Shown here in pieces: positions 1 through 64,000 of a stretch of DNA of 64,000 bases. The DNA is taken from contig JACPOZ010000025.1 in NCBI GenBank assembly GCA_016191235.1, positions 3,894 through 67,893 of the forward strand, in the 5' to 3' direction. Position numbers and translations under genes: made by a program. Under the pieces are notes generated by a model. That model had not been told where the DNA came from, made no database searches, and worked only from the letters and a program-made list of their open reading frames with translations. Within the stretch, counting starts at the first letter, position 1; each line of letters starts with the position of its first letter. The stretch is from Gammaproteobacteria bacterium. Lineage in GTDB: Bacteria > Pseudomonadota > Gammaproteobacteria > Ga0077554 > Ga007554.

Positions 1-34
1 TATTAAACATACCCTCTTAACTTTATTACTTGGA

Positions 35-745
35 ATGGAGATGCATCTCATGACCATCCGCTGGAAAACGGGCATTGCCTTGACCATCATCGCCGGACTT
101 GCCCTTGGACAGGTCGGATGCGCGACCACACCAGGCTCGCAAACCTCATCCAGCCCTGAACCGATGTCCCGCACCCAAAAAGGCGCGCTGATCGGCGGAT
201 TGGGTGGCGCTATCGTCGGCGGCCTGATCGGCAGCAAGAAAGCCAACGCCGGCAAAGGCGCGCTGATCGGCGGCGTGGTCGGCGCGGCGACCGGCGGCAT
301 TATCGGCAATTATATGGATAAGCAGGCACAGGAGCTGGAGCAGGTTGCCGAAGTAAAGCGTGTCGATGACGGTATCGTGGCCACCATGAAGGACAAGATT
401 CTTTTCGACTTTAACCAGTCGGCCCTTAAGCCCGAATCGAAAGCCAGCCTGCAAAAAATGGCTGACATTTTGAAAAAATACGAGAAAACCGAAATTACGG
501 TGGCGGGTTATACCGATAATGTCGGCACCATGAGCCATAACCAGCAGCTTTCAGAGCGCCGGGCCAATGCCGTGCGCGCCTATCTTATAGATCAGGGTGT
601 AAAAGCCAGCCGCATGACAGTGATGGGGTTCGGCCCGGACAATCCGATAGCCTCCAATGATACTGCGGATGGCCGCGCGCAAAACCGCCGTGTCGAGCTG
701 CACATATCCCCTAACGACCAGCTGCTCAAGGACGCGAAAAGCTAG
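35..745 (+). CDS. OmpA-family lipoprotein (glycine-zipper plus OmpA C-terminal domain)
   Basis: Signal peptide ending ..LALGQVGC. Gly-zipper GALIGGLGGAIVGGLIG. OmpA-C motifs GYTDNVG, NQQLSERRANAV, NRRVEL. Confidence 0.85.
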   Translation: MEMHLMTIRWKTGIALTIIAGLALGQVGCATTPGSQTSSSPEPMSRTQKGALIGGLGGAIVGGLIGSKKANAGKGALIGGVVGAATGGIIGNYMDKQAQELEQVAEVKRVDDGIVATMKDKILFDFNQSALKPESKASLQKMADILKKYEKTEITVAGYTDNVGTMSHNQQLSERRANAVRAYLIDQGVKASRMTVMGFGPDNPIASNDTADGRAQNRRVELHISPNDQLLKDAKS

Positions 746-805
746 GGATAAGCCCGCCAAGAACTGCGGGCAGGTGTGGCTCATCTGCCAGCGGTCCTTG
801 CTGTC

Positions 806-1159
806 TCAGCCGCCAACCAAGGAATCCTGCTTGCGCGCCCCAACATCCCACAGCTTCTCCAGCTGATAATAGTCGCGCGCCTGCGGCAGCATGACATGCA
901 CCACCACATCCGCCAAGTCAACCAGCACCCATTCGCCTTCACGCTCGCCTTCCACGCCTAGCGGCCGCACCCCTGCTTTTTTGGCCTCCATGCTCACATG
1001 ATCGGCCACCGATTTGACATGCCGGCTGGACGTGCCGCTGGCAATCACCATAAAGTCCGTGATGCCGGTGATGCCGCGTACATTGAACACCTTGATATCA
1101 ACCGCCTTCATATCTTCGAGCGCGGCAACCGCGAACTGCTTCAATTCTTCAGATTGCAT
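806..1159 (-). CDS. rsfS: Ribosome silencing factor RsfS (iojap family)
   Basis: 117 aa. Typical RsfS sequence ..[21 protein letters not shown].. and ..[22 protein letters not shown]. Confidence 0.9.
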
Positions 1160-1264
1160 TAATTATCCTGGATAAAAACCGTACAGCGTGAGCCACTTGA
1201 GACCATCCTGATTCACGAGGATGTCCCGGTAATATTGCTATTGTATCCCCGTTTGCACAATCCG

Positions 1265-3439
1265 TCAGTTCTGCTGCGTAATCTTCCAGCAGTTATGAAT
1301 GCGCGGGTTGCGCTCAAAATCCTTGGGTAGGGTGGCGCGCGAGATGTCTTCGATCTGCAGGCCGGGGAGCGCCTCACGATCCATTTTGAAGCGCTGATTA
1401 TTGTTGGAAAACAGCAGCACGCCACCGCGCTCGAGCAGCCTGACGGCGGTCTTGATCAACATCACATGATCCCGCTGCACATCCAGCGTGTTGTCCATGC
1501 GCTTGGAGTTTGAAAAGGTCGGCGGGTCGAGGAAGATGAGGCCGTAGCGCTGCTTCTCGTTTTCCATCCATTCCAAGCAGTCCGCCTGGATGAATTCGTG
1601 CCTGTGATCACTAAAGCCGTTGAGCGCAAGGTTGCGCCGCGCCCAGGCAAGATAGGTGTTGGACATGTCAACCGTGGCCGTGGCGGTGGCGCCGCCCACG
1701 GCGGCATGCACCGTCGCCGCGCCGGTGTAGCCGAACAGGTTGAGGAAGCGCTTGCCCTTCGCCAGCGAGTGAATCAGGGTGCGGGTCGGGCGGTGATCGA
1801 GGAACAGGCCGGTGTCGAGGTAGTCCGTGAAGTTCACCAGGAATTTACAGTTACCCTCATGCACCTCATAAAAGTTTCCCGCTGCATCCTGTTTCACATA
1901 TTGCGACTTGCCTTTCTGCTGACGGCGCACCTTGAGAAAGATGTTTGCGGCGGGGACGCCCAGCACGTCCGGCATGACCGCCAGGGCTACACTTAGGCGT
2001 GATGCGGCCTTCGCCGGGTCCACCGTTTTGGGGGCTTCGTATTCCTGCACATGCACCCATTGCTCGTAGATATCCACCGCCAGCGCATATTCAGGCAAAT
2101 CGGCATCGTACAGGCGGTAGCAATGCACGCCCTCGCGTTGCGCCCAGCGCCCGATATTTTTCAGGTTCTTGCGCAGGCGGTTGGCGAACATTTCCGCGCC
2201 TGTATTGAGTGGCTCAGGGGAAGAAGCAACAGACGATCCGGCGGCAGCTTCGACGCTCCTGGCATGGTAACCCATATACCATTCGGGAATGACATCAAAG
2301 CTCAGTAGCTTGCATTCGATGGCGCCATTATAGAGGGTGTGGATGCGCCGCGCCCGCAACCCCATGTGTTTGCCCAGCTCGGGATTGCCGGTAAGCACCA
2401 CGGCTTTCCAGCCCTCGAAGTGCGCCTTGAGCTTGTCGCCCAATGCCTTGTACAGATGCCGCAGCTCGTCTACCTGCCCCAAGCGCTCGCCGTAAGGCGG
2501 GTTGACGACCACCAGGCCAGGCTGATGTGAACGTGGGGCATCCATGTTGGCGAGTTCGCGCCGTTCGATATGCACCCGGCCTTGCAAGCCCGCATGTTCC
2601 ACATTGACCAGCGCAATCCGCACCGCGCCCGGATCGGCATCATAGCCGGAGATCGGTGGCAGGTGCTTTATCCCCTGCGCGCGGCGCGCCTGCGCTTCTG
2701 CAATCAGGTTGGCCCAGACCACGGCATCATGACCCTTCCAGCGCAGAAAACCGTAATACGGCCGCAGTAAACCGGGGGCGATATCGGCGGCGATCATGGC
2801 GGCCTCGATAGGGAGCGTGCCGGAGCCGCACATCGGATCAAGCAGCGCACCGCCCGCACGGGCGATTTCCGGCCAGCCGGCACGCAGCAGAATCGCCGCA
2901 GCGAGATTCTCCTTGAGCGGCGCCTCCACACCCTCCTGGCGGTAGCCGCGCCGATGCAGGCTTTCGCCCGCCAGGTCCAAGCTGACCGTGGCCTCGTCGC
3001 GGCGCAGATAGACGTTGATGCGCACATCGGGCTGCTCCCGCGCCACTGACGGGCGTATCCCCTTCGCCTCGCGGAACTGGTCGACGATGGCATCTTTCAC
3101 CTTGAGCGCGCCAAAATGGGTGTGCGTAATCTGTGATTGTAATGCGCTGAAATCCACCGCCAGCGTACCCTCCTCGGACAAATGTTCGTCCCAGCGGATT
3201 GAACGCACACCTGCATAGAGCGTCTCGGGCGTGGGCGCGGCAAAGGTCGCCAGTGGCAGCAATACCCGATTGGCAATGCGCGACCACAGGCATACCCGGT
3301 AGGCCAGCTCCAGTGTTGCTTCAAACGCCACCCCGGCACGGGTTTCAGCCACGCTGGAGACCCCCAGCGCACGCAACTCATCGGCCAGCAGCGGCTCCAT
3401 GCCCTTGGGGGCAGTGGCAAAAAAATTGGATTTTTTCAT
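1265..3439 (-). CDS. rlmL: Bifunctional 23S rRNA methyltransferase RlmKL (m2G2445/m7G2069)
   Basis: 724 aa. THUMP-like N-terminus, two SAM-MTase modules (DPMCGSGT.., VVNPPYGERL; FGYTGAATV.., FLDPPTFSNSK). Confidence 0.9.
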   Translation of the reverse strand: MKKSNFFATAPKGMEPLLADELRALGVSSVAETRAGVAFEATLELAYRVCLWSRIANRVLLPLATFAAPTPETLYAGVRSIRWDEHLSEEGTLAVDFSALQSQITHTHFGALKVKDAIVDQFREAKGIRPSVAREQPDVRINVYLRRDEATVSLDLAGESLHRRGYRQEGVEAPLKENLAAAILLRAGWPEIARAGGALLDPMCGSGTLPIEAAMIAADIAPGLLRPYYGFLRWKGHDAVVWANLIAEAQARRAQGIKHLPPISGYDADPGAVRIALVNVEHAGLQGRVHIERRELANMDAPRSHQPGLVVVNPPYGERLGQVDELRHLYKALGDKLKAHFEGWKAVVLTGNPELGKHMGLRARRIHTLYNGAIECKLLSFDVIPEWYMGYHARSVEAAAGSSVASSPEPLNTGAEMFANRLRKNLKNIGRWAQREGVHCYRLYDADLPEYALAVDIYEQWVHVQEYEAPKTVDPAKAASRLSVALAVMPDVLGVPAANIFLKVRRQQKGKSQYVKQDAAGNFYEVHEGNCKFLVNFTDYLDTGLFLDHRPTRTLIHSLAKGKRFLNLFGYTGAATVHAAVGGATATATVDMSNTYLAWARRNLALNGFSDHRHEFIQADCLEWMENEKQRYGLIFLDPPTFSNSKRMDNTLDVQRDHVMLIKTAVRLLERGGVLLFSNNNQRFKMDREALPGLQIEDISRATLPKDFERNPRIHNCWKITQQN

Positions 3440-3493
3440 GGCAACAATTCAAAAAAATGTGGTGAGACTGGAGATAATCAGAGGGGCTACTCG

Positions 3494-4447
3494 TCAGAAC
3501 ACCACTCGATTCCGCCCCTGCGCCTTGGCCTGATACAGCTTGATATCGGCACAGTTTATCAACTCATCCGGCGCCGGCAATGCCTCGCCACCAACGTAGC
3601 AACCTACCCCAACCGAGGCGGTCAGAAAAATATCGCCCGCTGTGGTTTTGATGGGATACTGGCTTATATCATGCAGAATACGTTCAAATGCTTCGGTATT
3701 AGCCCGGCTCATCTTCGGGTAGTGCATAATCACGGCAAACTCCTCCCCCCCCATCCGTGCGACGGTATCGGTCGGTCGTGCCGCGCGATGCAGGCGCTTG
3801 GCAAACGCCACCAAAACCTCATCTCCCACGCCATGCCCATGAGTATCATTGATCACCTTAAAATGATCGAGGTCAATCAGGGCAAGGCAGGCGGCACCGC
3901 CACGCGCCATGGTTTCCGCGAGAATGGCATCCAGATGGGTTTGCAGGTAGCGGCGGTTACCAAGGCCGGTAAGTGGATCAGTCGTCGCCAGCTCCCGCAA
4001 TTCCTTGTTGTGGACATTCAGGGTTTGAGTGGTTTCGATGAGTCGGTTCTGCAGGCTGGCGATGCGCCCTGCGGCATGAAGGCGGGCGGCCAATTCTTGC
4101 TGGCGCAGGGGCTTGGTCATGTAGTCGTCGATGCCGTGCTGAAAGGCCAACAACATACTTTCCAGGTTTTCGTTGGCCGTAACCATGATTATCGAGGTGT
4201 AATGGTTGATGTCCTCGTCCATCTGGCGGATCTGACGCGTAAGTTCCAGCCCATCCATCTCTGGCATATTCCAGTCGGTGAGTACCACATCCGCTGGGCG
4301 TTCTGCAAGCAATGCCAAGGCGTGACTGGCACTATGTGCGCCGCGCACATCCAGATAGCCGATATTTTCAAGCAGCAGACAAGCCGCCTCGCACGCAAGA
4401 GGCATGTCGTCAACCACAACTATCACCAGGTCATTTCTGCTTATCAT
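3494..4447 (-). CDS. Response regulator-diguanylate cyclase (REC-GGDEF)
   Basis: REC acceptor region DVVLTDWNMPEMDG. GGDEF domain with intact RMGGEEFAV active site. Confidence 0.9.
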   Translation of the reverse strand: MISRNDLVIVVVDDMPLACEAACLLLENIGYLDVRGAHSASHALALLAERPADVVLTDWNMPEMDGLELTRQIRQMDEDINHYTSIIMVTANENLESMLLAFQHGIDDYMTKPLRQQELAARLHAAGRIASLQNRLIETTQTLNVHNKELRELATTDPLTGLGNRRYLQTHLDAILAETMARGGAACLALIDLDHFKVINDTHGHGVGDEVLVAFAKRLHRAARPTDTVARMGGEEFAVIMHYPKMSRANTEAFERILHDISQYPIKTTAGDIFLTASVGVGCYVGGEALPAPDELINCADIKLYQAKAQGRNRVVF

Positions 4448-4535
4448 GGGGTTTGTGTGCTGGCGGGCCAGCCGCCTTTAGCAAAAATTCCGCAAAACAC
4501 CAACGCGCTTAAAACCCTAAAGAGTACGCGTGTTT

Positions 4536-5195
4536 TCAGCCCGCGTCTATCATTTTCAAAGCGTCGGATCGTTGCAGCATCGCCCAGCGGTTGACCACTG
4601 CGCAGAATAGCTCGGCAGTTTTTTGGGCGTCGTAAATGGCCGAATGTGCCTCGCGACTGTCCCACGCCAGCCCTGCCTCGTGCACCGCGCGCGCCAGCAC
4701 GGTTTGGCCGTAGGCCAGGCCGCCCAGGGTGGCGGTATCAAACGTGCTGAAAGGGTGAAAGGGATTGCGCTTGATCTTGGCACGCGCCACAGTGGCATTG
4801 AGGAAGCCGAGATCAAAGAAGGGATTATGCCCTACCAGGATGGCGCGGCTGCAGCCGCTGTCTTTAATCGCTTTGCGCACGGCATTAAAGATGACGTGCA
4901 GCGCCTCGGCCTCGGGCTTGGCGAACCGGAACGGGTGATAGGGGTCGATGCCGTTGAAGGCCAGCGCCGAGGGCTCCAGGTTCGCGCCCGCAAACGGCTC
5001 CACGTGGCAGGCGTGCGTCTCGTGCGGGCATATAACACCCTCCTCATCTATGCGCAGCGTGACCGCAGCGATCTCCAGCAGCGCATCGGTCTGCGCGTTG
5101 AAACCCGCCGTCTCCACATCCACCACCACCGGCAAAAAGCCACGGAAGCGGGAGGCCATGGGAGACTTGGCCGGGGTGCTCACGGGATTATTCAT
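4536..5195 (-). CDS. rnt: Ribonuclease T
   Basis: DEDDh exonuclease with [18 protein letters not shown]-terminus, as in RNase T. Start set at the internal Met (MNNPVS..), which overlaps the pyrC end by 8 nt. ORF-track start is 5228. Confidence 0.85.
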
Positions 5196-6225
5196 CGGTA
5201 ACAGCCCAGGCGACGGTTTCACCGGCACGCAAGGGTATCAGCGTATCCTCGCCCAATCCGAATGACTCCGGCACGCGCCACGCGCGCTGCCGCAGGGTGA
5301 TGCTCCCGCTATTGCGCGGCAGACGGTAAAAATCCGCGCCGTGAAAACTGGCAAAGGCCTCCAGCTTGTCCAGGGCGCCTGCTTGTTCAAAGGCCTCGGC
5401 ATACAGCTCAATCGCGGCATGGGCGGTGTAAATACCCGCACAGCCGCAAGCAGCTTCCTTGGTGTGTCTGGCGTGCGGCGCGCTGTCGGTGCCGAGGAAA
5501 AACTTCGGGTTGCCGCCTGTCGCCGCCGCCACTAATGCCTGACGATGCGTCTCGCGCTTGAGTACCGGCAGGCAGTAGTAATGGGGGCGGATGCCGCCCG
5601 CCAGCATGGCGTTGCGATTGAGCAGCAAATGATGGGCGGTGATGGTGGCGGCGATATTATCTGCTGCCCCCGCCACGTAATCGGCGGCCTCTTTGGTGGT
5701 GATGTGTTCCAGCACGATACGCAGACTGGGGAAACGCGCGGCAAGCGGGATCAAATGGCGCTCAATGAACACCCGTTCGCGGTCAAAGATGTCGATATCA
5801 CTATCGGTAACCTCGCCATGAATCAGCAACGGCAATCCATGCTCCTGCATCGCCTCCAGCGCGGGATAGGTCTTTTCCAGCTTTGTCACGCCCGCGTCGG
5901 AATGCGTCGTCGCACCCGCCGGATAGAGCTTCACCGCCGCCACATGGCCGCTGTTCCTGGCGCGCGCGATCTCCTGCGGTGGAGTATTGTCGGTGAGGTA
6001 CAAGGTCATCAGCGGATCAAAGCTCACTCCCTCCGGCACTGCTGCGAGAATGCGCGCCCGGTAGGCCAGCGCCGCCTCTGTCGTAGTAACCGGCGGTTTG
6101 AGATTGGGCATGACGATGGCGCGAGCAAAGCAGCGTGCCGTATGCGCGACGGTGGTGGACAACGCCGCGCCATCGCGCAGGTGCAAATGCCAGTCATCGG
6201 GGCGGGTGAGGGTAATCTGGTTCAC
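5188..6225 (-). CDS. pyrC: Dihydroorotase, class II
   Basis: 345 aa. N-terminal [12 protein letters not shown] metal-binding motif. Overall PyrC-like sequence. Confidence 0.9.
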
Positions 6226-6403
6226 GAGGGGAATTCCGCTTGGAGTTGAATGCCGCTAATTATGCCATAGGTAACCCGATAGATGACGCTGCCCACCGTT
6301 ACCTCTACAATGGCGATACTTATGAGCACCTCTACAAATATGGCAAATTGCAGCGTCAATCCTATGTTCAGGACACCTTCTCATTAACGCCCTGACCTCG
6401 CTA

Positions 6404-7264
6404 TTGCCAGGCCAAGTCACCGCCAGTTTTGGTCGACAACTTATTGTAGAATTGGCGGATGGCAGAATCATCGGGTGCGTTACGCGCGGCAAAAAAACTG
6501 GCGTGGCATGCGGTGATCGCGTGCAGATCAAGATCACCGAATCGAATCATGGCGTCATTGAGTCCGTTGAGCCACGCACCTCGCTACTGTATCGCTCCGA
6601 TGCCTTCCGCGAAAAAATCATTACCGCCAATGTCACACAAATCATCATCGTGGTCGCGGCGGTGCCGAGCTTTCACGAGGAATTGCTCAACCGTTATCTG
6701 GTGGCCGCCGAAGTGGCAGGCATCAAAGCGCTCATCGTGCTCAATAAAAGCGATATGGTTGATGAAACGCAACATGCCTTGAGCATTCTGCAACTCTATC
6801 GTGACCTGGGCTATCCACTGTTGACCTTGTGCGCAAAACAAGACGTAGCCCCATTGCGCCCCGTCCTCGCCGGTCATACCAGCGTATTGGTGGGACAGTC
6901 TGGCATGGGTAAATCCAGCATTATCAATGCACTGCTGCCTGATACGCGGGCGCGTACTGGAGATCTCTCGGCAACGCTGGACTCCGGACGCCACACCACT
7001 ACCCACGCCGAGCTTTACCACCTAGACGCAACCAGCCATTTGATCGACTCACCCGGCTTGCAGGAGTTCGGCCTGCACCATGTCGACGCCACGCAGCTCG
7101 ACCATGCCTTCATTGAGTTTCGCCCGTTTCTTGGCCAATGTAAATTCAACGATTGCAAACATCTCCATGAGCCCGGCTGTAGCGTACTTCAGGCGGTAGC
7201 CGCAGGAAAAATTTCCCCGCGTCGTCTGGCAACGTATCACACGCTAATGAAGCGGGCTTCTTAA
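6404..7264 (+). CDS. rsgA: Small-subunit ribosome biogenesis GTPase RsgA
   Basis: OB-fold N-terminus. Circularly permuted GTPase (LNKSD.., VLVGQSGMGKSS). C-terminal Zn knuckle CKFNDCKHLHEPGC. Confidence 0.85.
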   Translation: MPGQVTASFGRQLIVELADGRIIGCVTRGKKTGVACGDRVQIKITESNHGVIESVEPRTSLLYRSDAFREKIITANVTQIIIVVAAVPSFHEELLNRYLVAAEVAGIKALIVLNKSDMVDETQHALSILQLYRDLGYPLLTLCAKQDVAPLRPVLAGHTSVLVGQSGMGKSSIINALLPDTRARTGDLSATLDSGRHTTTHAELYHLDATSHLIDSPGLQEFGLHHVDATQLDHAFIEFRPFLGQCKFNDCKHLHEPGCSVLQAVAAGKISPRRLATYHTLMKRAS

Positions 7265-7357
7265 CCCGAAAAAAGCGCTAACGCAGAGAGAAAGCCCATT
7301 GGGGTAGACAGGCTTTTTGATGTAAGCTTGTATCCTGAAAAACAAGAGGCACGTCTT

Positions 7358-7522
7358 TAACCCGAATGTTTCATAAATTCGCGTGATGATCGCGCCGGAT
7401 TTTGATTGATAGGGGGATTTTGTGAAGGAGCGCCGTAGTGATTCATACGGCCGACTGAACAAAATTCCCATAGTGATCAAAAGACCAGCGAGGGCGCGCG
7501 AATTTATGAAACATTCGGGTTA
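7358..7522. mobile_element. MITE-like element: 26-bp perfect terminal inverted repeats around a 113-bp core
   Basis: 7358-7383 TAACCCGAATGTTTCATAAATTCGCG is the exact reverse complement of 7497-7522. It lies in the rsgA/UPF0149 intergenic region. TA occurs at both outer ends. Confidence 0.5.
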
Positions 7523-7589
7523 TATCCCGCGCAGGCTATCGGCAGGGCACTGTGTACCGCGGCATCCAACAGGCAAAGAGGACCAAAAC

Positions 7590-8162
7590 ATGAATGTGAA
7601 CGCACCGCTTACGGACGAGGATCTCACGCGCCTCGACGACTTCCTCTCTTCGGACGCCAGCGGCGAGGAAAGCCTCTATCCGGACGAAATCCACGGCCTG
7701 ATGACTGCCATGATCTGTGGGCCGGAGGCGATCGTACCCAGCGAATGGATGCCACTAGTTTTCGCGGGTGATCCTGATTTCGCCGATGCGCGGCAGGCAG
7801 AAGAAATCATGGGCTTGTTGTTGCGCATGCACAACAACATCGCCTCCACCCTCCAGGCCGGGAAAGAATATCAACCGCTGCTGCCGCAGAGCGAGGACAT
7901 TGAAGACGCAGACTTCGTCGCCGAGGGCTGGTGCCGTGGCTTCATGATGGGCATGAGCCTGCGCGGAGAGCAATGGATGGAACACCTTGAGGGCGACCTC
8001 GGCAATATGCTGTTTCCCATCATCGCACTGGCGGGCGAGCCACCCGACTTTTCCAGTGAGGAAGATCCTATCGAACCCATCAGCCCCGAGGAGATGACGG
8101 ACCTTTGCGATATGTTGCCGGACAGCGTAGCGGCGGTTTATGCCTTCTGGCGCACACACTAA
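7590..8162 (+). CDS. UPF0149 (YgfB/YecA N-terminal-like) family protein
   Basis: Sequence ..[24 protein letters not shown].. is typical of UPF0149. ATG at 7590 follows AAGAGGA. The longer ORF-track start (7422) runs through the MITE-like element. Confidence 0.7.
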
Positions 8163-8188
8163 AACCTGATTCAACCCGGACCTTAACC

Positions 8189-9430
8189 ATGACCCAAGAC
8201 ATCAGACAAGCTGCCCTCGACTATCACGAGCACCCCACGCCGGGAAAGCTCGGTATCGCCATTACCAAACCCTGCGACACCCAGCGCGAGCTGGCTCTGG
8301 CCTATACGCCCGGCGTGGCCGAGCCGGTACGCGAGATCGCCAAAGACCCCGAGGCCGCCTACCGCTATACGGCGAAAGGCAACCTGGTGGCGGTGATTAC
8401 CGACGGCACGGCGGTGCTGGGTCTGGGCGATGTCGGGGCGCTGGCGGGCAAACCCGTGATGGAAGGCAAGGCGGTGCTGTTCAAGAAATTCGCCAATATC
8501 GACGTGTTTGATATTGAAGTCACCGCCGGCTCTACACAGGCCTTCATCGACACCGTGGCGCACATCTCGCCAACCTTCGGCGGCATCAATCTGGAAGACA
8601 TCGCCGCACCGCACTGCTTCGAAGTGGAAGAGGCACTCATCGAGCGCCTCGATATTCCGGTATTTCACGACGACCAGCATGGCACCGCCATCATCGTCGC
8701 CGCAGGTCTGCTCAACGCCCTGGAACTGCAAGGCAAGTCCATCGGCGAGGCACGCATCGTATGTCTGGGCGCGGGCGCCGCAGGTATCGCCTCGATGCGC
8801 CTGCTGGTGGCGCTGGGCGCGAAAAAGCACAATATCTTCCTCACTGACCGCCAGGGTGTGATACACAGCGGCCGCACCGACCTCAACACCTACAAGCGCG
8901 AGTTCGCCATCGACACCGGCAGGCGCACCCTGGCCGACGCCATGCAGGATGCGGATGTGCTGATCGGCGTATCCGGCCCCGATCTGGTGACGCCCGAGAT
9001 GCTGGAAGTCATGGCGCCTCGCCCCATCGTTTTCGCCCTCTCCAATCCCGACCCCGAAATCCGCCCCGCCGTGGCCCACGCAGTGCGCAGCGACCTGATC
9101 ATGGCCACCGGGCGCAGCGACTATCCCAATCAGGTCAACAACGTGCTGGGCTTCCCCTTCATCTTCCGCGGCGCTCTGGACGTGCGCGCCACACGCATCA
9201 ACCAGGCCATGCAGATCGCCGCCGTGCATGCCTTGCAGGCGCTGGCCCACGAACCGGTACCCCGCGATGTGCTGGAGGCCTACAAGCTGGACCACCTGGA
9301 ATTCGGCCCCGATTACATCATCCCAAAACCCTTCGACCTGCGGTTGATCGACCGCGTACCTGCGGCCGTGGCGCGGGCGGCGGTGGAGTCGGGGGTGGCG
9401 CGGCAGGACTATCCTGAATACTATCGGTAG
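8189..9430 (+). CDS. maeB: NAD(P)-dependent malic enzyme, short form without PTA domain
   Basis: 413 aa from [21 protein letters not shown]. Contains ..[10 protein letters not shown].., [35 protein letters not shown]. Confidence 0.9.
9407..9416 (+). repeat. Boundary core GACTATCCTG, copy 1 (inside the last codons of maeB)
   Basis: Homology between maeB copy 1 and the downstream maeB fragment ends exactly after this 10-mer. Confidence 0.7.
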
Positions 9431-9465
9431 CGGTCACGTTAGGGGACTATTCGGGGGCGCGCGCG

Positions 9466-9990
9466 ATGGAATGTTTGCGCCGGCTTGAAGATGACGAGAG
9501 TGGACCAATGAGTGCCGAGAGTTTAACTGACGAAAAAATCGGGGAGCTGCTATCCACGCCGAAACGGGTTACTAACCCTAATAGCAAGTGGCGCGAAAAG
9601 CCGGGGCATAACGAACGAAACTACACCGTTGAAAGCATGGATAGCACCCATCATTTTGTTCTATATGTACGACAAAACCGCAATCTGGATGATGATTTCT
9701 CTTGTGGATTGCGTTGGCTTGCACCGAGCGGCGAAACCATAACGCTGGCACGATATAACGGCAGCAGCCATTCTCATCCCAACCATGTTGAGAAACAAAG
9801 GCTTGGATTTGTATGCCACATCCATAAAGCTACAGAGCGCTACATCCGCGCCGGAAAAAAGATCGAAGGATATGCGGAGGATGCATCACTACGTTATAAC
9901 AGCGTTAAAGGCGCACTGGCTTGTCTTGTTGGCGATTGCGCAATCAAAGGGATTGTGACAGAACCTGACCACCCGGACCTATTCAAATGA
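9466..9990 (+). CDS. Hypothetical protein (accessory module 1, gene A)
   Basis: 174-aa ORF. Its stop overlaps the next start (ATGA at 9987-9990). His-rich patch SHSHPNHVEKQ..CHIHKATE. No family recognised. An alternative start is the Met at 9508. Confidence 0.55.
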   Translation: MECLRRLEDDESGPMSAESLTDEKIGELLSTPKRVTNPNSKWREKPGHNERNYTVESMDSTHHFVLYVRQNRNLDDDFSCGLRWLAPSGETITLARYNGSSHSHPNHVEKQRLGFVCHIHKATERYIRAGKKIEGYAEDASLRYNSVKGALACLVGDCAIKGIVTEPDHPDLFK

Positions 9991-10766
9991 CCATTCCCAC
10001 CGAAGAGCTTAAACAGTTACTTTGTAATGCACTCTGTGCCGAGGTACGTCTTTACGAGAAGGGGGAGAATCTGATTTTTGTTGAAACCCCCTTCTCGTTC
10101 AGTGATGGCGATACCTATTCGATTTACCTCAGACAATTGCCGAGCGGTGGTTTTCGTATTAGCGATTATGGTCATACCATGATGCACCTTAGCTATGAGA
10201 ACGATATAGACAAGTTCCGTGAGGGCACGCGAGGCAAGATTTTTGAACAAATTCTCAACGAAATGGATTTAAGAGAGGAAAATGGCGCCTTTTACACGGA
10301 TACGCCAATGGAAAACATCGGGGCTGCTCTTTTCAGATTCGGTCAGGCGGTAACTAAAATTCATGATCTCACCTTCCTGAACCGATTAAGAACAGAATCT
10401 ACATTTTATGATGATCTCCGGGAATCCCTCCAGCATATCGTGCCGACCGAAAAAGTCACGGAAAATTACGTGTACGAGGCAATGCCCAATGCGCGAGATT
10501 ATCCCATCGATTTCCGTATTGACGGAAAGTATGCCCCGCTGTTTGTTTTCGGTATTCCCGGCAGGGATAAGGCGCGCTTGGCTACGATCATTCTGGAGCA
10601 TCTGTTGCGAGAAAAAGCCGAGTTTGATTGCCTGCTGATCTTCGCTGACCAGAGCGTGATTCCTCGGGGAGATTTGGCCCGATTATCTAATGTTGGCGGG
10701 GAAATGGTGGCATCTCTTGACGCGCAAGATGATTTTCAGCGCAAGGTTCTGAAGCGCGTCGCCTAA
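9987..10766 (+). CDS. Hypothetical protein, resembles DUF1828/DUF1829-type proteins (from memory only)
   Basis: 259-aa ORF translationally coupled to gene A. N-terminal ..LIFVETPFSFSDGDTYSIYL.. resembles DUF1828. This assignment is unverified. Confidence 0.55.
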   Translation: MTIPTEELKQLLCNALCAEVRLYEKGENLIFVETPFSFSDGDTYSIYLRQLPSGGFRISDYGHTMMHLSYENDIDKFREGTRGKIFEQILNEMDLREENGAFYTDTPMENIGAALFRFGQAVTKIHDLTFLNRLRTESTFYDDLRESLQHIVPTEKVTENYVYEAMPNARDYPIDFRIDGKYAPLFVFGIPGRDKARLATIILEHLLREKAEFDCLLIFADQSVIPRGDLARLSNVGGEMVASLDAQDDFQRKVLKRVA

Positions 10767-10830
10767 TCCTGCTATGTCGTGCGCCGCAGTGGAATCGCGG
10801 GGTGGCTCGACGGGATTACCCTGGTTTCTA
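10764..10830 (+). repeat. Degenerate remnant of the maeB 3' end (internal att-like scar)
   Basis: GCAGTGGAATCGCGGGGTGGCTCGACGGGATTACCCTGGTTTCTA aligns to 19262-19306 GCGGTGGAATCGGGGGTGGCGCGGCAGGACTATCCTGGTTTTTA. I estimate about 80-85% identity by eye. Core equivalent is GATTACCCTG at 10814-10823. Confidence 0.65.
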
Positions 10831-10882
10831 TCCGACACGCAGGCTGCCAAAAAACAGCCAGTACATGATTGACAGGACCTCC

Positions 10883-13165
10883 ATGGCAAAACTGACCGAA
10901 CAAGAACAACAGGAGATCATCCGCCATCTGGAAGCGGGTAAACCGCTGCCGGACAAATACCGCTTTCTGCTGTTTGACGACAAGCGCGAAGTCGAGCTGG
11001 TGTGGAACGGCAAAACCGGCGAGGTATGCAATGTGGTGCTGCCGTTTCAGGTGATCGAGCAGGTAGACGAGCCGCGCGCAGAGAAGAATACCTCGTTACA
11101 GTTCGGGCTGTTTGACATGGATGCCCGTGGCCGCCAGCTCAAGGGCTGGACCAATAAACTCATCTGGGGCGACAACAAGCTGATTCTCTCGTCCCTCAAA
11201 AACGGCCCGCTGCGCGAAGAGATCGAAAAACAGGGCGGCATCAAGCTGATCTACATCGACCCGCCCTTTGACGTGGGTGCGGATTTTTCGATGGACATCG
11301 AGATCGGCGGCGACACCTTCACCAAAAGACCCAACGTGCTGGAAGAACTCGCCTACCGCGACACCTGGGGCAAGGGCGCGGATTCCTTCATCGCTATGAT
11401 CTACGAGCGGCTGGTGCTGATGCGGGACTTGCTGGCGGAGGATGGGAGTATTTATGTGCATTGCGATTGGCGGGTGAATAGTCATATTAGACTCGTTGCC
11501 GACGAAGTTTTTGGCTCTTCTTATTTTCGCGGCCATATTGCATGGAAAAGAACGTCGGCACATAGCGACTCTAAATTCTTTCCATATATCCACGATTCAA
11601 TTTTGTTTTATGCGAAATCGGAGCGAACCAGGTTTTCTCGCCAGTACGAACCACTTGATGACAAATATGTGGACTCTAAATATCGGCATAAAAACACGGA
11701 TGGAAGGCTATACAGAAAAGATAACTTGACTGCTACAGGGCTTAGTGGGGGTGGCTATGATTATGAATGGAATGGAGTAAAAAGAACGTGGAGATGTCCA
11801 CCTGAAACAATGGGCAGGCACGAAAAAGAAGGCCGATTGAGTTACACGAAAAATGGTGTCGCAGAATATATAAGATACCTTGATGAGAGTGATGGAAGGA
11901 TTGTTGGTGACTTGTGGACTGATATATCTCCAGTCAATAGCCAAGCATCGGATAGACTAAACTACCCCACCCAAAAACCCGAAGCCCTCATTGAACGCAT
12001 CATCAAAGCATCCAGCAACGAAGGCGACCTGATCGCCGATTTCTTTTGCGGCTCCGGCACCACCGCCGCCGTGGCGGAAAAGCTGGGGCGCAAGTGGATC
12101 ACCAGCGACTTGGGCAAATTCGCCATCCACACCACGCGCAAGCGCCTGATCGGGGTGCAGCGGCACCTGAAGGCCGAAGACAAGCCCTACCGCGCCTTTG
12201 AAATTCTCAACCTGGGCAGGTACGAGCGCCAACATTACATCGGCGTAAACCCCAACCTGCGCGAAGTGGAAAAACAGCAGCAACTGGAGGAGAAGGAAGC
12301 CGCCTTTCTCGACCTCATCCTGCGCGCCTACCGCGCCGAACGGACGACGGGCTTTGCCACTTTCCACGGCAAGAAGGCCGGGCGGCTGGTAACGGTGGGG
12401 CCGGTGAATATGCCCATCACGCGGCTGTTCGTGGAGGAGGTGATTCTGGAGTGCCGCAAAAAGCATATCACCAAGGTGGACATGCTCGGCTTCGAGTTCG
12501 AGATGGGCCTGTTCCCCAATGTGTTGGACGAGGCGAAATCCAAAGGCATCGACATCGCGCCCAAATCCATCCCCGCCGACGTGTTCGACAAACGCGCGGT
12601 GGAAAAGAATCAGGTGGTATTCCATGATGTTTCGTTCATCGAGGTGAAGCCGATTATCAAGAAAAACAGCGTAGCGGTGGAGTTGACGGATTTTTCGGTG
12701 TTCTATTCGCAGGATTCAATTTCCGCAGCCGAAGCGTCGCTCAAGGACAAGGCCAGCAAGATCGTGGTAGACAAAGGCCAGATCGTGAAGGTAAGCAAGG
12801 ACAAGGACGGCATCGTCACCCGCGAGCAACTCACCAAACACTGGACGGACTGGATCGACTACTGGTCGGTGGATTTCGACTTCGAAAACAAACGCGAGAT
12901 AATCCGCGTCAAGAAAATCCCCTCTGGGCAAGGCGTGCTGGAAGGACTTGAGCCGCCACAAATTCAATTCGATGAGTACGAGGAAGTCTGGAGCGGGGAT
13001 TACGTTTTCGAAAATGAATGGCAATCCTTCCGCACCAAAAAAGACCGCTCGCTGGAGCTGATAAGCGTGGCGCAGGAAGTGATGCCGGGGCGGCGCAAGA
13101 TCGCGGTGAAGGTGGTGGATATTTTCGGCAACGACACGATGACGATTGTGGAGGTGCGGGTGTGA
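10883..13165 (+). CDS. mod: Type III-like DNA methyltransferase (Mod), beta-class amino-MTase with long C-terminal extension
   Basis: NKLIWGDNKLILSSL. Motif IV IYIDPPFDV precedes NYPTQKPEALIERII and motif I DFFCGSGTTAAVA. Start is uncertain (10802 GTG, 10865 or 10883 ATG). Confidence 0.85.
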   Translation: MAKLTEQEQQEIIRHLEAGKPLPDKYRFLLFDDKREVELVWNGKTGEVCNVVLPFQVIEQVDEPRAEKNTSLQFGLFDMDARGRQLKGWTNKLIWGDNKLILSSLKNGPLREEIEKQGGIKLIYIDPPFDVGADFSMDIEIGGDTFTKRPNVLEELAYRDTWGKGADSFIAMIYERLVLMRDLLAEDGSIYVHCDWRVNSHIRLVADEVFGSSYFRGHIAWKRTSAHSDSKFFPYIHDSILFYAKSERTRFSRQYEPLDDKYVDSKYRHKNTDGRLYRKDNLTATGLSGGGYDYEWNGVKRTWRCPPETMGRHEKEGRLSYTKNGVAEYIRYLDESDGRIVGDLWTDISPVNSQASDRLNYPTQKPEALIERIIKASSNEGDLIADFFCGSGTTAAVAEKLGRKWITSDLGKFAIHTTRKRLIGVQRHLKAEDKPYRAFEILNLGRYERQHYIGVNPNLREVEKQQQLEEKEAAFLDLILRAYRAERTTGFATFHGKKAGRLVTVGPVNMPITRLFVEEVILECRKKHITKVDMLGFEFEMGLFPNVLDEAKSKGIDIAPKSIPADVFDKRAVEKNQVVFHDVSFIEVKPIIKKNSVAVELTDFSVFYSQDSISAAEASLKDKASKIVVDKGQIVKVSKDKDGIVTREQLTKHWTDWIDYWSVDFDFENKREIIRVKKIPSGQGVLEGLEPPQIQFDEYEEVWSGDYVFENEWQSFRTKKDRSLELISVAQEVMPGRRKIAVKVVDIFGNDTMTIVEVRV

Positions 13166-13518
13166 GAAAGGATTTGGCGATTTCCGTGTTTGAAGTCACC
13201 AGTAATCCGCTGTGCGTCGCTTCTTTCGATGGCCAGAGAATCTATGATCGTTTGGTCGTGGCCTTGCAAGCAGGTCGAAGCGTTACGCTGTCCTTCCGCA
13301 ATGTCACCACCTTAACCACGACATTTTTGGATACGGCAATTGGTCAGTTGTACAGCGTGTTCAGTGAAGAAAAAATACGCTCATCGCTCAAAGTACAAGA
13401 TATGCTGGCCGATGATTTGACTTTATTAAAACGAGTGATAGAAACCGCTAAGCAATACTTTAAGATAATGCGCAGAGACAATTCTGCGGCTTGGGAAAAA
13501 GAGGGGACGGAGGAATGA
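13162..13518 (+). CDS. STAS-like (DUF4325-like) small protein
   Basis: GTG 13162 overlaps the mod stop (GTGA), with GAGGTG 5-11 nt upstream. Sequence ..FDGQRIYDRLVVALQAGRSVTLSFRNVTTLTTTFLDTAIGQLY.. resembles DUF4325 (from memory, unverified). Confidence 0.6.
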   Translation: MRKDLAISVFEVTSNPLCVASFDGQRIYDRLVVALQAGRSVTLSFRNVTTLTTTFLDTAIGQLYSVFSEEKIRSSLKVQDMLADDLTLLKRVIETAKQYFKIMRRDNSAAWEKEGTEE

Positions 13519-14900
13519 AAATACAAATTAAAAATCTTGGTGCATTGCAACAAGCCGAGTTCTCTCTTGGTGATATGACCATTTTATGTGGCGGCAATAA
13601 TACAGGTAAGACCTATGCCACTTATGCGCTGTTTGGTTTTTTGTCTGTCTGGCGTGAGAACTTCTCCATTCAGATACCGGAGCAAAAGATTAATCAGCTT
13701 CTTGCAGAAGGTGTTGTTCATATGGATGTGGCTGAATACAGCGATAAGGCTTCGGATATTCTCGCCTCTGGATGTGCTGCGTACACGAAGCAGTTGCCAG
13801 TAATTTTTGCTGCGCCTGCGGATCGGTTTAAGGAGAGCCAGTTTGTCGTGACTGTTGATGCCCAGGACATTCCCTCTTCTGGGGGATATGGGCGTCGCAT
13901 GGGGGCGGCTAATACCGAGCTGTTCTCCATCACCAAAGCGGAGGCCAGCAGTGATCTGGTGATCACTTTGCTGGTTGATAGAGAGCAGGTCAGAATACCA
14001 CTGGATGTCATTACAAGAGTTATTAGTGATTCGCTGAAGGACATTCTTTTCGGCCACCTCTTTCCCAATCCTTTCATCGCCAGCGCAGAAAGAACCGGTG
14101 CGGCTATTTTTCGCAAAGATTTGAATTTCGCTCGCAATCGTTTGCTAGAGGAAATGACTAAAACGGACAAGAATGTCGACCCCATGGACTTGCTATTTAA
14201 GGTCTATCAAGACTATGCCCTACCCGTAAAAGCTAATGTAGATTTTACTCGGCAGCTTGAAACTCTAGCTAAGAAGAGCAGCTTTATTGCCCAGCAACAT
14301 CCAGAGGTATTAGCTGATTTTGCTGACATCATCGGCGGTGAGTACAAAGTGACAACAAATGATGAGCTTTATTACATTCCGAAAGGTAAAAGCGTCAAAC
14401 TGACCATGGACGAAAGCTCTAGCGCGGTGCGTTCACTGTTGGATATTGGCTTCTACCTGAAGCACATGGCCAAGCCGGGTGACTTGCTTATGGTGGACGA
14501 ACCGGAGTTGAACCTTCACCCTGAAAACCAGCGGCGGGTCGCCCGGCTGTTAGCCCGCCTGGTTAATCTCGGCATTAAGGTTTTTATCACGACTCATAGT
14601 GATTACATCGTCAAAGAGTTAAATACGCTCATTATGCTCAGTCACGACAAGCCGCCGTTGAGAAGGCTTGCCGAGAGAGAGGGGTATAAACCTGAAGAGC
14701 TTATAACTTCTGAACGAGTGAGGGTTTACATTGCCGAAAAAGCATCTATCAAAGTGGATGGCGGAAGAAATAAAGTCAATCGACACACGCTGACACCCGC
14801 CGACATAGACCCTGAACTGGGCATTGAGGCTCGCAGTTTCGATACGACAATTGAAACAATGAACCGGATTCAGGAAGAAATTGTCTGGGGCGGGGAATGA
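13515..14900 (+). CDS. ABC/SMC-type ATPase (AAA_15/AAA_21-like)
   Basis: ATG overlaps the upstream stop (ATGA) and GGAGGA lies immediately upstream. Walker A GGNNTGKT, signature-like SSSAVRSLL, Walker B LLMVDEPELNLHP, H-loop ITTHSD. Confidence 0.85.
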   Translation: MKIQIKNLGALQQAEFSLGDMTILCGGNNTGKTYATYALFGFLSVWRENFSIQIPEQKINQLLAEGVVHMDVAEYSDKASDILASGCAAYTKQLPVIFAAPADRFKESQFVVTVDAQDIPSSGGYGRRMGAANTELFSITKAEASSDLVITLLVDREQVRIPLDVITRVISDSLKDILFGHLFPNPFIASAERTGAAIFRKDLNFARNRLLEEMTKTDKNVDPMDLLFKVYQDYALPVKANVDFTRQLETLAKKSSFIAQQHPEVLADFADIIGGEYKVTTNDELYYIPKGKSVKLTMDESSSAVRSLLDIGFYLKHMAKPGDLLMVDEPELNLHPENQRRVARLLARLVNLGIKVFITTHSDYIVKELNTLIMLSHDKPPLRRLAEREGYKPEELITSERVRVYIAEKASIKVDGGRNKVNRHTLTPADIDPELGIEARSFDTTIETMNRIQEEIVWGGE

Positions 14901-15457
14901 CCATGCCTGATCTCGCCATTCTTCACCAGATGATTAAAGATGGAGCCAAGGTGCCATTGCTCGAAAAACACGGCAAAAAATCAGTCGTGCTCTCTGAACC
15001 CCAGCATCCTGACTCCTCGGTAACGATTGCGGGCATGCCGGATAACACTATCGTTATCAAGGCGGATGCTTTCAAGTCTCCCGACACGGTGTTTGCTGGC
15101 TTGCAGGGTGAATGCAAGCGCGCTGATTTTGTCATTGTGGCTGACACTGGCAAAAAGAAAAGCATCGTCTGCATCGAGATGAAGGCAAAAAAAGCTTCTG
15201 AGAAGGAAATCATTCAGCAACTCTCTGGAGCGGAATGTTTTATCGTTTATTGCCGAGAGATTGGTAAGTCCTTTTGGAAGCAGCAGGATTTTCTCGCTGA
15301 TTACTCGTTTCGTTTCATCAGTATTGGTCATACCAGCATTCCCAAGCGCCGGACGCGCATTGATCGGTCTGCAGACGTTCATGATCGTCCTGATCGGATG
15401 TTGAAGATTTCCTCTCCACATCGTTTGCAATTCAATCAGCTGGCCGGAGCAAGCTGA
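14897..15457 (+). CDS. Small hypothetical protein with candidate PD-(D/E)xK nuclease motif
   Basis: 186 aa, with both ends overlapping its neighbours (ATGA at the start, TGATG at the end). Motif ..RADFVIVADTGKKKSIVCIEMKAKK.. fits D..(D)..ExK spacing. Confidence 0.5.
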   Translation: MTMPDLAILHQMIKDGAKVPLLEKHGKKSVVLSEPQHPDSSVTIAGMPDNTIVIKADAFKSPDTVFAGLQGECKRADFVIVADTGKKKSIVCIEMKAKKASEKEIIQQLSGAECFIVYCREIGKSFWKQQDFLADYSFRFISIGHTSIPKRRTRIDRSADVHDRPDRMLKISSPHRLQFNQLAGAS

Positions 15458-18144
15458 TGGCTCTGCACAAGGATTTTCCCTCATCCCCCCATGCCATCCT
15501 CGATCCCTCCATCCGCTGGTTTCCGGCGGATGAGGCCTTGCGCACATCGAGCTTTGAGAAGCTACTGCCGCCGCTGGTGCCGGAACTGCGCAAACAGGTG
15601 AAGACGTGGCGCGATAGCGGCTACGCCAAGGCGACGGAGACTAGCCGCAGCCTGCTCAACTGGTGGTTTAATACGCCACACCTGCTGCCCAAGCTTAATG
15701 GCGGAATGGTTGAGTTTCAGTATTACTTCGCCCAGCGCGAGGCGCTGGAGACCATCATCTACCTGTATGACGTGGTCGGGGTAAAAGATAAATATGACCT
15801 GATGCGCTTCGACCATTCCGGTGCGGTATCCACCGGCATGTTCGACGAAAGCTGGCGGCGCTTTGTGGTAAAGATGGCCACCGGCGCGGGCAAGACCAAG
15901 GTGATGAGTCTGGCGCTGGCGTGGAGCTACTTTCACAAGCTCTATGAGCCGGAGTCGGAGCTGGCGCGCAACTTTCTGGTGATTACGCCCAACATCATCG
16001 TGCTGGATCGTATTTACAAGGATTTTCAGGGGTTGCGTATCTTTTTTGATGACCCGGTGCTGCCGGATAATGGCGTGGATGGGCGCAACTGGCGGGATGA
16101 TTTCCAGCTGGCGTTGCATGTACAGGATGAGGTGAGAATTACTCATCCTGTCGGCAACATCTTTCTGACCAACATCCATCGGGTCTATTCAGGCGAAGAC
16201 ATTCCGCCTTCGCCCGATGATGACAACACTATGGATTATTTTCTCGGAAAACGGCCCACCGGTGCGACGACCGATTCCAAGGTGGATCTGGGCATGATCG
16301 TACGTGACATCGACGAGCTGATGGTGTTGAACGACGAGGCTCACCATATTCACGATAGTAAGCTGGCGTGGTTTAAGTCTATAGAAGATATTCACAACCG
16401 CCTCAAGCAGAAAGGCGATGCTTTGAGTTTACAGCTGGATGTAACAGCGACCCCCAAGCACAACAACGGCGCAATTTTTGTTCAGACCATTGCCGACTAC
16501 CCGTTGGTGGAAGCGATTTCGCAGAACGTGGTGAAGCACCCAGTGTTGCCCGATGCCGCCAGCCGCGCCAAGCTGGCGGAACGGCAAAGCGCCAAATACA
16601 CCGAGAAATACGCCGATTACATCAACCTCGGCGTGGTGGAGTGGCGCAAGGCGTATGCCGAACATGAGAGGCTGGGCAAGAAGGGCATCCTGTTTGTGAT
16701 GACCGACGACACCCGAAATTGTGATGATGTGGTGGATTATCTCGAAGGTAACTATCCCGATCTGAAAGGCGCCGTGCTGGTGATTCATACCAAGAATAAC
16801 GGTGAGATTTCCGAGGCATCCTCAGGCAAGAATAAAGAAGAGCTGGAGCGGCTGCGCAAACAGGCCAATGAGATCGACAGCATGGAGAGCCCCTATAAGG
16901 CCATCGTTTCCGTGTTGATGTTGAAAGAGGGCTGGGATGTGCGCAATGTCACCACCATCGTCGGGCTGCGTGCCTATTCGGCAAAGAGCAATATCCTGCC
17001 CGAGCAGACACTGGGGCGCGGCTTGCGCAAGATGTACCCCGGCGATGTGGAGGAGTATGTCAGCGTGGTGGGTACCGACGCCTTCATGGAGTTTGTCGAG
17101 TCCATTCAAGCTGAAGGTGTGGTGCTGGAACGCAAACCGATGGGTGAGGGAACCGGGCCAAAAACACCACTGATCGTTGAGATCGACAGGGACAACGAGA
17201 AGAAAGATCTTGATGCGCTGGACATAGAAATTCCGGTGATGACACCGCGCGTCTACCGGGAATACAGGAATCTGTCCGATCTTGAGGTGCGCACTCTGGA
17301 TGGTTCCAGGGTGACTTATCAGCAGTTCAGCGAAGAGCAGCAGCGGGAGATTGTCTTTAAGGACATTACCACCGGCGAGGTCACGCATAGCACTTTTCTG
17401 GATACGGCGGGCATTGCCGATTATCGCAGTGTGATCGGTTATTTTACACAGGCCATCATGAAAGATCTGCGTCTGATCAGTGGTTACGATGTGCTTTACG
17501 GCAAGGTCAAGGCATTTGTGCAGGAGCAGTTGTTCGACCAGCAGGTGGTGCTGGATGATCCCAACACCTTGCGGAATCTTTCAGAGCTGGCTGCCACCAA
17601 GACGCTGATCGAAGCATTCAAGAAAGGCATCAACGCACTTACCGTGCGGGATAAGGGCGATGCCGAGATTCGGGACTACATCAAACTGCGGCAAACCAGA
17701 CCATTTGTGGCGAAGGATCAGGGCTACCTGATCCCGAAGAAAAGCATCTTCAACAAGATCATTGGTGATAGCCATTTTGAGTTGCGATTTGCCCGCTTTC
17801 TGGATGATTGCGACGATGTTGTCTCCTACGCCAAAAACTATCTGGCGGTGCATTTCAAGCTCGATTATGTGAACGCCGATGGTAATATTTCAAATTACTA
17901 CCCAGACTTTCTGGTGAAACTGTCGAACAAGGAAATCGTTGTTGTTGAGACCAAAGGCCAGGAGGATCTAGATGTGCCGCTGAAAATGGCGCGGTTGCGA
18001 CAGTGGTGTGAGGACATCAGCCGGATTCAGTTGGAAGTAAAGTACGATTTTGTGTATGTGGATGAAGAGAGTTTTGAGCAATACAGGCCCACGTTATTCA
18101 GGCAGTTGATTGGCAGCTTCCAGGAGTACCAACAGAAAACGTGA
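15457..18144 (+). CDS. res: Type III restriction enzyme Res subunit (SF2 helicase plus C-terminal endonuclease)
   Basis: Walker A MATGAGKTKV, motif II LNDEAHH, later helicase motifs (MLKEGWDV, QTLGRGLR). C-terminal PD..ExK YYPDFLV..VVVETKG. Confidence 0.9.
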   Translation: MALHKDFPSSPHAILDPSIRWFPADEALRTSSFEKLLPPLVPELRKQVKTWRDSGYAKATETSRSLLNWWFNTPHLLPKLNGGMVEFQYYFAQREALETIIYLYDVVGVKDKYDLMRFDHSGAVSTGMFDESWRRFVVKMATGAGKTKVMSLALAWSYFHKLYEPESELARNFLVITPNIIVLDRIYKDFQGLRIFFDDPVLPDNGVDGRNWRDDFQLALHVQDEVRITHPVGNIFLTNIHRVYSGEDIPPSPDDDNTMDYFLGKRPTGATTDSKVDLGMIVRDIDELMVLNDEAHHIHDSKLAWFKSIEDIHNRLKQKGDALSLQLDVTATPKHNNGAIFVQTIADYPLVEAISQNVVKHPVLPDAASRAKLAERQSAKYTEKYADYINLGVVEWRKAYAEHERLGKKGILFVMTDDTRNCDDVVDYLEGNYPDLKGAVLVIHTKNNGEISEASSGKNKEELERLRKQANEIDSMESPYKAIVSVLMLKEGWDVRNVTTIVGLRAYSAKSNILPEQTLGRGLRKMYPGDVEEYVSVVGTDAFMEFVESIQAEGVVLERKPMGEGTGPKTPLIVEIDRDNEKKDLDALDIEIPVMTPRVYREYRNLSDLEVRTLDGSRVTYQQFSEEQQREIVFKDITTGEVTHSTFLDTAGIADYRSVIGYFTQAIMKDLRLISGYDVLYGKVKAFVQEQLFDQQVVLDDPNTLRNLSELAATKTLIEAFKKGINALTVRDKGDAEIRDYIKLRQTRPFVAKDQGYLIPKKSIFNKIIGDSHFELRFARFLDDCDDVVSYAKNYLAVHFKLDYVNADGNISNYYPDFLVKLSNKEIVVVETKGQEDLDVPLKMARLRQWCEDISRIQLEVKYDFVYVDEESFEQYRPTLFRQLIGSFQEYQQKT

Positions 18145-18172
18145 CACGGCACAAATCACCGTTTTGCGAGAA

Positions 18173-18182
18173 GACTATCCTG
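18173..18182 (+). repeat. Boundary core GACTATCCTG, copy at the right end of the mod-res module
   Basis: Exact 10-mer 29 nt after the res stop. The following ..CGCTTAT.. matches the sequence after the 20923 core. Confidence 0.6.
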
Positions 18183-18212
18183 TCAATTGCCTCGCTTATG
18201 AGGCCCCGATAG

Positions 18213-18536
18213 TTACTTCGGCAAACCACCACCCTCTCCGCCAATAGCAATCATCCCGGACAACTCCGATGTTTGCGCCTTCAGAAACGCTAACAATCGA
18301 GCCGGGTAGCCAGGGAAAGCCGCGTCTTTAACAGACGGCCGGGCAGCAAGCGCGGAACGCCATGCCCGCACTTTTGGGGTGCAATCATATACGCCGAAGT
18401 AGCGGAAAATCGGGCCGAATACCGCGTCGACCATCGAGAAGCGCTCACCGGCAAAGTAAGGCCCCACCTTGAGTTGCTGCTCGATAGTTTCGAACTTCGC
18501 CTGGAGGTCAGCGTGTTTGATCTCGTGCGCCTTGGC
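18213..18536 (-). pseudogene. 3' fragment of a glutathione S-transferase gene (divergent second allele)
   Basis: Translates to ..[73 protein letters not shown].., matching the C-terminal third of the GST at 20942-21637. It has an in-frame roughly 9-aa gap. It has no 5' part and abuts the maeB fragment. Confidence 0.8.
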
Positions 18537-19307
18537 ATACCGGTGTTCCACGACGACCAGCATGGCACCGCCATCATCGTCGCCGCAGGTCTGCTCAACG
18601 CCCTGGAACTGCAAGGCAAGTCCATCGGCGAGGCGCGCATCGTATGCCTGGGCGCGGGCGCTGCGGGTATCGCCTCGATGCGCCTGCTGGTGGCGCTGGG
18701 CGCGAAAAAGCACAATATCTTCCTCACTGACCGCCAGGATGTGATACACAGCGGCCGCACCGACCTCAACACCTACAAGCGCGAGTTCGCCATCGACACC
18801 GGCAGGCGCACCCTGGCCGACGCCATGCAGGATGCGGATGTGCTGATCGGCGTATCCGGCCCCGATCTGGTAACGCCCGAGATGCTGGAAGTCATGGCGC
18901 CCCGCCCCATCGTTTTCGCCCTGTCCAATCCCGACCCCGAAATCCGCCCCGCCGTGGCTCACGCGGTGCGTAGCGACCTGATCATGGCCACCGGGCGGAG
19001 CGATTACCCTAACCAGGTCAACAACGTGCTGGGTTTCCCGTTCATCTTCCGCGGCGCCCTGGACGTGCGCGCCACACGCATCAACCAGGCCATGCAGATC
19101 GCCGCCGTGCATGCCTTGCAGGCGCTGGCCCACGAACCGGTGCCCCGCGATGTGCTGGAGGCCTACAAGCTAGACCACCTGGAATTCGGCCCCGATTACA
19201 TCATCCCAAAACCCTTCGACCTGCGTCTGATCGACCGCGTACCAGCCGCTGTGGCGCGGGCTGCGGTGGAATCGGGGGTGGCGCGGCAGGACTATCCTGG
19301 TTTTTAG
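18537..19307 (+). pseudogene. 3' fragment of the malic-enzyme gene (second allele, promoterless and 5'-truncated)
   Basis: Collinear with 8655-9416. By eye I count about 30 substitutions over about 760 bp, and all but one (G to D) are synonymous. It ends ..QDYPGF* where copy 1 ends ..QDYPEYYR*. Confidence 0.85.
19290..19299 (+). repeat. Boundary core GACTATCCTG, copy at the left end of the Fic module
   Basis: Exact 10-mer at the end of the maeB fragment. Confidence 0.6.
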
Positions 19308-19326
19308 TTGAATGGCGGAAATCAAG

Positions 19327-19366
19327 CTCGTAGGACGCAAAGCCTGCAGGCATTGTGCCCTACGAG
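19327..19366. repeat. REP-like imperfect hairpin (GTAGGAC...GCCCTAC type) with central GCCTGCAGGC palindrome
   Basis: CTCGTAGG/CCTACGAG outer stem plus CGCAA/TTGTG inner stem. It lies directly after the maeB-fragment stop. Confidence 0.5.
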
Positions 19367-19448
19367 TTCTGTATAGGGGCAGCTTGGTACATGGGTGGCA
19401 TCGCCACATGACGCTTAGGTCAGGTCTTCGTAGAAGAAATGGGGATTG

Positions 19449-20798
19449 TTAGAGCTTATTTTCTATTAGCCTAGCCTTTAGATCTGGTGGGGAGACAAAT
19501 ACGAAGGAAGCTCCATATTTCCTCCTCCTCAACAAATTTAATTGATCAGACATTTTCAACAAATCTGTTCTAGCGGTTTGATAACTAACTGCATGCGAAG
19601 CCTGATGCTCTTGTATGCGATAAATAGCATTTGGATGCTCCAGGGCATGCTTCAATAATGACAATTGCCTATGATTCAACTGGCCCTTGGCCTTCGAGTT
19701 ATCAAGCAACTTCTCAGCTTCTTCAATTTCTTGTGATTTTATTTCTAGATATTCATGTAATGCTTTAACCCCCTTCTTAATTATGTCCATTTGATGAATA
19801 AGAAAATAGGTTAAGTCATTACCATCAGTTTCAGTATGTAAATAGGCTTTGCCATATTGGACAGGGTTCTGTTTAATGATTCTGGAGATAGAAATAAATT
19901 CCATCAGCCAGTAGCCTTGCTTTGCCATTGCCCAGTAAAACAATGCCCTGGCCGTTCTCCCATTGCCGTCAACAAAAGGGTGATCGTAGCCGATCATAAA
20001 ATGCAAGGTTATTGCCTTTATAACTGGATGAATAAACTCTTTTTCTTCCAAGTCGTTAGCAAATCTGCATATTTTTTCAATACGCCCAGGAAGAGTATCC
20101 GCATCTGGTGGTGCATGAAGAACAACTGATTCACTACTGTCCACGACCTGGATATCATCCGTATTTTCTCTAAAATGTCCGGCCTTGGAAGGATCATCAA
20201 GAGTATTTTTGGTGAGAATTTCATGGAGGTGCTTAATTAGGGATGGCGTTAGTTCGTCGTCCTTATAATCTCTTATAGCCCTCATAGCCTTATAATTGTT
20301 AAAAATCATCTGCTCACTATGATCTTTAGGCTGCCGCCCTTGCCTTAGCATCTCCTTGGCAACATTTCTTGTCGTTGACGCCCCCTCAAGCTGGCTAGAG
20401 CTTATAGATTCCTCAATAAGGGAGCTGACGAGGTAAGTGTCTCTAGTATGAGGATTCGTGATAGGCCGATCCATCGTAATACTTCCAGCTGCATTCTGAT
20501 CCAGCCAATGCAACTCTCTTTGCAAAGGGTCTGGGACACAAAAATTAAAGGGACTCCCATTTTTATCTGTGAGGGATAATTTTTTAAATGCCTTTTGCCG
20601 TGCCAGCTTGGTAGCAAACCAGTATTCTTCGCTGGACAATCCTTCAGGAGGCGAAAGATGTTTTAGTTTTTCCCAATGAAGATATCTGCCTTTGCCGTCT
20701 GTAAGTCCAATATTAGAAGTCAGAATTTGCGCCAGCTTTTTCTGATCAAGCTTCACGAGCATTTCAGAAATAGATGGTGGTGATTCAGGTATTTTCAC
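19449..20798 (-). CDS. Fic family protein (class II, with N-terminal inhibitory motif and C-terminal wHTH-like tail)
   Basis: Canonical Fic motif HPFVDGNGRTARAL. SxxxEG inhibitory-helix motif (SSSQLEGAST) upstream. Very AT-rich compared with the flanks. The ORF-track start is a GTG. Confidence 0.9.
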   Translation of the reverse strand: MKIPESPPSISEMLVKLDQKKLAQILTSNIGLTDGKGRYLHWEKLKHLSPPEGLSSEEYWFATKLARQKAFKKLSLTDKNGSPFNFCVPDPLQRELHWLDQNAAGSITMDRPITNPHTRDTYLVSSLIEESISSSQLEGASTTRNVAKEMLRQGRQPKDHSEQMIFNNYKAMRAIRDYKDDELTPSLIKHLHEILTKNTLDDPSKAGHFRENTDDIQVVDSSESVVLHAPPDADTLPGRIEKICRFANDLEEKEFIHPVIKAITLHFMIGYDHPFVDGNGRTARALFYWAMAKQGYWLMEFISISRIIKQNPVQYGKAYLHTETDGNDLTYFLIHQMDIIKKGVKALHEYLEIKSQEIEEAEKLLDNSKAKGQLNHRQLSLLKHALEHPNAIYRIQEHQASHAVSYQTARTDLLKMSDQLNLLRRRKYGASFVFVSPPDLKARLIENKL

Positions 20799-20844
20799 AG
20801 CGATTGCCCTAGATGCTAATCTTTCTGAGATTAGTATATGGCAT

Positions 20845-20897
20845 AAGAGAAAGTGGGGCTACTAATTATCCATAAATTAGTAGCCCCACTTTCTCTT
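20845..20897. repeat. 23-bp perfect inverted repeat with 7-nt spacer
   Basis: 20845-20867 AAGAGAAAGTGGGGCTACTAATT pairs base-for-base with 20875-20897. It lies between the Fic start and the GST stop. Confidence 0.9.
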
Positions 20898-20910
20898 GCT
20901 AATTATCAGT

Positions 20911-20943
20911 AGAGAGCAATATGACTATCGCTTATTGCTCTCT
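20911..20943 (-). terminator. Hairpin overlapping the GST stop codon (11-bp stem, 11-nt loop containing GACTATC)
   Basis: AGAGAGCAATA / TATTGCTCTCT. Loop is TGACTATCGCT (core copy at 20923-20929). There is no clear U-tract, so terminator function is uncertain. Confidence 0.4.
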
Positions 20944-21637
20944 ACGTGCGCTTAGGCAGTAGACCATCACTCATAGCAATCATCCTGGACAACCCCGATG
21001 TTTGCACCTTCAGAAACGCTAACAATCGAGCCGGGTAGCCAGGGAAAACCGCGTCTTTAACAGATGGCCGGGCGGCAAGCGCGGAACGCCATGCCCGCAC
21101 TTTGGGGGTGTTATCAAATATGCCGAAATCAGCAATGGCATCGAACACGTCGAAGTAGCGGAAAATCGGGCCGAATACTGCGTCGACCATCGAGAAGCGA
21201 TCACCGGCAAAATAAGGCCCCTCCTTGAGTTGCTGCTCGATGGTTTCAAACTTCGCCTGGAGGTCAGCGCGTTTGATCTGGAGCGCCTTGGCGTCTGGGG
21301 CGGTGTAAAAGCCCCAAATGTTATCGAGAATCGCGGAGCCGAATTCCATCCATGCGCGATGCTTGGCTCGCTGCAACGGGTCGCCGGGATGCAGCGGTTC
21401 GCCCATCGTCTCGTCGAGATACTCGCAGATGACGGCGGACTCGAAGAGCACCTCCGCGCCAATCTGCAATAGCGGCACCTTCCCCAAGGGCGAAATCTTG
21501 TTGAACCACTCAGGCCTGTTTGCGAGGTCGATGTAGGTTCGCTCAAAGGGCGCACCCTTTTCGTTGAGCACGATGACGGCGCGCTGCACATAGGGGCACA
21601 GATGATGACTTACCAAATGCAGTTTTTCATTATTCAT
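20942..21637 (-). CDS. Glutathione S-transferase family protein
   Basis: Start at MNNEKLHLVSHHLCPYVQR.. preceded by AAGGAGG. Thioredoxin-like N-terminus and GST C-terminal domain. The ORF-track 5' extension to 21721 crosses the operator region. Confidence 0.85.
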   Translation of the reverse strand: MNNEKLHLVSHHLCPYVQRAVIVLNEKGAPFERTYIDLANRPEWFNKISPLGKVPLLQIGAEVLFESAVICEYLDETMGEPLHPGDPLQRAKHRAWMEFGSAILDNIWGFYTAPDAKALQIKRADLQAKFETIEQQLKEGPYFAGDRFSMVDAVFGPIFRYFDVFDAIADFGIFDNTPKVRAWRSALAARPSVKDAVFPGYPARLLAFLKVQTSGLSRMIAMSDGLLPKRT

Positions 21638-21681
21638 GATGCCTCCTTTTGAGCCAACAGGTATTCTTGAATCAGATGTAA

Positions 21682-21721
21682 TTGCAAATGCAACCATAAT
21701 GGAAATTAGTTGCGTTTGCAA
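21682..21721. promoter_or_regulatory. Candidate MarR operator in the divergent GST/marR intergenic region
   Basis: TTGCAAATGCAAC (21682-21694) versus GTTGCGTTTGCAA (21709-21721) is a 12/13 inverted repeat. It is flanked by the 11-bp direct repeat TATTCTTGAAT (21662-21672 and 21723-21733). Confidence 0.45.
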
Positions 21722-21747
21722 CTATTCTTGAATTACCATAATTAAAA

Positions 21748-22221
21748 ATGCGAAATCCCAAATCAAAATCAACGGTCTCAACCACTACGTGGGCACTGTT
21801 TTTAACAACCCATGCCGTGCTGCTTGAGAAAATCGAGGCCACGCTCAAGGTGGCGGAGCTACCGCCCCTCGAATGGTATGACGTGCTTTGGGCGCTTGAG
21901 CGCGCCCCTCAGCACCGTTTGCGAATGCACGAGCTCGCCCATTCGGTCGTCCTCTCCAGGAGCAACCTGACGCGATTAGTTGACCGTCTTGAGGCTGCGG
22001 GACTTGTGGAACGGCAGTCCGCAGCGGATGACAAGCGGGGTGCTTACGGCGTGCTCACGTCGGCAGGGTTGGCGATGAGAGAAAAGATGTGGCCGGCCTA
22101 TCGGGATTGCATCGTGGATCTCTTCAACCAGCACCTCTCCAAGGACGAGCAGGGCATAATGAATGGGGCGTTGCGCCGGATATTGGATGCGGCAAGAGAT
22201 AGTGCTGACGAAGGGATCTAA
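21748..22221 (+). CDS. MarR family transcriptional regulator
   Basis: 157 aa. wHTH region ..LRMHELAHSVVLSRSNLTRLVDRLEAAGLVERQ..DDKRG... Confidence 0.85.
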   Translation: MRNPKSKSTVSTTTWALFLTTHAVLLEKIEATLKVAELPPLEWYDVLWALERAPQHRLRMHELAHSVVLSRSNLTRLVDRLEAAGLVERQSAADDKRGAYGVLTSAGLAMREKMWPAYRDCIVDLFNQHLSKDEQGIMNGALRRILDAARDSADEGI

Positions 22222-22290
22222 GCCTCCGAAGCCACATCTTTACAATCCCACGTTCCCGCCTCATGATTAAGGTCACGCAGGTCCATCTTC

Positions 22291-23220
22291 ATGGGAAAAA
22301 AGGATATGGAGAAGATCACTATCGTCGGCCCCGGCCGGGTGGGCGAATCAGCCGCGCAGATCCTCGCCAAGGAGGAGCTGTGCCGGGAACTGGTGTTGCT
22401 GGGCCGTCAGGAAGGCGTGGCGCGGGGCATCGCTCTGGACATCCAGGAATCCGCGCCGCTGTTTGGTTTCGATACGCGAGTGACGGGCGGGGCAGACCCG
22501 GCCCTGATGGCAGATTCCGATCTGGTGATCATCGCCGCCGGTGCTCCCCGCAAGCCGGGCATGTCGCGCGCCGATCTGCGCGATGCCAACCTGCCCGTCA
22601 TCACCATGATAGTCGATCAAGTTATGCGCTACGCTCCCCAAGCCATGGTGCTGATTGTAAGCAATCCGGTGGATGTGCTCACTTATCACGCCTGGCGCCA
22701 TACCGGCTGGGCGCGGCAGCGGGTATTCGGCCTGTCGGGCGTGCTCGACAGCGCGCGCATGGCGAGCTTCATCGCTTTGGAAACCGGGTTCTCGGTTAGG
22801 GACATCACGGCGATGGTGATCGGCGGGCATGGCGACACGATGGTGCCGCTGCCGCGCTACACCTGCATTAATGGCATTCCCATCACCCACTTCCTCTCTC
22901 CTGAAGCCATCGCGCGTCTTGGTGAGCACACCCGCCAGGGCGGCGCCGAGATCCTGGCGCTTAAAGAGAACAGCAGCGCCTACGACTCCCCGGCGGCAGC
23001 CATCGCCACTATGGTAGATGCGTTGGTTCACAGGCGACGGCGCGTGCTGCCGTGCGTTGCCATATTGGATGGCGAGTATAGCCAGCACGACATCGCCTTC
23101 GGCGTGCCCGCTATCCTTGGCGGAACGGGTCTGGAAAAGGTGGTGGAACTGCCGCTGACCGAGGAAGAACAAGAGGCGGTGCGGCGTTCGGCTGAGCAGG
23201 TGCGGGCGAGTCTGGGGTGA
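22291..23220 (+). CDS. mdh: Malate dehydrogenase (LDH-like MDH family)
   Basis: ITIVGPGRVG Rossmann motif, AGAPRKPGMSRADL, SNPVD, IGGHGDTMVP. Start may be 22291 or 22306. Confidence 0.9.
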   Translation: MGKKDMEKITIVGPGRVGESAAQILAKEELCRELVLLGRQEGVARGIALDIQESAPLFGFDTRVTGGADPALMADSDLVIIAAGAPRKPGMSRADLRDANLPVITMIVDQVMRYAPQAMVLIVSNPVDVLTYHAWRHTGWARQRVFGLSGVLDSARMASFIALETGFSVRDITAMVIGGHGDTMVPLPRYTCINGIPITHFLSPEAIARLGEHTRQGGAEILALKENSSAYDSPAAAIATMVDALVHRRRRVLPCVAILDGEYSQHDIAFGVPAILGGTGLEKVVELPLTEEEQEAVRRSAEQVRASLG

Positions 23221-23235
23221 CAGGAAAAAGAACAA

Positions 23236-24660
23236 ATGAGCAATACTGAAAAATCCGCACTAGACATCCAGTTTCTTGGTGCGGCGCGCGAGGTCACCGG
23301 CTCATGTTATCTGATCCGCGTAGGCCGTCATCGCATTCTGGTGGATTGCGGCCTCGTCCAAGGTTCGCGGGCGGACGAGGCGCGCAACCGGCTGCCGTTC
23401 GACTTCGACGCCGCCAAGATCGACGCCGTGGTGCTCACCCACGCCCATATCGATCACTCCGGCCGGCTGCCGCTGCTGGTCAAGAGCGGTTTTCGCGGTT
23501 CGATCTACACCCATCGCGCCACGCGCGACCTGTGCCGCGTCATGCTCAAGGACGCGGCCTTTCTCAACGTAAAAGACACCGAATGGGAAAACCGTAAGCG
23601 GCAGCGCAAGCACCTGCCGTGGATCGAGCCTTTATACACACTGGACGATGCACAAGACACGCTGCGCCAGTTCAAGGCGCTGGATTACGGCGTTACCACC
23701 AAGCTGCTGCCGGGCATTTCCATCCGGCTCGCCGACGCCGGGCATATCCTCGGCTCGGCGATCGTGGAGCTGTGGCTGGAGGCCGACGGCATGCGCCGCA
23801 AGCTGGTGTTCAGCGGCGACCTGGGCCACCGCGACGCCCCCATCCTGCAAGACCCGCAGCCGGTGCGCGAGGCCGATCTGGTGATCATGGAGAGCACCTA
23901 CGGCGACCGTCTGCACCGCTCCTGGGAAGACACCTGGGATGAAATGCGCGAGGTACTGACGCACGCCAGGCACAACCAGGGCAATGTACTGATCCCGGCC
24001 TTCGCCGTGGGGCGCACCCAGGAATTACTGTACGAATTCGGCCGCCATTATGACGAATGGGGATTGGCGGACTGGACGGTCTTCCTCGACAGCCCGATGG
24101 CGATCGAGACGACCGAAATCTATGCCCGCCATACCGCCCTGTACGACACCGAGGCCGCCGCAGAGCAGCGTGCGCACGGTAATCCCTTCACGATGCTGCC
24201 CAACCTGCACATCAGCCGCACCGCCAATCAGTCCATGGCCATTAACCGCATCAACACCGGCGCCATCATCATCGCCGGCAGCGGCATGTGCGACGGCGGA
24301 CGCATCCGCCATCACCTGAAACACAATCTGTGGCGCAACGGCTGCCATGTGGTGATCGTCGGCTTCCAGGCCCAGGGCACACCCGGTCGCGCCCTGGTGG
24401 ACGGCGCGAAATACCTCAAGCTGGCAGGCGAAACCGTGCGCGTCGCGGCGCAGGTGCACACCATCGGCGGCTTCTCCGCCCACGCCGATGCCGATGGCCT
24501 GCTCGACTGGTACCATCACTTCGAAGGACGCCCCGCCATCGCCTTGGTGCACGGCGAACCGCAGGCGATGGACCCGTTGGCGGAGCGGCTGCGTGGCGCA
24601 GGCGCAGCGCACGTCCATACCCCTGAGCGGGGTGCACGGCTGGATTTGATAAAAATGTAG
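23236..24660 (+). CDS. MBL-fold beta-CASP ribonuclease-like hydrolase
   Basis: THAHIDHSGRLP motif, beta-CASP region, and a C-terminal ..SAHAD.. motif. Confidence 0.85.
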   Translation: MSNTEKSALDIQFLGAAREVTGSCYLIRVGRHRILVDCGLVQGSRADEARNRLPFDFDAAKIDAVVLTHAHIDHSGRLPLLVKSGFRGSIYTHRATRDLCRVMLKDAAFLNVKDTEWENRKRQRKHLPWIEPLYTLDDAQDTLRQFKALDYGVTTKLLPGISIRLADAGHILGSAIVELWLEADGMRRKLVFSGDLGHRDAPILQDPQPVREADLVIMESTYGDRLHRSWEDTWDEMREVLTHARHNQGNVLIPAFAVGRTQELLYEFGRHYDEWGLADWTVFLDSPMAIETTEIYARHTALYDTEAAAEQRAHGNPFTMLPNLHISRTANQSMAINRINTGAIIIAGSGMCDGGRIRHHLKHNLWRNGCHVVIVGFQAQGTPGRALVDGAKYLKLAGETVRVAAQVHTIGGFSAHADADGLLDWYHHFEGRPAIALVHGEPQAMDPLAERLRGAGAAHVHTPERGARLDLIKM

Positions 24661-24760
24661 GGCGGGTTGTAACCCGCCAAGCGTGCAAAGCACTCAACCT
24701 GTTCTTGAATGAATGGACGAATGCCTGACGGCATGCCCGGCGGGTTACAACCCGCCCTAC
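24657..24760. repeat. REP/BIME-like element: two inverted copies of the self-complementary 22-mer GTAGGGCGGGTTGTAACCCGCC
   Basis: 24657-24678 is the exact reverse complement of 24739-24760. Each arm is itself a GGCGGGTT/AACCCGCC hairpin. A central ATGCCTGACGGCAT palindrome is present. The left arm contains the stop codon of the upstream gene. Confidence 0.75.
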
Positions 24761-24816
24761 TTTCCTCTTTACGCCCGGACTAAGAAGAGAGATGATTTAG
24801 CCGATAATATCAAAGA

Positions 24817-24997
24817 GCCCGTTCATGATCTCGATCAAGGGAAGAGCGAAGCGAAGGGTTCCCAGCGCAAGGCCCCCTGATTCATAAAAGGGCGGGCCGA
24901 AAAAGCGGAGCATACACGTAGTATGTGAGCATTTTGAGGCCCCCCATATAATAAGGGCAACGCCGCGATGCGCCCTTCAGCGAGATCATGAACAGGC
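24817..24997. repeat. 17-bp (16/17) inverted repeat pair flanking about 150 bp upstream of gltA
   Basis: GCCCGTTCATGATCTCG (24817-24833) versus CGAGATCATGAACAGGC (24981-24997). Confidence 0.5.
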
Positions 24998-25035
24998 TCT
25001 AAGAACACCACGACCAACCCAACGGAGGTGCAGCC

Positions 25036-26328
25036 ATGAAAGACACTGTCACGATCACGGACAACGTCACCGGCAAGAGCGTCGAGCTGCCCATCCGGCG
25101 CGGCACGCTCGGCCCTCCCGCCATCGACATTGGCGCTTTACAGCGCGAACTGGGATACGTCACATACGACCCCGGTTTTCTCGCCACGGCCAGTTGCCAC
25201 AGCGCGATTACCTATATCGACGGCGACCAGGGCATGCTGCTCTACCGGGGTTATCCCATCGAACAGCTCGCGGAAAAGAGCAGTTTTCTTGAAGTCGCCC
25301 ATCTGCTGATCTATGGCGAATTGCCAAGCCAGGCGCAACTCGGCGATTTCACCGGCATCATCCGCCGCCACACCATGTTCAACGAAAGCCTGAAGACTTT
25401 TTACAATGGCTTTCATCACGATGCCCATCCGATGGCGATCATGGTCGGCGTGGTCGGCTCATTGTCAGCGTTCTACCACGACTCGACGGACATCCATAAT
25501 GCACACCATCGCGACATCGCCGCACACCGGCTGATCGCCAAAATGCCGACCATCGCCGCCGCCAGTTACAAGCATTCCATCGGCGAACCGTTCATGTATC
25601 CGCGCAACAACCTGAACTATTGCGGCAATCTTTTGCACATGATGTTTTCGGTGCCCGCCGAGGACTATCGCGTCGATCCACTCGCGGAAAAAGCACTGGA
25701 CCTGATCTTCATCCTGCACGCCGATCACGAACAGAATGCCAGCACCTCCACCGTGCGTCTGGCGGGCAGCTCCAGCGCCGATCCCTTCGCCTGCATCTCC
25801 GCCGGCATCGCCTCGCTGTGGGGTCCGGCCCATGGTGGGGCCAACGAAGAAGTGCTGCACATGCTGGCGGAGATCGGCGACAGCAAGAACATTCCCAAAT
25901 ACATCGCCCGCGCCAAGGACAAGAACGATCCGTTCCGGTTGATGGGCTTCGGCCATCGCGTATACAAAAATTACGACCCGCGCGCCCGCCTCATCCGCGC
26001 CATGTGCCATGAGGTGCTCAACAAACTGGGCAATCAAAACGACCCGCTGTTCGAACTGGCGCTAAAGCTTGAAGAGGTGGCCTTGCAAGATGAATACTTC
26101 ATCGAGCGCAAACTCTATCCGAACGTGGATTTCTATTCGGGGATCATCTACAAGGCGCTCGGCATCCCCACCAACATGTTCACCGTGATGTTCGCCATCG
26201 CCCGTACCGTGGGCTGGGTGGCACAATGGATGGAAATGATCGCTGACCCGGCTCAGCGCATCGGTCGGCCGCGGCAGGTATATGATGGCGCGCTGCAGCG
26301 GGATTATGTGGAGATAAAAGACAGGTAG
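25036..26328 (+). CDS. gltA: Citrate synthase (type II)
   Basis: 430 aa. ..[13 protein letters not shown].., [29 protein letters not shown]. Confidence 0.92.
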
Positions 26329-26510
26329 CGATAGCTTCGCAGACCTTGATGGCCTTGGGGTGTCAAACTAGGCTGATCAGGTTAAAATGAAACTGGCAGC
26401 CTGTTTTGTGCTCGCCCCTATGTGCGCTTCCCAGCAAGTATGTTGCACATGAAAGTCTATATCCATACGGATTTCCACGATCACTATTGTTAGATAGCGA
26501 TTCTTATTGA

Positions 26511-27167
<657 letters not shown>

Positions 27168-27264
27168 CCTTTCCCGGCCACCTGAAAATACATGCACGCC
27201 ACGCACTGCAACATAGTATAATTTTAACCATATCAGCCCGATAACCGCTTTAGGAGTCCTGCTT

Positions 27265-27525
27265 ATGGCACGTGTAACCGTAGAAGATTGTCTTGCCAAC
27301 GTCGATAACCGTTTTCAGCTTGTACTGGTTGCAGCCAGGCGCGCACGGCAACTCGCCTCGGGCGCGCAGTCGATGGTCGCCTGGGAAAATGACAAGGCGA
27401 CAGTGGTGGCGCTGCGCGAGATCGCCGCAGGTCGGGTAGACCGCTCTATTCTGGATGAGGTTGTCGCCGCAGAGCACGCCGGCGTATCCCAGGTCCAGGA
27501 AGAGGAGCTGCAGGGGGAGGTATAG
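27265..27525 (+). CDS. rpoZ: RNA polymerase omega subunit
   Basis: [26 protein letters not shown]. Conserved gmk-rpoZ-spoT order. Confidence 0.92.
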
Positions 27526-27543
27526 GTTAATACCTGATTCAGT

Positions 27544-29811
27544 GTGTCAACAAACACCCCCATCCCCGCATACAATCTTCCACTTTCCGTCAGCGTCGAG
27601 GCCAACGCCGGCGCTGCTGGTAATGACGCCCAAGTCGCACCGGCGTTTTCAATAGATGATTTGTGCGTCATGCTCGACGCCTATCTCGATGATGAACAGA
27701 TAGCCCAGATCCGCCGTGCCTATCAGTTTGGCGAGACGGCGCATGAGGGGCAGCAGCGCCTCTCCGGCGAACCCTATATCTCTCATCCGCTCGCCGTGGC
27801 GCGCATCCTGGCCGAGATGCACCTGGACCACCAGAGCATCATGGCCGCCATCCTGCACGATGTCATCGAGGACACCGGCACGGGCAAGGAGTATCTGATC
27901 AATCAGTTTGGCGAGGAAGTCGCTGAACTGGTGGACGGCGTCAGCAAGCTCACCCAGATCAAATTCCGCTCCAAGGCTGAAGCCCAGGCCGAAAATTTCC
28001 GCAAGATGGTGCTGGCCATGGTGCGTGATATCCGCGTCATCCTGGTCAAGCTCGCCGACCGGCTGCACAATATGCGCACTCTGGGAGCTATGGCACCCGA
28101 CAAGCGCCGCCGCATTGCGAACGAGACACTCGAGATTTACGTCCCCATCGCCAATCGCCTGGGACTCAACACGATGCGCCTGGAGCTGGAAGAGCTTGGG
28201 TTTGCCGCCCTCTATCCCCTGCGTTACCGCATCCTTGCCGAGGCGGTGCGCAAGGCACGCGGCAATCGCAAGGAAGTATTGCAGAAAATCTCAGCCGCCA
28301 TTGAAGAGCGACTCAATCAGGAAGGGATGGCTGGGCGTGTCCTGGGGCGCGAGAAACACCTCTATAGTATTTACCAGAAGATGCGCAACAAGCACCTCTC
28401 CTTCTCCGAGGTGTTCGATGTCTACGCTTTCCGCATCATCGTCGACAAGGTGGATGCCTGTTACCGCGCGCTGGGTGTGGCGCACAACCTTTACAAGCCT
28501 GTGCCTGGCAAATTCAAGGATTACATCGCCATCCCCAAATCGAATGGCTACCAGGGCTTGCATACCGTTCTGTTTGGGCCGTATGGCGTGCCCATTGAAA
28601 TCCAAATACGCACCGAAGACATGGACAAGGTGGCCGAATCGGGCATTGCCGCGCACTGGTCATACAAGGTAGGCGACAAGGCCGGCGGTGCGCAGGCGCG
28701 TGCCCGCGAGTGGCTGCGCGAACTGCTGGAAATTCAGAAGAGCGCCGGTAATTCGCTGGAATTCATTGAAAACGTCAAGATCGACCTGTTTCCGGATCAG
28801 GTCTACGTATTCACCCCCAAGGGCAGGATCATGCGCCTGCTGCGCGGCGCCACCGCAGTGGATTTCGCCTATGCGATACATACCGATGTCGGCAATAGCT
28901 GCGTAGCGGCGAAGATCGACCGGCATCTCGCGCCGCTCAGCGCTGCATTGAATAACGGCCAGACCGTCGAGATCGTTACCGCTCCTGGCGCACAACCAAA
29001 CCCGGCCTGGCTCAATTTCGTGGTGACAGGCAAGGCACGCGCCAACATCCGCAACTACCTGAAGAACCTCAAGAGCGAAGAGGCAATCAGCCTCGGTAGG
29101 CGCCTGCTGGACAAGTCGCTGGCGGAGTTCAACACCGCCCTCGCCAGGCTGCCGCGCGAACGTTTCACCGTGGTGCTGGAAGAATTCAAACTCAAGTCCA
29201 TTGAAAGTCTGTACGAGGACATCGGCCTGGGCAACCGTATGGCAGCCTTAGTGGCACGCCGTCTGGCGCCATTGGAAAAAGAAGCAAGCGAACGCAGCCG
29301 GGGGATCAAGGATGTCCTTACGCGCTACGTGCCGGGATGGCTCAAAGGAGGCGAACGCGCCGCACACCGGCCACTGGTGATCAAGGGCACGGAGGGTATG
29401 GTGGTAACCTTCGCCAAGTGTTGCCATCCCCTGCCGGGCGATCAAATCCTGGGATTTGTCACGGCAGGAAGAGGTATTGTGATTCACACCGAGTCCTGCA
29501 AAAACGTTGCGGAATTCCGTAACCGCCCGGAAAAGTGGATCGACGTGCAATGGGCGACCGGCATTGCCAGCGAATTTCCCGTTGAAATCCGCGTCGACGC
29601 TCTCAACAAGCGCGGCGCATTGGCCACCGTAGCCGCCGCCATTGCGGAAATGGGCGCCAACATCGACAATGTCAGCATCGAAGAGCGCGATGGCAAATAC
29701 AGCACACTCACCCTGATCATCGAAGTGCGCGACCGTATACACCTGGCCAAAATCATGCGGCGGGTGCGCTCAATAGACATGGTTGCGCGGATTGTGAGAA
29801 CTAAAGGATGA
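27544..29811 (+). CDS. spoT: Bifunctional (p)ppGpp synthetase/hydrolase (RelA/SpoT homologue)
   Basis: HD domain (HPLAVA..LHDVIEDT), synthetase domain, TGS, and C-terminal ACT. GTG start in the ORF track; the true start could be further downstream. Confidence 0.9.
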   Translation: MSTNTPIPAYNLPLSVSVEANAGAAGNDAQVAPAFSIDDLCVMLDAYLDDEQIAQIRRAYQFGETAHEGQQRLSGEPYISHPLAVARILAEMHLDHQSIMAAILHDVIEDTGTGKEYLINQFGEEVAELVDGVSKLTQIKFRSKAEAQAENFRKMVLAMVRDIRVILVKLADRLHNMRTLGAMAPDKRRRIANETLEIYVPIANRLGLNTMRLELEELGFAALYPLRYRILAEAVRKARGNRKEVLQKISAAIEERLNQEGMAGRVLGREKHLYSIYQKMRNKHLSFSEVFDVYAFRIIVDKVDACYRALGVAHNLYKPVPGKFKDYIAIPKSNGYQGLHTVLFGPYGVPIEIQIRTEDMDKVAESGIAAHWSYKVGDKAGGAQARAREWLRELLEIQKSAGNSLEFIENVKIDLFPDQVYVFTPKGRIMRLLRGATAVDFAYAIHTDVGNSCVAAKIDRHLAPLSAALNNGQTVEIVTAPGAQPNPAWLNFVVTGKARANIRNYLKNLKSEEAISLGRRLLDKSLAEFNTALARLPRERFTVVLEEFKLKSIESLYEDIGLGNRMAALVARRLAPLEKEASERSRGIKDVLTRYVPGWLKGGERAAHRPLVIKGTEGMVVTFAKCCHPLPGDQILGFVTAGRGIVIHTESCKNVAEFRNRPEKWIDVQWATGIASEFPVEIRVDALNKRGALATVAAAIAEMGANIDNVSIEERDGKYSTLTLIIEVRDRIHLAKIMRRVRSIDMVARIVRTKG

Positions 29812-29820
29812 GGACAGAAA

Positions 29821-30111
29821 ATGAATGACATAAAACAGCTTTGGCATGAATGGAAACAACACCCTTTTCCCGCCGCAGTTGCCGGGAAAAAGATAGGGGG
29901 TCTTGCTCCGGAAGAAATTTCGGCCACTGCGTCCCGCTGTATTGGCACTTTTCTGGACGCCAATGGCGAACTTGGTGCCGAGCACACCGGAATGTTGAGA
30001 AAGTGCATGTCGGATATGCAAATCGTAAATCCAAAGTGCGTTGGAGATACCCAGGTATACTTTGGAAAACTTTACAGGCTATGTGATCTTGTATCTAGCC
30101 GACTACCGTAG
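29821..30111 (+). CDS. Hypothetical small protein
   Basis: 96-aa ORF 10 nt after the spoT stop. No recognisable motifs. Confidence 0.3.
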   Translation: MNDIKQLWHEWKQHPFPAAVAGKKIGGLAPEEISATASRCIGTFLDANGELGAEHTGMLRKCMSDMQIVNPKCVGDTQVYFGKLYRLCDLVSSRLP

Positions 30112-30136
30112 CCAACGGTTCTGTTATTTTAAGGCG

Positions 30137-30544
30137 CTACTTGTCCAGGACAAGCAACATTTTATATTCATGCGCATCAAAGATCATCTCTAGCGTCTTG
30201 ATTTTTCCATCTTGGACATTAGCCCATAACACCAGCACATCTGAACGCTTTTCCGATATCTGAGAAATGACGTTGAAAATGTGGCAAACGTCATCACCGT
30301 TGACAAAGACTTTGCGCGATTCCACCCGCTGTACAATTGGCGATGCCAGTTCGGCATAGGCAATAAATTGGTCGGCAGATTGGAATTGATTTAATGGGGT
30401 AACGTATTGAAAGCCCTCATCGGCGAGATAAGCACGAGCGCGCGCATAATCGAAAGCAATCGCCGCCTCCAGATACGCGTTAACGATGTCCAGTGGTTTT
30501 AGCAGCTCCGTACTCAACCGTATGATTCCTTGTGTTTTAGCCAT
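30137..30544 (-). CDS. NTF2/SnoaL-like fold protein
   Basis: 135 aa. ..VNAYLEAAIAFDYARARAYLADEGFQYV.. has SnoaL-like composition. Confidence 0.55.
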   Translation of the reverse strand: MAKTQGIIRLSTELLKPLDIVNAYLEAAIAFDYARARAYLADEGFQYVTPLNQFQSADQFIAYAELASPIVQRVESRKVFVNGDDVCHIFNVISQISEKRSDVLVLWANVQDGKIKTLEMIFDAHEYKMLLVLDK

Positions 30545-30711
30545 ACTGACGATGAAAGTGGTAACAAACCAGCCTGGTGGGACTGTTTTCTGTCAGCGTT
30601 CGGCCTCAGACGGAATAGTAGACCGATTCAGAGCATCTTTCTATCCCTTTTGCGATATCCTCCCAGTTCCCTGCGGATTTTTTTGGTGCGGCATAATGGC
30701 TCATACTATAC

Positions 30712-31248
30712 GTGTGCGGGTTTGCGGGAAGGTGGATGATTCTAATGAAACAGGAGTTTGCAGTGAAAGAATCTTTAAAAGCAGGCTTTACTTTCGGCCT
30801 GATTTCCGGGGTCATCACTACGGTTGGGCTGATGGTGGGCCTGCATTCCGGCACTCATTCCAAGCTGGCAGTGATGGGCGGAGTGTTGACCATAGCCATA
30901 GCGGATGCCTTCTCCGATGCGCTGGGCGTGCATGTCTCCGAGGAATACAAGAACAAATCCTCCGCGCGTGAGGTATGGGAGGCGACGCTGGCAACCCTGG
31001 CGTCGAAGGCGGTGTTTGCCCTTACCTTCCTGGTGCCTGTCCTGCTTTTTGATCTGGGCACCGCCATCATCGTCGCTGTCGTCTGGGGATTAAGTCTGAT
31101 CTGTATTCTGAGTTATGCCATCGCGCGGGCAGTGGGCGAGAAACCGATCAAGGTGGTGATGGAGCACCTGACGATTGCCGTTGCAGTGATTGTCATGACC
31201 CATTACCTGGGGGACTGGGTGGCAGCAATGTTTGGCGAGGTGCGGTAG
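30712..31248 (+). CDS. VIT1/CCC1-like small membrane protein
   Basis: Hydrophobic segments. ..GLMVGLHSG..IAIADAFSDALGVHVSEE.. is reminiscent of the VIT family. Start is uncertain. Confidence 0.5.
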   Translation: MCGFAGRWMILMKQEFAVKESLKAGFTFGLISGVITTVGLMVGLHSGTHSKLAVMGGVLTIAIADAFSDALGVHVSEEYKNKSSAREVWEATLATLASKAVFALTFLVPVLLFDLGTAIIVAVVWGLSLICILSYAIARAVGEKPIKVVMEHLTIAVAVIVMTHYLGDWVAAMFGEVR

Positions 31249-31387
31249 AGGAAAAGTTTTGGTGTTCGCTGTATTAAACATAACCAATACCTTATGTAAC
31301 CGATAGATATTATTGACTTTTACTTATGAAATAGTTTGGTTATCGTTACACTCTGTGTTAGCAAACATATACACAAGGTGAAATAGC

Positions 31388-32350
31388 ATGGAGATGCAGT
31401 CGATCGGTTCCTGGTGGATGTGGGCGGGCTTTGTTGTCCTCGTGCTGGTGATGCTGGCGGTGGACATGTTTCTGCTCGGCAGGCAGGGCGCGCACAAGGT
31501 GTCTGTGAAGGAGGCGCTGGGATGGTCCGTCGTCTGGGTATCGCTGGCGATGCTCTTCAATGGCGCGTTGTGGTGGTATCTCGATGGTCAGATGGGGCGG
31601 GAAATCGCCAACCAGAAGGCACTGGAATTTTTCACCGGTTATTTGATCGAAAAATCCCTCGCAGTCGACAACATTTTTGTCTTCCTGATGATCTTCAGCT
31701 ATTTTGCCGTTCCGCCCGAATACCAGCGCCGCGTGCTGCTCTATGGCGTGCTGGGGGCGATTATCATGCGTGCGGTGATGATCCTGTTGGGTGCGATGCT
31801 CATCGCAAAATTTCACTGGATTTTATATTTATTCGGATTATTTCTGCTGTTTACCGGCATCAAGATGTTTTTCTTCGCCGACGCAAAATCGGACCTGGAG
31901 AAGAATCCCTTGCTACGCTGGATGCGTGGCCATATGAAAATTACCAACGAATATCATGGGGAAAAATTCTTCGTGGTGAAGGAGGGTATCCGTTATGCCA
32001 CACCAATGTTTCTGGTGCTGATGTTGATCGAGTTTAGCGATTTGATATTCGCGGTGGATAGTATCCCGGCAATTTTCGCGGTGACGGAAGATCCGTTTAT
32101 CGTCTTTACCTCGAACATTTTCGCCATCCTCGGCCTGCGCGCCATGTATTTCCTGCTGGCCGATGTTGCCGAGCGCTTTCATCTGCTCAAATACGGTTTG
32201 GCGTTGGTGTTGATGTTCATTGGTGTCAAGATGCTGATCGTGGAGCTATATAAAATACCTGTGCTGCTTGCGCTGGGCGTGGTCGCGGCAATTTTGGCGA
32301 CGTCGGTGATACTCAGCCTTGCGAGCACAAAGAATCTTAAAAATGGCTGA
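31388..32350 (+). CDS. TerC/Alx family integral membrane protein
   Basis: 320 aa. ..[24 protein letters not shown].. and ..[16 protein letters not shown].. are TerC signatures. Confidence 0.85.
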
Positions 32351-32355
32351 AACGG

Positions 32356-35300
32356 CTATGCCTTCTGCGATTGCAGCTCCTGCCACATCTTCTGCAACCG
32401 CTTCACCGAGACAGGCGCTGTTGTTTTGAGTTCTTGCGCGAACAGCGATACCCGCAGTTCTTCGAGCAGCCAGCGGAATTCCTCCAGGGTGGCTGCGGAA
32501 GCATGTTGCCAGTATGTTTGCCAGAGGGGCGCGAGTTCACCTTGAAGCTGTTGGTCGCGCGCGGGGTTGCGCGGCAGTTTTTCCAGACGCAGGCGGATGG
32601 CCTTGAGGTAACGCGGCAGGTGTTGCAGGCGCGTCCATGAGGTTCGTGTAACGAAGCCTGAGTAGATCAGGCGTTGCAGTTGGTCCTTGATGTCGATCAA
32701 TGCGGCTTGGCAGGCGGGTGGTAGCGGACTCTTCAGGCCTTTTTGTATCTCTGTATATTCGGCAAGCGTAGCCTGGATGCAGGCGCAAAGCTCATTGGCG
32801 AGAGAGGGCAGGCGCGCCTTGCCTTGTTCCTTGCGCTGTTCGAAGGCTTGCTGGTTGCGTGGTTGGGCGGTGTCGAGGAAGGCGCGCGTGACGGCAGCGG
32901 CGACCATATCTTGTTTGAGTTCTTCGCAACGCCCGAGCGGCACATAGTGCAGACACATGGCCTGCAGGCTGGGCAGGTTCTTTTCCAAATATTTGATTTG
33001 TTGGGGTAGCTGCGCGATGTACAGACGCAGCAGGCCGCGCTGCATGGCGTGGTGCGCGGCCTCACGGGTATCGAACAGGCGCAATGCAACGGCATCACCT
33101 TCCTCGGCCAGGGCGGGATAGCCGATGAGGGTCAGACCGTCGCGCTGGAATTCGACCTGATCGGGCAGTTCGCCGAAGTCCCAGACGGTGATCCCGCTGC
33201 GGCCGTAGGCGTTGCGCGGCAATTCGGCAAACGCGGCCTGGGCCTGCGCGCGATGGCCCTGTTGCAGGGCGGCCAGATCACGCCCGATGGCAATGGCCTT
33301 GCCTTGGGCGTCCACCACCTTGAAATTCATGCGCAGATGGGCGGGCAGCGCATCCGCGCGCCAAGCCTCGGCGGGGATGTCTATCCCTGTGATTTTACCC
33401 AGAATGGCAGTGATGGATTGAATCAGGGGCTGCATGCCAGGCGTCAGGGTTTGCAGGCAGATGTCGGCATAGTTGGGCACGGGTACGAAGTGGCGGCGCA
33501 GCCCTTGCGGCAGGGACTTGAGCAGGGCCGCGACCTTTTCGCGCAGCAGCCCAGGCACCAGCCAATCGAAGCGGGCGGGCTGGAGCTGGTTGAGCACCGG
33601 GACGGGGACGATAACGGTGACGCCGTCTTCTTCATGGCCTGGCTCGAAGCGGTATTCCAACTGCATGCGCAGGCCTTGCAGCTCCAGATGCGCGGGAAAC
33701 TGCTCCGCGCTCGCGGCTACTGCGCCCTCATTCATAAGATCTTCGCGGGTCATGAACAGCAGGCGCGGGTTGGTGCGCTCTTGTTCCTTGCGCCAGCGTT
33801 CGAACAGCGGGCCGTTATAGATCCCCGCAGGGATGCGCGCATCGTAGAACGCGTAGAGCTGATGCTCGTCGATGACAAGATCACGCCGCCGTTGTTTGTG
33901 CTCCAACTCTTCGACTTCCGTGAGCAAATCGCGGTTGTGTGTGAAGAACGGTGCATTGGTGCGGTACTCGCCCCCGACCAATGCGGCGCGGATGAAGATC
34001 TCGCGTGCCGTTACCGGATCAATGGGACCGAAGACTATGCGACGTTTTTCCACCACAGTGAGGCCGAACAGTACGACACGTTCGTAGGCCACCACCTGGG
34101 CGCGGCCTTTCTCCCAGTGCGGCTCAAAATGGCTGCGCCGCAACAGATGCGCGCCGACGCGCTCCAGCCACTCGGACTCGATGCGCGCCACGGTGCGGGC
34201 ATAGAGGCGCGTCGTCTCCACCAGTTCGGCGGCCATGATCCACTTGGGTGGCTTTTTGTGGAGTGACGAGCCGGGAAAGATGGTGAGCTTGGTGTTGCGC
34301 GCCCCCAGGTATTCGCGATCGTCGCCCTTGATCGCGATATTGCCCAGCAGCCCCGCCAGCAGCGCACGATGGAGGGCCGCATAATCGGCGGGGATGTCGT
34401 TGAGGCGCAGGCCGATTTCCTTGGCCACGGTATAAAGCTGGGTATGGATGTCGCGCCACTCGCGCATGCGCACATAGGACAGGTAGCGCTCGGCGCACCA
34501 GCGGCGCAGCTTGGCCTGGGACAAGTGGCGCGCCTGTTCTTCATAGGCGTCCCACAGCCTGAGATAACTCAGGAAATCCGAGCGCTCGTCGCTAAACGCA
34601 CGGTGGCAGGCGTCGGCCTGTTGCTGGGACTCCAAAGGGCGCTCGCGCGGATCGGCGATGCTCAAGGCGGCAGCGATGATCAAGGCCTCGCTCAGGCAGT
34701 GCTCATCGCGCGCCGCGAGGATCATGCGGCCAATGCGCGGATCGGCGGGGAGCTTGGCGAGATGGCGGCCCAGCTCGGTGAGGTGGCGCTGCTCATCCAG
34801 CGCGCCCAGCTCGATGAGTGTCTGATAACCGTCCTTGATATGACGTGAGTCGGGCGGGTCCATGAACGGAAAGTGCTCGATCTCACGTAATTTCAGCGCC
34901 TTCATCTGCAAAATCACCTGCGCCAGGTTGGCGCGCCGGATTTCGGGATCGGTGTAGCGTGGCCGAAGCTCATAGTCCTGTTCAGAATAAAGACGGATGC
35001 ATACACCGCTGCTCACGCGGCCGCAGCGGCCCGCGCGCTGATCCGCCGCCGCTTGCGAGATAGTCTCGATGGGCAGGCGCTGCACCTTGGTGCGCGGATT
35101 GTAGCGGCTGACGCGTGCATGGCCAGGGTCGATGACATAACGGATACCCGGCACAGTGAGCGAAGTCTCGGCCACGTTAGTGGCGAGCACGATACGACGA
35201 CCGGTGTGGGGGCGAAACACCTGCTCTTGTTCGGCAGCGTTGAGGCGCGCATAGAGCGGCAGGATTTCAGTGTGGGGCGGATGGTGCTTGCGCAGGTTTT

Positions 35301-36216
35301 CCGCAGTCTCGCGGATCTCGCGCTCGCCGCTCAGGAAGATCAGGATATCGCCCGGCCCCAGTTGCGATAGCTCATCCACAGCGTCGAGAATCGCCCGTTG
35401 TACGTCACGGTCTTGCTGGTCTTCATTTTCGGCCAGCAGTGGACGGTAGCGCATCTCCACCGGATAGCTGCGGCCGCTCACCGTGATGATGGGCGCATCG
35501 GTAAAGTGCCGGGCAAAGCGCTCCGGATCGATAGTCGCCGAGGTGATGATCAGTTTGAGATCGGGGCGTTTGGGCAATAGTTGCTTGAGATAGCCGAGCA
35601 GGAAGTCGATGTTGAGGCTGCGTTCGTGGGCCTCGTCGATAATGATGGTATCGTATTGTGTGAGGTCCGGGTCACCCTGGGTCTCGGCGAGCAGGATGCC
35701 GTCGGTCATCAGCTTGATGCAAGCCGCGTCGCTGGTCTTATCCTGAAAACGCACCTTGTAACCCACCAGGCCACCAATCTCGCTGTGCAGTTCGCTGGCG
35801 ATACGCATCGCCACGCTGCGCGCCGCGATGCGCCGTGGTTGGGTGTGGCCGATATAGCCCGCCGCCCCTCTGCCCAAGGACAGGCAGATTTTGGGCAGTT
35901 GCGTGGTCTTGCCCGAGCCGGTCTCGCCACACACGATCACCACCTGATGCTCACGGATTACTGCGGCGATCTTTTCACGCTGTTCGCTGACGGGCAGGTC
36001 TTCGGGGAATTCCGGAATCGGCAAGGCCGCCAGCCGCCGCGCGCGGCGCTCTTTCGAGGCGTCTATCGCGGCGCTCAGGCCTGCATAGGCCTGTTGGTTC
36101 AACCGCCCTGCGGCATGGTCGCGGCACAGCCGGTCAAGACGGCGGCGCAACGGCTGTCGATCGGCAAGCATACACGCGCCAAGCGCGCTAGAGAGGACGT
36201 CGAATTGAGGTTGCAC
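32356..36216 (-). CDS. hrpA: ATP-dependent RNA helicase HrpA (DEAH-box)
   Basis: GETGSGKTTQLPK, DEAHERS, HA2/OB and long C-terminal domains. The start must lie below the terminator at 36288-36317. Candidates are GTG 36216 and ATG 36171. The ORF-track start 36333 is rejected. Confidence 0.9.
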   Translation of the reverse strand: MQPQFDVLSSALGACMLADRQPLRRRLDRLCRDHAAGRLNQQAYAGLSAAIDASKERRARRLAALPIPEFPEDLPVSEQREKIAAVIREHQVVIVCGETGSGKTTQLPKICLSLGRGAAGYIGHTQPRRIAARSVAMRIASELHSEIGGLVGYKVRFQDKTSDAACIKLMTDGILLAETQGDPDLTQYDTIIIDEAHERSLNIDFLLGYLKQLLPKRPDLKLIITSATIDPERFARHFTDAPIITVSGRSYPVEMRYRPLLAENEDQQDRDVQRAILDAVDELSQLGPGDILIFLSGEREIRETAENLRKHHPPHTEILPLYARLNAAEQEQVFRPHTGRRIVLATNVAETSLTVPGIRYVIDPGHARVSRYNPRTKVQRLPIETISQAAADQRAGRCGRVSSGVCIRLYSEQDYELRPRYTDPEIRRANLAQVILQMKALKLREIEHFPFMDPPDSRHIKDGYQTLIELGALDEQRHLTELGRHLAKLPADPRIGRMILAARDEHCLSEALIIAAALSIADPRERPLESQQQADACHRAFSDERSDFLSYLRLWDAYEEQARHLSQAKLRRWCAERYLSYVRMREWRDIHTQLYTVAKEIGLRLNDIPADYAALHRALLAGLLGNIAIKGDDREYLGARNTKLTIFPGSSLHKKPPKWIMAAELVETTRLYARTVARIESEWLERVGAHLLRRSHFEPHWEKGRAQVVAYERVVLFGLTVVEKRRIVFGPIDPVTAREIFIRAALVGGEYRTNAPFFTHNRDLLTEVEELEHKQRRRDLVIDEHQLYAFYDARIPAGIYNGPLFERWRKEQERTNPRLLFMTREDLMNEGAVAASAEQFPAHLELQGLRMQLEYRFEPGHEEDGVTVIVPVPVLNQLQPARFDWLVPGLLREKVAALLKSLPQGLRRHFVPVPNYADICLQTLTPGMQPLIQSITAILGKITGIDIPAEAWRADALPAHLRMNFKVVDAQGKAIAIGRDLAALQQGHRAQAQAAFAELPRNAYGRSGITVWDFGELPDQVEFQRDGLTLIGYPALAEEGDAVALRLFDTREAAHHAMQRGLLRLYIAQLPQQIKYLEKNLPSLQAMCLHYVPLGRCEELKQDMVAAAVTRAFLDTAQPRNQQAFEQRKEQGKARLPSLANELCACIQATLAEYTEIQKGLKSPLPPACQAALIDIKDQLQRLIYSGFVTRTSWTRLQHLPRYLKAIRLRLEKLPRNPARDQQLQGELAPLWQTYWQHASAATLEEFRWLLEELRVSLFAQELKTTAPVSVKRLQKMWQELQSQKA

Positions 36217-36287
36217 GGAAGGACAGTCGCCGGGGAAAGGGGCATAGTTTATAGCAGGCCGCTGTGCGACGGAAGAAAACACATAAA

Positions 36288-36317
36288 CTGAAAAAGCCCA
36301 TCTCTGGGCTTTTTCAG
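36288..36317 (-). terminator. Intrinsic (bidirectional) terminator after pilQ
   Basis: CTGAAAAAGCCCA-TCTC-TGGGCTTTTTCAG. Perfect 13-bp stem with A/T runs on both sides, 56 nt downstream of the pilQ stop. Confidence 0.75.
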
Positions 36318-36372
36318 TAACGCGATCATACAATAGACTGCTGAGCTACCTATTCATACCTTCAGCCAACCC

Positions 36373-38565
36373 TCAATTCAGGCTGACGGCATCATTCACA
36401 ACCTTTGGCGTGACAAAGATCAGCAGCTCAACCTTGTCGTCCACGTTGCCGGTGTTTCTGAACAAGCTGCCTATGCCGGGCAACTCACTAAGGAAGGGAA
36501 TTCCAGTGACTTTCTTGCTGCGCACCGTCTCGTAAACCCCGCCCAGCACCACGGTTTCGCCATTGGCAATTAACACTTGGGTGCTTACTTCTTTTTTGTC
36601 GATACTGGGCACGCCATTGAGTATTTGCCCCACCGTATCCTTGGTGACCAGCAGGTCCATGATGATATGATTATCCGGGGTGATTTGTGGCTTTACCTTG
36701 AGGCTAAGCAGGGCGTCCTTGAATTCCACGGTTGATACAGCACCTACACCGCCCGGGCGGATGTATGCGATTTGGGTGCCCTGCTTAATGGTCGCCTCTT
36801 TGCGGTCGGCGGTAATGACGCGCGGGCTGGAGACGACCTCACCGCGCCCTTCGGCTTGCATGGCAGACAATTCCAGATCAAGCAGATAATCAGATCCCAG
36901 GATGGCGAGTGCCAGCCTGCCTGCCGAGGGATTAATTACCGGGAAGTTTACATTTAACCTGTTTGGCAGAGACGGCATAGCTACGGGGAAGGCCTGGCCG
37001 TTCGACTGCAGATTTCCCAAGGCGCTCTGCACAACGGTGTCTGTGCCGGCAGCGCTTCCCGAGGTGGTGATAACGCCGTTATTGCCATTGCCTCTCACCG
37101 CGCTGGCCCCGAAACGCACACCCAGATCCTTGCTGAATGTGTCGTTGGCGATGACAACCCGCGCCTCAATTAGCACCTGGCGTATCGGCACATCCAGCTT
37201 GACAAGAAGCCTGCGGATTTCCGCCAGCTTGTCGGGGACATCCTGCACCAGCAAGGTGTTGGTGCGTTCGTCGATATTGACATTGCCGCGATCCTTGGTG
37301 AGCAGCGAGTTTTCTTTTGATTTCAGAATATTGGCAAGGTCTGCCGCCTTGGCGTAATTGACCTGTATCAGCTCGGAGCGCAGGGGTTCCAGTTCCTCTA
37401 TCTGTTTTTTGGATTCCAGCTCCTGTTTTTCACGCGTCGAAACTTCCTCGCTGGGCGCTACAAGAATCACATTACCCGTTTGGCGCATTGCCAGGCCCTT
37501 GCTTTTGAGTACGATATCCAACGCCTGGTCCCAAGGCACGTTTTGCAGCCGCAATGTCAGATTGCCGGTTACAGTGTCGCTGGTGACCATATTCAGCTTG
37601 GTAAAGTCGGCGATAATTTGCAATACTGCGCGCACCTCAATATTCTGGAAATTAAGAGAGAGTCTTTCACCTTTATAGGTAGGCTGTTGCTTTTCCCTGA
37701 TGTCCTGCTCTTCCTTGGAGATGGCTTTTACCTCGATGGTAAATCGCGAGTCAGCCTGATAGGCAATGTGATCATAATTTCCTGCGGCGGAGATAACCAT
37801 TCGCACGTTTCTACCTTGCGCCGAAGTTTCGATATTTTGAACAGGCGTGGCGAAGTCCGTTACATCAAGGCGTTGTTCAAGGTTTGGCGGTAACCGTGTA
37901 TTTGAAAAATCGACGATGATTTTTCCGCCCTCTTTACGCACGTCTACTACAGTGGCGGGATTAGACAGATTTGCTATTACGCGACCTTCGCCTTTAGGGC
38001 CGCGCTGGAAATCAATCTTGCTTATGCCATGGGCCGATGCTGGAGAGGCCATTCCAGTGGCTCTCTGTGCAGAACTTGCCGTTGCCGGGTTCGCACTGTC
38101 TTCTTTCAATGTAACATAGAAATTACTGCCTTCGGTGCGGGTTTCATAAGGCGCCATCTTGACGAGGTTAAGCACCGCACGTGTACGCCCATTGACTTCA
38201 ACGGTGTTGATGCTTTTAACCATGCCCAGTCCGACGGGCTGATTCTTTGGGGTGATCTTGTTGGCGGTATCAGGAAAATCAAAAGCGATACGCGCCGGAT
38301 TGTCCGTGCTAAAGCTCAGCGGCTGCGTGACCGGAGAGGAAAGCGTAAACTTGATCTGCACCTGATTTCCCGACAACGACGAAAAGCTCACTGCGTTCAT
38401 CGAGGTGGACGGCGCCGGACGTAGGTCGTCTGCAGTGGCGGCGCCATGCACCAAAAAAAGACCTATCAAGATATTCATCCCGGCAGTGCGGATAGATACC
38501 CTGGCACGCCCCGGTACGCCGATGGGTGCTTTAAAGAAGTTGACCATTTTTGACTCCTGAATCAT
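36373..38565 (-). CDS. pilQ: Type IV pilus secretin PilQ
   Basis: AMIN-like N-terminal repeats and a secretin C-terminal domain (..VPFLSELPGIGSLFR..). Start is 38565 or 38547, downstream of the pilP stop. Confidence 0.9.
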   Translation of the reverse strand: MIQESKMVNFFKAPIGVPGRARVSIRTAGMNILIGLFLVHGAATADDLRPAPSTSMNAVSFSSLSGNQVQIKFTLSSPVTQPLSFSTDNPARIAFDFPDTANKITPKNQPVGLGMVKSINTVEVNGRTRAVLNLVKMAPYETRTEGSNFYVTLKEDSANPATASSAQRATGMASPASAHGISKIDFQRGPKGEGRVIANLSNPATVVDVRKEGGKIIVDFSNTRLPPNLEQRLDVTDFATPVQNIETSAQGRNVRMVISAAGNYDHIAYQADSRFTIEVKAISKEEQDIREKQQPTYKGERLSLNFQNIEVRAVLQIIADFTKLNMVTSDTVTGNLTLRLQNVPWDQALDIVLKSKGLAMRQTGNVILVAPSEEVSTREKQELESKKQIEELEPLRSELIQVNYAKAADLANILKSKENSLLTKDRGNVNIDERTNTLLVQDVPDKLAEIRRLLVKLDVPIRQVLIEARVVIANDTFSKDLGVRFGASAVRGNGNNGVITTSGSAAGTDTVVQSALGNLQSNGQAFPVAMPSLPNRLNVNFPVINPSAGRLALAILGSDYLLDLELSAMQAEGRGEVVSSPRVITADRKEATIKQGTQIAYIRPGGVGAVSTVEFKDALLSLKVKPQITPDNHIIMDLLVTKDTVGQILNGVPSIDKKEVSTQVLIANGETVVLGGVYETVRSKKVTGIPFLSELPGIGSLFRNTGNVDDKVELLIFVTPKVVNDAVSLN

Positions 38566-38588
38566 TTCTGTTACTCCCTGTAAAGGAG

Positions 38589-39122
38589 TTATTCGGCCAT
38601 TACCAGGGATGTTGGATTTTCCTGCCACCCCCCCATCCCATCAGGCACTACTTCAATAAGCTCGGTTTTGGTCTCGGTAATCTGGGTGATTTTTCCGTTA
38701 TTCTGGCCAATATAGTTCCCGCGCTTTACCCAATAAACATTCCCGTCAGAGGCCTTGACGATCACCCATCTTTCGCCTCCGCGCTCCAATGTTCCCGTCA
38801 TTTTCAGTGCGTCTAGCGGGAAACTTTCAAGAGGCTCTTTGCGGCGTGTGCTATCAAGCTCAACGGCAGGGGCGCTGGAGGCGGCTCCCTGGGCAGCTTT
38901 TGCCGATGTTGGGCCAAAGGGATCGCGCCGGTCATTTACCTGGTACGCATAGGGCACGAAGGGCTCGATTTTTGGCATCGCTTCTATGGGGCCTTTGTTC
39001 CTGGCCTTGACCTGCGCAACATATTGGCGCAAATCTTCAACATGATCGGTGCTGCATCCCGCCAGTAAAAAGGCGGTCATTGTTAATGCAGCCGTGCGGT
39101 TGCGCAGCCTTGCGTAGCTCAC
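38589..39122 (-). CDS. pilP: Type IV pilus assembly lipoprotein PilP
   Basis: Lipobox LLAGC. Position in the pilMNOPQ operon. Overlapping stop/start with pilO. Confidence 0.85.
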   Translation of the reverse strand: MSYARLRNRTAALTMTAFLLAGCSTDHVEDLRQYVAQVKARNKGPIEAMPKIEPFVPYAYQVNDRRDPFGPTSAKAAQGAASSAPAVELDSTRRKEPLESFPLDALKMTGTLERGGERWVIVKASDGNVYWVKRGNYIGQNNGKITQITETKTELIEVVPDGMGGWQENPTSLVMAE

Positions 39123-39732
39123 TTCGATTCCTCCTCGAGGTAGCGATAAGTCTTTGCGGTTGCCTCCATAACCAATGAGCCCTTCAGGTCTTTTTTGTCC
39201 TTGCTATCTTTGTTTCCTGACAAGGGAGTTATGGATATATCGTGCAGCGTGACTATACGAGGCAAGGCGGCAACCCCGCTCACAAAATCGCCAAATTCAT
39301 TGTAGTTTCCCGCCACCCTGATTTTTATCGGCAACTCCGCATAAAACTCAACTGGCGATTCTTGCTCCGGCTTGAAAAGATCAAACTGCAGTCCGCTATT
39401 GATCCCTTTTTGTGATACGTCATCTATCAGGCCTTCCACCTCGGTTTTTCCGGGCAACTGGCGCAGCATGGCACCGAAGGATTTTTTGATATCCACCAGT
39501 TGCTTCCGGTAAACATCAAGATTGGCGGCCTTGTTTTGTTTTTGCTCGAAGGTTGTTTTTAATTCACTTTCTTTTTCCTCGGCTTGTCCAAGCACCTTGA
39601 TCTGTTCCTGTGTGTCAAACCAAAAGCCAGCGGCAAGCACGATAATGCAGACAATTGCTATCGCAGCCACCTTGGTGGGAATGGGCCACTTTCCCACATT
39701 GTTGAAGTCCAATTGATTCAAATCGGAGATTT

Positions 39733-39736
<4 letters not shown>
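39119..39736 (-). CDS. pilO: Type IV pilus assembly protein PilO
   Basis: Single TM segment, coiled coil, and operon position. Confidence 0.85.
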
Positions 39737-41444
<1,708 letters not shown>

Positions 41445-41553
41445 TTACGAGTAAAGTTACCAGGGGTGTTGGTCTAACACCATTAAAGGCTTTATAATTA
41501 CGCCTCGTCCTCTACATGCCTTATCGGCACGCGATTTCCCTTCCTTGAGTTCA

Positions 41554-43920
41554 ATGAACGATTTCTTTAAAAAACTGCGCACCGTGTTGCTGGTGTTGTT
41601 GGGCCTGTTTGCCGTGAGCGGTCTGGCGGCTGGGGGAATCTACTCCTATCTTGCGCCCAAGCTCCCCTCCACCGAGCACCTCAAGGATGTGCGTCTGCAA
41701 GTGCCACTGCGGGTGTATACCCATGACGGCAAATTGATCGGCGAGTTTGGCGAGATGAAACGTATCCCGCTGAAATATGCCGAGGTGCCTGATCTCATGA
41801 TCAAGGCCGTGCTGGCGGCGGAGGATGATCGCTATTTCCAGCACCATGGCGTTGATTACCAGGGCCTGCTGCGCGCTTCGTGGTATCTGCTCACCACCGG
41901 TGAAAAGGGCCAGGGCGGCAGTACCATCACCATGCAGGTGGCGCGCAATTTCTTCCTCAGTTCGGAAAAAACCTATTCGCGCAAAATCAGCGAAATAATG
42001 TTGGCTATGAAGATCGACCGCGAGCTGACCAAGGAAGAAATTCTTGAGCTTTATCTGAACAAAATTTATCTGGGCAACCGCGCCTACGGCCTTGGTGCCG
42101 CCGCGCAGGTCTATTACGGCACGGATCTCAAGCATCTCAGCGTGGCGCAAATGGCGATGATCGCCGGTTTGCCCAAAGCGCCTTCCCGATTCAACCCTAT
42201 CGTCGCCCCAGCCCGCGCATTGGAGCGCAGGAACTACGTGCTGCGGCGTTTGCACGAATTGGGGCACATTCCTGATGACGTATTTCGAGCGTCTCTCGCC
42301 GAACCGGACCGGGCGTCCTTGCATGCACTGGCCCCCGAGGTTGAGGCGCCGGATATCGCCGAAATGGCACGTGCCGCCGTGGTTGAACGCTATGGCGAGG
42401 CGGCGTACACCTCCGGCATGAGGGTCTATACCACCCTCGATTCCCGCCTCCAGCGCGCCGCCACGGCAGCGTTGCGCGGCGCCGTGCTCGCCTATGATGG
42501 GCGGCATGGTTACCGTGGGCCGGAGCGCCATGTCACGCTGCCTGCATCCGCAGGGGCGCAGGAATGGCGCAAGGCGCTGGAGGGTTTGTCAACTGCGGGC
42601 GGCCTGCCGCCCGGTGTGGTGATCGGGGTGCAACCGCAAGCTATTTCAGTCGCGCTGGCCGATGGCAGAAAGGTTCAGATACCTTGGGCAGGTTTGTCCT
42701 GGGCGCAGGGTTACCGTGCTTCACCTCGGCCTGTTGCCGCAGCGTCCGGCAGCGCGGCGATGTTCCGTACCGGAGATGTGGTGCGTCTGCAACCCGTACA
42801 GGGCGGTCAATGGCGGTTGGCGCAGATCCCCAAGGTTGAAGGGGCGATGGTTGCGATCAGGCCGGATGATGGCGCGATAGTCTCCCTGGCGGGTGGTTTT
42901 GATTTCGCCCGGAGCAAGTTCAACCGTGTCACGCAAGCCTCTCGCCAGCCCGGCTCCAGCTTTAAACCATTCCTCTACTCCGCCGCGCTGGAGCATGGCT
43001 ATACCCCCGCCAGCCTGATCAATGACGCCCCGCTGATGTTTGGTGATGCCACTGATCCCAATGCCTGGCGCCCGCAAAACTATAACGAAGAGTTTCTCGG
43101 TCCCATGCGCTTGCGCGAGGCGCTGGTACTCTCGCGCAACCTGGTCTCTATACGCCTGCTACAGGCGATAGGCATTGAAACTGCGCTCAATCATGTTTCC
43201 CGCTTCGGCTTTCAGACCCAGAACTGGCCACGCAACCTGTCGCTAGCGCTGGGCAGCATGAGCATCACGCCGCTCGACCTGGCCCGCGCCTACACCGTAT
43301 TTGCCAATGGCGGTTACCGGGTACAGCCGTACTACATCGAGCGCATCGAGGACATGAAAGGCGCAGTGCTGATGCAAGCCAAGCCCGCCAAGGTGTGTCC
43401 CACCTGCACGGATGCCACTGCCGCGCCGCGTGTCGTTTCAGCGCAGAATGTCTACCTCATGACCTCTATGATGCAAGACGTAATCCGTCGTGGCACCGCC
43501 AAGCGCGCGATGCAGCTTGGCCGTCAGGATCTGGCGGGAAAGACCGGCACCACCAACGAACAGCGCGATACCTGGTTCGCCGGATACAATCCCGGCATGG
43601 TGGCGGTCAGCTGGGTGGGGTTCGACACCCCCACTCCGATGGGCGCGCAAGAAACGGGTGGCTCTGCCGCGTTGCCGATGTGGATGAGCTTCATGGCGAC
43701 GGCGCTTAACGGCGTGCCGGAACGCGCGCTCGAACAGCCTCCCGGCCTGGTAACGGTGCGCATCAACCCTGCCACGGGATTGCTTGCCGGCGCGAACGAT
43801 GCGGGCGCGATTTTTGAGACTTTCCCTGAAAATGCCGTGCCCGCCGAAGGTGAAGCCCAACCTGCGGTACTTGATGGCGGTGCGGAAGGCGGCGCGGCCG
43901 CGCCTGAACAACTGTTCTGA
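41554..43920 (+). CDS. mrcA: Penicillin-binding protein 1A (bifunctional transglycosylase/transpeptidase)
   Basis: GT51 motifs (EDDRYFQHHGVD, GGSTITMQ, RKISE). TPase motifs SSFKP, SRN, KTGTT. Divergent from pilM, as in many proteobacteria. Confidence 0.9.
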   Translation: MNDFFKKLRTVLLVLLGLFAVSGLAAGGIYSYLAPKLPSTEHLKDVRLQVPLRVYTHDGKLIGEFGEMKRIPLKYAEVPDLMIKAVLAAEDDRYFQHHGVDYQGLLRASWYLLTTGEKGQGGSTITMQVARNFFLSSEKTYSRKISEIMLAMKIDRELTKEEILELYLNKIYLGNRAYGLGAAAQVYYGTDLKHLSVAQMAMIAGLPKAPSRFNPIVAPARALERRNYVLRRLHELGHIPDDVFRASLAEPDRASLHALAPEVEAPDIAEMARAAVVERYGEAAYTSGMRVYTTLDSRLQRAATAALRGAVLAYDGRHGYRGPERHVTLPASAGAQEWRKALEGLSTAGGLPPGVVIGVQPQAISVALADGRKVQIPWAGLSWAQGYRASPRPVAAASGSAAMFRTGDVVRLQPVQGGQWRLAQIPKVEGAMVAIRPDDGAIVSLAGGFDFARSKFNRVTQASRQPGSSFKPFLYSAALEHGYTPASLINDAPLMFGDATDPNAWRPQNYNEEFLGPMRLREALVLSRNLVSIRLLQAIGIETALNHVSRFGFQTQNWPRNLSLALGSMSITPLDLARAYTVFANGGYRVQPYYIERIEDMKGAVLMQAKPAKVCPTCTDATAAPRVVSAQNVYLMTSMMQDVIRRGTAKRAMQLGRQDLAGKTGTTNEQRDTWFAGYNPGMVAVSWVGFDTPTPMGAQETGGSAALPMWMSFMATALNGVPERALEQPPGLVTVRINPATGLLAGANDAGAIFETFPENAVPAEGEAQPAVLDGGAEGGAAAPEQLF

Positions 43921-44534
43921 TGGCTTCTCGCGCAAGCAACGCCACCGATAAGCGCATGCGCCAGCGCCTCGCCATGGAAGCCGCGCGCATCATGGCTGAA
44001 GAAGGTATTGACGACTATGGCGCGGCCAAGCGCAAGGCGGCAGCCCGCCTCGGCGCCGCCGATACGCGCAACCTGCCGCGCAATGACGAGATTGAACAGG
44101 CACTGGAGGAATATCTGCGTCTGTTCAAATCCGATACGCAGCCCGCCAAACTCAAGCAGTTGCGCCAGACCGCCGTGCAGGCGATGCGCTTTGTGGAGCA
44201 GTTCAATCCGCGCCTCGTCGGCCCGGTGCTGAACGGCACCGCCGCAGAACATAGCGGCGTCAATCTGCATGTATTTACGGATGTTCCCGAGGAAGTGGGA
44301 TTATTTTTGGCCCACAAACACATCCCCCATGAGCTGGCGGACAAGCACCTGACCTTGATGGATGGCAGCCAGGCCAGCTATCCCCTCTACCGTTTTGTAG
44401 CCCAGGATGTAGCGATTGAACTGGTGGTGTTCCCCGTGGACGGCATCCGCCAGGCACCACGCAGCCCCACCGACGGGCGCCCGATGCGGCGCGCGGCTGT
44501 TGCGGCGGTGGAGGAGTTGCTGGCGGGGTCTTGA
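43920..44534 (+). CDS. Conserved hypothetical protein, translationally coupled to mrcA
   Basis: ATG overlaps the mrcA stop (TGATG). 204 aa. No family recognised. Confidence 0.55.
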   Translation: MASRASNATDKRMRQRLAMEAARIMAEEGIDDYGAAKRKAAARLGAADTRNLPRNDEIEQALEEYLRLFKSDTQPAKLKQLRQTAVQAMRFVEQFNPRLVGPVLNGTAAEHSGVNLHVFTDVPEEVGLFLAHKHIPHELADKHLTLMDGSQASYPLYRFVAQDVAIELVVFPVDGIRQAPRSPTDGRPMRRAAVAAVEELLAGS

Positions 44535-44616
44535 ACCGGCTGGCTACCCTCAATGCAGGGTACACGGCGCGCGCGGACCGATGATCCTCACCATATGATC
44601 CTAAAAACCGCTTTTT

Positions 44617-44747
44617 GTCCACGAAAAACACGTTGTCACGAAATAAAACAAAAACATGGATTGCTTCAGCAATTCACCGGATGGGCGGCAAGTAAAATCG
44701 CGATATGTATTTGAACATTTTCGTGTTTTTTTGTTATTTTCGTGGAT
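44617..44747. mobile_element. About 130-bp element with TCCACGAAAA terminal inverted repeats (copy A)
   Basis: GTCCACGAAAA at 44617-44627 and TTTTCGTGGAT at 44737-44747. Extra internal CACGAAA/TTTCGTG copies are present. It lies in a convergent intergenic region. Confidence 0.55.
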
Positions 44748-44792
44748 GCCTGAGGTTTTTAGGTTCAACCCCCGCGATAGACGAGTATCGCC

Positions 44793-46466
44793 TCAATCCG
44801 TTACCGCCCCTTTGCTGGCGCTGGACACCAGCTTGGCGTATTTTGCCAACACGCCTGTGGTGTAGCGGGGTTTGGGCGGGAGCCAAGTCGCGCGGCGGCG
44901 CGTGAGTTCTTCGTCGGGGACGTTGAGTTGCAACAGGCGTGCTTCGGCATCAATGGTGATGCTGTCGCCTTCCTGTACCAAGGCGATGGTGCCGCCCACT
45001 GCCGCTTCGGGGGCGACGTGGCCGACGACCATGCCGTAGGTGCCGCCGGAGAAGCGTCCATCCGTAATGAGGCCGACGCTGTCACCCAATCCTTCACCGA
45101 TGATGGCGGAGGTGGGGGAGAGCATTTCGCGCATGCCGGGACCGCCTTTAGGGCCTTCGTAACGGATCACAACCACATCGCCCGCTTTGATTTTTTGGTC
45201 AAGAATGGCTTGCATGCAGGCTTCTTCGGAGTCATACACACGCGCCGGGCCGGTGATTTTGGCGTTTTTCACGCCGGTGATTTTGGCCACCGCGCCTTCG
45301 GTTGCCAGATTGCCCTTGAGCACGGCAAGGTGCCCTTGTGCGTACACGGGGTTGTTCCAGGGGCGAATCACATCCTGATCGGCGCGTGGCTCGGCGGGTA
45401 TGTCCTTCAATACCTCGGCGATGGTCTGGCCAGTGATGGTGAGTGCGTCGCCGTGCAGCAGGCCGTGATCGAGCAGCATTTTCATGACTTGCGGCACGCC
45501 ACCCGCTTGATGCAGATCCGTCGCCACGTATTTGCCGGAAGGCTTCAGGTCGCACAGCACCGGCACACGGCCACGCATTGTTTCAAAGTCATCTATGCTC
45601 AATTCCACGCCGGCGGTATGTGCAATCGCCAGGAAGTGCAGCACGGCATTGGTGGAGCCGCCTACAGCCATGATGACGGCGATGGCGTTTTCGATGGACT
45701 TGCGAGTGATGATGTCGAGAGGCAGGATCTGTTTTTTGATGGCCTGCACCAGCACTTCGGCGGATTTGGCCGTATTTTCGGCTTTCTCTGCATCTTCCGC
45801 CGCCATGGTGGAGGAATACGGCAGACTCATGCCCATCGCCTCAAAGGCCGACGACATAGTGTTGGCGGTATACATGCCGCCGCACGAGCCCGCGCCGGGG
45901 CAGGCGTTGCGTTCAATACCCGTCAATTCTTCTTCGTCGATTTTATGCGCGGTGAATTGGCCTACCGCCTCAAAAGCACTCACCACGGTGAGATCGCGCC
46001 CACGGTAATGACCGGGCTTGATGGTGCCTCCGTAGACGAAAATCGCGGGGATATTCAATCGGGCGATGGCAATCATTGCGCCAGGCATGTTTTTGTCGCA
46101 ACCACCAATGGCGATGACACCGTCCATGCTCTGACCGTTGCACACGGTTTCGATGGAATCTGCAATCACTTCACGTGATACCAGCGAATATTTCATGCCT
46201 TCCGTGCCCATGGATATGCCATCGGAAATGGTGATGGTACCGAACACCTGCGGCATCGCGCCCGCCCGCTTCAGCGCCTGCTCTGCGCGCGCCGCGAGGC
46301 TGCCTATGCCCATATTGCACGGGGTAATGGTGCTGTGGGCATTGGAGATGCCGACGATAGGTTTGTCGAAGTCCCCATTGGTAAAGCCCACCGCGCGCAG
46401 CATGGCGCGGTTAGGGGAGCGCTGCACGCCTTGAGTGACTGTTTTGCTTCTGCGGTTATCGGACAT
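44793..46466 (-). CDS. ilvD: Dihydroxy-acid dehydratase
   Basis: [28 protein letters not shown].., CDKNMPG, and a C-terminal ILVD_EDD signature. Start at the internal Met (ORF-track start 46574). Confidence 0.92.
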
Positions 46467-46626
46467 TGTTTTATTCCTTGATGAAGAGAAAAATGCAGGC
46501 AGATCTTGCTGGGAATTATCGGCGATCTTGGGCCAAGAAGAAAGCGTAAGCCGCAGGTCAGGCAACCGCGTCACACCAACCTGACCTGCATGCCCTGTGT
46601 CCTCTGTGCCTCCGTAGCTAAATCAA

Positions 46627-49008
46627 CTACCGCGTCAGCCCCATATACAGCATCGGTAATTTTTCCGGCAGGCGCTGCACGTGATCCACCACCATGAAGT
46701 TTTTTGCACCGAAAATGCGTGACACATACTGGTCGGCGTGGGGATCGAGGCTCATGCAATAGGTGAGAATGCCATTGCGATTCATCTCTTCCACCGATTT
46801 TTTGGCATCGAAGCGCAGGTATTGCGGGTCGCGCACGTCGACATCAGCGGGTTCGCCATCGGTGATCACCAGCAGCAGTTTTTTGCTAGACGACTGATAC
46901 TTCAGGAACTGACCGGCATGACGGATTGCGGTACCCATGCGCGTCGATAGCTGGCCGGTCATGCCCGCGATTCTGGCCCTGGCCTTCTCGTCATACGGCG
47001 CGCCGAAATCCTTGAAGCGGTAGTATTCCACGTCATGGCGGCCATTGGATGAGAACCCATGAATGGCAAAGGGATCTCCGATCTTGTTCATGGCATCGGC
47101 AAGCAACACGGTGGCCTCGCGTGACAGCGAGAGTACCGAACTCTCCGAACCGCGCACCAGTTCGTTGGTGGACTCGGACAGGTCCAGCAACACCAGCACC
47201 GACAGATCGCGCACCTTGCGGATATTGCGCATCATGATGCGCGGGTCGGGCATCTCGCCCTGGCGTATTTCGATCATGGCGCGAATCGCGGCGTTGATGT
47301 CGATCTCGTCGCCGTCCTCCTGCTTGCGCAATCGCTGCACACCTTGCGGCTGCATGGCCTCGATCAGGTATTTCAGGCGGCTGATGATAGGCTTGTTCTT
47401 CGCCACAATGTCATCGACAACGGCCAAATCACCAAGCTGGGGGCGCTTTTCCAGCAACGTGCACCAACTCGGGCGCTCCAGCTGAATCTGATAATCCCAT
47501 TCGTGGTAGTGATAGGGCAGGGAAACCGGCTCCTTGCCTTCCATTTCATTATAGCTCTTGCCCTCGTCCTCGTAGGGGAACAACTCGGTAGGCAGCACCC
47601 AGATCTCCTCGGCGTCATCGCCCGCCGTCTCCACGTCGATCTCGTTGACGAACTCCATCAGGCTGACATGCTTGCGCACCTGCTTGGCCGCGCCCCAGGT
47701 GGCCTCCAGACTTTTGGCAAAATCGAATTCCTCGAATTCCCAGAAATAGCGGTTGTCGTCGCGGTACGGCGCGCGCAACACATCGGAGCGAGGATTAAAT
47801 GAGGCGAGGCGCATCTGCGCAAAATCATGCGCCAGGGTAACGCCGATGTCCCAGGAGATCCGGTTGGTGTCTAGCGGCGTCCTGCCTCCCGCCACACTCG
47901 CAGGTCCCTGTGCAGCGTCAGCGAGGCTTTCCTGTGCTTCACGAAACAGCTCGCGACCTTTTTGAATCCACGCATGATCGTCCTGGTAATCGGGATCGAG
48001 CAGCGCCCGCGCCAGGCGATTGAGAAAATCACCTACGCTTGCCTGCTGGTCAGGGGTAGCGACATGAAGCGCGGCCCACAGTTGACGCAAACCGGGAAAG
48101 GCGTTGATCGCAAGCTGCTCCACCCGCGCGTCCTCGATGACAGAGACCACCGCCATTTGCAGCGGACTCAGGTTTTCTGCGGAGATTGGCGTGTGCGAAT
48201 AAACGATATGGGCCGCGGCATGGGCGGCGGTAGCGCGGTACAGCTCCAGGCCGGGAATACCCTCGAAATCATCGTAGGCATCCGGCAGGTGAATGAAATA
48301 GTTCTCGATGAAGGGCTGATAACCCTCGCGGTTCTCGAAGTCGCCGCTGGTAGGGCGCATAAAGAAGTCCCGACCCCACAAGGCGCGCAAGTAGATGTTG
48401 ATGCGCCGCTGCACATCCACGAACAACGTACCCTTGCGCTCTTTTTGCAGCACCGCCAGCGCTTCTTTGCTTTCCAGTCCGAAGTACCGGACCTGCTCGG
48501 GATAATCAGTGCGGTGCGCCTGCGCACCCCACAATGCCCAGCGCCGCAGACCACCCAGGGTGAGCTGGCCGAACAGCACGTCCAGCTTGTCCAGCATCGG
48601 GCGCAGCCCGCGCGGTGCCTGGGCGATCAGGTGATTAAGCAATTGCAGATAACCGCGGAACAACTGCTCGTCGCCCAGGCGCTTGGCGGCGATAGGCGCG
48701 GTGGCGAAAATCATCTCGATCACCGCGCCACTGGTCTTGGATGCCATCATCATGGCAGTTTGCACCAGGTCGGGCACGGCATCCTCGCCGATTTCCCGCG
48801 CCACCTCCGGCGCCTCCTGGAGATAGGTGATAACCAGCTCGATGCCGCGCCCAAGGTTTTTCAGGCCCTTTGCGCCTTGCAGGTAATCTTCCAGCCCCCT
48901 GGGGCTGAACACCTTTGTCGCCTCCTGCCACGAAGCGCGCAACACGTCTGTGGCGTGCTCGCCCAGTTCGTCGAGGATATCCTGATAGTCTTCGAGATTG
49001 ATTGCCAT
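46627..49008 (-). CDS. cbbO: RuBisCO activase adaptor CbbO (vWA domain)
   Basis: 793 aa. C-terminal vWA/MIDAS LVLLDLSESTN. Follows cbbQ downstream of cbbLS. Confidence 0.85.
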   Translation of the reverse strand: MAINLEDYQDILDELGEHATDVLRASWQEATKVFSPRGLEDYLQGAKGLKNLGRGIELVITYLQEAPEVAREIGEDAVPDLVQTAMMMASKTSGAVIEMIFATAPIAAKRLGDEQLFRGYLQLLNHLIAQAPRGLRPMLDKLDVLFGQLTLGGLRRWALWGAQAHRTDYPEQVRYFGLESKEALAVLQKERKGTLFVDVQRRINIYLRALWGRDFFMRPTSGDFENREGYQPFIENYFIHLPDAYDDFEGIPGLELYRATAAHAAAHIVYSHTPISAENLSPLQMAVVSVIEDARVEQLAINAFPGLRQLWAALHVATPDQQASVGDFLNRLARALLDPDYQDDHAWIQKGRELFREAQESLADAAQGPASVAGGRTPLDTNRISWDIGVTLAHDFAQMRLASFNPRSDVLRAPYRDDNRYFWEFEEFDFAKSLEATWGAAKQVRKHVSLMEFVNEIDVETAGDDAEEIWVLPTELFPYEDEGKSYNEMEGKEPVSLPYHYHEWDYQIQLERPSWCTLLEKRPQLGDLAVVDDIVAKNKPIISRLKYLIEAMQPQGVQRLRKQEDGDEIDINAAIRAMIEIRQGEMPDPRIMMRNIRKVRDLSVLVLLDLSESTNELVRGSESSVLSLSREATVLLADAMNKIGDPFAIHGFSSNGRHDVEYYRFKDFGAPYDEKARARIAGMTGQLSTRMGTAIRHAGQFLKYQSSSKKLLLVITDGEPADVDVRDPQYLRFDAKKSVEEMNRNGILTYCMSLDPHADQYVSRIFGAKNFMVVDHVQRLPEKLPMLYMGLTR

Positions 49009-49126
49009 GTTTTAAGGGTCCAGAGGTCAGGGATCAGTGTGCAGGTCGAATCAAGTTGGCGGAGCCAACCTGCGTATCTCCAGCGGTCAGGAGCCAGGGG
49101 CATGGCTTTCACCGGCCCCCCGATCC

Positions 49127-49930
49127 CTAAAAAAACGTCGTTACCGCCGCGTCCAACGCATCGCGCATGTCGGGGTCGTCGGTGATCGGACGCACCAGGG
49201 TGACGCGGCAGGCGTTTTGCGGATCGACGCCCTTGGCGATGAGCGAGCCTGCGTATACCAGCATACGGGTGGAGATACCTTCATCCAGGCCGTGCCCCTT
49301 GAGGTTGCGGGCACGCTCGGCGATGCTCACCAGTTTGCCTGCGACATCACTGCTGACGCCGGTTTCATGCGCCACGATCTCGGTTTCGACATCATGCGAC
49401 GGATAGTTGAAATCCAGCGCACCGAAACGCTGCTTGGTGGATTGTTTCAGATCCTTCATCAGGCTCTGATAGCCCGGATTATAGGAAATAACCAACTGGA
49501 AATCGGGATGGGCCTGCACCAACTCGCCTTTCTTTTCCAGCGGCAGCATACGGCGCGCATCGGTGAGCGGATGGATCACCACCGTGGTGTCTTGGCGCGC
49601 CTCGACGACTTCATCAAGGTAACAGATCGCACCATAACGGGCGGCGATGGCGAGCGGCCCGTCCTGCCAGCGCGTGCCACTGGCGTCGAGCAGGAAACGC
49701 CCCACCAGATCGGAGGCCGTCATGTCTTCATTACAAGCGACAGTGATGAGCGGCTTGCCGAGTTTCCACGCTATGTATTCGACAAAGCGGGTCTTGCCGC
49801 AGCCGGTCGGGCCTTTCAGCATCATCGGCATGCGCACGGAATAGGCCGCCTCGTACAGCTCGATTTCATCCGCAACCGGGTGATAGTAAGGTTTTTCGGT
49901 TATCAGGTACTGCTTGATCACATCGTTCAT
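49127..49930 (-). CDS. cbbQ: RuBisCO activase AAA+ (MoxR) ATPase CbbQ
   Basis: Walker A GPTGCGKT, Walker B ICYLDEV. CbbQ/NorQ-like over its whole length. Confidence 0.9.
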
Positions 49931-49949
49931 GGTCCACTTACTCCAGTAT

Positions 49950-50023
49950 GTTTAACCGCCAAGGCGTCAAGAATTTTGCACTTTAATTCTTGGGCGGCGC
50001 TCTTGACGCCTTGGCGGTTAAAC
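49950..50023 (-). promoter_or_regulatory. 23-bp perfect inverted repeat (28-nt spacer) in the cbbS-cbbQ intergenic region
   Basis: 49950-49972 GTTTAACCGCCAAGGCGTCAAGA pairs exactly with 50001-50023. It ends 19 nt upstream of the cbbQ ATG. A GC-rich segment plus T8 run (minus strand) lies just upstream, around 50030-50100. Confidence 0.7.
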
Positions 50024-50104
50024 TCATTTCCAAAAAAAACCCCCGCCACCTTGCGGCAACGAGGGCTTTTTACATGCAGGGGCGGGTTCACCGCCCTTAC
50101 AGAT

Positions 50105-50461
50105 TTAAACCGTCTTACCGCGGTAGACAACCATGGCAGCACCCTGAGACTGGGCAAAATTGTCATACCCAATCAGGCGGATGTGGTTATCGGGGTTGGC
50201 CTTGTGGCAAGCCTCGGCTTCGGCCAGGATCTTGCTCACATCGGTCTCGCCGAACATCGGCAGCTTCCACATATACCAGTAGTCATCCATCAGGTTTTCT
50301 GGCTCGACGTGCTCAACAGCCGGATTCCAGCCCTTTTTGACGAGGTATTCCACCTGCTTTTTGATTTCGTCAGATGTCATCGCCGGCAGGTAGGAGAAGG
50401 TCTCGAACTTGCGGCTGGCGGGGTCGCTCAGGCGTGACTTGTAATCTTGCATTTCGCTCAT
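50105..50461 (-). CDS. cbbS: RuBisCO small subunit
   Basis: 118 aa. ..[32 protein letters not shown]... Confidence 0.92.
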
Positions 50462-50556
50462 TTTCTAAAACTCCTCAATTCTGTGTGCTATGGAATTGCA
50501 GGAGCGGCCTTGGCCGCGATCAATCGCGAGCAAGTTCCGCCCCCGCATGTGCGCGC

Positions 50557-51981
50557 TTACTTGTGTGCCACGTCCAGCTTGTCGACGGTGTCGAACTCGA
50601 ACTTGATTTCTTTCCATGTTTCCATGGCGATCTTCAGTTCGGGGCTGTTCTGGGCGGCCTTGGTCAGGATTTCCTTGCCAGCCTTCTCGATCTCAACACC
50701 TTCGTTACGTGCCTTCACGCAGGCTTCCAGTGCTACGCGGTTAGCTGCGGCGCCTGCCGCGTTGCCCCAGGGATGGCCCAAGGTGCCGCCGCCGAACTGC
50801 AGAACGGAATCATCACCAAAGATGCTAACCAGCGCTGGCATGTGCCAGACGTGGATACCACCGGAAGCCACGGCGAACACGCCGGGCATGGAGCCCCAGT
50901 CCTGATCGAAGAAAATGCCGCGCGAACGGTCCTCGGGAATGAAAGACTCACGCAGAATGTCGATCCAGCCCAGGGTCGCTTCACGGTCGCCTTCAAGCTT
51001 GCCAACCACGGTGCCGGTGTGCAGATGGTCACCGCCGGACAAGCGCAGGATCTTGGCCAACACGCGGAAGTGGATACCGTGGTGCGGGTTGCGATCAAGC
51101 ACGGCGTGCATGGCGCGATGGATGTGCAGCAACATGCCGTTGTCACGGCACCAGTTGGCCAGACCCGTGTTGGCGCAGAAACCGCCAGTGATGTAGTCGT
51201 GCATGATGATCGGCGCGCCGATGTCTTTGGCGTGCTCGGCACGCTTGTACATCTCTTCTGGCGTTGGGGCCGTTACGTTAAGGTAGTGGCCTTTACGCTC
51301 GCCGGTCTCACGCTCTGCCTTGATGGTAGCTTCCTGCACGAAGTCAAAACGCTGTCTCCAGCGCATGAACGGCTGGCTGTTGATGTTCTCGTCGTCCTTG
51401 GTGAAATCCAGACCACCGCGCAGACATTCGTATACGGCGCGACCGTAGTTCTTGGCGGACAGACCGAGCTTGGGTTTGATGGTGCAACCCAGCAACGGAC
51501 GGCCATACTTGTTCATGATGTCGCGCTCAACCTGGATACCCATGGGCGGGCCGCCGCAGGTCTTGACGTAGGCGATGGGGAAGCGCACGTCTTCCAAACG
51601 CAACGCGCGCACAGCCTTGAAGCCGAACACGTTACCCACCAGCGAGGTGAACACGTTGACCACGGAGCCTTCTTCGAAGAGGTCGATGGGGTAGGCGATA
51701 AAGGCGTAATAGCAGGTATCGTCGCCAGGCACGTCTTCAATGCGGTAAGCGCGGCCTTTGTAGTAATCCATGTCGGTCAGCAAATCGGTCCACACCGTGG
51801 TCCAGGTGCCGGTAGAAGATTCAGCAGCCACGGCAGCGGCAGCCTCTTCACGATCCACGCCGGGCTGCGGGGTGATCTTGAAGCAGGCCAGAATGTCGGT
51901 GTCCAGCGGGGTGTACTCCGGCATCCAGTACGTTTGACGGTACTCTTTAACGCCGGCGTTGTATTTCTTTGCAACTGCCAT
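50557..51981 (-). CDS. cbbL: RuBisCO large subunit, form I (green-type IA, cbbQ/O-associated)
   Basis: 474 aa. ..[10 protein letters not shown].., [20 protein letters not shown], and catalytic Lys context. Confidence 0.95.
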
Positions 51982-52165
51982 AGGTGACTCCTTCTAGGGG
52001 ATGGAAAATACGCTTGTCAATTCACTCAAAACTTCCCCCGCAAACTATCACGGGCGGGGCCACCGTAAGGTATTTCTGGTAAGCCGGGATATCAACACTA
52101 CCTTAGTGGGCATTACTATGCCTACTTTTAATCATAAATAATATTCAGTATTTTTTATTATCAGC

Positions 52166-52180
52166 ATAAGATATTCTTAT
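52166..52180. promoter_or_regulatory. Candidate CbbR (LysR-type T-N11-A) box
   Basis: Perfect palindrome ATAAGATATTCTTAT in the cbbL/cbbR divergent intergenic region. Contains TAAGATATTCTTA (T-N11-A). Confidence 0.45.
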
Positions 52181-52205
52181 CTATTATATGTTGAAACACG
52201 ACATT

Positions 52206-53186
52206 ATGATGAAGAATATCACGCTACGCCAGCTCAGGGTGTTCGAAGCCGTCGCGCGCCATTCCAGTTATACGCGTGCCGCCGGCGATCTGTACTTGAC
52301 GCAACCGGCGATCTCCATGCAAATCAAACAGTTGGAGGGCAATATCGGCTTGCCGCTGTTCGAGCAGATCGGCAAGCGTATTTTTCTGACAGAGGCGGGA
52401 CGCGAGCTTTATCACTATAGCCGCCTTATCACGCAGCAACTGGCCGAGGCCGAGGCGGTGCTGTCGGAACTCAAGGGCGTAACACGCGGCCGGCTCAACA
52501 TCTCGGTGGTCAGCACTGCCAAACACTTTGCCCCTTATCTGCTTTCCATTTTCAGCAAGCGTTTTGACGGGGCGACGGTCAGCCTGAATGTCACCAACCG
52601 CGAGACGCTGCTGCGCCAGCTTGCGTCCAACGAGCGGGACATGATGATCATGGGCGTGCCCCCCAAGCAGGACGATATCATCGCCGAGCCGTTTATGGAA
52701 AACCCGCTGGTGGTGATTGCGCCCTACAATCACCCGCTACGCCAGGAGCGCAACATCCCGCTGGAACGGCTACAACACGAGACCTTCCTGATGCGCGAGC
52801 AGGGTTCCGGCACACGTATCGCCATGGAGCGGTTCTTTGCGGAACACAACATCCACCTGATCGGCGGCATGGAGATGGACAGTAGCGAGGCCATCAAGCA
52901 GGGAGTGCAGGCCGGGCTGGGGCTAGGGATCGTTTCCATTCATACCATCAATCTGGAAATAGAGGTCAAACGCCTTGCCATTCTCGATGTCGCCTCGCTC
53001 CCCATCATCCGCCAGTGGTACCTGGTCCACCCGCGCGACAAACGCCTCTCCCCGGTCGCCCAGGCGTTCAAGGAGTTTATTCTGAACGAGGCCAAGGGGT
53101 TGCTGGAGTCCATGCGTGGCGGGGAAGTTCCGGCGCAAGTGTCGAACAAGAGCAAGCCGGCCAAGGACGCGAAGCAACATCCGTAG
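52206..53186 (+). CDS. cbbR: LysR-family regulator CbbR
   Basis: Divergent from cbbL. N-terminal HTH ITLRQLRVFEAVARHSSYTRAAGDLYLTQPAISMQIKQLE. Confidence 0.85.
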   Translation: MMKNITLRQLRVFEAVARHSSYTRAAGDLYLTQPAISMQIKQLEGNIGLPLFEQIGKRIFLTEAGRELYHYSRLITQQLAEAEAVLSELKGVTRGRLNISVVSTAKHFAPYLLSIFSKRFDGATVSLNVTNRETLLRQLASNERDMMIMGVPPKQDDIIAEPFMENPLVVIAPYNHPLRQERNIPLERLQHETFLMREQGSGTRIAMERFFAEHNIHLIGGMEMDSSEAIKQGVQAGLGLGIVSIHTINLEIEVKRLAILDVASLPIIRQWYLVHPRDKRLSPVAQAFKEFILNEAKGLLESMRGGEVPAQVSNKSKPAKDAKQHP

Positions 53187-53196
53187 CATCAATGCA

Positions 53197-53538
53197 TCAA
53201 GACTGATCCGAAGACTTGTGTCCTTCAGGGTGTATGTCCTTCTTCCTGCGCATTACCTCGGTATCGGAGACCAGCACCAACAGGTGATGGCCACGGCGGA
53301 TGATCTTGGCCAAGTCCTCCATGACCTCGTCAAGCCGCTCCGGGGGCACGACCATCAAAAACAGGATATTGCTGTCGATGTCCATCAACCCATGCTGAAT
53401 ACCGGAGGCCCCAGCGCCACGGGCATCCACCACTGTGTACCCGCTCACCGAATGACGCTTCGATAGCTCGATAAACTGCGTCTCAAGCTCCGCCGTCGCA
53501 ATGATACGGACCAATTTTTCTGCTACTAATTTCACCAT
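53197..53538 (-). CDS. PII-like signalling protein (SbtB-like)
   Basis: About 113 aa from MVKLVAEKLVRIIATAELE... Immediately downstream of the SbtA-like permease. Beta-alpha-beta PII-like pattern with a ..DARGAGASG.. T-loop-like segment. Confidence 0.65.
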   Translation of the reverse strand: MVKLVAEKLVRIIATAELETQFIELSKRHSVSGYTVVDARGAGASGIQHGLMDIDSNILFLMVVPPERLDEVMEDLAKIIRRGHHLLVLVSDTEVMRRKKDIHPEGHKSSDQS

Positions 53539-53563
53539 ACTCACACCTCCGGACACCATACTG

Positions 53564-54556
53564 TTAGCGGGCAAGCCATTGAGCCAATTCATAATACAGT
53601 GGGATCCCGAAAATGACATTAAACGGGAAAGTCACCCCCAGCGACAAGGTCAGATAAAAGGACGGATTGGCCTCGGGGATCGCCAATCTCATGGCGGGCG
53701 GCACCGCGATGTAGGAGGCGCTCGCAGCCAGCACTGCAACGAGAGTGACGCCACCCACACTGAACCCCAGAATGGCGTGCCCCACCAGCAGGCCGATTGC
53801 CGCGCCGATCAACGGCATGATTATCCCAAAACCCACCAGAAACATACCTACCTTGCGGAACTCGCCGATGCGCTTGGCCGCTTCCATGCCCATTTCCAGC
53901 AGAAACAGTGATAGTACGCCCATGAATATTTGGTCATAAAACGGCATGATCTTTTGCAGGCTGGGTGGTGTGGCGACCACCCCCACCACGATTGCACCGA
54001 GAAGGAGGATCACACTACCGTTGGTAAAGGCATCACGGAGAAGCTCTCTCATCACCGAGTGACCACCACCATTACCCTGCACATCATTTGGCTGCGCCTC
54101 CATACCCGTGCGCGAAAACTTGGCCAGCAGCAAACCAATGATAATCGCCGGGGACTCCATGATGGCAAGCATGATGATCGGATAGGTTTCATGGGCGACG
54201 TTCTGCACCTCCAGGAATGCCAGGGCGGTCAGAAACGTACCGGCACTGACCGAGCCGTAATGAGCGGCGATCGCCGATGAATTCAGGGGATCGATGCGTC
54301 CCAGCCAACGCAGGATGGCGTAGGCCAGCAACGGCAGCAAAAAACCCAAGGCAAGTGCGGCCACCACGGCATCGACCGCCGCGCCGAAATCCGCCTTGGC
54401 CAGCTCAATACCCCCATGCAACCCAATACCCAACAACAAGTATATAGATAAGGCCTTGGCCAGATCCGGGGGAAACTTGAGATCGGAGCGTATCACCTGC
54501 GCGAAAAAACCGAGCGCAAAAAATAACACCGCTGGAATGAGAAGATTGGATAGCAT
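53564..54556 (-). CDS. sbtA: SbtA-family (DUF897) sodium-dependent bicarbonate transporter-like permease
   Basis: 330 aa, about 10 TM segments. N-terminus MLSNLLIPAVLFFALGFFAQVIRSDLKFP.. is typical of the family. Confidence 0.75.
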   Translation of the reverse strand: MLSNLLIPAVLFFALGFFAQVIRSDLKFPPDLAKALSIYLLLGIGLHGGIELAKADFGAAVDAVVAALALGFLLPLLAYAILRWLGRIDPLNSSAIAAHYGSVSAGTFLTALAFLEVQNVAHETYPIIMLAIMESPAIIIGLLLAKFSRTGMEAQPNDVQGNGGGHSVMRELLRDAFTNGSVILLLGAIVVGVVATPPSLQKIMPFYDQIFMGVLSLFLLEMGMEAAKRIGEFRKVGMFLVGFGIIMPLIGAAIGLLVGHAILGFSVGGVTLVAVLAASASYIAVPPAMRLAIPEANPSFYLTLSLGVTFPFNVIFGIPLYYELAQWLAR

Positions 54557-54682
54557 CGTACACCTGCCTCGTTTTAATGCGTTAACGAAAACGTCAGACT
54601 AATGATGCACGGAAATATTGATAAATAAAAATAAGATTTAAATTACTTTTTCATAGATTTATATCTATCTCTCTCGGGAGAG

Positions 54683-56971
54683 TCAAGCTGTACCGGCTTG
54701 CGCATGTGTTTTGTCGCACAAATCCGCAAACGAGAATAAGATCGGGATCGTACTGACCTGCTCCAACTCTTTATCCGGCCTGAACGCCAAGCACATAGTG
54801 CCACGCACCTCCATGTAAAATTTCGGATTGTCCATGAAGAACTGAATCAGCTCGTCAGTCAGATAGCCTCGTATGTCCGCGTCATTCTTGGTGTAAACAC
54901 GATAGATCTGGGAAAATTCCCTGCGGTTATCAACGGCGTCATCAACGGCCACTTCCCGATAGCCAACCAGATAGCGTTCAAGGTAGTGCGCTGGTGCCAC
55001 GATGAAATCCGGAATCGCCTTCTCCAGCGGACCTACGATGATCAGCGTGTGGCGATGCTCCGAGTAATAGTCCGGCGCGCGGGTATGGCTATAATCAAAC
55101 AATTTGACTTGGCGGCCTTTGTACAGACCGCTCATGACATTGCGCTTCTGTTTATTGTCACCACGGCGAAAATAGACGAAATCTTGTGCATTCAGGGTGG
55201 TTTCGATGCCCGGCGAAAATACCAGATCGTAGCGCCCGGCGATCTCACTCATCTGCTGTTGACGCTCTGATAGCGTTTCTTCCTGGCGCATAAGCTGGAC
55301 ATCGGGCATGCGCGCGGACAGGGAGTGCTGCGAGAATGGATAATAATTCTCCATTCCCTGGATAGTACACGACCTCCCTTCGCGCAGGCATTCTTCGCGG
55401 AAGTGGTGCAAGTATTCCATCGCGGTGTGGTCAATAATCTTGCCCGACTCGGTGACCACCAGCGCCACGTCGGCATGCCTGGGGAGCAGCGCGAGCACCT
55501 TGTCCAGGTGCAGCAGGTTAAAACATACGACCGACGAGAGCGATACTTCACAGGTTTCCTTGCCTGCTTGTTCAATGGTTTTTACCTTGATCACAGGGCT
55601 TTTAAGCAGCCCGGACAAATGGGCACGTAAAAATTCAAACGAACGCCTAAAGGTAAGATGCCCCCGGAGCACGTACCTGAAGGAAGGCATCAACAGGTAG
55701 AGCAGCAACAGGAACTCCGCCAGCACACCGAGCAATATCCCCATCAGGAGATCGGTCACGAGAATGGCGGTTATCGTGCCCACAAAAATGACAAACTGAT
55801 CTTTACCTATGCCATAGGTTTTGCTGAACACGCCCGGCTGACACAAACGCCATCCCACATAGATAATGATCGCCGCCAAGGTGGCCAGGGGAATACGGTT
55901 AATCAAGCCTGTACCTAGCAGGGTAAACACCAGCAAAAATACTGCGTTGTAGGCATTGGCCCACAAAGTGCGCCCACCGGCGTCGATGTTCGCCCGGCTT
56001 TTTACTCCACCGGGAATAATGGTCAACCCGCCCGCCAGGCTGGACAACATATTGGAAACGCCCATCGCGCGCAGCGTGACATTGGGGTTCGACTTTCTTT
56101 GAAACGGGTCGATTTTGTCCACCGCCGCAATGGTGGCAAGCGACTCGATGCCATCAATAAGGGTTAGCGTAATCACAATAACGATGACGCTCCACCACAG
56201 ATCCTGCCTCTCCCAGACGCCACTGAAATTCGGCAAGGTGACACCATGGAGGATTTGATCCGGCACCTTGATCAATTGATTTGGCTCGAATTGAAACAGA
56301 TAGCCAAGGGCGATACCAACACCCGCCACCAGCACCGGCGCGGGCAGCCGCTTAATCCAACGGTTTTTGCTGCGGTTGAAGAAAAACATCAAAAACAGAC
56401 AAATCCCGCCGAGCAGGAACACCTTCACATCAAGGCGCAGAAAATAACCGGGCAGATTGGCCAGCGCCGCCAGAATGCTTTTGGTCGGCACGGCCTTAAC
56501 ACCGATCAACAAGGGAAGTTGCTTGATGATAATCATCACCCCGATTGCCGCGAGCATCCCTTCCACCACCGTGGCGGGCAGAAAAATGGCATACTTGCCC
56601 GCTTTCAGTGCGCTCAGGATAACTTGCACAAAACCCGTCAGGCATATAGCAACCAGCAACAGCGGGTAACCCGCCGCCAGATCGCCACTGCCCAGCGTGA
56701 GCATACCTGCCAATAATGCAGGTGCCAAACCCGCCGCCGGCCCGCTGATGGTCACGTACGCGCCGCCCAGCAAAGGGAAGATCAAACCTGCAATGATTGC
56801 AGAAATAAGTCCGGCAACGGGCGGGGCACCCGACGCAATCGCAATGGCCAAAGAGAGAGGCAGCGAAACCATGGCCACCTGCAAGCCGGCAAGCATGTCA
56901 TAGCGCCAGTGGCGCAAGCCTTTTATGCCGTTTTGCGGCTGAACTGCCGGCTCGTTCACAACCTCACTCAT
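54683..56971 (-). CDS. SulP-family anion (bicarbonate/sulfate) transporter with STAS domain and about 207-aa unassigned C-terminal extension
   Basis: 762 aa. SulP TM core, STAS region (..VVCFNLLHLDKVLALL..IIDHTAMEYLHHF..), then an extra domain encoded by about 54683-55306. Confidence 0.85.
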   Translation of the reverse strand: MSEVVNEPAVQPQNGIKGLRHWRYDMLAGLQVAMVSLPLSLAIAIASGAPPVAGLISAIIAGLIFPLLGGAYVTISGPAAGLAPALLAGMLTLGSGDLAAGYPLLLVAICLTGFVQVILSALKAGKYAIFLPATVVEGMLAAIGVMIIIKQLPLLIGVKAVPTKSILAALANLPGYFLRLDVKVFLLGGICLFLMFFFNRSKNRWIKRLPAPVLVAGVGIALGYLFQFEPNQLIKVPDQILHGVTLPNFSGVWERQDLWWSVIVIVITLTLIDGIESLATIAAVDKIDPFQRKSNPNVTLRAMGVSNMLSSLAGGLTIIPGGVKSRANIDAGGRTLWANAYNAVFLLVFTLLGTGLINRIPLATLAAIIIYVGWRLCQPGVFSKTYGIGKDQFVIFVGTITAILVTDLLMGILLGVLAEFLLLLYLLMPSFRYVLRGHLTFRRSFEFLRAHLSGLLKSPVIKVKTIEQAGKETCEVSLSSVVCFNLLHLDKVLALLPRHADVALVVTESGKIIDHTAMEYLHHFREECLREGRSCTIQGMENYYPFSQHSLSARMPDVQLMRQEETLSERQQQMSEIAGRYDLVFSPGIETTLNAQDFVYFRRGDNKQKRNVMSGLYKGRQVKLFDYSHTRAPDYYSEHRHTLIIVGPLEKAIPDFIVAPAHYLERYLVGYREVAVDDAVDNRREFSQIYRVYTKNDADIRGYLTDELIQFFMDNPKFYMEVRGTMCLAFRPDKELEQVSTIPILFSFADLCDKTHAQAGTA

Positions 56972-57135
56972 CTCCGTTCACTCTGGGGTATATCATGCAC
57001 AGCACGTGATATTGGTTATATGCTGCCGAGAATACCCTCTAAGAATAGATAAATATAATTAGATTTTTATGATTGTCTTGATAGAATTTTGTCTATCATA
57101 TAGCAATGCAGGTATTTTTTCAGGAACCCAACTTA

Positions 57136-58113
57136 ATGAGACACGCCACATTCCGCCAGCTCAAGGTTTTCGAGACCATCGCGCGCCACCTCAGCTTTAC
57201 GCGTGCGGCGGAAGAGCTCTTTCTGACACAACCGACTGTTTCCATGCAGATCAAGCAGCTCACCGACATAGTGGGTTTGCCCTTGTTCGAGCAGATCGGC
57301 AAGCGCATCCATCTTACCGATGCGGGGCGCGAACTATACACAACCTGCCAGGAAATCTTCGGCAGCCTTGAACGCTTCGAGATGAAGGTAGCGGATCACA
57401 AGGGATTAAAGAAAGGCCGACTGCGCCTTGCCGTCATCACCACGGCAAAATATTTTGCCCCGCGCGTACTCGGCCCATTCTGCCAGCGCTATCCAGGCAT
57501 CGACATTTCACTCAAGGTCACCAACCGTGAGCGCGTCCTGGAGCGTTTGAGCGAAAACATGGATGATCTCTACATCCTGGGCCAACCACCGGAAAATCTC
57601 GGAACAAACTTCCAGCCTTTCATGGAAAACCCGCTGGTGATGGTGGCGCGCGCCGACCACCCTCTGGCAAAAAGGAAAAACATTCCCTTGCAACGCATCG
57701 CCGAGGAGCCGTTTATCATGCGGGAACCCGGCTCGGGCATACGTCAGGCAACGCAACAACTTTTCGAGGAAAACGGCATATCGCTGCGGGTCCGGATGGA
57801 GATGGGCAGCAACGAGGCCATCAAGCAGGGCATCGCGGGCGGGCTTGGGATAGCGGCACTGTCGGTACACACCCTGGCACTGGACTGGATCTCCGGGGAG
57901 TTCGCCATCCTCGACGTGGAGGGATTCCCCATCCTACGCCATTGGTACATTGCTTATCCTGGCGATAAAAAGCTGTCCGTCGTTGCGCAGGCATTCCATG
58001 ATTACCTGCTTAATGAGGGAAGACAGGTCGCCGAGGCACCCTTTAATGATCCCCGAATCGTTTGGCCGGAAAAGATACTAAAGGCAATTAAAGCACCGTT
58101 GCCGACGGCTTGA
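57136..58113 (+). CDS. LysR-family regulator (second CbbR-like paralogue)
   Basis: MRHATFRQLKVFETIARHLSFTRAAEELFLTQPTVSMQIKQL... Divergent from the SulP gene. Closely resembles the cbbR at 52206. Confidence 0.85.
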   Translation: MRHATFRQLKVFETIARHLSFTRAAEELFLTQPTVSMQIKQLTDIVGLPLFEQIGKRIHLTDAGRELYTTCQEIFGSLERFEMKVADHKGLKKGRLRLAVITTAKYFAPRVLGPFCQRYPGIDISLKVTNRERVLERLSENMDDLYILGQPPENLGTNFQPFMENPLVMVARADHPLAKRKNIPLQRIAEEPFIMREPGSGIRQATQQLFEENGISLRVRMEMGSNEAIKQGIAGGLGIAALSVHTLALDWISGEFAILDVEGFPILRHWYIAYPGDKKLSVVAQAFHDYLLNEGRQVAEAPFNDPRIVWPEKILKAIKAPLPTA

Positions 58114-58150
58114 GCCGTTCTGGACCACCGATGGCCCCTGACACGAGTAC

Positions 58151-58280
58151 GATCCACGAAAAAATGAGGGTGATCGTTGGCACTGGAATGCGCCTGGATT
58201 TACCAGTCAAATTCGGTTGCCATCCGAAAGTAACAGTCATATGGATTGTGCTATGAAGCTTTTTCGTGCCTTTCGTGGAC
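58151..58280. mobile_element. About 130-bp element with TCCACGAAA terminal inverted repeats (copy B)
   Basis: GATCCACGAAAAAA at 58151-58164 and TTTCGTGGAC at 58271-58280, plus an internal TTTTCGTG. Same termini and nearly the same length as the 44617-44747 element. Confidence 0.55.
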
Positions 58281-58292
58281 AGTGCGCAACGC

Positions 58293-58484
58293 TCAGTCCG
58301 GCCATACCCGCTCGGGGTGGAGATTTTGTCTCGTATCATCCCGAACCGGGGCAGACGGCTGGTCGCTTTGACGCTTGGCCTGTGGTGCCGCCGCCGGGGT
58401 CGATGCAGGCGCCATGGCCGGTTGTTCCTGTGTTTTTTTTGCCTGGCGGACGCCGGCGGCCAGCTTGGTTTCCAATTTTTTCAT
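58293..58484 (-). CDS. mcdB: McdB-like small disordered protein (carboxysome positioning adaptor candidate)
   Basis: 63 aa. ATG overlaps the mcdA stop (ATGA). Lys-rich N-terminus, P/A/Q-rich low-complexity centre, Trp near the C-terminus (..ERVWPD). Confidence 0.5.
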   Translation of the reverse strand: MKKLETKLAAGVRQAKKTQEQPAMAPASTPAAAPQAKRQSDQPSAPVRDDTRQNLHPERVWPD

Positions 58485-59119
58485 AGCTCCAATATCTCCT
58501 CAATGATGGCGTCAATTTCTGCGGCAGCGGGTTTGCCGCGATTTGCAAGGTCATACACACTCACCCCTTCCAGCGCCGCGTTGCGATAGATGGCGCGGCG
58601 CTGCACGGCGTTTCTCAGCGCCGGGATATCAAATTCAGCAAGCGCCTGCCGCATGGAGCGTGACAACGCATTGCGCACCTCCAGTTGATTGAGGATCAAA
58701 TTCGCCTGCAGGTTACGATTGTCCTGTCTTGCGTTTTCAACCGCCTTGGCCATGCGCACGCTCGCCCATAAATCCATGGGTGACGGCAATACCGGGATCA
58801 GCACCCTGTCCGCTGCCACCATCGCCAGCCGCACGGCATCGCTCTCCAGCGTCGGCGGACAATCCACAACAATATATTGATAATCTTGCCGGAAACGCCC
58901 GACTTCCCGGCTCAAGCTGCCCGCCACTGCGATTACCGTGGCGGGATAGGCGCGCTCATCCGGCGCCAGGCGCGCCCACTGGCTGGCCGATCCCTGCGGA
59001 TCGGCGTCCACCACCAGCGTGCGGCCACGGCGCGCCAGACCGGCCGCCAGATTCATGGTGAGCGTGGTCTTGCCCGTGCCACCCTTTTGATTCGCTATCG
59101 CAAATACCTGTGCGGGCAT
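58481..59119 (-). CDS. mcdA: ParA-family ATPase (McdA-like) within the carboxysome operon
   Basis: Deviant Walker A region AIANQKGGTGKTT. Start at MPAQVFAI.. (ORF-track start 59221). Confidence 0.8.
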   Translation of the reverse strand: MPAQVFAIANQKGGTGKTTLTMNLAAGLARRGRTLVVDADPQGSASQWARLAPDERAYPATVIAVAGSLSREVGRFRQDYQYIVVDCPPTLESDAVRLAMVAADRVLIPVLPSPMDLWASVRMAKAVENARQDNRNLQANLILNQLEVRNALSRSMRQALAEFDIPALRNAVQRRAIYRNAALEGVSVYDLANRGKPAAAEIDAIIEEILEL

Positions 59120-59129
59120 AGGTCTGTCT

Positions 59130-59417
59130 TCACGCAGCGTCTGGGTTTTGGCAGAAGCCGTCGATTTCGTGTGCAAATGCAATATCAGCGGGACTGATGG
59201 CCTTGCCGTCACGCGCATCAATGGTCACATTGACATAAGTGGTGCCAAAACTGCTGCTTGGGTAATAGCCTTCGCGTTCGGACAACGCGGCCAGCCGATC
59301 CAGAAAGCGGCGGGTCTCGGCATAGGAAGAAAAAGCCAGGCGGCGGCTGAGCGAGGCGGGCTTGTCGCGCTGCTCCCATCCCGCTGAAAGGGGGTTTTGG
59401 GCGTGCTCGTCGGGCAT
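59130..59417 (-). CDS. Pterin-4a-carbinolamine dehydratase-like protein (carboxysome-associated, acRAF-like)
   Basis: 95 aa, PCD-fold sequence. Conserved position after the bfr-like gene in alpha-carboxysome operons. Confidence 0.75.
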   Translation of the reverse strand: MPDEHAQNPLSAGWEQRDKPASLSRRLAFSSYAETRRFLDRLAALSEREGYYPSSSFGTTYVNVTIDARDGKAISPADIAFAHEIDGFCQNPDAA

Positions 59418-59421
59418 GGCG

Positions 59422-59859
59422 TTACACCTGTTTCATTAATGATTCTTGCAGTTTATCAATATGCCGGAGATGTGCAATTTCTTCCTCCAGTATACCCGCA
59501 AACAGGTCACGATTTTCAAAATCTCGGGCGCGCTCACAATAATCCGCCGCTTCCTCGTATAAACGCACCGCCTCCAGTTCGATGGCGCGATTGATATCGA
59601 ATATCTCCGGCAGGGTTCTGCCCAGCCTGACGGGGATAAGCTGGGTGGCATTGGCGGTGGCGCCATAAATCAACATGCGCTCCATGAGGCGCTCGGCATG
59701 AGCCAGCTCCTCCTCCACATCGCGGCGGAGTTGTTCGCTGAGTTCAGCCATCCCCCACAATGCGACGAGCCTGGACTGCATCAGGTATTGTTGCACCGCC
59801 GCCATTTCATGGCTTAGCGCACGGTTAAGAAAACCTATCAGGCGCGGATTTGGCATCAT
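59422..59859 (-). CDS. Bacterioferritin-like (ferritin-fold) protein of the carboxysome operon
   Basis: 145 aa. Four-helix-bundle ExxH motifs (EEELAHAE, EEEIAHL). Confidence 0.8.
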   Translation of the reverse strand: MMPNPRLIGFLNRALSHEMAAVQQYLMQSRLVALWGMAELSEQLRRDVEEELAHAERLMERMLIYGATANATQLIPVRLGRTLPEIFDINRAIELEAVRLYEEAADYCERARDFENRDLFAGILEEEIAHLRHIDKLQESLMKQV

Positions 59860-59956
59860 TGAGTCAGCCTCTTTGCCCTGTCGATGTCATGCCGAAAACA
59901 ACCGCCATAAGCGGACGCACTACAGCGTACCTGATTATGACGGCTTTTCCTTACCA

Positions 59957-60295
59957 TCAGCTACGGATTTGAGTGATTTCCGCATCGCGTCCGCCTTCGC
60001 CGTCTGGCGTTTGCGGCAGAATCTTTTCTACTTCGCTGTGTACGCGCGCGATGATGTGCGCGGCCACCAGACCGTCACCGACGCGCTCACAGGCATCCGC
60101 GCCGGCACGCACAGCGGCGTTGACTGCGCCGGTTTCGCCACGCACCAACACGGTGACGTAACCGCCGCCGACGAACTGACGCCCGATCAGGCGCACTTCC
60201 GCTGCCTTGGTCATGGCATCTGCCGCTTCAATGGCGGGTACCAAGCCACGCGTTTCGATCATACCCAATGCAATACCATGAAAAGTATTTGCCAT
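59957..60295 (-). CDS. csoS1: Carboxysome shell hexamer CsoS1 (BMC-H) with C-terminal extension
   Basis: GIALGMIETRGLVPAIEAADAMTKAAEVRLIGR... 112 aa, with a roughly 12-aa longer tail (CsoS1B-like). Confidence 0.92.
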   Translation of the reverse strand: MANTFHGIALGMIETRGLVPAIEAADAMTKAAEVRLIGRQFVGGGYVTVLVRGETGAVNAAVRAGADACERVGDGLVAAHIIARVHSEVEKILPQTPDGEGGRDAEITQIRS

Positions 60296-60333
60296 TTCTT
60301 TTACCCCTTAACTAGTAAATACCAAGATTCCGA

Positions 60334-60636
60334 TCAAGCTGCACCAGGTTTTTTGGGCAGGATGTTTTCCACTTCATTGTGTACACGCGCAATGATGTGC
60401 GCCGCCACCAGGCCATCGCCAACACGCTCGCAGGCATCCGCGCCGGCACGCACAGCGGCATTAACCGCACCGGTTTCACCACGCACCAACACGGTGACGT
60501 AACCGCCGCCGACGAACTGACGCCCGATCAGACGCACTTCCGCTGCCTTGGTCATGGCATCCGCTGCTTCGATGGCAGGAACCAAACCACGCGTTTCGAT
60601 CATACCCAATGCAATACCAGTCACTTCGTTAGCCAT
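60334..60636 (-). CDS. csoS1: Carboxysome shell hexamer CsoS1 (BMC-H)
   Basis: BMC domain core identical to its neighbours. Confidence 0.92.
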   Translation of the reverse strand: MANEVTGIALGMIETRGLVPAIEAADAMTKAAEVRLIGRQFVGGGYVTVLVRGETGAVNAAVRAGADACERVGDGLVAAHIIARVHNEVENILPKKPGAA

Positions 60637-60685
60637 TTCTATTCCTCACTTGTCTCATTAAAGAAGTTAAACAAACCAAAAACCT

Positions 60686-60985
60686 TTACTCGCCAGGACG
60701 TGCAGGCAGAATGTTTTCCACCTCGTTGTGGACGCGCGCGATGATGTGCGCCGCCACCAGGCCGTCACCGACACGTTCGCAGGCATCAGCGCCAGCACGC
60801 ACAGCAGCATTGACTGCGCCGGTTTCGCCACGCACCAGCACGGTGACGTAACCGCCGCCGACGAACTGACGCCCGATCAAACGCACTTCCGCCGCCTTGG
60901 TCATGGCGTCCGCCGCTTCGATGGCAGGAACCAAACCACGCGTTTCAATCATGCCCAAAGCAATTCCATACCGTTCATTTGCCAT
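60686..60985 (-). CDS. csoS1: Carboxysome shell hexamer CsoS1 (BMC-H)
   Basis: BMC domain core identical to its neighbours. Start at MANERYGIALG. Confidence 0.92.
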   Translation of the reverse strand: MANERYGIALGMIETRGLVPAIEAADAMTKAAEVRLIGRQFVGGGYVTVLVRGETGAVNAAVRAGADACERVGDGLVAAHIIARVHNEVENILPARPGE

Positions 60986-61041
60986 TTGCACCACCTCTCT
61001 TTCTCGTAAAATAAAAAATCACGTCCATCAAAAATCTTGAC

Positions 61042-61326
61042 TCATGCCACCTTTTTCACGGACGGGCTGCCGCCTGCTTCTTCCGTATCCCACTGGTCAA
61101 TAATCCCGCCAATCGCAAGATCAGTAAGAACCTTGTAGTTGCCCATCGCGTAGCGCGCTGCCGAACCACTTGCGGTGAAAACCCATTTCCCCGGCGGCAC
61201 GCCCACCGGGTCGGTCGCCACGCTGAGCTTACCTTTAGCGTCGCGCATGATACGTAGCGAGGCGCCGTATAAACCTGGGATGCGGCGGGTTACAACCAGT
61301 TCATCAACTACCTGCAGGATCTCCAT
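61042..61326 (-). CDS. csoS4B: Carboxysome vertex pentamer CsoS4B (BMC-P)
   Basis: EutN/CcmL fold. MEILQVVDELVVTRRIPGL... Confidence 0.85.
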   Translation of the reverse strand: MEILQVVDELVVTRRIPGLYGASLRIMRDAKGKLSVATDPVGVPPGKWVFTASGSAARYAMGNYKVLTDLAIGGIIDQWDTEEAGGSPSVKKVA

Positions 61327-61329
61327 CGA

Positions 61330-61578
61330 TCACTCTTCCTTCCAGTGGTCAATGATGCCGACAATAGTGGCGTCGCTCGGATACTCTTTGCTGCCCGCCG
61401 CCTCGCGCGCCGCCGAACTGCCCACCACAATCACCCAGTCACCGGGAATACAGCCTACTGCATCGACCGCAACACTGCGGCCACCGCTCTTTTCTTTCAC
61501 CACCAGCAGGGGTTTGTGCCCCATCTCTCTGATGCGATTTGTGGAAACCAAGGTCTTTTCTACCTGACAAATCTTCAT
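61330..61578 (-). CDS. csoS4A: Carboxysome vertex pentamer CsoS4A (BMC-P)
   Basis: EutN/CcmL fold. MKICQVEKTLVSTNRI... Confidence 0.85.
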   Translation of the reverse strand: MKICQVEKTLVSTNRIREMGHKPLLVVKEKSGGRSVAVDAVGCIPGDWVIVVGSSAAREAAGSKEYPSDATIVGIIDHWKEE

Positions 61579-61595
61579 CTTCCACTCCAGTAACT

Positions 61596-63215
61596 CTAAT
61601 GACCGCTATCTACCACCTCATCATTGAGCATCTCGATCCGGCTGCCAGGCGTTTTATCCTGTACCGCCATTGCGCATACCAACAGTCCTTTTTGCTTCAG
61701 CTCACTGTATCGCGCTTCAATCGCCGCCTTCACGCGCCTGCATTGATCAATGATGCGCTGCTTCGACCCCGGCACCCGGCCATCATAGCGATAGTGAATG
61801 ATGATCGGGATGGGCAAGCCACGCGCCACATTCAATTTCTTGAAAATCTTTACGCCGATATCAAGGTCCGGCGCACCCTCTTCAACGGTATACATCGCAG
61901 CGTAATAGGCAAGATTGCGTATCTGAATCTCATCAAAGCCTTCGCCGACACTAATAAACAATTCGTTGTGGCCGATGTCCGCATAGCGTCCACCGTAGTT
62001 CTGGCGCACATACTCTATCTGCGACATATTGTTGATGAGCAATGACGCAATCAGTCGCAGCATACCTTCGTGCGGCGCACCGTTGCCTTGCGCCCAGCCC
62101 TCTGCACGAATCGACCCCTGTATGGCCCGATGCACATACAAATGCGCATTTCCTAGATCCAGCCCCGCACTCTGGCGATACAGATCGGCACTGTCCACAT
62201 AACGAAACAGGCTCATCGCGCCATCCGCATCCGGGATGTGTACCTTGATGCTGTCGGTATCAGTGTCGACACCGATCAACAATGTGTCCACCGACGCGCC
62301 GCAGCAGAAGCTGTTCTCTATCGCCTGGCGGAAGGCGATCAGCCTGTTCAGCGCTGCCTCGGCGGCATCGCGCTCGTTGCTGCCATGCGCGGCACACCCC
62401 TCATGCGCCGGATCAGAGCTGCTCCAGTGGTACACGGCAATCTTCAGATAGCGCGTGCCAGCATCCGGCAGGCTGGGCTTGCCCTCGCGGTAGCGGTAAA
62501 ACTCGGTGTGCATCCAGTGCCTGACGTTCGCTTCCACATCGAACATTGCACCGGCATGGGACTTTCTGCGTACCGCGCCGTAAGGCAAGCGCAACACGAA
62601 TGTCACCAGCCCCATCAGCCGCCCGTCCGCGCACGGTGAAAAATCTACCTCGTGAAAGCCGCAATCGAACAATGAGCACAACGTCTGCTCCATCGTCACC
62701 TGCTGCCGCGCCTGTTCATCGCAGAACTGCTCCGCCGCCCAATGAAAGGCCTGAAATACGCAGTGCGCATACAGGGAACGCATGTCCAGCTGCTCCACCC
62801 ACGCATCCTCAAGCGTGCTTGATGGCAGCGCAAAACCCAGCCGGGCATGGGCAACGTTCTGGGCATGCCCGACAAAACCCGGTTCGTGCTGGATTGCCGC
62901 GATTTCCTTAAGCACCGGGATAATCGCAGCAAATTTGTCTTTCACCGAACGCTCGTAATCGAACAAGCGCCGGCTTTCTTCCGCATTGAACAGGGGGTGG
63001 GACGCATACCCCCTTTCGCTTCCGGCAACTTCATCATAGGCCAGATTAATGGGTGAGGCCGCCATCGTAGCCGCCGGTTCTGCAATTGCAGCGGCAGGCG
63101 CGGGCTGAGTGGCGGCGGCGCGTCGATACGGCATCACCGCATGGCGCGTACCCAGGCCATACGGGCCAGAACGCTGGGCACCCCTGCCATGCGATGTACG
63201 ATTTCTGGCGCTCAT
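61596..63215 (-). CDS. csoS3: Carboxysome shell carbonic anhydrase CsoSCA (CsoS3)
   Basis: 539 aa. Position between csoS2 and csoS4A. CsoSCA-like sequence (..FSPCADGRL.., ..HWSSSDPAHEGCAAHGS..). Confidence 0.88.
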   Translation of the reverse strand: MSARNRTSHGRGAQRSGPYGLGTRHAVMPYRRAAATQPAPAAAIAEPAATMAASPINLAYDEVAGSERGYASHPLFNAEESRRLFDYERSVKDKFAAIIPVLKEIAAIQHEPGFVGHAQNVAHARLGFALPSSTLEDAWVEQLDMRSLYAHCVFQAFHWAAEQFCDEQARQQVTMEQTLCSLFDCGFHEVDFSPCADGRLMGLVTFVLRLPYGAVRRKSHAGAMFDVEANVRHWMHTEFYRYREGKPSLPDAGTRYLKIAVYHWSSSDPAHEGCAAHGSNERDAAEAALNRLIAFRQAIENSFCCGASVDTLLIGVDTDTDSIKVHIPDADGAMSLFRYVDSADLYRQSAGLDLGNAHLYVHRAIQGSIRAEGWAQGNGAPHEGMLRLIASLLINNMSQIEYVRQNYGGRYADIGHNELFISVGEGFDEIQIRNLAYYAAMYTVEEGAPDLDIGVKIFKKLNVARGLPIPIIIHYRYDGRVPGSKQRIIDQCRRVKAAIEARYSELKQKGLLVCAMAVQDKTPGSRIEMLNDEVVDSGH

Positions 63216-63240
63216 TCCTGCTTACCCATTCAATCCAGCA

Positions 63241-64000
63241 TCACCCACGCGCACCACCCGAGATTGTAATAGCCGCGCCGCTGCCTGTGTTGCCGCTGCT
63301 GCCGGTGACACGGCTTGGCGCCACCTCCGGTTTTTCCATCCCTTTGAAGTTACGTGCGCCCACGGCTACCGGCCGGTCGCGCGACTCGCCGCGCTGGGTC
63401 ATGTTGCGCCCCGCAGCCCAGGAACCTTCAGTGCCAGTCACCCGGCTGCCACGCTGCCAATCATCGCCGGTGATGGCGCGCCCATTCTCACGCCCCTCAC
63501 CGGTAACGCGCTTGCGCTCGGGTTCAGATGCGGAAGCGGAGGGCACAGCCCCTGCTGCTGAGTATGTCTGCGCGGCGACCGCGCCCTCGTCGGCGGTGTA
63601 ACGAAACTCCGGCGTGCCGGAGATCAATCCCGCCGCCAGGGTCACCGGGCCGGTGACTCGCCCACTGCTGGCATAGGCCGTGCCGGTAATGCGCTGGGTT
63701 TGACGGGTCTGGGCGCTGCGCGCAGGGGTGGTGACACTAAAATCCGTACTCGGCACCGGTGACGATGCTGGCGCGCTTGCCCTGGCGGCAGAGAGCGTCA
63801 CCTGCGAACGAGCACCGCTGCCATCGGCCGGGCCGGACACCCGATGATGCGCCTTCATAACAGTCCCAGCCGCCGTACCACACTGTCCCGCAAACTGATC
63901 CGCGCCCACATAAGGGGTGCCGCTCACCGGCATGCACACGCCCCGCCCGCCACCCGTCATGCGGCCGTTGATGCCTGGCTGGATGCCGGTCAGCACCGAT
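63241..64000 (-). CDS. csoS2: Carboxysome scaffold protein CsoS2, C-terminal part (5' end outside the window)
   Basis: Repetitive (R)VTG / (S)GxxVTG motifs, high Gly/Ala/Ser/Thr content. Immediately upstream of csoSCA. Confidence 0.8.
   Translation of the reverse strand, partial: SVLTGIQPGINGRMTGGGRGVCMPVSGTPYVGADQFAGQCGTAAGTVMKAHHRVSGPADGSGARSQVTLSAARASAPASSPVPSTDFSVTTPARSAQTRQTQRITGTAYASSGRVTGPVTLAAGLISGTPEFRYTADEGAVAAQTYSAAGAVPSASASEPERKRVTGEGRENGRAITGDDWQRGSRVTGTEGSWAAGRNMTQRGESRDRPVAVGARNFKGMEKPEVAPSRVTGSSGNTGSGAAITISGGARG

Follow-up and report, generated by a model that had tools for sequence, protein, structure and literature searches.

A variable slot between maeB and mdh probably holds a composite anti-phage island stacked by recombination within maeB

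What brought several blocks of anti-phage genes together downstream of a malic-enzyme gene, and does the short sequence that recurs between the blocks mark their point of entry? In the 64,000-nt stretch of DNA that we analysed (the window), a preliminary description had noted that GACTATC, in part extended to the 10-mer GACTATCCTG, recurs at every module boundary, and had proposed an att-like hotspot in which this core is the crossover site and each block is bounded by direct repeats of it. Comparison with relatives upholds a hotspot in repeated use, but not the core as crossover site nor the block-bounding repeats. Taken as one explanation, we consider it probable that maeB and mdh bound a variable cargo slot, here holding a composite anti-phage island, whose blocks came to be stacked through a single homologous crossover in maeB together with one illegitimate joint. 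The locus is best read as an ordinary recombinase-free defence hotspot of a known kind with an unusually readable history, rather than as a new type of integration site.

The left border of the slot is the intact maeB gene (8186–9430, + strand; 414 codons including the stop; Pfam domains malic and Malic_M), which is 95–97% identical to its homologues. The right border is mdh, a gene of the malate/lactate dehydrogenase family (22306–23220, + strand). Both genes border the slot in the relatives L161, L163, L165 and L171, all with Ldh domains at the mdh side, and they adjoin in L001 and L003, where mdh directly follows maeB and the slot is empty. The clade to which the window belongs is uncultured, carboxysome-bearing and gammaproteobacterial. 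Among relatives with maeB 95–97% identical at the protein level, the slot has five different contents, as expected of the repeatedly used hotspot that had been proposed. L161 has about 460 nt comprising a Fic stub and a MarR stub (only the 3' end of the MarR gene is kept), L163 a 6-kb set of kinase, regulator and hydrolase genes, L165 a 5-kb ABC-transporter operon, and L171 the order maeB-Fic-GST-MarR-mdh. In the window the slot measures 12.9 kb from maeB to mdh and contains no fewer than three stacked blocks. It carries four defence or candidate defence systems; L171 carries Fic, and L163 and L165 carry signalling and transport genes, a comparison limited to six informative genomes. The right edge is ragged (22126, 22238 and 22306) and in L165 coincides exactly with the mdh start codon. 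L171 is collinear with 7520–9417, 18523–20911 and 20916–23208 of the window, and therefore lacks 9418–18522.

Block 1 (9466–10766, + strand) is, by Pfam and PADLOC, a two-gene PDC-M24-like candidate defence pair, encoding a DUF6978 protein (9466–9990, + strand; weak PADLOC match to PDC-M24A, E 2e-3) and a DUF1828 protein (9987–10766, + strand; PDC-M24B, E 4e-15). Between this block and mod lies, as previously described, a diverged maeB terminus, which we delimit as a third 3' stub with its native downstream flank (10771–10867, + strand), encoding GVARRDYPGFYP and containing GATTACCCTG at 10814–10823. Self-BLAST aligned 10771–10830 with 19248–19306 (78% over 60 nt; nhmmer E 2e-4), and the maeB end and flank of L167 gave a 94-nt match (E 2e-9) reaching about 10867; an alignment by eye suggests that the stub may start as early as about 10750. 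The genes that follow, mod (methyltransferase; 10883–13165, + strand; Pfam N6_N4_Mtase; PADLOC MTase_III, 3e-109) and res (restriction subunit; 15457–18144, + strand; Pfam ResIII; PADLOC REase_III, 5e-21), form a type III restriction-modification (RM) system in a single operon. Compared with its homologues, res has the natural C-terminus of the family. The pair is homologous to a contiguous mod-res pair in L175, where the genes are carried, in another organism, by an element that also encodes an integrase and a primase; the mod genes are 84–88% identical in nucleotides from the start codon onwards, and the RM homology ends at the coding sequences, with no flank common to the two loci. Embedded between mod and res in the window is a trio of lower GC (13162–15457, all on the + strand) encoding a DUF4325/STAS-like protein (13162–13518), a PDC-M47A/PD-T4-4_A-like ATPase (13515–14900) and PDC-M47B (14897–15457). 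The mod-res gap thus has three states: this trio, nothing in L175, where the genes abut, and other genes in L176. In L167, a full-length maeB is accompanied by the flank found at the stub and by what remains of the mod 3' end; therefore, the RM block adjoined maeB directly in a relative.

Downstream of res is GST_X (18213–18536, − strand), which retains only the 3' part of a second GST allele of foreign origin. It shares 86% identity with the resident GST and lacks 27 nt through an in-frame deletion; self-BLAST aligned 18244–18536 with 20973–21292 at 86%. A three-way alignment revealed an illegitimate joint at 18523–18540, between the inside of GST_X and maeB, 777 nt before the core end. The sequence reads as GST up to GGCAT, continues through a common CCGG and then becomes maeB, with about 4–8 nt in common; the microhomology, ATnCCGG, lies within a patch of partial similarity. 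A single donor for maeB and GST_X is not proven, because GST_X diverges more (14%) than the maeB copies do (4%). The only contig on record that carries ORFs spanning the joint is the window's own (81,971 bp), and the evidence for the composite is thus confined to a single assembly. Beyond the joint come the 5'-truncated maeB copy (18537–19307, + strand), a REP-like palindrome (19327–19366; z −5.9) and a gene for a SoFic-like Fic-domain protein (19449–20798, − strand; Pfam Fic; PADLOC SoFic, 7e-40), found at the same place in L171. Two hairpins (20845–20944), of which one is a perfect palindrome with 23-nt arms (20845–20897), separate it from the resident glutathione S-transferase gene (20942–21637, − strand; Pfam; homologues 83–89%). 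The MarR-family regulator gene next to it (21748–22221, + strand) is paired with GST in L171, L172 and L173.

The 10-mer GACTATCCTG occurs exactly three times in the window, at the positions reported earlier (9407, 18173 and 19290), against 0.07 copies expected by chance, and none of 100 shuffles reached three; the shorter GACTATC is present in 12 copies against 3.6 expected. Three of the five "cores" correspond to terminal Asp-Tyr-Pro codons, each in a separate maeB 3' copy: the intact gene (9407–9416, + strand), the stub before mod and the truncated copy (19290–19299). The first and last of these are not independent: both end a single 777-bp duplication of the maeB 3' end, in which 8640–9416 matches 18523–19299 by self-BLAST (95.5% identity). 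The core at 20923–20929 is, as had been seen, the loop of a stable hairpin (20910–20944; z −5.0); the hairpin is a truncated REP-like element, and its loop varies in relatives, reading GGCTATC in L171, L172 and L173. The CGCTTAT noted after two of the cores is a mere 7-mer at differing offsets, and at 20923 it is part of the REP-like palindrome. Only the isolated copy at 18173–18182 (+ strand), within the 99-nt spacer from the res stop to the GST-fragment stop, is not accounted for by common descent. Searches that included nhmmer found no maeB homology flanking it, and if extended it matches at 14 of 17 positions (family D8). A chance copy of the 10-mer in this inter-block spacer is unlikely (by our own estimate roughly 0.004, with about 20 candidate words), and the copy may be what is left of a joint, made through microhomology, with a maeB terminus.

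Past the joint zone, comparison of the two longer maeB copies over 760 sites shows 30 differences, of which 28 fall at third-codon positions and only one changes an amino acid. The divergence must therefore have arisen while both copies worked in separate genomes; the synonymous bias is significant (P = 1e-4) even supposing that half of the changes were born in the pseudogene. The substitution pattern identifies the two copies as alleles from different lineages. They are nonetheless each other's closest match (96.1% versus at most 93.7% to any sampled genome). The truncated copy is the backbone allele, continuous with Fic-GST-MarR-mdh as in L171. It ends in DYPGF-stop and the intact gene in DYPEYYR-stop, a difference once ascribed to rewriting of the C-terminus by the insertion. 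However, L165, with its different cargo, ends in DYPEHYR-stop, and DYPEYYR-stop is an allelic variant common to L165 and the window. The natural C-terminus of the family is YP-x-[FHY]-YP-x-stop, and the genes of close relatives are cut at different codons (DYSKEST-stop, DYPDFS-stop, KYPNF-stop and DYPGF-stop).

The history and mechanism that we infer would begin with a maeB-Fic-GST-MarR-mdh backbone, as in L171. A closely related lineage would have contributed to it a 9.1-kb piece carrying a maeB 3' end, the PDC-M24-like pair, an older maeB stub, the type III RM operon in which a PD-T4-4/PDC-M47-like module is embedded, and the donor lineage's GST 3' end. Entry by homologous exchange within maeB and by a microhomology joint of the foreign GST fragment to the resident maeB would have left the 777-bp direct duplication. 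An earlier event of the same type would have left the stub before mod (about 100 nt including native flank), and the maeB leftovers would have been dragged in with each newly recombined block of anti-phage genes. No donor genome with the whole 9.1-kb piece was found. The 777-bp allelic repeat on the homologous side and the GST_X/maeB joint at ATnCCGG form the signature of homology-facilitated illegitimate recombination, in which a homologous gene anchors incoming DNA at one end and the other end is joined, in non-homologous sequence, at a microhomology of a few bases. Experiments in Acinetobacter, Streptococcus and Pseudomonas stutzeri defined this process. The window resembles it in having the maeB anchor and a few-base joint near that anchor, but the process is read here from junction anatomy, and recipient sequence was duplicated rather than deleted. 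Such recombination would be a candidate route if DNA had been taken up, for which the window shows only the type IV pilus genes pilMNOPQ; a circle inserted in Campbell fashion and break repair are the other candidates. With the 777-bp repeats at its ends, the 9.9-kb block could also be looped out again by RecA.

The cores might instead be duplicated att-like sites at the maeB 3' end, used by a site-specific recombinase that acted in trans or was lost. The exact 10-mer in the spacer at 18173 would fit such an origin, as would the small palindrome that CAGGACTATCCTG itself forms and the integrase and primase that accompany the RM homologues of L175. The remaining evidence makes it very improbable. 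Pfam and PADLOC detected no recombinase, integrase or transposase domain in the large ORFs of 9.4–21.7 kb, in agreement with the earlier impression for 9.4–20.9 kb, nor did Pfam in the ORFs of at least 100 aa in 26.5–64 kb or in the ORF at 35–745. The segments at 1.3–9.4 and 22–26 kb match annotated L161 genes one-to-one, with no recombinase among them. A search for tRNAs found none, and no Rfam family was found in 7–23.5 kb. Furthermore, the cargo does not begin at the core, as had been proposed: homology to relatives with other cargo passes it (to 9436 in L165, about 10867 in L167 and 19312 in L164), running 13, 20 or about 45–50 nt beyond, or ends 4 nt short. Breakpoints thus spread over a zone that starts 4 nt before the core end and reaches about 50 nt past it, rather than being fixed at GACTATC, and the truly novel joints are 45–65 and 777 nt inside maeB, upstream of the core. 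Pairwise comparisons break near the core because the tails and flanks beyond the shared Asp-Tyr-Pro codons differ. The left "repeats" precede natural maeB codons and native flank, not element sequence, and the inner-side homology at the 19290 copy extends for 777 nt rather than about 10. Simple or empty sites, predicted to carry GACTATC, have AAATATCCTG or AAATATCCTA at the core position in L171, L161 and L167, GATTATTCGA in L163 and CCGTATCCGG in L001, with only TATCC (Tyr-Pro) common to the window and relatives. A second core copy was also absent from the right edge of the L163 and L165 cargos. We therefore rejected the core as an att site: it is neither at breakpoints nor in empty sites, and no recombinase was found among the ORFs scanned or matched to L161 genes.

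The joint could also have arisen in situ, by tandem duplication from maeB −777 to mid-GST through unequal sister-chromatid exchange at the microhomology, if ordinary homologous recombination later exchanged one copy's cargo and flanks for foreign alleles. The GST'/'maeB joint has exactly the topology of such a junction and the maeB copies are mutually closest, yet we regard this course as unlikely. It needs two steps where one suffices, and the differences show an even distribution, without the long identical tract that would mark a recent duplication. The 3.9%, almost purely synonymous divergence cannot post-date a duplication in which one copy is a pseudogene; at least one maeB copy was therefore imported, which is the event of our main explanation. 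Least probable of all is an assembly artefact that concatenated the islands of two co-existing strains in one metagenomic contig. Close relatives with a source name are annotated as MAGs, and the joint-spanning ORFs come from this contig only. However, the few nucleotides common at the joint are not enough for an overlap or k-mer assembler to connect the two sides, the 4% difference between the copies suffices to resolve them, and the stub before mod is independently echoed by L167.

Stacking by recombination within maeB, which we favour, leaves a locus that resembles tyrosine-recombinase islands in its position at the 3' end of a conserved gene, the short identity recurring between blocks and the tandem stacking. 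Unlike those islands, with their attL/attR sites and tandem accretion, it has no recombinase among the ORFs covered, its repeats lie off the breakpoints and are missing from empty sites, and one "repeat" is 777 nt of a diverged gene. Closer parallels are cDHS1 and cDHS2 of Pseudomonas aeruginosa, core defence hotspots in which no mobilisation genes can be identified (Johnson et al., 2023; PMC10250203), and the Escherichia coli defence hotspots without detectable mobile genetic elements (Hochhauser et al., 2023; PMC10121019), for which the authors suggested transfer via homologous recombination in the flanks. The maeB-mdh slot shares with cDHS-type hotspots the fixed core-gene flanks, varying contents, stacked defence systems and lack of mobile-element hallmark genes. 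It differs in its uncultured, carboxysome-bearing gammaproteobacterial host clade and in not being dedicated to defence, as relatives hold other cargo. Unlike the "scar-free" transfer proposed for cDHS, the window keeps truncated copies of flanking genes that record block entry. Defence genes embedded within other defence operons have also been described (Payne et al., 2024, preprint; 10.1101/2024.01.29.577857), and the PD-T4-4/PDC-M47-like ABC-ATPase pair and DUF4325 protein between mod and res resemble them, a sub-feature of the island that is separate from the core repeats; the mod-res gap differs between the window, L175 and L176.

The 10-nt core GACTATCCTG occurs three times in the window, at 9407, 18173 and 19290, against 0.07 copies expected by chance, and none of the shuffled sequences reached three; the shorter GACTATC also occurs at 20923. 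The preliminary description had located all four correctly and had read them as short direct repeats bordering blocks of cargo. Self-BLAST instead identified copies of the flanking genes. The segment 18523-19299 duplicates 777 nt of the 3′ end of the malic enzyme gene maeB (8640-9416; 95.5% identity), 18244-18536 duplicates the 3′ end of the GST gene (20973-21292; 86%, with an in-frame 27-nt gap), and the most diverged maeB end of the three is a stub at 10771-10830 (78%), which a profile of eight maeB ends also matched at 10769-10822 (E 2e-4). Thus, the cores at 9407, 19290 and ~10813 are the Asp-Tyr-Pro codons of three maeB 3′ ends. The case carries a caution, for short repeats at island borders beside a conserved gene can be mere remnants of that gene: the final codons still under constraint at its duplicated ends.

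A comparison of the two long maeB copies beyond the joint zone gives 30 differences in 760 sites. Third-codon positions account for 28 of the differences and one amino acid changes in 253 codons, a pattern that departs from random codon positions (P = 9e-12) and from a model in which half of the changes arose in the pseudogene (P = 1e-4). Because one copy is truncated, their divergence predates the joint. The copies are also closer to each other (96.1%) than either is to any other genome found (at most 93.7%) and, being mutual nearest relatives, they identify the donor as a close relative. Judged from their sequences, the two are alleles of different lineages.

The slot lies between maeB (8186-9430) and mdh (22306-23220), both on the forward strand. 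Downstream of maeB on the same strand are two genes that match the PADLOC candidate PDC-M24 (a weak match for component A, E 4e-15 for B); they encode a DUF6978 protein (9466-9990) and one with DUF1828 (9987-10766). The type III restriction-modification (RM) genes mod (10883-13165) and res (15457-18144) follow, also on the forward strand, and enclose genes for a DUF4325/STAS-like protein (13162-13518), a PDC-M47A/PD-T4-4_A-like ATPase (13515-14900) and PDC-M47B (14897-15457), an arrangement that fits the “embedded defence” pattern (10.1101/2024.01.29.577857). Beyond the GST and maeB fragments, a SoFic-like Fic gene (19449-20798) and GST (20942-21637) lie on the reverse strand and MarR (21748-22221) on the forward strand. 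Defence islands stacked at variable slots are unremarkable biology; the merit of this one is that its scars make the route of assembly legible.

Relatives were sought by scanning genome contigs with maeB and metagenome contigs with GST, and by protein searches with both. Among the matches listed in the two scans, no relative exceeded 77% (maeB, genome contigs) or 71% (GST, metagenome contigs) protein identity, and none of the relatives from these scans had the convergent maeB/GST arrangement. In loci L001 and L003, mdh directly follows maeB. An exact look-up of the GST protein returned no record; the maeB protein search returned five proteins with 95-97% identity. In L161, maeB and mdh are separated by a spacer of ~460 nt with the 3′ stubs of Fic (~50 nt) and MarR (~96 nt). 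A clean 2.6-kb deletion (at L161 11340-11440) has taken out window 19500-22125, with Fic, GST and the larger part of MarR, and shows cargo loss at the slot by illegitimate deletion. The cargo of L163 is a 6-kb set (histidine kinase, response regulator, DUF420 protein, hydrolase and alcohol dehydrogenase) and that of L165 a 5-kb HlyD/ABC-transporter operon; the contigs of L164 and L167 end shortly past maeB. The GST search recovered L171, a maeB-Fic-GST-MarR-mdh locus collinear with window 7520-9417, 18523-20911 and 20916-23208, that is, with the window minus 9418-18522. The full-length maeB of L167 (..KYPDFYPK*) is followed by a flank that matches the window stub to ~10867 and by what is left of the 3′ end of mod (window 12996-13065). 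Therefore, the RM block once stood directly after maeB in a near relative. In one further relative, L174, an IS66-family transposase gene (1044-1952) sits right at the GST 3′ end (GST 353-1111) and overlaps the extended GST frame, and L171 has IS66, IS110 and IS4 transposases within 10 kb, so this neighborhood attracts rearrangements in several lineages.

These differing contents bear out the proposal of a hotspot downstream of maeB. Its second half, an att-like core at which every break should fall, fared otherwise. Measured from the end of the core (9416 or 19299), homology breaks 4 nt before it in L163, 13 nt after it in L164 (against the fragment), 20 nt after it in L165 (against the intact copy, at 9436) and ~45-50 nt after it in L167 (against the stub). 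The simple sites of relatives, where GACTATC had been expected, read AAATATCCTG, AAATATCCTA or GATTATTCGA, and no second copy of their own core is present at the right edge of the cargo in L163 or L165. Nor did this insertion rewrite the maeB C-terminus, as had been suggested: the DYPEYYR* of the window pairs with DYPEHYR* of L165, whose cargo differs. The natural C-terminus of the enzyme family is YP-x-[FHY]-YP-x-stop, and in close relatives the cut falls at varying codons (DYSKEST*, DYPDFS*, KYPNF*, DYPGF*). The right edge of the slot is ragged as well (22126, 22238 and 22306) and in L165 falls exactly at the mdh start codon. We infer that both edges lie where selection on two core genes stops tolerating damage, the core being simply the last constrained piece of maeB. 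Such comparisons do not support an att-like role for the core.

At 18523-18540 the GST fragment runs through GGCAT, shares CCGG with its neighbor and continues as maeB, a microhomology joint between unrelated genes. The stub before mod starts 45-65 nt ahead of the core, at a point that immediately follows or overlaps the stop codon of the DUF1828 gene. Hence, the novel junctions lie within maeB, at two depths, and not at the core. We consider it probable that stacking of the blocks involved one homologous exchange in maeB together with one illegitimate joint. This would have happened at least twice, each event leaving a maeB 3′ scar. The anatomy of the locus matches homology-facilitated illegitimate recombination (de Vries and Wackernagel 2002, as listed in PMC8116780). 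The same product would result from break repair or from a circle inserted in Campbell fashion. The 777-bp repeats should further permit RecA-dependent loss of the 9.9-kb block, restoring a locus like L171.

Other routes to the same arrangement appear less plausible. Tandem duplication in situ, followed by replacement of one allele, is an unlikely source of the repeated gene ends. Integration at an att site by a recombinase acting in trans is very improbable, with cores that are codons of maeB ends, simple sites that lack GACTATC and cargo in L163 and L165 that lacks a second core. Least credible is a chimeric assembly: although ORFs spanning the joint are recorded only on the window's own contig, an assembler could not bridge so short a shared stretch (4-8 nt).

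The 10-mer at 18173 (motif family D8) lies in a 99-nt spacer (18145-18243) between the stops of res and the GST fragment and extends to 14 of 17 matches. This spacer had no significant match in any of the 176 fetched loci, and local alignment found no maeB homology at 18173 beyond the 10-mer itself. A fourth maeB stub was rejected, as the eight-end profile shows nothing at 18.1 kb even at E 100 and only the bare 10-mer aligns. A chance copy in precisely that spacer is unlikely (estimated at ~0.004, allowing ~20 candidate words). By chance, a 10-nt word is expected to be common to two kb-sized partners about once, and the longest match on offer is favored in illegitimate joining. One explanation is that the 10-mer could be the footprint of another microhomology joint to a maeB terminus, which would fit the rest of the locus. 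The sequences after the 18173 and 20923 cores had been described as matching, but they share only a 7-mer and a 6-mer at different spacing; with no significant alignment, homologous GST-flank sequence was dismissed. A MAFFT link of 18124-18171 to a REP-like element was likewise rejected because these bases encode the natural res C-terminus seen across the family.

Domain scans of window ORFs of 100 aa or more detected neither an integrase nor a transposase or relaxase, upholding the earlier remark that 9.4-20.9 kb holds no mobilizing recombinase. Each gene in window 1.3-9.4 and 22-26 kb has a counterpart among the annotated L161 genes, and no recombinase is among these. As for integration targets, the search for tRNA genes gave none, nor did 7-23.5 kb contain any Rfam family. 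Elsewhere this same RM pair (82-88% nucleotide identity) is carried by an element that also encodes an integrase and a primase (L175). Flanks shared with other hosts were rejected, since RM homology to L175 and L176 ends at the coding sequences. The mod-res gap of this family is itself a small variable slot (window 13162-15457; L175 7809-12679; L176 172-4562): the window has DUF4325, PDC-M47A/PD-T4-4-like ATPase and PDC-M47B genes, L175 is empty, with the mod stop adjoining the res start, and L176 carries SLFN/AlbA_2 and HATPase_c_4 genes just upstream of res. More than 100 res homologues at 83-89% identity (P0242-P0360) are found in widely differing taxa, among them Sulfuricella, Gallionellales, Methylococcaceae, Thermodesulfovibrionales and a deltaproteobacterium. 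Such sequence relationships point to wide horizontal spread of the RM family.

The locus resembles in its behavior the recombinase-free core defence hotspots of Pseudomonas aeruginosa (PMC10250203) and Escherichia coli (PMC10121019). How such hotspots arise is a recognized question: Johnson et al. (2023; PMC10250203) term them “enigmatic” and only suggest homologous recombination mediated by the flanks. The locus offers a worked example, its steps legible from the truncated alleles of both flanking genes, from the microhomology joint and from the matching simple backbone of a relative. A bolder reading, which we regard as doubtful, is that the defence block is a recombinase-free, homology-addressed mobile cassette and the maeB 3′ pieces more than passive scars. 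If so, several hundred bases of a neighboring conserved gene would be the block's own “homing arm”, inserting it by a single RecA-mediated crossover into any relative's maeB and letting it loop out again, through the 777-bp repeats so created, as a circle that could insert anew. The two events (stubs 45-65 and 777 nt into maeB) and the 18173 10-mer would then mark a recurrent route rather than accidents.

Several hairpins lie near these gene ends. The GACTATC at 20923 sits in the loop of a stable hairpin, a truncated copy of a REP-like element that follows GST in L171, L172 and L173 and maeB in L164, where the loop reads GGCTATC. REP-like palindromes (GTAGGGCGCAAT...ATTGCGCCCTAC) occur at window 19327-19366 and 20910-20944, L164 11282-11366 and L171 ~10660-10760. 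With a conserved element of ~50 nt (GGAAGTATCAA..TCACA.TCGGC.CAATA.GGCTA.CGC.TATTGCG), they mark maeB or GST 3′ ends in several relatives. No accompanying RAYT-type transposase was seen. The palindromes are real yet low-copy in the window, and the family was rejected as a shared boundary element. A mini-hairpin with a 5-bp stem, CAGGACTATCCTG (19287-19309), is followed in the fragment copy by GTTTTTAGTT and was flagged as terminator-like by a scan; the truncated ..DYPGF* tail may have been retained for a second role as a weak terminator. The stretch from the GST stop to the Fic start contains a perfect palindrome with 23-nt arms (20845-20897; -40 kcal/mol, z -9.7), which is kept with compensating changes in L171, L172 and L173 and could be a terminator or operator for Fic.

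Elsewhere in the window, a 793-aa protein with a C-terminal VWA domain (46627-49008) is encoded beside two large ORFs on the opposite strand (49037-50437 and 50374-51987) that have no Pfam match. The window also carries type IV pilus genes (pilMNOPQ) and alpha-carboxysome genes (BMC shell protein, CsoSCA and CsoS2) at 36373-41423 and 60686-63996. From this gene content the host looks like a CO2-fixing chemolithoautotrophic gammaproteobacterium, and DNA uptake is conceivable because pilus genes are present.

Follow-up and report, generated by a model that had tools for sequence, protein, structure and literature searches.

A Type III-like restriction-modification operon carrying a DUF4325-ABC ATPase-nuclease cassette between mod and res

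The window, i.e. the whole 64,000-nt stretch of DNA analysed here, harbours five genes at positions 10883-18144, all on the + strand and each with a single terminal stop codon according to the ORF check. They are organized as follows:

10883-13165, + strand: mod, 760 aa, Type III-like beta-class N6-adenine DNA methyltransferase
13162-13518, + strand: DUF4325 gene, 118 aa, STAS-like, first cargo gene, begins at a GTG that overlaps the mod stop
13515-14900, + strand: OLD-type ABC ATPase, 461 aa, PDC-M47A / PD-T4-4_A family, predicted sensor/NTPase
14903-15457 (from 14897 if 186 aa), + strand: PD-(D/E)xK-type nuclease, PDC-M47B, 184 aa, predicted effector
15457-18144, + strand: res, 895 aa, Type III-like, with an N-terminal SF2 helicase/ATPase and a C-terminal PD-(D/E)xK endonuclease

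The junctions between consecutive genes read GTGA (13162-13165), ATGA (13515-13518), ATGA (14897-14900) and TGATG (15455-15459). A preliminary description of the locus had reported five same-strand reading frames with these junctions, which holds, except that ATGA at 14897-14900 is probably not a genuine gene overlap. Because the homologues of the small protein start at the second Met (MPD/MSD..., 183-184 aa), its start codon is probably ATG 14903, 2 nt past the ABC ATPase stop, and even so the coupling is tight. A promoter and terminator scan of positions 9300-18500 gave counts that were not above the shuffled background; we infer the co-transcription of the five genes only from their stop/start overlaps. 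The GC3 of mod and res is 0.68, and that of the three inner genes 0.50-0.53.

Mod matched the Pfam family N6_N4_Mtase (2.1e-45) and the PADLOC model MTase_III (3e-109), its top PADLOC matches being MTase_III and MTase_II. Its best PDB sequence matches are the Type III Mods 6k0w and EcoP15I 4zcf. The DPPF motif (motif IV, aa 126) precedes NYPTQKP (360) and the FxGxG motif I (FCGSG, 388), which is the order of beta-class N6-adenine methyltransferases, whose target-recognition region lies between motifs IV and I. Motif I is followed by a C-terminal stretch of ~370 aa, and no Pfam match was found past aa 417. Res harbours GAGKT (143), DEAH (293) and PDF...VVETK (816-833) motifs and matched ResIII (9.7e-15) and, slightly below the cut-off, RE_endonuc (1.3e-4) in Pfam. 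The three PADLOC models that it matched are all REase_III (best 5.5e-21), and the relationship with Hma loci that had been considered earlier was thus rejected. The nearest curated NCBIfam model is that of the BPTD_3080-family restriction endonuclease, a partial match (3.2e-76) with 257 bits for a cut-off of 800, and the Type III endonuclease model PRK15483 yielded 18 bits for a cut-off of 564. No solved structure was matched by Res in a PDB sequence search.

Type III R-M systems are Mod2Res complexes with a hemimethylating Mod, in which ATP-dependent cleavage needs two inversely oriented unmethylated sites. The window locus shares with EcoP15I/EcoP1I-like systems the class of Mod, the SF2 helicase motifs and putative C-terminal PD-(D/E)xK domain of Res, and the position of mod upstream of res on the same strand. 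However, Type III systems are two-gene mod-res units, whereas three genes part mod from res here. The pair itself is strongly conserved, with 75-94% aa identity across distant metagenomes. Identities to the homologues found around different cargoes are 75-86% for Mod and 81-87% for Res, and the TGATG junction at the start of res is of the same type as the native mod-res junction of uninterrupted relatives.

The second and third inner genes code for an ATPase-nuclease pair. The ABC ATPase matched the PADLOC models PDC-M47A (3.9e-237, aa 1-460 of 461) and PD-T4-4_A (3.9e-160), both over their full length, as well as AAA_15/AAA_21 in Pfam. Its Walker A (GGNNTGKT, 26), Walker B (LLMVDE, 324) and H-loop (THS, 360) motifs are intact. 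It has many relatives (4586 at E<=1e-5 among 8000 candidates scored), a good number of them ~70% identical across phyla. The small protein matched PDC-M47B (4.5e-82, residues 3-184) and, weakly, PD-T4-4_B (8.2e-6, residues 70-154 only), and residues E72, D77, E94-x-K96 and Q108 are invariant across 32 homologues. The top Foldseek matches of its AF2 model (pLDDT 75) are the FokI and N.BspD6I cleavage domains. Because these are weak (E about 0.05), the prediction of a nuclease relies mainly on the invariant E/D/ExK residues and on the PDC-M47B/PD-T4-4_B matches. What defines PDC-M47 was found here, i.e. full-length matches to both models by adjacent genes on one strand, with an overlap or a 2-nt gap between them.

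We surveyed 80 loci of species-representative genomes that encode a homologue of the ABC ATPase with 64-85% identity. The nuclease gene lies directly 3' of the ATPase gene in 79 of them, and the contig of the 80th stops within the ATPase gene. The pair is located between the BREX genes brxC and pglX in 10 loci and beside Gabija in one; most other pairs are free-standing, next to housekeeping genes. A single locus of this survey, from a Nitrosomonas MAG (L002), has the five-gene layout. Thus, the ATPase and the nuclease constitute a PDC-M47 pair, of the PD-T4-4/WonAB family, that is autonomous and moves widely. Judging from the model matches, it is best described as belonging to the same superfamily as PD-T4-4 but to a different subfamily.

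The PD-T4-4 system was reportedly found by Vassallo et al. 2022. PD-T4-4 protects against T4, as validated in Escherichia coli, and the purified system showed no nuclease activity in vitro on the DNA substrates tried (10.1101/2025.07.10.664194). WonAB of Vibrio cholerae WASA-1, a relative, acts by abortive infection (PMC12137116). The window pair has in common with both systems an OLD-type ABC ATPase and the gene order, ATPase then small restriction-fold nuclease, but neither of them has been described with a STAS-like third gene or within a Type III operon. PADLOC candidates (PDC) were derived from their embedding in Hma, BREX, DISARM and Type I R-M rather than Type III hosts (Payne, Hughes, Fineran and Jackson 2024; 10.1101/2024.01.29.577857). 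The nesting is the same here, with a small same-strand cassette inside a larger methylation-based system. However, the PDC-M47 candidate of Payne et al. has two genes and no DUF4325 component, and the cargo in the window has a third gene.

The motifs quoted in the preliminary description for Mod, Res, the ABC ATPase and the small protein are all present at the mapped positions. Its domain assignments for the five genes agree with our analyses, as Pfam returned N6_N4_Mtase, DUF4325, AAA_15/AAA_21 and ResIII as expected, and it was also correct in taking the outer genes for Type III-like ones. It had also pointed to the embedded candidates of PADLOC, rightly so, since PDC-M47, to which the inner pair corresponds, is among the guilt-by-embedding candidates of Payne et al. 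In contrast, its statement that the composition could not be matched to any named system no longer stands, as four of the five genes fall in Type III-like R-M and PDC-M47/PD-T4-4.

The remaining gene codes for a 'STAS-like' protein (Pfam DUF4325, 1.8e-16) that matched no PADLOC or NCBIfam model; it is an uncatalogued part of the cargo, present in no catalogued defence system. The best Foldseek match of its AF2 model (pLDDT 74) is RsbV in the RsbV/RsbW complex (probability 0.97, E 0.038), and RsbV and other STAS proteins are its best matches, all of them weak (E 0.04-0.2, TM 0.44-0.51). STAS partner-switching proteins of the SpoIIAA/RsbV type have a cognate HATPase_c kinase/anti-sigma neighbour, which is absent here: the Pfam scan found no HATPase_c partner gene in the window operon, whereas one is present in related triples. 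Indeed, the usual context of this DUF4325 subfamily is an HATPase_c-DUF4325-PIN triple, often within this same Mod/Res family, and the window protein belongs to this well-conserved subfamily (51-69% identity). A PIN.4 group has been reported as 'transcriptionally coupled to DUF4325' (Matelska et al. 2017; PMC5499597), and PADLOC has no model for the triple. Such triples occupy the same slot between mod and res in five loci (L085, L086, L102, L170 and L187). In L176-L181, triples and a DUF4325-PIN pair are found without any Mod/Res in the vicinity. The window differs from them in that the GHKL-type ATPase and the PIN protein are missing, and an ABC ATPase and a PD-(D/E)xK nuclease are encoded downstream of DUF4325 instead. 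We excluded as evidence a phage-like contig (L088) with an identical DUF4325 protein, which may be an assembly chimaera; it shares with L086 only 877 nt, 99.9% identical, covering the 3' end of the HATPase gene, DUF4325 and two thirds of PIN.

The ABC-type DUF4325 proteins form a small derived clade, with an FLD signature in 6 of the 120 subfamily members listed versus FLN in 111. The dN/dS ratios are 0.13-0.34 within this clade versus 0.05-0.11 in the PIN-type clade, and 32 alignment columns including T52 are invariant across both. DUF4325 is under purifying selection.

Genes for DUF4325 ahead of ABC-nuclease pairs were seen only inside this Mod/Res family, and five of seven sampled subfamily members are encoded between this Mod and this Res. 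DUF4325 is always ahead of the PDC-M47 pairs located inside this Mod/Res, in three verified lineages, and it is ahead of none of the pairs in 72 other loci with enough upstream sequence. In another locus (L081), a DUF4325 protein 76% identical to that of the window is encoded ahead of an unrelated, HEC-01/mad3-mad4-like pair whose ATPase is 25% identical to the window's. A lack of conserved linkage to mod and res, which the preliminary description would have taken as a refutation, was indeed found for the ATPase and the nuclease, but not for DUF4325.

We then looked at the mod-res junction in 60 metagenome contigs containing both genes, sampled through this Res family. The two genes abut in 27 contigs, mostly with a 1-nt overlap, and one to three genes lie between them in the other 33 (55%). 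The inserts are unrelated defence, toxin-antitoxin or unannotated genes. They include KilA-N (PDC-S22), Bro-N (PDC-S13), SLFN/AlbA_2-HATPase_c_4, IrrE+DUF4411, PDDEXK_3, a UDG-like protein, an OLD-like ABC ATPase, SIR2+HerA, DUF3800, NYN, Fic, HATPase_c-DUF4325-PIN, and a nucleotidyltransferase+HEPN-like pair that was judged by sequence alone. The mod stop codon is overlapped by the first cargo gene in about half of the insert loci. The cargo is spliced in by stop/start overlaps, and therefore res stays translationally coupled. The mod-res junction of this Type III-like family is thus a recurrent hotspot of insertion and exchange. The idea that DUF4325 is a constant accessory of this Mod/Res family was rejected, since it is present in only 1 of the 60 loci.

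The five-gene order recurs in the Nitrosomonas MAG and in a groundwater lineage (L182-L186), with 61-87% aa identity and saturated synonymous divergence, and the arrangement is therefore not a chance juxtaposition. We did not find it described in the literature on PDC-M47, DUF4325 and genes between mod and res. One groundwater locus (L182) and L187 lie at one chromosomal site, between ruvA and ruvB, and their Res proteins are 94% identical. However, the former has the DUF4325-ABC-nuclease cargo and the latter the HATPase_c-DUF4325-PIN cargo. The DNA identity between them is 72% for DUF4325 and 87-89% for the flanks. The possibility that DUF4325 was kept in place while its neighbours were swapped is unsupported, since it is far more divergent than the flanks, and for the same reason the whole cargo was exchanged. 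Whole cargoes are thus swapped between nearly identical Mod/Res backbones, and the simplest explanation is that the conserved flanks recombine homologously. At yet another locus, a scar (L001), the ABC ATPase and nuclease genes are flanked by remnants of the R-M genes, 51 nt from the 3' end of mod and 100 nt from the 3' end of res, and DUF4325 is absent.

Altogether, we consider it probable that the locus consists of two nested modules, a Type III-like R-M host and a three-gene defence cargo, rather than one five-protein machine. Its most likely function is restriction with a co-transcribed second-line ATPase-nuclease effector, probably abortive, of which DUF4325 would be the regulator. Mod would methylate self DNA, and Mod-Res would translocate on and cut unmethylated DNA. 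The cassette between mod and res, composed of the STAS-like DUF4325 protein, the OLD-type ABC ATPase and the PD-(D/E)xK nuclease, would be expressed from the same transcript, which would thus provide two layers of defence. Sequence-specific restriction would be the first. In the second, the ATPase would sense and the nuclease execute, probably in an abortive manner as reported for WonAB, and the targets would be phages that escape or inhibit restriction. DUF4325 may regulate or inhibit the nuclease module as its partner, a role that it presumably also has next to PIN in the commoner triples. OLD-ABC+REase pairs have been proposed as backup effectors for BREX (PMC12839542). The earlier suggestion that the ATPase and the nuclease are a backup effector lodged in the operon in the manner of PrrC is reasonable.

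The always/never pattern of DUF4325 and the conservation of the block in at least three lineages hint at a functional tie to the R-M host that pure hitch-hiking would not predict. A bolder reading, which we hold to be possible but on balance doubtful, is that a tripartite NTPase/STAS-like/nuclease defence module has DUF4325 as its constant switch subunit. Both catalytic partners would have been replaced non-homologously. The versions with an ABC ATPase would have originated in one family of Type III operons and be functionally tied to it, and DUF4325 would there make the effector respond to the state in which the restriction enzyme is. If read in this manner, the replacements would be from the GHKL ATPase to one of two OLD-type ABC ATPases, and from PIN to a PD-(D/E)xK or a mad4/HEC-01B-like effector.

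Rather unlikely in our view, the cassette might instead monitor the Type III enzyme, with DUF4325 tethering or silencing the ABC-nuclease pair on Mod/Res until a phage anti-restriction protein inhibits the restriction complex and thereby frees it. The Stp protein of T4 releases PrrC from EcoprrI in this manner. Guarding of this kind is established for PrrC and PARIS, which serve as the conceptual model of a backup set off by the inhibition of restriction (PMC12707154; PMC12839542). In favour of such monitoring, DUF4325 precedes ABC pairs only in this Mod/Res, ahead of two unrelated types (PDC-M47 in the window, L002 and L182; HEC-01/mad3-mad4-like in L081). The proportion of sampled subfamily members found between this Mod and Res (5/7) and the purifying selection on DUF4325 point in the same direction. 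The window locus resembles the Type Ic EcoprrI hsd locus, which houses PrrC, in having a predicted effector gene embedded within an R-M operon, and an ABC-ATPase-based effector embedded in, or guarding, a restriction system is common to it, PrrC and PARIS. However, PrrC consists of one protein, which has an anticodon-nuclease domain, and PARIS uses a TOPRIM. The similarity of the window ATPase is restricted to the ABC core (PARIS AriA, 3.4e-28, partial), and physical coupling to the R-M enzyme would be by analogy only. Moreover, the triples and the DUF4325-PIN pair also occur away from Mod/Res (L176-L181), DUF4325 is found in only 1/60 Mod/Res loci sampled through Res, and flank-mediated recombination trapping the cargo in one R-M family would give the same association without a physical link.

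DUF4325 might also have been left behind by a former HATPase_c-DUF4325-PIN cargo when the ABC-nuclease pair replaced the genes on either side of it. The relic would be kept only because its reading frame passes translational coupling on from mod to the genes after it, which we regard as improbable. The small size of the derived ABC-type clade (FLD, 6/120) and its higher dN/dS (0.13-0.34, versus 0.05-0.11 for the PIN type) are consistent with a relic, and so are its loss from the L001 scar and the free-standing and BREX-embedded PDC-M47 pairs that do without it. However, these dN/dS values are still well under 1 over a saturated synonymous divergence, the invariant columns including T52 are common to both clades, and DUF4325 has persisted while the ABC pair behind it was swapped at least once more (L081 versus the window).

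Finally, that the five proteins form one obligate complex, with the ABC ATPase and the extra nuclease as subunits of an expanded Type III enzyme, is very improbable; a single larger complex was one of the two options envisaged in the preliminary description. The four stop/start overlaps or near-overlaps and the block kept in the window, L002 and L182 would fit, but each module alone is far commoner than both together (the pair being mostly free-standing or BREX-embedded, and mod and res adjacent in 27/60 contigs or with other cargo), the slot also accepts many unrelated cargoes, which show the same overlap type, the inner genes are unlike mod and res in composition, and the L001 scar keeps the pair without R-M genes.

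The nesting of defence cassettes is known for other systems, and its recurrence in this Type III family is shown here. Besides Hma, BREX, DISARM and Type I R-M, for which such nesting has been documented, it thus concerns a Type III-like family with interruptions in over half of the operons sampled. This family is a further guilt-by-embedding source of new defence genes, and several inserts are devoid of annotation. Two uncatalogued three-gene modules, HATPase_c-DUF4325-PIN and DUF4325-ABC-nuclease, are flagged around a STAS-like protein absent from defence catalogues. Near-identical Mod/Res backbones with different cargoes at the same site represent a natural experiment to distinguish cargoes that are co-inherited from those wired to the restriction enzyme. 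If the cargo is only co-inherited, the locus would be an ordinary though tidy defence-island arrangement.

On two viral contigs (L173 and L174), DUF4325 is surrounded by genes for a 454-aa thymidylate-kinase-like protein and an ERCC4 protein; these were not counted as an NTPase-STAS-nuclease triad and are perhaps phage replication genes.

The operon at 10883-18144 (forward strand; mod, DUF4325, ABC ATPase, a small PD-(D/E)xK-type protein and res) consists of two separable modules, and its cargo, i.e. the genes between mod and res, is swapped at a hotspot. The five ORFs of the preliminary description, their coordinates and the four junction strings proved exact on re-check of the window sequence, and every motif quoted in it was found in the five proteins. 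In contrast, its use of the ATGA overlap at 14897 as the start of gene 4 is probably mistaken. Because the homologues of gene 4 are 183-184 aa long and begin at the second methionine, the likely start is the ATG at 14903, 2 nt past the ABC stop codon. Each of the five genes is preceded by a purine-rich Shine-Dalgarno-like stretch, and the catalytic motifs are intact in all four enzymes. GC3 is 0.68 in mod and res versus 0.50-0.53 in the three inner genes, a first hint of a separate history for the latter.

Mod is an N6_N4_Mtase whose top profile matches and solved-structure relatives are Type III Mods. Motif I (FCGSG, aa 388) is followed by a C-terminal region of ~370 aa (window 12150-13162, residues about 430-760), which is kept across the family and could serve e.g. 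in Res docking or DNA binding; the N6_N4_Mtase match in Pfam stops at aa 417, and no further family was matched beyond it. Res harbours ResIII helicase motifs and a C-terminal PD...ExK domain. By sequence, it is only distantly related to canonical Type III Res. It scores far under the NCBIfam Type III model, the closest curated model is the BPTD_3080 family, and a Res sequence search of the PDB gave no match. Given this remoteness from canonical Type III models, we call the Mod/Res pair Type III-like. Conservation of both proteins is striking, with 75-94% aa identity and dN/dS values of 0.03-0.2 regardless of the genes between them.

Scanning metagenomes with the Res alignment yielded 80 loci (60-87% identity), 60 of which hold both mod and res. 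The two genes abut in 27 of these 60, typically with one shared base, exactly like the TGATG at 15455-15459, and are separated by one to three genes in 33 (55%). This Mod/Res family is not normally uninterrupted, and the junction between the two genes is a hotspot. The inserts include KilA-N proteins (PADLOC PDC-S22; six loci), SLFN/AlbA_2-HATPase_c_4 proteins (five loci), Bro-N proteins (PDC-S13), an IrrE-peptidase with DUF4411, PDDEXK_3, a UDG-like protein, an OLD-like ABC ATPase, SIR2 with HerA, DUF3800, NYN and Fic proteins, one HATPase_c-DUF4325-PIN triple and several unannotated proteins, as well as a nucleotidyltransferase and HEPN-like pair and a GIY-YIG-like protein, the last two judged from sequences only.

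Two of the comparison loci, L182 and L187, carry two different cargoes although both lie at one chromosomal position, between ruvA and ruvB. Their flanks and Res have 87-89% DNA identity (94% protein identity for Res), but their DUF4325 genes only 72%. As DUF4325 has diverged more than the flanks, the whole cargo including DUF4325 was exchanged between near-identical backbones. The simplest mechanism is recombination within mod and res, the conserved flanks, which would also account for a cargo type trapped in one RM family. From mod through res, the window and L182 align collinearly (82-88% DNA identity), and thus the five-gene block is also passed on as a unit. A phage-like contig (L088, 7461-8337) carries an 877-nt piece 99.9% identical to the Mod/Res locus L086, comprising the HATPase 3' end, DUF4325 and the first two thirds of PIN. 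Either this piece moved into a phage very recently, or the contig is a chimera of metagenome assembly.

The 461-aa ATPase matches PADLOC PDC-M47A (3.9e-237) and PD-T4-4_A (3.9e-160) over its full length, and the small protein similarly matches PDC-M47B (4.5e-82, full length). Residues E72, D77, E94-x-K96 and Q108 are invariant in homologues of the latter, and the best structural matches of its model are FokI-type cleavage domains, although weak. PDC systems are candidates that Payne et al. drew from cassettes inside BREX, DISARM and Type I R-M (10.1101/2024.01.29.577857). PD-T4-4 is active against T4 by experiment (10.1101/2025.07.10.664194), and its relative WonAB acts by abortive infection (PMC12137116).

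A scan for ABC homologues, with one genome per species, returned 80 loci (64-85% identity). The nuclease gene lies directly 3' of the ATPase gene in 79 of them, and the remaining contig stops within the ATPase. Only a Nitrosomonas MAG (L002) repeats the five-gene layout. In 10 of the 80 loci, the pair is found 12-14 nt 3' of the BrxC gene and is followed by PglX and PglZ, i.e. inside BREX type 1; in another (L006), it follows res-mod-GajA-GajB, and in most remaining loci it adjoins housekeeping genes. The ATPase-nuclease pair is not tied to mod/res. A sensitive profile search of these 80 loci, of which 73 extend 450 nt or more upstream of the ATPase, detected DUF4325 in L002 only. A Gallionella MAG (L001, 2873-5032) contains a scar composed of 51 nt of the mod 3' end, the ATPase, the nuclease and 100 nt of the res 3' end; DUF4325 is absent from this locus. 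Neither the RM genes nor DUF4325 are therefore needed for the pair to persist, and the scar is evidence of a cassette that survives the loss of its RM host or takes pieces of the flanks along when it moves.

The 118-aa protein belongs to DUF4325 ('STAS-like') and matches nothing in PADLOC or NCBIfam. RsbV and other STAS proteins are the nearest structural matches of its AF2 model (pLDDT 74), with weak statistics. The subfamily is well conserved (about 60% identity), and its invariant T52 is located at the N-terminus of a helix in the model, presumably, by positional analogy, at the site of the phosphorylated serine in STAS antagonists (SpoIIAA/RsbV). No kinase gene is present in the window, and hence a phospho-switch is not expected here.

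We examined the contexts of seven DUF4325 members on long contigs and of ten viral contigs. HATPase_c-DUF4325-PIN is found between window-type Mod and Res in L085, L086/87/89, L102, L170 and L187-189. It also occurs, or DUF4325-PIN does, without Mod/Res nearby (L176-L181), in agreement with the reported coupling of the PIN.4 group to DUF4325 genes (PMC5499597). The recurrent triple cassette (L085, L086, L102, L170, L176-L180 and L187) is made of overlapping genes for a HATPase_c-like protein of about 290 aa, a DUF4325 protein of about 121 aa and a PIN protein of about 180 aa, e.g. L086 7117-8892. Besides the copies inside the Mod/Res family, there are free ones in defence islands and in viral or prophage-like contigs. 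PADLOC has a model for none of the three proteins, and the triple looks like an uncatalogued defence or toxin-antitoxin candidate.

In contrast, wherever an ABC ATPase and a small protein came after DUF4325 among the contexts examined, the three genes lay inside window-type Mod/Res. The partner is the PDC-M47 pair in the window, L002 and the L182-186 group, and another pair in L081-84, namely a HEC-01A/mad3-like ATPase (only 25% identical) and a mad4-like protein. Of the 120 members listed, 6 are ABC-type DUF4325s, a small clade with the signature FLD, not FLN; those of the window, L081 and L182 are 74-76% identical to each other. Purifying selection acts on this clade, though somewhat less strictly than on the PIN-type clade (dN/dS 0.13-0.34 vs 0.05-0.11). 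Remoter homologues (42-58% identity) are single genes in viral contigs (L171-L175), next to nucleotide-metabolism or replication genes (RNase H, ribonucleotide reductase, thymidylate-kinase-like protein, ERCC4). They could be phage mimics against DUF4325-containing defences, or something unrelated.

A single transcript would yield a Type III-like enzyme, with self DNA methylated and unmodified invaders cut, and an OLD-type ABC ATPase that would sense an infection cue and license its PD-(D/E)xK partner. By analogy with WonAB (PMC12137116), PARIS and PrrC (PMC12707154, PMC12839542), which serve as models, the ATPase-nuclease pair would act as a second line of defence, probably through abortive infection. 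The most likely role of DUF4325, which is common to cassettes of an NTPase and a nuclease (GHKL+PIN, ABC+REase-fold, ABC+mad4-like), is to regulate the nuclease module. It might also connect the effector to Mod/Res, in which case the cassette would monitor the restriction enzyme with a PrrC-like release. The occurrence of DUF4325-ABC cassettes exclusively inside the window-type RM family favours such a guardian, but the stand-alone HATPase_c-DUF4325-PIN triples and the account of the association by recombination trapping of cargo speak against it. A single larger complex, one of two readings offered in the preliminary description, is unlikely. The first cargo gene overlaps the mod stop codon in about half of cases, unrelated cargoes included; the tight coupling noted in that description is therefore the house style of the hotspot rather than the mark of a dedicated five-subunit machine.

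Hma, BREX, DISARM and Type I R-M are established hosts of embedded defence cassettes (10.1101/2024.01.29.577857), and OLD-ABC and REase pairs have been read as BREX backup effectors (PMC12839542). The operon is not a categorically new system, as four of its five genes are assignable to described modules. In the literature searched, we found neither Type III operons described as embedding hosts nor cassettes with DUF4325 proposed as defence candidates, and no account of the five-gene arrangement.

The operon belongs to an island of about 9 kb with lower GC, set in an otherwise ordinary proteobacterial chromosome. Elsewhere, the window codes for a RelA/SpoT-family protein, an hrpA-like helicase, pilM, a secretin and a class A penicillin-binding protein, among others. 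The island starts right after the malic-enzyme gene (8105-9430), the 3' part of which recurs after res with about 96% identity, fused to a 3' fragment of a glutathione-S-transferase-like gene (full copy at 20942-21721). Duplications (8640-9430 vs 18523-19307; 18244-18536 vs 20973-21292) bracket the island, and no integrase gene was seen between them. Three further genes of the island match PADLOC models:

9466-9990, forward strand: DUF6978-like protein, 174 aa; PDC-M24 A, 1.7e-3 (weak)
9987-10766, forward strand: DUF1828 protein, 259 aa; PDC-M24 B, 4.2e-15 (moderate)
19449-20798, reverse strand: Fic-domain protein, 449 aa; SoFic, 6.8e-40

The first two share an ATGA overlap, lie directly upstream of mod, 116 nt away, and may be a further defence candidate; a distant pair of this type (about 30% identity) is found just upstream of the ABC-nuclease pair in L005. 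Downstream of the operon, the SoFic-like gene occupies a low-GC stretch (0.45) with the duplicated fragments on either side, and it probably belongs to the defence genes of the island as well. Among the cargoes between mod and res there is likewise a Fic protein, in L165.

Follow-up and report, generated by a model that had tools for sequence, protein, structure and literature searches.

The locus analysed here raises the question of whether three genes lodged between the two subunits of a type III restriction-modification (R-M) system, encoding a STAS-like protein, an ABC ATPase and a small nuclease-like protein, form one switchable effector module, as a sequence-only reading had proposed, or belong to different systems. 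In the 64-kb window (the whole stretch of DNA that was analysed), which is most closely related to Gallionella and Nitrosomonas MAGs, the gene order is Mod, STAS, ATPase, nuclease and Res. The left flank of the chassis hosting the nested genes is Mod, the type III DNA methyltransferase (787 aa; 10802..13165, +), which matches Pfam N6_N4_Mtase (2.2e-45) and PADLOC MTase_III (3.7e-109), and in whose translation DPPF and FxGxG motifs were seen. The right flank is Res, the helicase-nuclease (895 aa; 15457..18144, +), with matches to Pfam ResIII (9.7e-15) and PADLOC REase_III (5.5e-21), and with a C-terminal endonuclease domain (RE_endonuc, TnsA-like). Mod and Res thus share one operon at 10802-18144, as the definition of a type III R-M system demands, and the proposed embedding of the module in such a system stands.

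The GTG start of the STAS gene overlaps the Mod stop (GTGA), the STAS stop overlaps the ATPase start (ATGA), and the Res start overlaps the nuclease stop. Since stop/start overlaps occur along the whole run, from Mod through STAS, ATPase and nuclease to Res, the five genes read, at the sequence level, as a single operon; a promoter and terminator scan of positions 9300-18500 gave no departure from shuffles. Judged by their conservation, the STAS, ATPase and small-protein ORFs are real genes and not chance ORFs, because 403 homologues of the small protein and 245 of the STAS protein were found at 60-90% identity across phyla. All three ORFs, together with every motif quoted for them in the earlier reading, were located.

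The ATPase (461 aa; 13515..14900, +) was listed as an ORF beginning with TTG at 13491, and both its homologues and the ATGA overlap favour the ATG at 13515. It is matched by Pfam AAA_15 and AAA_21 and, over its full length, by the PADLOC profiles PDC-M47A (4.2e-237) and PD-T4-4_A (4.2e-160). Walker A (GGNNTGKT) spans aa 26-33 (nt 13590-13613), the signature SSSAVRSLL aa 301-309 (nt 14415-14441), the Walker B/D-loop LLMVDEPELNLHP aa 324-336 (nt 14484-14522) and the H-loop ITTHSD aa 358-363 (nt 14586-14603). Between Walker A and the signature lies a stretch of about 267 residues, a genuine long insert that is, by profile and motif comparison, typical of OLD/PD-T4-4-type ABC ATPases; the enzyme is thus of the SMC/ABC type with a long insertion that had been described, more exactly an OLD/SMC-type protein. 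Profiles of AriA, GajA, PtuA and Old gave weak, partial matches in the Walker B/H-loop half, far below the PD-T4-4 match, and among the MADS models MAD3 matched at 8e-4 and mad3 at 6.9e-10.

The longest ORF of the small protein (14897-15457) encodes 186 aa, and homologues begin at the second Met, giving a 184-aa product (14903..15457, +). The sequence-only reading recognised no family for it, whereas it is in fact catalogued: PADLOC assigns it to PDC-M47B (4.5e-82), with a weak match to PD-T4-4_B (8.2e-6) limited to the catalytic core. Its RADFVIVADTGKKKSIVCIEMK lies at nt 15119-15184. Six residues (E70, K72, R73, D75, E92 and K94, in 184-aa numbering) are invariant in 35 sequences, and in the AF2 model (pLDDT 74, pTM 0.77) D75 precedes a strand and the ExK closes the next one. 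A Foldseek search of this model against PDB and BFVD returned nothing below E 1e-3, the weak matches being mostly PD-(D/E)xK nucleases; the family profile had no significant match among PDB sequences, NCBIfam holds no model for either the STAS or the nuclease protein, and a per-member Pfam scan of the family at E up to 1 produced scattered weak hits to DUF2726, VRR_NUC, HSDR_N_2 and Hjc. The small protein accordingly carries a conserved motif of the PD-(D/E)xK type (D...ExK), which bears out its description as nuclease-like and makes it a candidate nuclease.

Homology and gene order identify the ATPase with the small protein as the PADLOC candidate system PDC-M47, which is related to PD-T4-4, a system that has been tested. 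Their genes are adjacent and co-oriented, and this adjacency recurs in about 78 of the 80 loci with the best matches, in agreement with the claim that the ATPase has a separate nuclease-like protein as its partner; the genome loci compared are mostly metagenome assemblies, and all such counts refer to the best 80 matches per scan. PDC-M47 pairs occur in many unrelated contexts, BREX included, and in two loci (L038 and L070) the pair is nested between BrxC and PglX. Comparative gene context thus identifies the two genes as a self-contained cassette whose members move together and which occurs inside several multi-gene defence systems.

PD-T4-4 protects against phage as a two-gene system (Vassallo et al. 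2022, PMC9519451), builds higher-order complexes and has been classed with PD-(D/E)xK nuclease-NTPase systems (10.1101/2025.07.10.664194). The window pair shares its two-gene operon, in which an OLD-type ABC ATPase gene is followed by one for a small protein of putative PD-(D/E)xK class, but differs in that its small protein matches PD-T4-4_B weakly and in that the candidate pair sits between Mod and Res, behind a VapS-like gene. WonAB, carried on the Vibrio cholerae WASA-1 prophage, likewise gives two-gene protection; both genes, the ATPase motifs and the nuclease Lys are required, it acts by abortive infection, and its authors place it among PD-T4-4-like operons (PMC12137116). The likeness to WonAB, in which an ABC ATPase of OLD type showing all six ABC motifs is paired with a separate small variant PD-(D/E)xK nuclease, is one of architecture and of the published link to PD-T4-4, and WonAB is prophage-borne whereas the window pair is nested in R-M. 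Gabija, PARIS, Septu and P2 OLD also combine an OLD-family ABC ATPase sensor with a nuclease effector, but they use effectors of the TOPRIM or HNH class, which may be fused or separate, whereas the window has a separate PD-(D/E)xK-type candidate; the PADLOC profile search found no TOPRIM or HNH match in the small protein, and membership in Gabija, PARIS or Septu was ruled out, the partner being of the wrong nuclease class.

The first gene of the proposed triad has a different pedigree. Its product (118 aa; 13162..13518, +) is STAS-like, as had been read, with a match to Pfam DUF4325 at 1.8e-16, and its family profile aligns over the full length with PDB entry 9z7o, "Escherichia VapS" (E 9e-19). 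Its length fits the VapS range of about 116-121 aa, and Thr53 (codon 13318..13320, +) aligns with VapS Ser48 in the HMMER alignment to 9z7o, so that on profile evidence it is a VapS homologue. AF2 gave a poor model of the STAS protein (pLDDT 66), for which Foldseek found no significant match in a library that may predate the VapS entry. VapS belongs to VapKSC, a defence system of a VapK kinase, VapS and a VapC PIN toxin (Chambers et al., EMBO J 2026, PMC13373217), where VapS is the antitoxin that inhibits VapC and VapK releases VapS by phosphorylation, S48 being the phospho-acceptor and the C-terminal region of VapS blocking the VapC active site, as neutralisation requires (PMC13373217).

The order GHKL, STAS, PIN was found in at least 73 loci among the matches listed, and these comparisons identify a GHKL kinase and a PIN toxin, i.e., VapKSC, as the conserved partners of the STAS protein elsewhere. 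Where context could be read on both sides (n=22), the same Mod and Res enclose 10 such loci, and 12 stand alone; Mod relatives at 68-84% identity flank either VapKSC or ABC-ATPase cargo. The window thus resembles VapKSC in the length of its STAS protein, in the Ser/Thr at the S48 position and in a Mod-Res slot that full VapK-VapS-VapC cassettes fill in relatives; it differs in lacking VapK and VapC and in a diverged C-terminal inhibitory region. No VapK (STAS plus GHKL kinase) precedes the STAS gene, and no HATPase_c homologue occurs in the 64-kb window; where VapC would follow there is the ABC ATPase, and no PIN homologue occurs in the same window. Moreover, an HMM search found the STAS gene in one of the 80 best-matching pair-carrying genome loci and not in the other 79. 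On gene context, then, STAS is not the usual partner of the ATPase-nuclease pair, and the reading of the three genes as a conserved triad does not hold up.

The copies of VapS that lack kinase and toxin, orphans hereafter, form one clade in an NJ tree and accompany two different cargos. Their gene order is always Mod, STAS, an ABC ATPase with a nuclease, and Res, the cargo being PDC-M47 or MAD3/MAD4; true MAD3/MAD4 in the Mod-Res slot were found only in sister loci L165-167. The trees are NJ trees that carry no support values, and the deeper pairs show saturation of dS. At the position equivalent to S48 all orphans have Thr, whereas canonical copies have Ser. Purifying selection acts on the orphan core (dN/dS 0.09-0.27, vs a canonical median of 0.086), whereas in the C-terminal tail, the counterpart of the helix with which VapS blocks VapC, and which departs from the canonical consensus, pN is about equal to pS, indicating neutral drift. 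A decaying pseudogene was ruled out, the core dN/dS being well below 1 and the gene intact in 12 copies. Because the STAS core is constrained and the Thr phospho-acceptor is kept, the orphan VapS is probably still functional, and, given this constraint, a mere leftover would not by itself explain its retention. Furthermore, two relatives have lost the STAS gene with the pair intact: in L005 about 25 nt of its 5' end remain, and in L001 a 3' remnant of Mod is followed directly by an ATPase of the same lineage as that of the window, although Mod and Res have decayed. The orphan VapS is probably a non-essential accessory of the R-M chassis and not an obligatory switch of the pair.

The explanation that we favour, and consider likely, is a nested defence operon of Mod, orphan VapS, ABC ATPase, nuclease and Res with the following history and mechanism. 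In a single lineage, VapK would have been precisely deleted and VapC replaced by an ABC ATPase-nuclease cassette, PDC-M47 in the window and MAD3/MAD4 in the sister loci. If PD-T4-4 and WonAB are a guide, a dimer of the ATPase would sense infection, and its binding or hydrolysis of ATP (Walker A K32, Walker B E329, H361) may license or stabilise the candidate PD-(D/E)xK nuclease (D75, E92, K94), which in turn would degrade nucleic acid and halt phage growth, backing up the type III R-M as a second layer. ABC ATPase-nuclease pairs inside methylation-based multi-gene systems have been described among nested defence systems (Payne et al. 2024, 10.1101/2024.01.29.577857); the window differs from these and from MADS in that its host is a type III R-M system.

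It may be objected to this favoured explanation that both cargos behind the orphan STAS are OLD-type ABC ATPase-nuclease pairs, perhaps reflecting a functional link. We consider it improbable that the STAS protein has taken on a new role as gate of the pair, keeping the nuclease or the ATPase inactive until a signal arrives, for example when a kinase encoded outside the locus phosphorylates Thr53. Such gating would have a precedent in VapS itself, which as a STAS protein binds a nuclease, inhibits it and is set free when phosphorylated (PMC13373217), and in MlaB, a STAS protein that binds the ABC ATPase MlaF (PMC7367683), although the latter likeness is one of analogy, and the locus has no transporter. 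It would also accord with the purifying selection on the orphan core, with Thr53 in every orphan copy, with the overlap between STAS stop and ATPase start, and with the position of the orphan upstream of two unrelated pairs, PDC-M47 and MAD3/MAD4. However, 79 of the 80 best-matching pair loci do without STAS, as do the intact pairs of L001 and L005; no kinase was found in the locus or in the 64-kb window; STAS-adjacent ATPases are 461 aa long, the same as others, with no extra domain; and the cargo changes while STAS remains with the chassis. Two such cargos are, moreover, weak evidence, since nested cargo in general consists most often of ABC ATPase pairs. STAS gating of the pair is thus possible but unsupported. 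Classical STAS partner switching was ruled out, no kinase or phosphatase having been found at 9466-18144 or, by VapK homology, elsewhere in the window; the analogy with RsbV/RsbW and SpoIIAA/SpoIIAB lies in a STAS protein that consists of one domain and has Ser/Thr at the phospho-acceptor position, but the locus lacks their kinase, phosphatase and sigma factor. A broader form of the gating idea, which we likewise regard as unlikely, is that a VapS-type STAS clade that lost its kinase and PIN toxin now serves PDC-M47 and MAD3/MAD4 in type III R-M operons as a portable gate or adaptor; if so, restriction DNA damage or a trans kinase would be coupled to a second, abortive defence layer.

It is quite doubtful that the orphan instead serves the chassis or acts in trans, as a modulator of Mod/Res, a substrate or decoy of a VapK/CapK-type kinase, or a residual VapC antidote. 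The STAS gene always comes right after Mod with overlapping codons and persists through cargo swaps, STAS with the pair was never seen outside this R-M among the best 80 pair loci, the phospho-acceptor is conserved, and CapK/CapS pairs frequently lie just downstream of R-M systems. Nevertheless, the C-terminal region that neutralises VapC (PMC13373217) is neutral in orphans, which speaks against an anti-VapC role, and canonical VapKSC works without Mod/Res, 12 of the 22 loci standing alone.

That the five genes are one integrated, MADS-like methylation-dependent system, with the pair dependent on Mod/Res and not autonomous, is very unlikely: the stop/start overlaps throughout the operon, the true MAD3/MAD4 in the same slot of sister loci and the behaviour of MADS, in which deleting mad3 or mad4 abolishes whole-system defence and mad5 is deletable only jointly with mad2 or mad3 (10.1101/2023.03.30.534895), would fit it, but PDC-M47 pairs occupy many unrelated contexts including BREX, the L001 pair is intact though Mod and Res have decayed, and PD-T4-4 (PMC9519451) and WonAB (PMC12137116) protect as two genes. 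Mod and Res match no MADS model, and membership in MADS (MAD6-8 core, MAD3/MAD4 accessory) was rejected. MADS also provides a precedent that nested pairs are not always autonomous (10.1101/2023.03.30.534895).

In brief, on the favoured reading as a nested operon, one family of type III R-M systems has between Mod and Res a slot filled in turn by different second-line systems, VapKSC, PDC-M47 and MAD3/MAD4, in which the swapping of cargo can strand a regulator, VapS being the example. For annotation it carries the warning that three adjacent genes are not one system when each has conserved partners elsewhere. With the stranded, constrained VapS, the re-use of a STAS antitoxin for a new effector could be tested cheaply and directly.

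The operon comprises five genes on the forward strand (10802-18144), whose stop and start codons overlap or abut: Mod (10802-13165; 787 aa), which matched N6_N4_Mtase and the PADLOC profile MTase_III (3.7e-109); a STAS-like protein (13162-13518; 118 aa); an ABC ATPase (13515-14900; 461 aa from the ATG at 13515, with a TTG at 13491 in the ORF list); a small protein (14903-15457; 184 aa, or 186 aa if the first ATG, at 14897, is taken); and Res (15457-18144; 895 aa), carrying ResIII and a C-terminal endonuclease domain and identified as PADLOC REase_III. The G+C content of this region (0.47-0.54) was below that of its flanks.

Together, the ATPase and its small neighbour form a further member of an already catalogued family. 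The ATPase matched PDC-M47A (4.2e-237) and PD-T4-4_A (4.2e-160), both PADLOC profiles being covered end to end, and the small protein, to which the sequence-only reading assigned no family and for which profile searches of Pfam and NCBIfam returned none, is catalogued as PADLOC PDC-M47B (4.5e-82), with a weak match to PD-T4-4_B across the catalytic core (8.2e-6). The motifs quoted in that reading were all found where it had placed them, and the long insertion that separates the signature motif of the ATPase from Walker A is real (~267 residues), this being the usual build of OLD-type ABC ATPases.

In the small protein, the motif (GECKRAD ... IEMK) was confirmed as conserved among homologues, with E70, K72, R73, D75, E92 and K94 (184-aa numbering) invariant across 35 aligned sequences. 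In the AF2 model (pLDDT 74, pTM 0.77), D75 lies just before one strand, and E92-x-K94 ends the next, followed by a long helix, a predicted placement that corresponds to the expected PD-(D/E)xK core layout. Foldseek returned no match below E 1e-3 for this model, and the weak top matches were mostly of PD-(D/E)xK class (FokI, N.BspD6I, cap-snatching endonucleases, XisH, VRR-NUC, RecE-like and Mrr-like). Since the layout is PD-(D/E)xK-like but the Foldseek matches are weak, the protein is likely, though not proven, to be a PD-(D/E)xK nuclease. Its 403 homologues (E <= 1e-3), from Gallionella, Nitrosomonas, cyanobacteria, Desulfobacterales and others, share 60-90% identity across several phyla; such conservation is unusually high for a defence effector and points to recent, frequent horizontal spread of the cassette.

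The identity of the pair fits the literature. PD-T4-4 was found by functional selection in E. coli (PMC9519451) and is counted among complex-forming PD-(D/E)xK nuclease-NTPase systems (10.1101/2025.07.10.664194). WonAB, which shares its architecture with the window pair, works by abortive infection and depends on both the nuclease lysine and the motifs of its ATPase (PMC12137116). Among the cargo that other defence systems carry nested within them, ABC ATPase pairs are the most frequent (10.1101/2024.01.29.577857). In our scan, which took one genome per species and kept the best 80 loci, the ATPase gene lay immediately upstream of the small gene in ~78 of 80, and the neighbours of the pair differed between loci. 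Two loci carried it between BrxC and PglX of a PADLOC-confirmed type 1 BREX (L038, 5048-16567, and L070); placement in BREX is also suggested for L016, L032, L043, L055 and L059, by gene sizes only.

The STAS/ATPase/nuclease triad pointed out from the sequence is not a conserved one: a STAS-family HMM found the STAS gene beside the pair in 1/80 of these best loci, a Nitrosomonas MAG (L002) with the five-gene order of the window. Furthermore, two loci showed the pair without STAS. In a Methylobacter MAG (L005, 8440-8620), a STAS 5' remnant of ~25 nt separates Mod from the ATPase, nuclease and Res, all four genes being full length; its ATPase belongs to a PDC-M47 lineage other than the STAS-linked one, and the pair seems to have been captured here a second time, independently, with removal of STAS in that event. 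In a Gallionella MAG (L001, 2860-2965), all that is left of Mod, ~60 nt from its 3' end, immediately precedes the start of an ATPase of the STAS-linked lineage; the pair is intact, and Res is reduced after it to a C-terminal fragment. Both loci are footprints of cargo exchange. These intact pairs, together with STAS-adjacent ATPases that have the same 461 aa as all others and no extra domain, argue for a pair that is both viable and maintained in the absence of STAS; gating of the pair by the adjacent STAS-like protein, as first suggested, is in our view unlikely.

The STAS-like protein (Pfam DUF4325, 1.8e-16; 245 homologues) belongs to a different system, as a homologue of the antitoxin VapS. 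A profile built from 32 homologues matched the PDB entry 9z7o, "Escherichia VapS", over its whole length (E 9e-19). VapS, characterised in 2026, is the STAS-domain antitoxin of VapKSC, in whose model the GHKL kinase VapK, activated by ssDNA, phosphorylates VapS at S48 and the PIN toxin VapC is set free, VapC blocking requiring the VapS C-terminal region 94-116 (PMC13373217). A PIN group coupled with DUF4325 genes had already been recorded in an earlier PIN survey (PMC5499597).

Metagenome contigs were searched with the STAS alignment and neighbours sorted by tblastn, a sample biased to genes related to the STAS gene of the window. The order GHKL-ATPase (~290 aa), STAS and PIN (~178 aa), by Pfam assignments, occurred in 73 loci. 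Among the 22 VapKSC loci with 1.5 kb or more of flanking sequence on each side, 12 stood alone and 10 lay between Mod and Res of the type III R-M family to which the window's operon belongs (L081-L083, L096, L106, L107, L109, L124, L137 and L149), these Mod and Res being 68-74% and 80-86% identical to those of the window, respectively. The terms "type III" and "embedded" are absent from the text of the VapKSC paper (PMC13373217). One phage-like contig with NinB, HNH and dUTPase genes (L084, 7458-8651) carried a C-terminal fragment of VapK, another PIN-like protein (225 aa; Pfam PIN 1.4e-3) and a VapS identical to the copy of L082/L083, P0167 being encoded by all three loci; this contig represents a variant carried by phage, unless its assembly is chimeric.

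STAS copies without VapK and VapC formed one clade among the STAS-centred loci (midpoint-rooted NJ tree, without support values). Their cargo was PDC-M47 in the window, L002, L138, L085, L086 and L168-170, and MAD3/MAD4 between Mod and Res in L087, L165 (9001-11315), L166 and L167 (NCBIfam MAD3 2e-157 and MAD4 6.5e-65, both above cut-off), loci of a Methylococcaceae-type lineage in which the orphan VapS is 79% identical to the window's. Contigs covering both flanks always read Mod, STAS, ABC ATPase plus small effector, Res. The 64-kb window contains no homologue of VapK or VapC, and its arrangement is a derived variant without kinase and toxin. A single integrated MADS-like system of five genes, favoured by the requirement of MADS defence for mad3 and mad4 (10.1101/2023.03.30.534895), is very improbable.

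Among the orphan STAS genes, residues 1-100 gave pairwise dN/dS of 0.09-0.27 (Nei-Gojobori; canonical VapS median 0.086) and the C-terminal tail pN ~ pS, estimates limited by the short gene and by saturated dS in deeper pairs. On these values the core is constrained and the VapC-blocking tail is not. Retention of all 31 family-invariant residues follows from the construction of alignment A2, which includes five orphan sequences, and the S48-equivalent residue is Thr in all orphans and Ser in canonical copies. A pseudogene was rejected because of the constrained core, and a role as anti-VapC antidote is unlikely. Action of this STAS protein on Mod and Res, or in trans, is quite unlikely.

Directly upstream of Mod, DUF6978 (174 aa) and DUF1828 (259 aa) genes with overlapping codons (9466-10766, forward strand) matched the PADLOC candidate PDC-M24 (B 4.2e-15; A weakly, 1.7e-3); since they were not found beside the same R-M in any related locus, they are probably a separate neighbouring candidate system. 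The 3' parts of the malic-enzyme gene (8640-8939 and 18523-18822, 96% identical) and of the GST gene (18244-18536 and 20973-21292, 92-93%) are duplicated, in the order maeB-3', R-M island, GST-3' copy, maeB-3' copy, Fic gene, GST, which looks like a doubled integration spot with two islands; a chimeric ORF (18213-19133, reverse strand) spans the junction. The Fic-domain protein (449 aa; 19449-20798, reverse strand; Pfam Fic 3.5e-20, PADLOC SoFic 6.8e-40) lies in the region's lowest-G+C stretch (0.42-0.49) and may, as part of the second island, be a further defence or toxin gene.

In brief, we propose that in this R-M family the gap between Mod and Res would be a slot for second-line defence cassettes, with VapKSC as its putative ancestral occupant in this lineage; precise deletion of VapK and an ABC ATPase-nuclease cassette in place of VapC would have followed, and the orphan VapS would be a constrained yet dispensable accessory. 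By homology, the pair most likely operates in the manner proposed for PD-T4-4 and WonAB, with an ATPase dimer that would sense infection and control the PD-(D/E)xK nuclease. In the literature searched, VapKSC nested in type III R-M, the constrained orphan-VapS clade and its recurrence before two kinds of ABC ATPase-nuclease pairs are apparently new. In the nested VapKSC loci, the ssDNA-sensing kinase VapK could be fed by R-M cleavage products.

Follow-up and report, generated by a model that had tools for sequence, protein, structure and literature searches.

How can one slot between conserved chromosomal genes come to hold two alternative sets of genes, one behind the other? The contents of defence hotspots are normally thought to replace each other through recombination in the flanks. 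The alleles of such a hotspot are usually alternatives that are swapped by way of this flanking homology, but in the window (the whole stretch of DNA that was analysed, 64,000 nucleotides long) two of them are stacked.

A malic enzyme gene, maeB, is followed by a defence island, by a 3' fragment of a glutathione S-transferase gene (GST') and by a second 3' end of maeB ('maeB). Only then come a Fic-domain gene and an intact GST gene. Relatives show the ancestral layout to be maeB-Fic-GST-MarR-Mdh, to which the window adds 9,883 extra bases: the island, then GST', then 'maeB.

The explanation that is favoured here, with moderate confidence, is a single illegitimate join between the DNA of two close lineages with alternative alleles of the slot, anchored by homology on the opposite side. 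This resembles homology-facilitated illegitimate recombination (HFIR), a mechanism that is already known but rarely documented, and that adds DNA instead of swapping it. HFIR and its scars are described in PMC5361080 and in the papers that it cites, de Vries & Wackernagel 2002, Prudhomme et al. 2002 and Meier & Wackernagel 2003. It also occurs in E. coli conjugation (PMC3240628).

Contents of the locus

Table 1 Features of the maeB-Mdh locus, in window coordinates.
Feature	Position	Strand	Evidence or remark
Divergent tract, window versus organism A (X2) and organism B (X3)	~3445..9388		5-9% inside, 0-0.3% outside
Intact maeB, NAD-malic enzyme, 413 aa	8189..9430	+	Pfam malic + Malic_M; translation
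Copy 1 of duplicated maeB 3' segment, inside intact gene	8654..9416	+	
Island module 1, DUF6978 + DUF1828 genes	9466..10766	+	DUF1828 matches PADLOC candidate PDC-M24B
Older 49-nt maeB 3'-end remnant, native ..DYPGF-type tail	10783..10831	+	39/48 identical to 19260-19307
Island module 2, type III restriction-modification with nested genes	10802..18144	+	Pfam, PADLOC
mod gene of type III R-M	to 13165	+	PADLOC MTase_III 3.7e-109
Nested STAS gene	13018-13518	+	Pfam
Nested PDC-M47/PD-T4-4 ATPase-nuclease pair	13491-15457	+	PADLOC PDC-M47A 4e-237, PDC-M47B 4.5e-82
res gene of type III R-M	15457-18144	+	PADLOC REase_III 5.5e-21
GST', 3' fragment (107 codons) of GST gene, non-resident allele lineage	18213..18536	-	
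Junction patch	18523..18536		14 nt, 10-11 matches between GST and maeB parents
'maeB, malic enzyme 3' fragment, native tail and native downstream hairpin	18537..19307	+	
Fic-domain gene, SoFic-like, resident slot content	19449..20798	-	Pfam Fic 3.5e-20; PADLOC SoFic 6.8e-40
Intact resident GST, 231 aa	20942..21637	-	Pfam GST_N/GST_C
Right flank, conserved: MarR + malate dehydrogenase, then beta-CASP, citrate synthase	21748..23220	+	

The gene pair of the first island module is PDC-M24-like and is also found downstream of maeB in the relatives L082-L086, at about 92% identity. The last four codons of the intact maeB (EYYR) come from the island, and L082 has the same type of tail. The 49-nt remnant of an older maeB end reaches a local score of 48, whereas 300 background windows gave at most 28, and is absent in L082. 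The C-terminus of Res has a TnsA-like nuclease fold that scores under the Pfam cut-off.

A variable slot

In the relative L089 the genes are ordered GGDEF-RNaseT-amidohydrolase-rsgA-UPF0149-maeB-Fic-GST-MarR-Mdh-bCASP-citrate synthase. The Fic gene has the same position in L087, L089, L090 and L091, and GST orthologues adjoin MarR-Mdh in L089-L092. Relatives differ in what they have from maeB to Mdh: SoFic-GST-MarR, a two-component system with a hydrolase and ADH, or near-empty deletion forms. The maeB tails of L096 and L087 differ as well. As in other defence hotspots, the flanks are conserved core genes, the content between them differs among relatives (L089, L087, L093, L096, L082) and the cargo matches PADLOC models of defence genes.

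An earlier note on this DNA, made from the sequence alone, had read the locus as a tandem of two alleles of a single hotspot. Other strains support this. Allele 2 (maeB-Fic-GST-MarR-Mdh) is found alone in L089, L090 and L091, and in the same-species strains X53/54 and X56, which lack the island and whose Fic shows 0 differences. Of allele 1, the left end (maeB with a YPE..YR tail, then DUF6978-DUF1828) is found alone in L082.

No genome among the matches listed, the JGI contigs and the runs has the layout of the proposed partner, with a full-length GST of the GST' type behind res. The runs with words from the res end and GST' (X5, X40, X41, X42) gave only fragments, short and of low depth, of the organism that bears the junction, or maeB motifs that are conserved in other organisms. 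Among the matches listed in a scan of genome contigs with maeB, no relative exceeded 77% amino-acid identity, which is too distant for comparisons between strains. The 231-aa GST protein had no exact match on record.

The junction

At the join, between 18536 and 18537, a 324-nt GST 3' fragment (18213-18536, minus strand) meets a 763-nt maeB 3' fragment (18537-19299, plus strand). The earlier note had placed this abutment correctly to the base. The sequence reads ..GATCTCGTGCGCCTTGGC|ATACCGGTG..., and GAGCGCCT is present in both the intact GST and the intact maeB.

That the join is at a microhomology, as was also claimed, is borne out by comparison with all other places where the two genes could be aligned. 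The final 14 nt 5' of the join match maeB at 10 positions when the window's own alleles are used, a level that is attained by a fraction of 4.9e-4 among all pairs of GST and maeB positions (P about 5e-4). Set against an L089-like maeB allele (CGAC|ATACC), the patch has 11/14 matches. The join is 4 nt beyond an exact octamer, so it is at the edge of the interrupted patch and outside the octamer itself. HFIR leaves a novel joint at a short microhomology (about 3-12 nt) between otherwise unrelated sequences, and at 10/14, or 11/14 for the L089-like allele, this is such a joint.

The junction is real and inherited, and no assembly artefact. Logan contigs span it with 0 differences in X1 (18289-18578), the groundwater metagenome in which the window is found, in X2, here called organism A (18395-18632), and in X4 (18511-18656). 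X6 has a 255-nt contig with 2 differences, and X7 contains an organism-A-like strain. Depth in X2 is 16.7 for the island, 16.9 for the junction contig and 15-19.5 for the flanks, which means that the junction has the depth of single-copy sequence. In X1 depth is a uniform 8-12. Logan contigs are k=31 assemblies, and their graph requires an overlap of 30 nt whereas the common patch is at most 10 nt, so the junction is not a false join. Stretches that are identical between the copies run up to 132 nt and were phased via the deposited assembly; the tandem order across 10 kb is based on the deposited contig and the even depth. An exact search of JGI metagenome contigs for the 24-nt junction gave 0 matches.

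Two lineages at one join

The segment 18523-19299 aligns to 8640-9416 without gaps, over 777 nt at 95.5% and with an offset of 9,883. Between the first base that is specific to maeB (8654/18537) and the last homologous position (9416/19299) the copies differ by 31 substitutions, 30 of them synonymous. The count by eye in the earlier note, about 30 over about 760 bp with all but one synonymous, was thus close. The dN/dS and codon-position check that it had suggested gives dS 0.171, dN 0.0018 and omega 0.01, with a chance of 5e-17 for at least 30/31 synonymous changes: the divergence is almost purely synonymous, and not random. The sole nonsynonymous difference is G->D at 8856/18739, a missense change in 'maeB that is private to the window.

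Homology between the copies ends four codons short of their stops, ...DYPEYYR* in the full gene versus ...DYPGF* in the fragment. The native sequence downstream of 'maeB is common to L087, L089 and L093. Fragment-type states start 3 nt past the join, and the 'maeB allele is matched without difference over 167 nt (18839-19005) in X56, where Fic is present and the island absent. In organism A and X7, 'maeB has a 48-nt deletion (18648-18695) between CTGGGCGCG repeats. A functional truncated malic enzyme (ORF 18474-19307) was considered and rejected, given that the GxGxxG region is deleted in organism A and X7 and that the start sits in antisense GST sequence.

GST' differs from the resident GST at 22 of 300 ungapped columns (7.3%), and also by a 27-nt in-frame gap and a diverged tail. 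Its dS of 0.11 is similar to the 0.17 of maeB. At 14 of these 22 sites outgroups agree with GST', and at six of those 14 GST' has the state of L089/L091 and the resident GST that of L092. The non-resident, outgroup-like states persist to within 12 nt of the join. The DNA of two lineages does therefore meet at the junction, as had been claimed, with GST' as the best witness, and not maeB. In HFIR, too, the two sides of the joint come from different genomes. Here the GST' sites and the presence of the 'maeB allele in island-free strains both say so, with the proviso that a later exchange could mimic part of this pattern.

The in-frame gap in GST' had been noticed earlier as part of its divergence. 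It exists, but it is a deletion after 18398 that is private to the window's lineage: contigs from X2 and X3 are identical to the window over 18289-18398 and then carry ATCAGCAATGGCATCGAACACGTC, so the gap is ruled out as a feature of the allele. GST' has 7 derived missense changes and 'maeB has 1, though the 'maeB fragment is 2.5 times longer.

Later exchange of the full-length maeB

Sister strains have an identical junction and a different full-length maeB allele. The divergent tract of Table 1, roughly 6 kb, includes the full-length maeB, and its right end is the maeB/island boundary, where maeB homology ends at 9416. Between the window and organism A there are 0 differences in 1-728, sparse ones to 2671 and dense ones from 3445, for example 71/1224 in 7526-8749 and 23/571 in 8846-9416. 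To the right of the tract, 9389-11813 has 0 differences. Pieces from X3 have 0-1 differences in 1065-2983 and 20-24 per ~320 nt in 5040-6930. Because the flanks are nearly identical and yet the tract that holds the full-length maeB differs by 5-9%, the junction must already have been present when at least one allelic replacement took place. From these comparisons, the tract could be the donor tract of the anchor side, or a later, separate exchange.

In organism A and X7, the final 571 nt of both maeB copies form one contig at double depth (28.3 vs ~16), within which Logan bubble popping might mask a few SNPs. The full copy of organism A is a third allele, which differs from the fragment at 15 of the 192 sites in 8654-8845. 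The earlier note had said that identical copies in sister strains would count against its reading. This holds in part: for the distal 571 nt, where the copies cannot be told apart, and not for the first 192 nt.

The full-copy allele of organisms A and B (8776-9175) is found in the island-free X53, attached to the Fic-side tail. Since this allele occurs in the island-free X53 and the fragment's allele in the island-free X56, the A-type full copy is probably a secondary replacement. An X1 contig, 9313-13496, ties the window's full-copy alleles (9343-9388) to the island with 0 differences there.

With the intact maeB exchanged later, the 4% by which it differs from the fragment may have arisen after the join. 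The earlier argument that this divergence favours import over in-situ duplication therefore does not carry: on its own it cannot discriminate. A more general caution follows. Later allelic exchange of an intact copy can rewrite its synonymous divergence from a pseudogene stump, so that such divergence alone neither dates nor explains the joining. The alleles at this locus are mosaics, which weakens lineage labels.

Proposed origin and alternatives

The interval from maeB to MarR/Mdh is a variable slot in this clade. Two close lineages, about 4-7% apart at these genes, would have held different contents in it: the ancestral maeB-SoFic-GST in one, and maeB-[DUF6978/DUF1828 + type III R-M island]-GST in the other. 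When genes were transferred between them, one side would have been settled by homologous recombination. On the opposite side, a broken GST end (codon ~125) would have been ligated to the maeB of the other lineage (codon ~156) at the 14-nt interrupted microhomology. Given that this join was upstream of the maeB end rather than within GST, nothing would have been swapped, and the island with its own complete maeB and a GST stump would have been stacked ahead of maeB stump-SoFic-GST. Both stumps are dead and decaying independently, with the 27-nt deletion and G->D in the window and the 48-nt deletion in organism A. Subsequent homologous exchange has replaced the intact-maeB tract in at least one daughter lineage. 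The sequences themselves show the structure, its occurrence in several samples, the allele lineages, the patch and the later exchange; that everything happened in one step, which way the DNA moved and how it entered the cell are inferred.

Both sides are allele-pure up to the join, and two-step models need exchanges that end exactly there, which supports a direct join of two lineages. The 49-nt remnant at 10783-10831 shows that the maeB end had undergone such a displacement earlier. Against a single step count the lack of a genome with the partner layout in the searches above, and also that ~300 nt of 93% GST homology were available, and that a double-crossover swap should far outnumber an illegitimate join; selection or chance must offset this rarity. 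The missense excess of GST' fits a single step only if the changes arose in the donor lineage.

It is possible, though unlikely, that the segment from maeB-3' to GST-3' was duplicated in tandem in situ (unequally, by microhomology, between sister chromosomes), after which homologous recombination swapped a cargo. The intermediate would be maeB-Fic-GST'|'maeB-Fic-GST, or the same with the island, in which the flanking maeB and GST' guide the replacement. A tandem duplication would have precisely this topology, with head-to-tail copies at an offset of 9,883 nt and a single novel joint at 18536|18537, and spontaneous duplications typically have microhomology joins. Transformation can itself produce tandem duplications (PMC3784515). 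Homologous exchange is evidently frequent here, as seen from the 6-kb tract, a swapped nested cassette and a patch in mod, and the copies of organism A are indistinguishable over the distal 571 nt. However, a simple duplication has copies that are alike at birth, and here the cargoes are unrelated, maeB has a dS of 0.17 and GST' is from another lineage. Adding the swap requires two rare events, an unstable intermediate and an exchange with its endpoint very near the junction, at most ~12 nt away if in GST' and 3 nt if in 'maeB. Among the strains compared, none had the same cargo in both copies.

Distinctly less probable is an insertion of the Campbell type. In this case a 'maeB-island-GST' circle, the reciprocal product of a deletion at a donor-type locus, closed at the microhomology and entered a Fic-type chromosome by a single crossover in the 763-nt maeB homology. 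The inserted unit is indeed 'maeB-island-GST' circularly permuted, and it has just one novel joint. The X2 graph, which has two in-branches and two out-branches at the shared maeB 3' segment, fits a circle plus a chromosome equally well. But the 9.9 kb contain no replication or transfer functions according to Pfam and PADLOC, and a non-replicating circle must form and integrate in one cell, or survive transfer as double-stranded DNA. Both copies should also be donor/recipient chimeras with one switch point, and none is visible in the window. An autonomous circle was rejected: it would lack replication functions, and island and junction have the same depth as the flanks in X2.

Two further readings turn on GACTATCCTG, which occurs at 9407 in the maeB coding sequence and at 18173 in the diverged GST 3' flank. 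The maeB 3' end could be a dedicated accretion site, at which an unrecognised, trans-acting site-specific system adds defence cassettes serially without a carried recombinase, and of which the stumps and the GST'|'maeB joint would be side products; this is very improbable. Slightly more doubtful still is a site-specific cassette insertion by an unrecognised trans-acting recombinase at this core of the maeB 3' end, with the junction as a by-product. The core is found at 9407, 18173 and 19290, and as GACTATC at 20923, all of them module boundaries, and the older 49-nt remnant sits between two island modules. Yet at 9407/19290 the core simply encodes D-Y-P of maeB, and the GATAGTC by the GST stop belongs to the diverged homologous GST 3' flank. 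The GST'|'maeB joint is 760 nt from any core and unrelated to it. Pfam and PADLOC found no integrase, transposase or relaxase domains in ORFs of at least 150 aa in 8-23 kb, and no other recombinase was found in 8-22 kb.

The possibility that a metagenome bin of mixed strains gave a chimeric contig, with the tandem absent from any single cell, can be all but dismissed: although the 81,971-bp contig is metagenome-derived, X1 does have strain heterogeneity (the main Logan contig differs from the window by 14 SNPs in mod) and 31-mers cannot phase inter-copy stretches identical over up to 132 nt, the junction is present in reads without mismatch and at single-copy depth in three or more independent samples, one of which is a single-organism run by its label, the links from full-copy alleles to the island and from fragment alleles to Fic are each on single contigs (X1 contig; L081), X1 depth is even at 8-12, and X2 and X7 give the same order piecewise. 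This also answers the concern about such an artefact that the earlier note had raised.

Relation to known systems

The favoured single join would share with HFIR a homologous anchor on one flank, beside which foreign DNA from a related donor is inserted. The opposite flank is joined, as in HFIR, at a microhomology that is short, GC-rich and interrupted. What is known of HFIR comes from crosses in the laboratory, with marker selection and inserts of 1-3 kb, whereas the case here is deduced from natural genomes and added ~10 kb. Also unlike HFIR, the usable homology of the incoming end (GST) was left unused.

Arrays of T6SS effector-immunity genes and Rhs/CDI systems (Kirchberger et al. 2017, PMC5361080) have modules that are anchored in a conserved upstream gene. 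There too the old 3' end and its cargo are pushed downstream, which leaves orphan 3' stumps in series, and HFIR is the proposed mechanism (PMC5361080). The comparable maeB stumps of the window number two, of 49 nt and 763 nt. However, the anchor in the window is a housekeeping gene, malic enzyme, with phage-defence cargo, and not a polymorphic toxin. The window also has a stump of the gene on the opposite flank (GST), which is what makes it look like a tandem duplication.

Merodiploidy triggered by transformation (Johnston et al. 2013, PMC3784515) likewise yields a tandem duplication, there from uptake of related DNA and pairing of sister chromosomes. It uses a long pre-existing repeat (IS) and produces identical copies of 100-900 kb, as opposed to a 10-14-nt patch and a 9.9-kb unit with differing cargoes. 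Compared with the usual defence hotspots, the window has datable stumps of both flank genes between its alleles, and no mobile-element genes.

If the single join is correct, it retained both SoFic and the type III R-M island with its nested ATPase-nuclease pair. The locus would then be one concrete, recombinase-free route by which defence islands grow. Joints of the HFIR type are rarely documented in nature, and this one is common to groundwater and drinking-water strains, outside selected laboratory crosses. The stumps of the flank genes put the events in order: the 49-nt maeB stump came first, then the 763-nt stump, then the lineage-specific deletions.

Layout of the locus

The features of the locus are listed in the table. 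GST' and 'maeB are 3' fragments that abut at 18536|18537. The genes between the intact maeB and GST' are called the island, and the intact GST is the resident one.

Features of the locus, in window coordinates
Feature	Position	Strand	Remark
rsgA, UPF0149			left flank of maeB
maeB	8189-9430		intact, 413 aa
DUF6978 and DUF1828 genes	9466-10766		
type III mod	to 13165		
STAS-like gene, then ABC-type ATPase and small nuclease	13018-15457		
res	15457-18144		
GST' (GST 3' fragment)	18213-18536	-	
'maeB (maeB 3' fragment)	18537-19307	+	
Fic gene	19449-20798	-	
GST	20942-21637	-	intact
MarR, malate dehydrogenase (Mdh), beta-CASP nuclease, citrate synthase			right flank, in this order

PADLOC names the type III restriction-modification genes (MTase_III 3.7e-109, REase_III 5.5e-21) and, also in the island, PDC-M47A (4e-237) and PDC-M47B (4.5e-82), which are relatives of PD-T4-4. 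The DUF1828 protein matches PDC-M24B, and the Fic protein matches SoFic (6.8e-40). By these names both cargoes, island and Fic, consist of defence-type genes.

Background layouts come from relatives at 88-92% identity. In the related locus L089 (GCA_040183005.1) the order is GGDEF regulator, RNase T, amidohydrolase, rsgA, UPF0149, maeB (412 aa), Fic, GST, MarR, Mdh, beta-CASP, citrate synthase. This is the right-hand unit of the window, but with a complete maeB. GST-Fic is also present in L090 and L091. L087 has maeB-Fic and then a MarR 3' stump (L087 1-330), while in L093 maeB is followed by some 200 nt of its native downstream region, then by a MarR 3' stump and Mdh (L093 6700-7210). L096 holds a two-component system, a hydrolase and an alcohol dehydrogenase. 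In L082-L086, a maeB with a YPE(H/Y)YR tail is followed by the same DUF6978-DUF1828 pair and then by unrelated genes. Two metagenomes (X53/54 and X56) contain same-species strains with 0 differences in Fic and no island. Taken together, these layouts and island-free strains show that the maeB-to-Mdh interval is a variable slot, with maeB-Fic-GST as its ancestral content. Adding 9,883 bases (island, GST', 'maeB) to that layout gives the window, and the earlier note was accurate in calling this two alleles of one hotspot in tandem.

A scan for maeB in genome contigs gave only distant relatives among the matches listed. The partner layout, in which res adjoins a complete GST, was not found in the four runs with res-end/GST' words (X5, X40, X41, X42). 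L093 and L087 are deletion forms of the slot; L093 lost Fic, GST and the MarR 5' half.

The junction

The window is part of an 81,971-bp contig in an assembly derived from a metagenome, and the earlier note asked for an assembly artefact to be excluded. Three samples have independent k=31 contigs that run through the joint with no mismatch: X1, the groundwater metagenome containing the window (18289-18578); X2, a run whose label names a single organism (organism A; 18395-18632, at depth 16.9 against 15-19.5 in single-copy flanks); and X4, a biofilm metagenome. With a shared patch of at most 10 nt, a false join cannot arise in a de Bruijn graph. The junction is therefore no assembly artefact. 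The exact junction sequence was not found in JGI metagenome contigs.

The tandem order over 10 kb is probable, with two single-contig links. One X1 contig joins the full-copy maeB alleles to the island (9313-13496, 0 differences in 9313-9416), and one contig (L081, 19196-21036) joins the fragment alleles to Fic.

The joint reads GATCTCGTGCGCCTTGGC|ATACCGGTG, and GAGCGCCT is present in both intact genes. Using the window's own alleles, the 14 nt 5' of the joint match maeB at 10 positions, a level reached by only 4.9e-4 of all GST x maeB position pairs. With the L089 maeB allele (CGAC|ATACC) the match is 11/14. This patch is interrupted, and the joint sits at its 3' edge, 4 nt past the exact octamer. 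A join at a microhomology, as first proposed, is borne out by this.

Two chimeric open frames span the junction, 18213-19133 (-) and 18474-19307 (+), of 306 and 277 aa. Each consists of a real stump plus the antisense of the other stump, and gene callers will probably report them as proteins.

Origin and age of the two stumps

Positions 18523-19299 correspond to 8640-9416 over 777 gapless nt, at 95.5% identity and an offset of 9,883. From the first maeB-specific base to the homology end (8654-9416) there are 31 substitutions, 30 synonymous and one G->D, close to the roughly 30 in 760 bp, all but one synonymous, that had been counted by eye. This gives dS 0.171, dN 0.0018 and omega 0.01; the synonymous excess has a chance of 5e-17. 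Of the 300 ungapped columns shared by GST' and the resident GST, 22 differ; in addition, 27 nt are missing from GST' and its tail has diverged.

At 14 of these 22 sites the outgroups side with GST', so GST' did not arise by decay of the resident gene. At 6 of the 14, GST' has the state of L089/L091 and the resident GST that of L092. Outgroup-like states in GST' persist to within 12 nt of the joint. Eight changes are derived in GST', and because 7 are missense and only 1 silent, its omega is raised (0.4-0.57, against 0.15-0.23 among intact orthologues). This indicates either some decay or a source lineage under relaxed selection.

'maeB keeps the native ..DYPGF* tail and, downstream, the native hairpin, as in L087, L089 and L093, and its allele is unchanged over 167 nt in island-free X56. 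Each stump is nearest to the window's own intact copy: the maeB copies differ at 31/763 sites, against 57-70 to other species, and GST' has 22 differences to the resident GST, against 36-50 to other GSTs. The two source lineages were thus close, at about the species boundary.

Only the window lineage has the 27-nt gap in GST'; contigs of organism A and of organism B (run X3), identical over 18289-18398, continue with the 'missing' letters. Organism A and the A-like strain of a drinking-water metagenome (X7) alone have lost 48 nt between CTGGGCGCG repeats, and with them the GxGxxG loop. The fragment's sole missense change (18739) is private to the window. Since all of these are lineage-private, the stumps were still essentially intact when the window and organism A lineages split. 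Dated by decay, the joining appears recent. A dS of 0.11-0.17 would then be too large to have arisen after the join, and was probably imported by alleles that evolved elsewhere as working genes. The earlier claim that the copies evolved apart as functional genes stands to this extent. The divergence between the maeB copies alone is not a clean witness, because the intact maeB was later exchanged.

Later exchange of the intact maeB

Other strains are read here solely as differences from the window in short contigs, from which minor variants may drop out. Organism A has 0 differences in 1-728, sparse ones up to about 2671, 0 in 9389-11813 and in 18395-18632, 2 in 19270-21036 and 1 in 21149-23000. 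From about 3445 to 9388 it diverges by 5-9% (71/1224 in 7526-8749, 23/571 in 8846-9416), and organism B has the same pattern. The tract ends at most 28 nt from 9416, where homology between the island-type and Fic-type alleles stops. A heteroduplex with a partner of the other allele type must end there. Divergence limited to this tract implies that the intact maeB was replaced by homologous exchange at least once since the junction formed.

The full copy of organism A is a third allele. Identity of the copies in sister strains had been held to speak against the original reading, and this is half the case: the two copies differ at 15/192 sites in 8654-8845, but collapse from 8846 onward into a single contig of twofold depth (28.3; in X7 likewise, 14.2 against about 7). 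The A/B full-copy allele (8776-9175) also occurs in island-free X53, where it runs into the Fic-side tail, and in this small sample the 3' allele of the window's full copy turned up only alongside the island. That mildly favours the window as the older state. X53 also has a window-like stretch at 7863-8040, which makes the alleles at this locus mosaics.

Mechanism

The proposal is that one illegitimate join linked DNA of two lineages, with homologous recombination at the other side (homology-facilitated illegitimate recombination, HFIR). Either lineage could be the recipient, with the anchor left of maeB or right of GST. HFIR would account for the single novel joint and the microhomology, for dS being similar on the two stumps, for both cargoes having been kept, and for each stump carrying its own allele states up to the joint.

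A two-step route, in-place duplication and then a cargo swap via flanking homology, is possible, but it requires an unstable intermediate and exchanges that stop within 3-12 nt of the joint. Integration of a circular intermediate by one crossover yields the identical map, yet the circle lacks any means of transfer, and the chimeric copies it predicts were not seen. It is unlikely that a site-specific system acting at the GACTATCCTG core made the joint, which lies 760 nt from any copy of that core, at a locus without a recombinase gene.

HFIR-type joining has been described in laboratory crosses of Acinetobacter, Streptococcus, Pseudomonas and E. coli (PMC3240628; references in PMC5361080). Transformation-driven tandem duplication is also known, and requires long repeats (PMC3784515). 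The locus would contribute a natural example from a defence hotspot, well documented, in which both flank genes leave stumps, several environmental samples share the junction, and later exchange and decay are readable.

At 10783-10831, between the DUF1828 gene and mod, where the two island modules meet, lies an older remnant of the maeB end, 49 nt long and with the native ..DYPGF tail (39/48 identical to 19260-19307; score 48 against a background maximum of 28). It is absent in L082. It shows that the maeB end had been displaced at this locus before. The same displacement logic has been proposed for T6SS and Rhs orphan arrays (PMC5361080).

Minor observations

Just 3' of res, at 18166-18182, GCGAGAAGACTATCCTG resembles the maeB end GCGGCAGGACTATCCTG (14/17); this may be a third, very short remnant, or chance.

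Short low-depth pieces identical to the window organism occur in X5, X6 and X40-X42, which are unrelated single-organism runs and air and drinking-water metagenomes. The pieces suggest that it is widespread as a water-borne background organism.

Within mod, 12451-12655 has 14 SNPs in 205 nt between the window and the main Logan contig of its own sample; a minor contig equals the window. The cluster is strain heterogeneity and falls in the probable target-recognition part of Mod.

In organism A, 1,771 unrelated letters replace the STAS gene and the PDC-M47 ATPase and nuclease genes, which form a nested cassette (13167-15457) between mod and res. Beside it, res is 1.4% diverged (40/2,851 nt) and mod 0.2%. 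This nested slot is itself undergoing exchange.

A 165-bp element with terminal inverted repeats lies at 7358-7522. In organism A this site is empty (joint 7345->7526, with 17 other letters), while in that run the element's words have a depth of about 240x, compared with 16x in the flanks. The element is therefore multi-copy, recently mobile and MITE-like.
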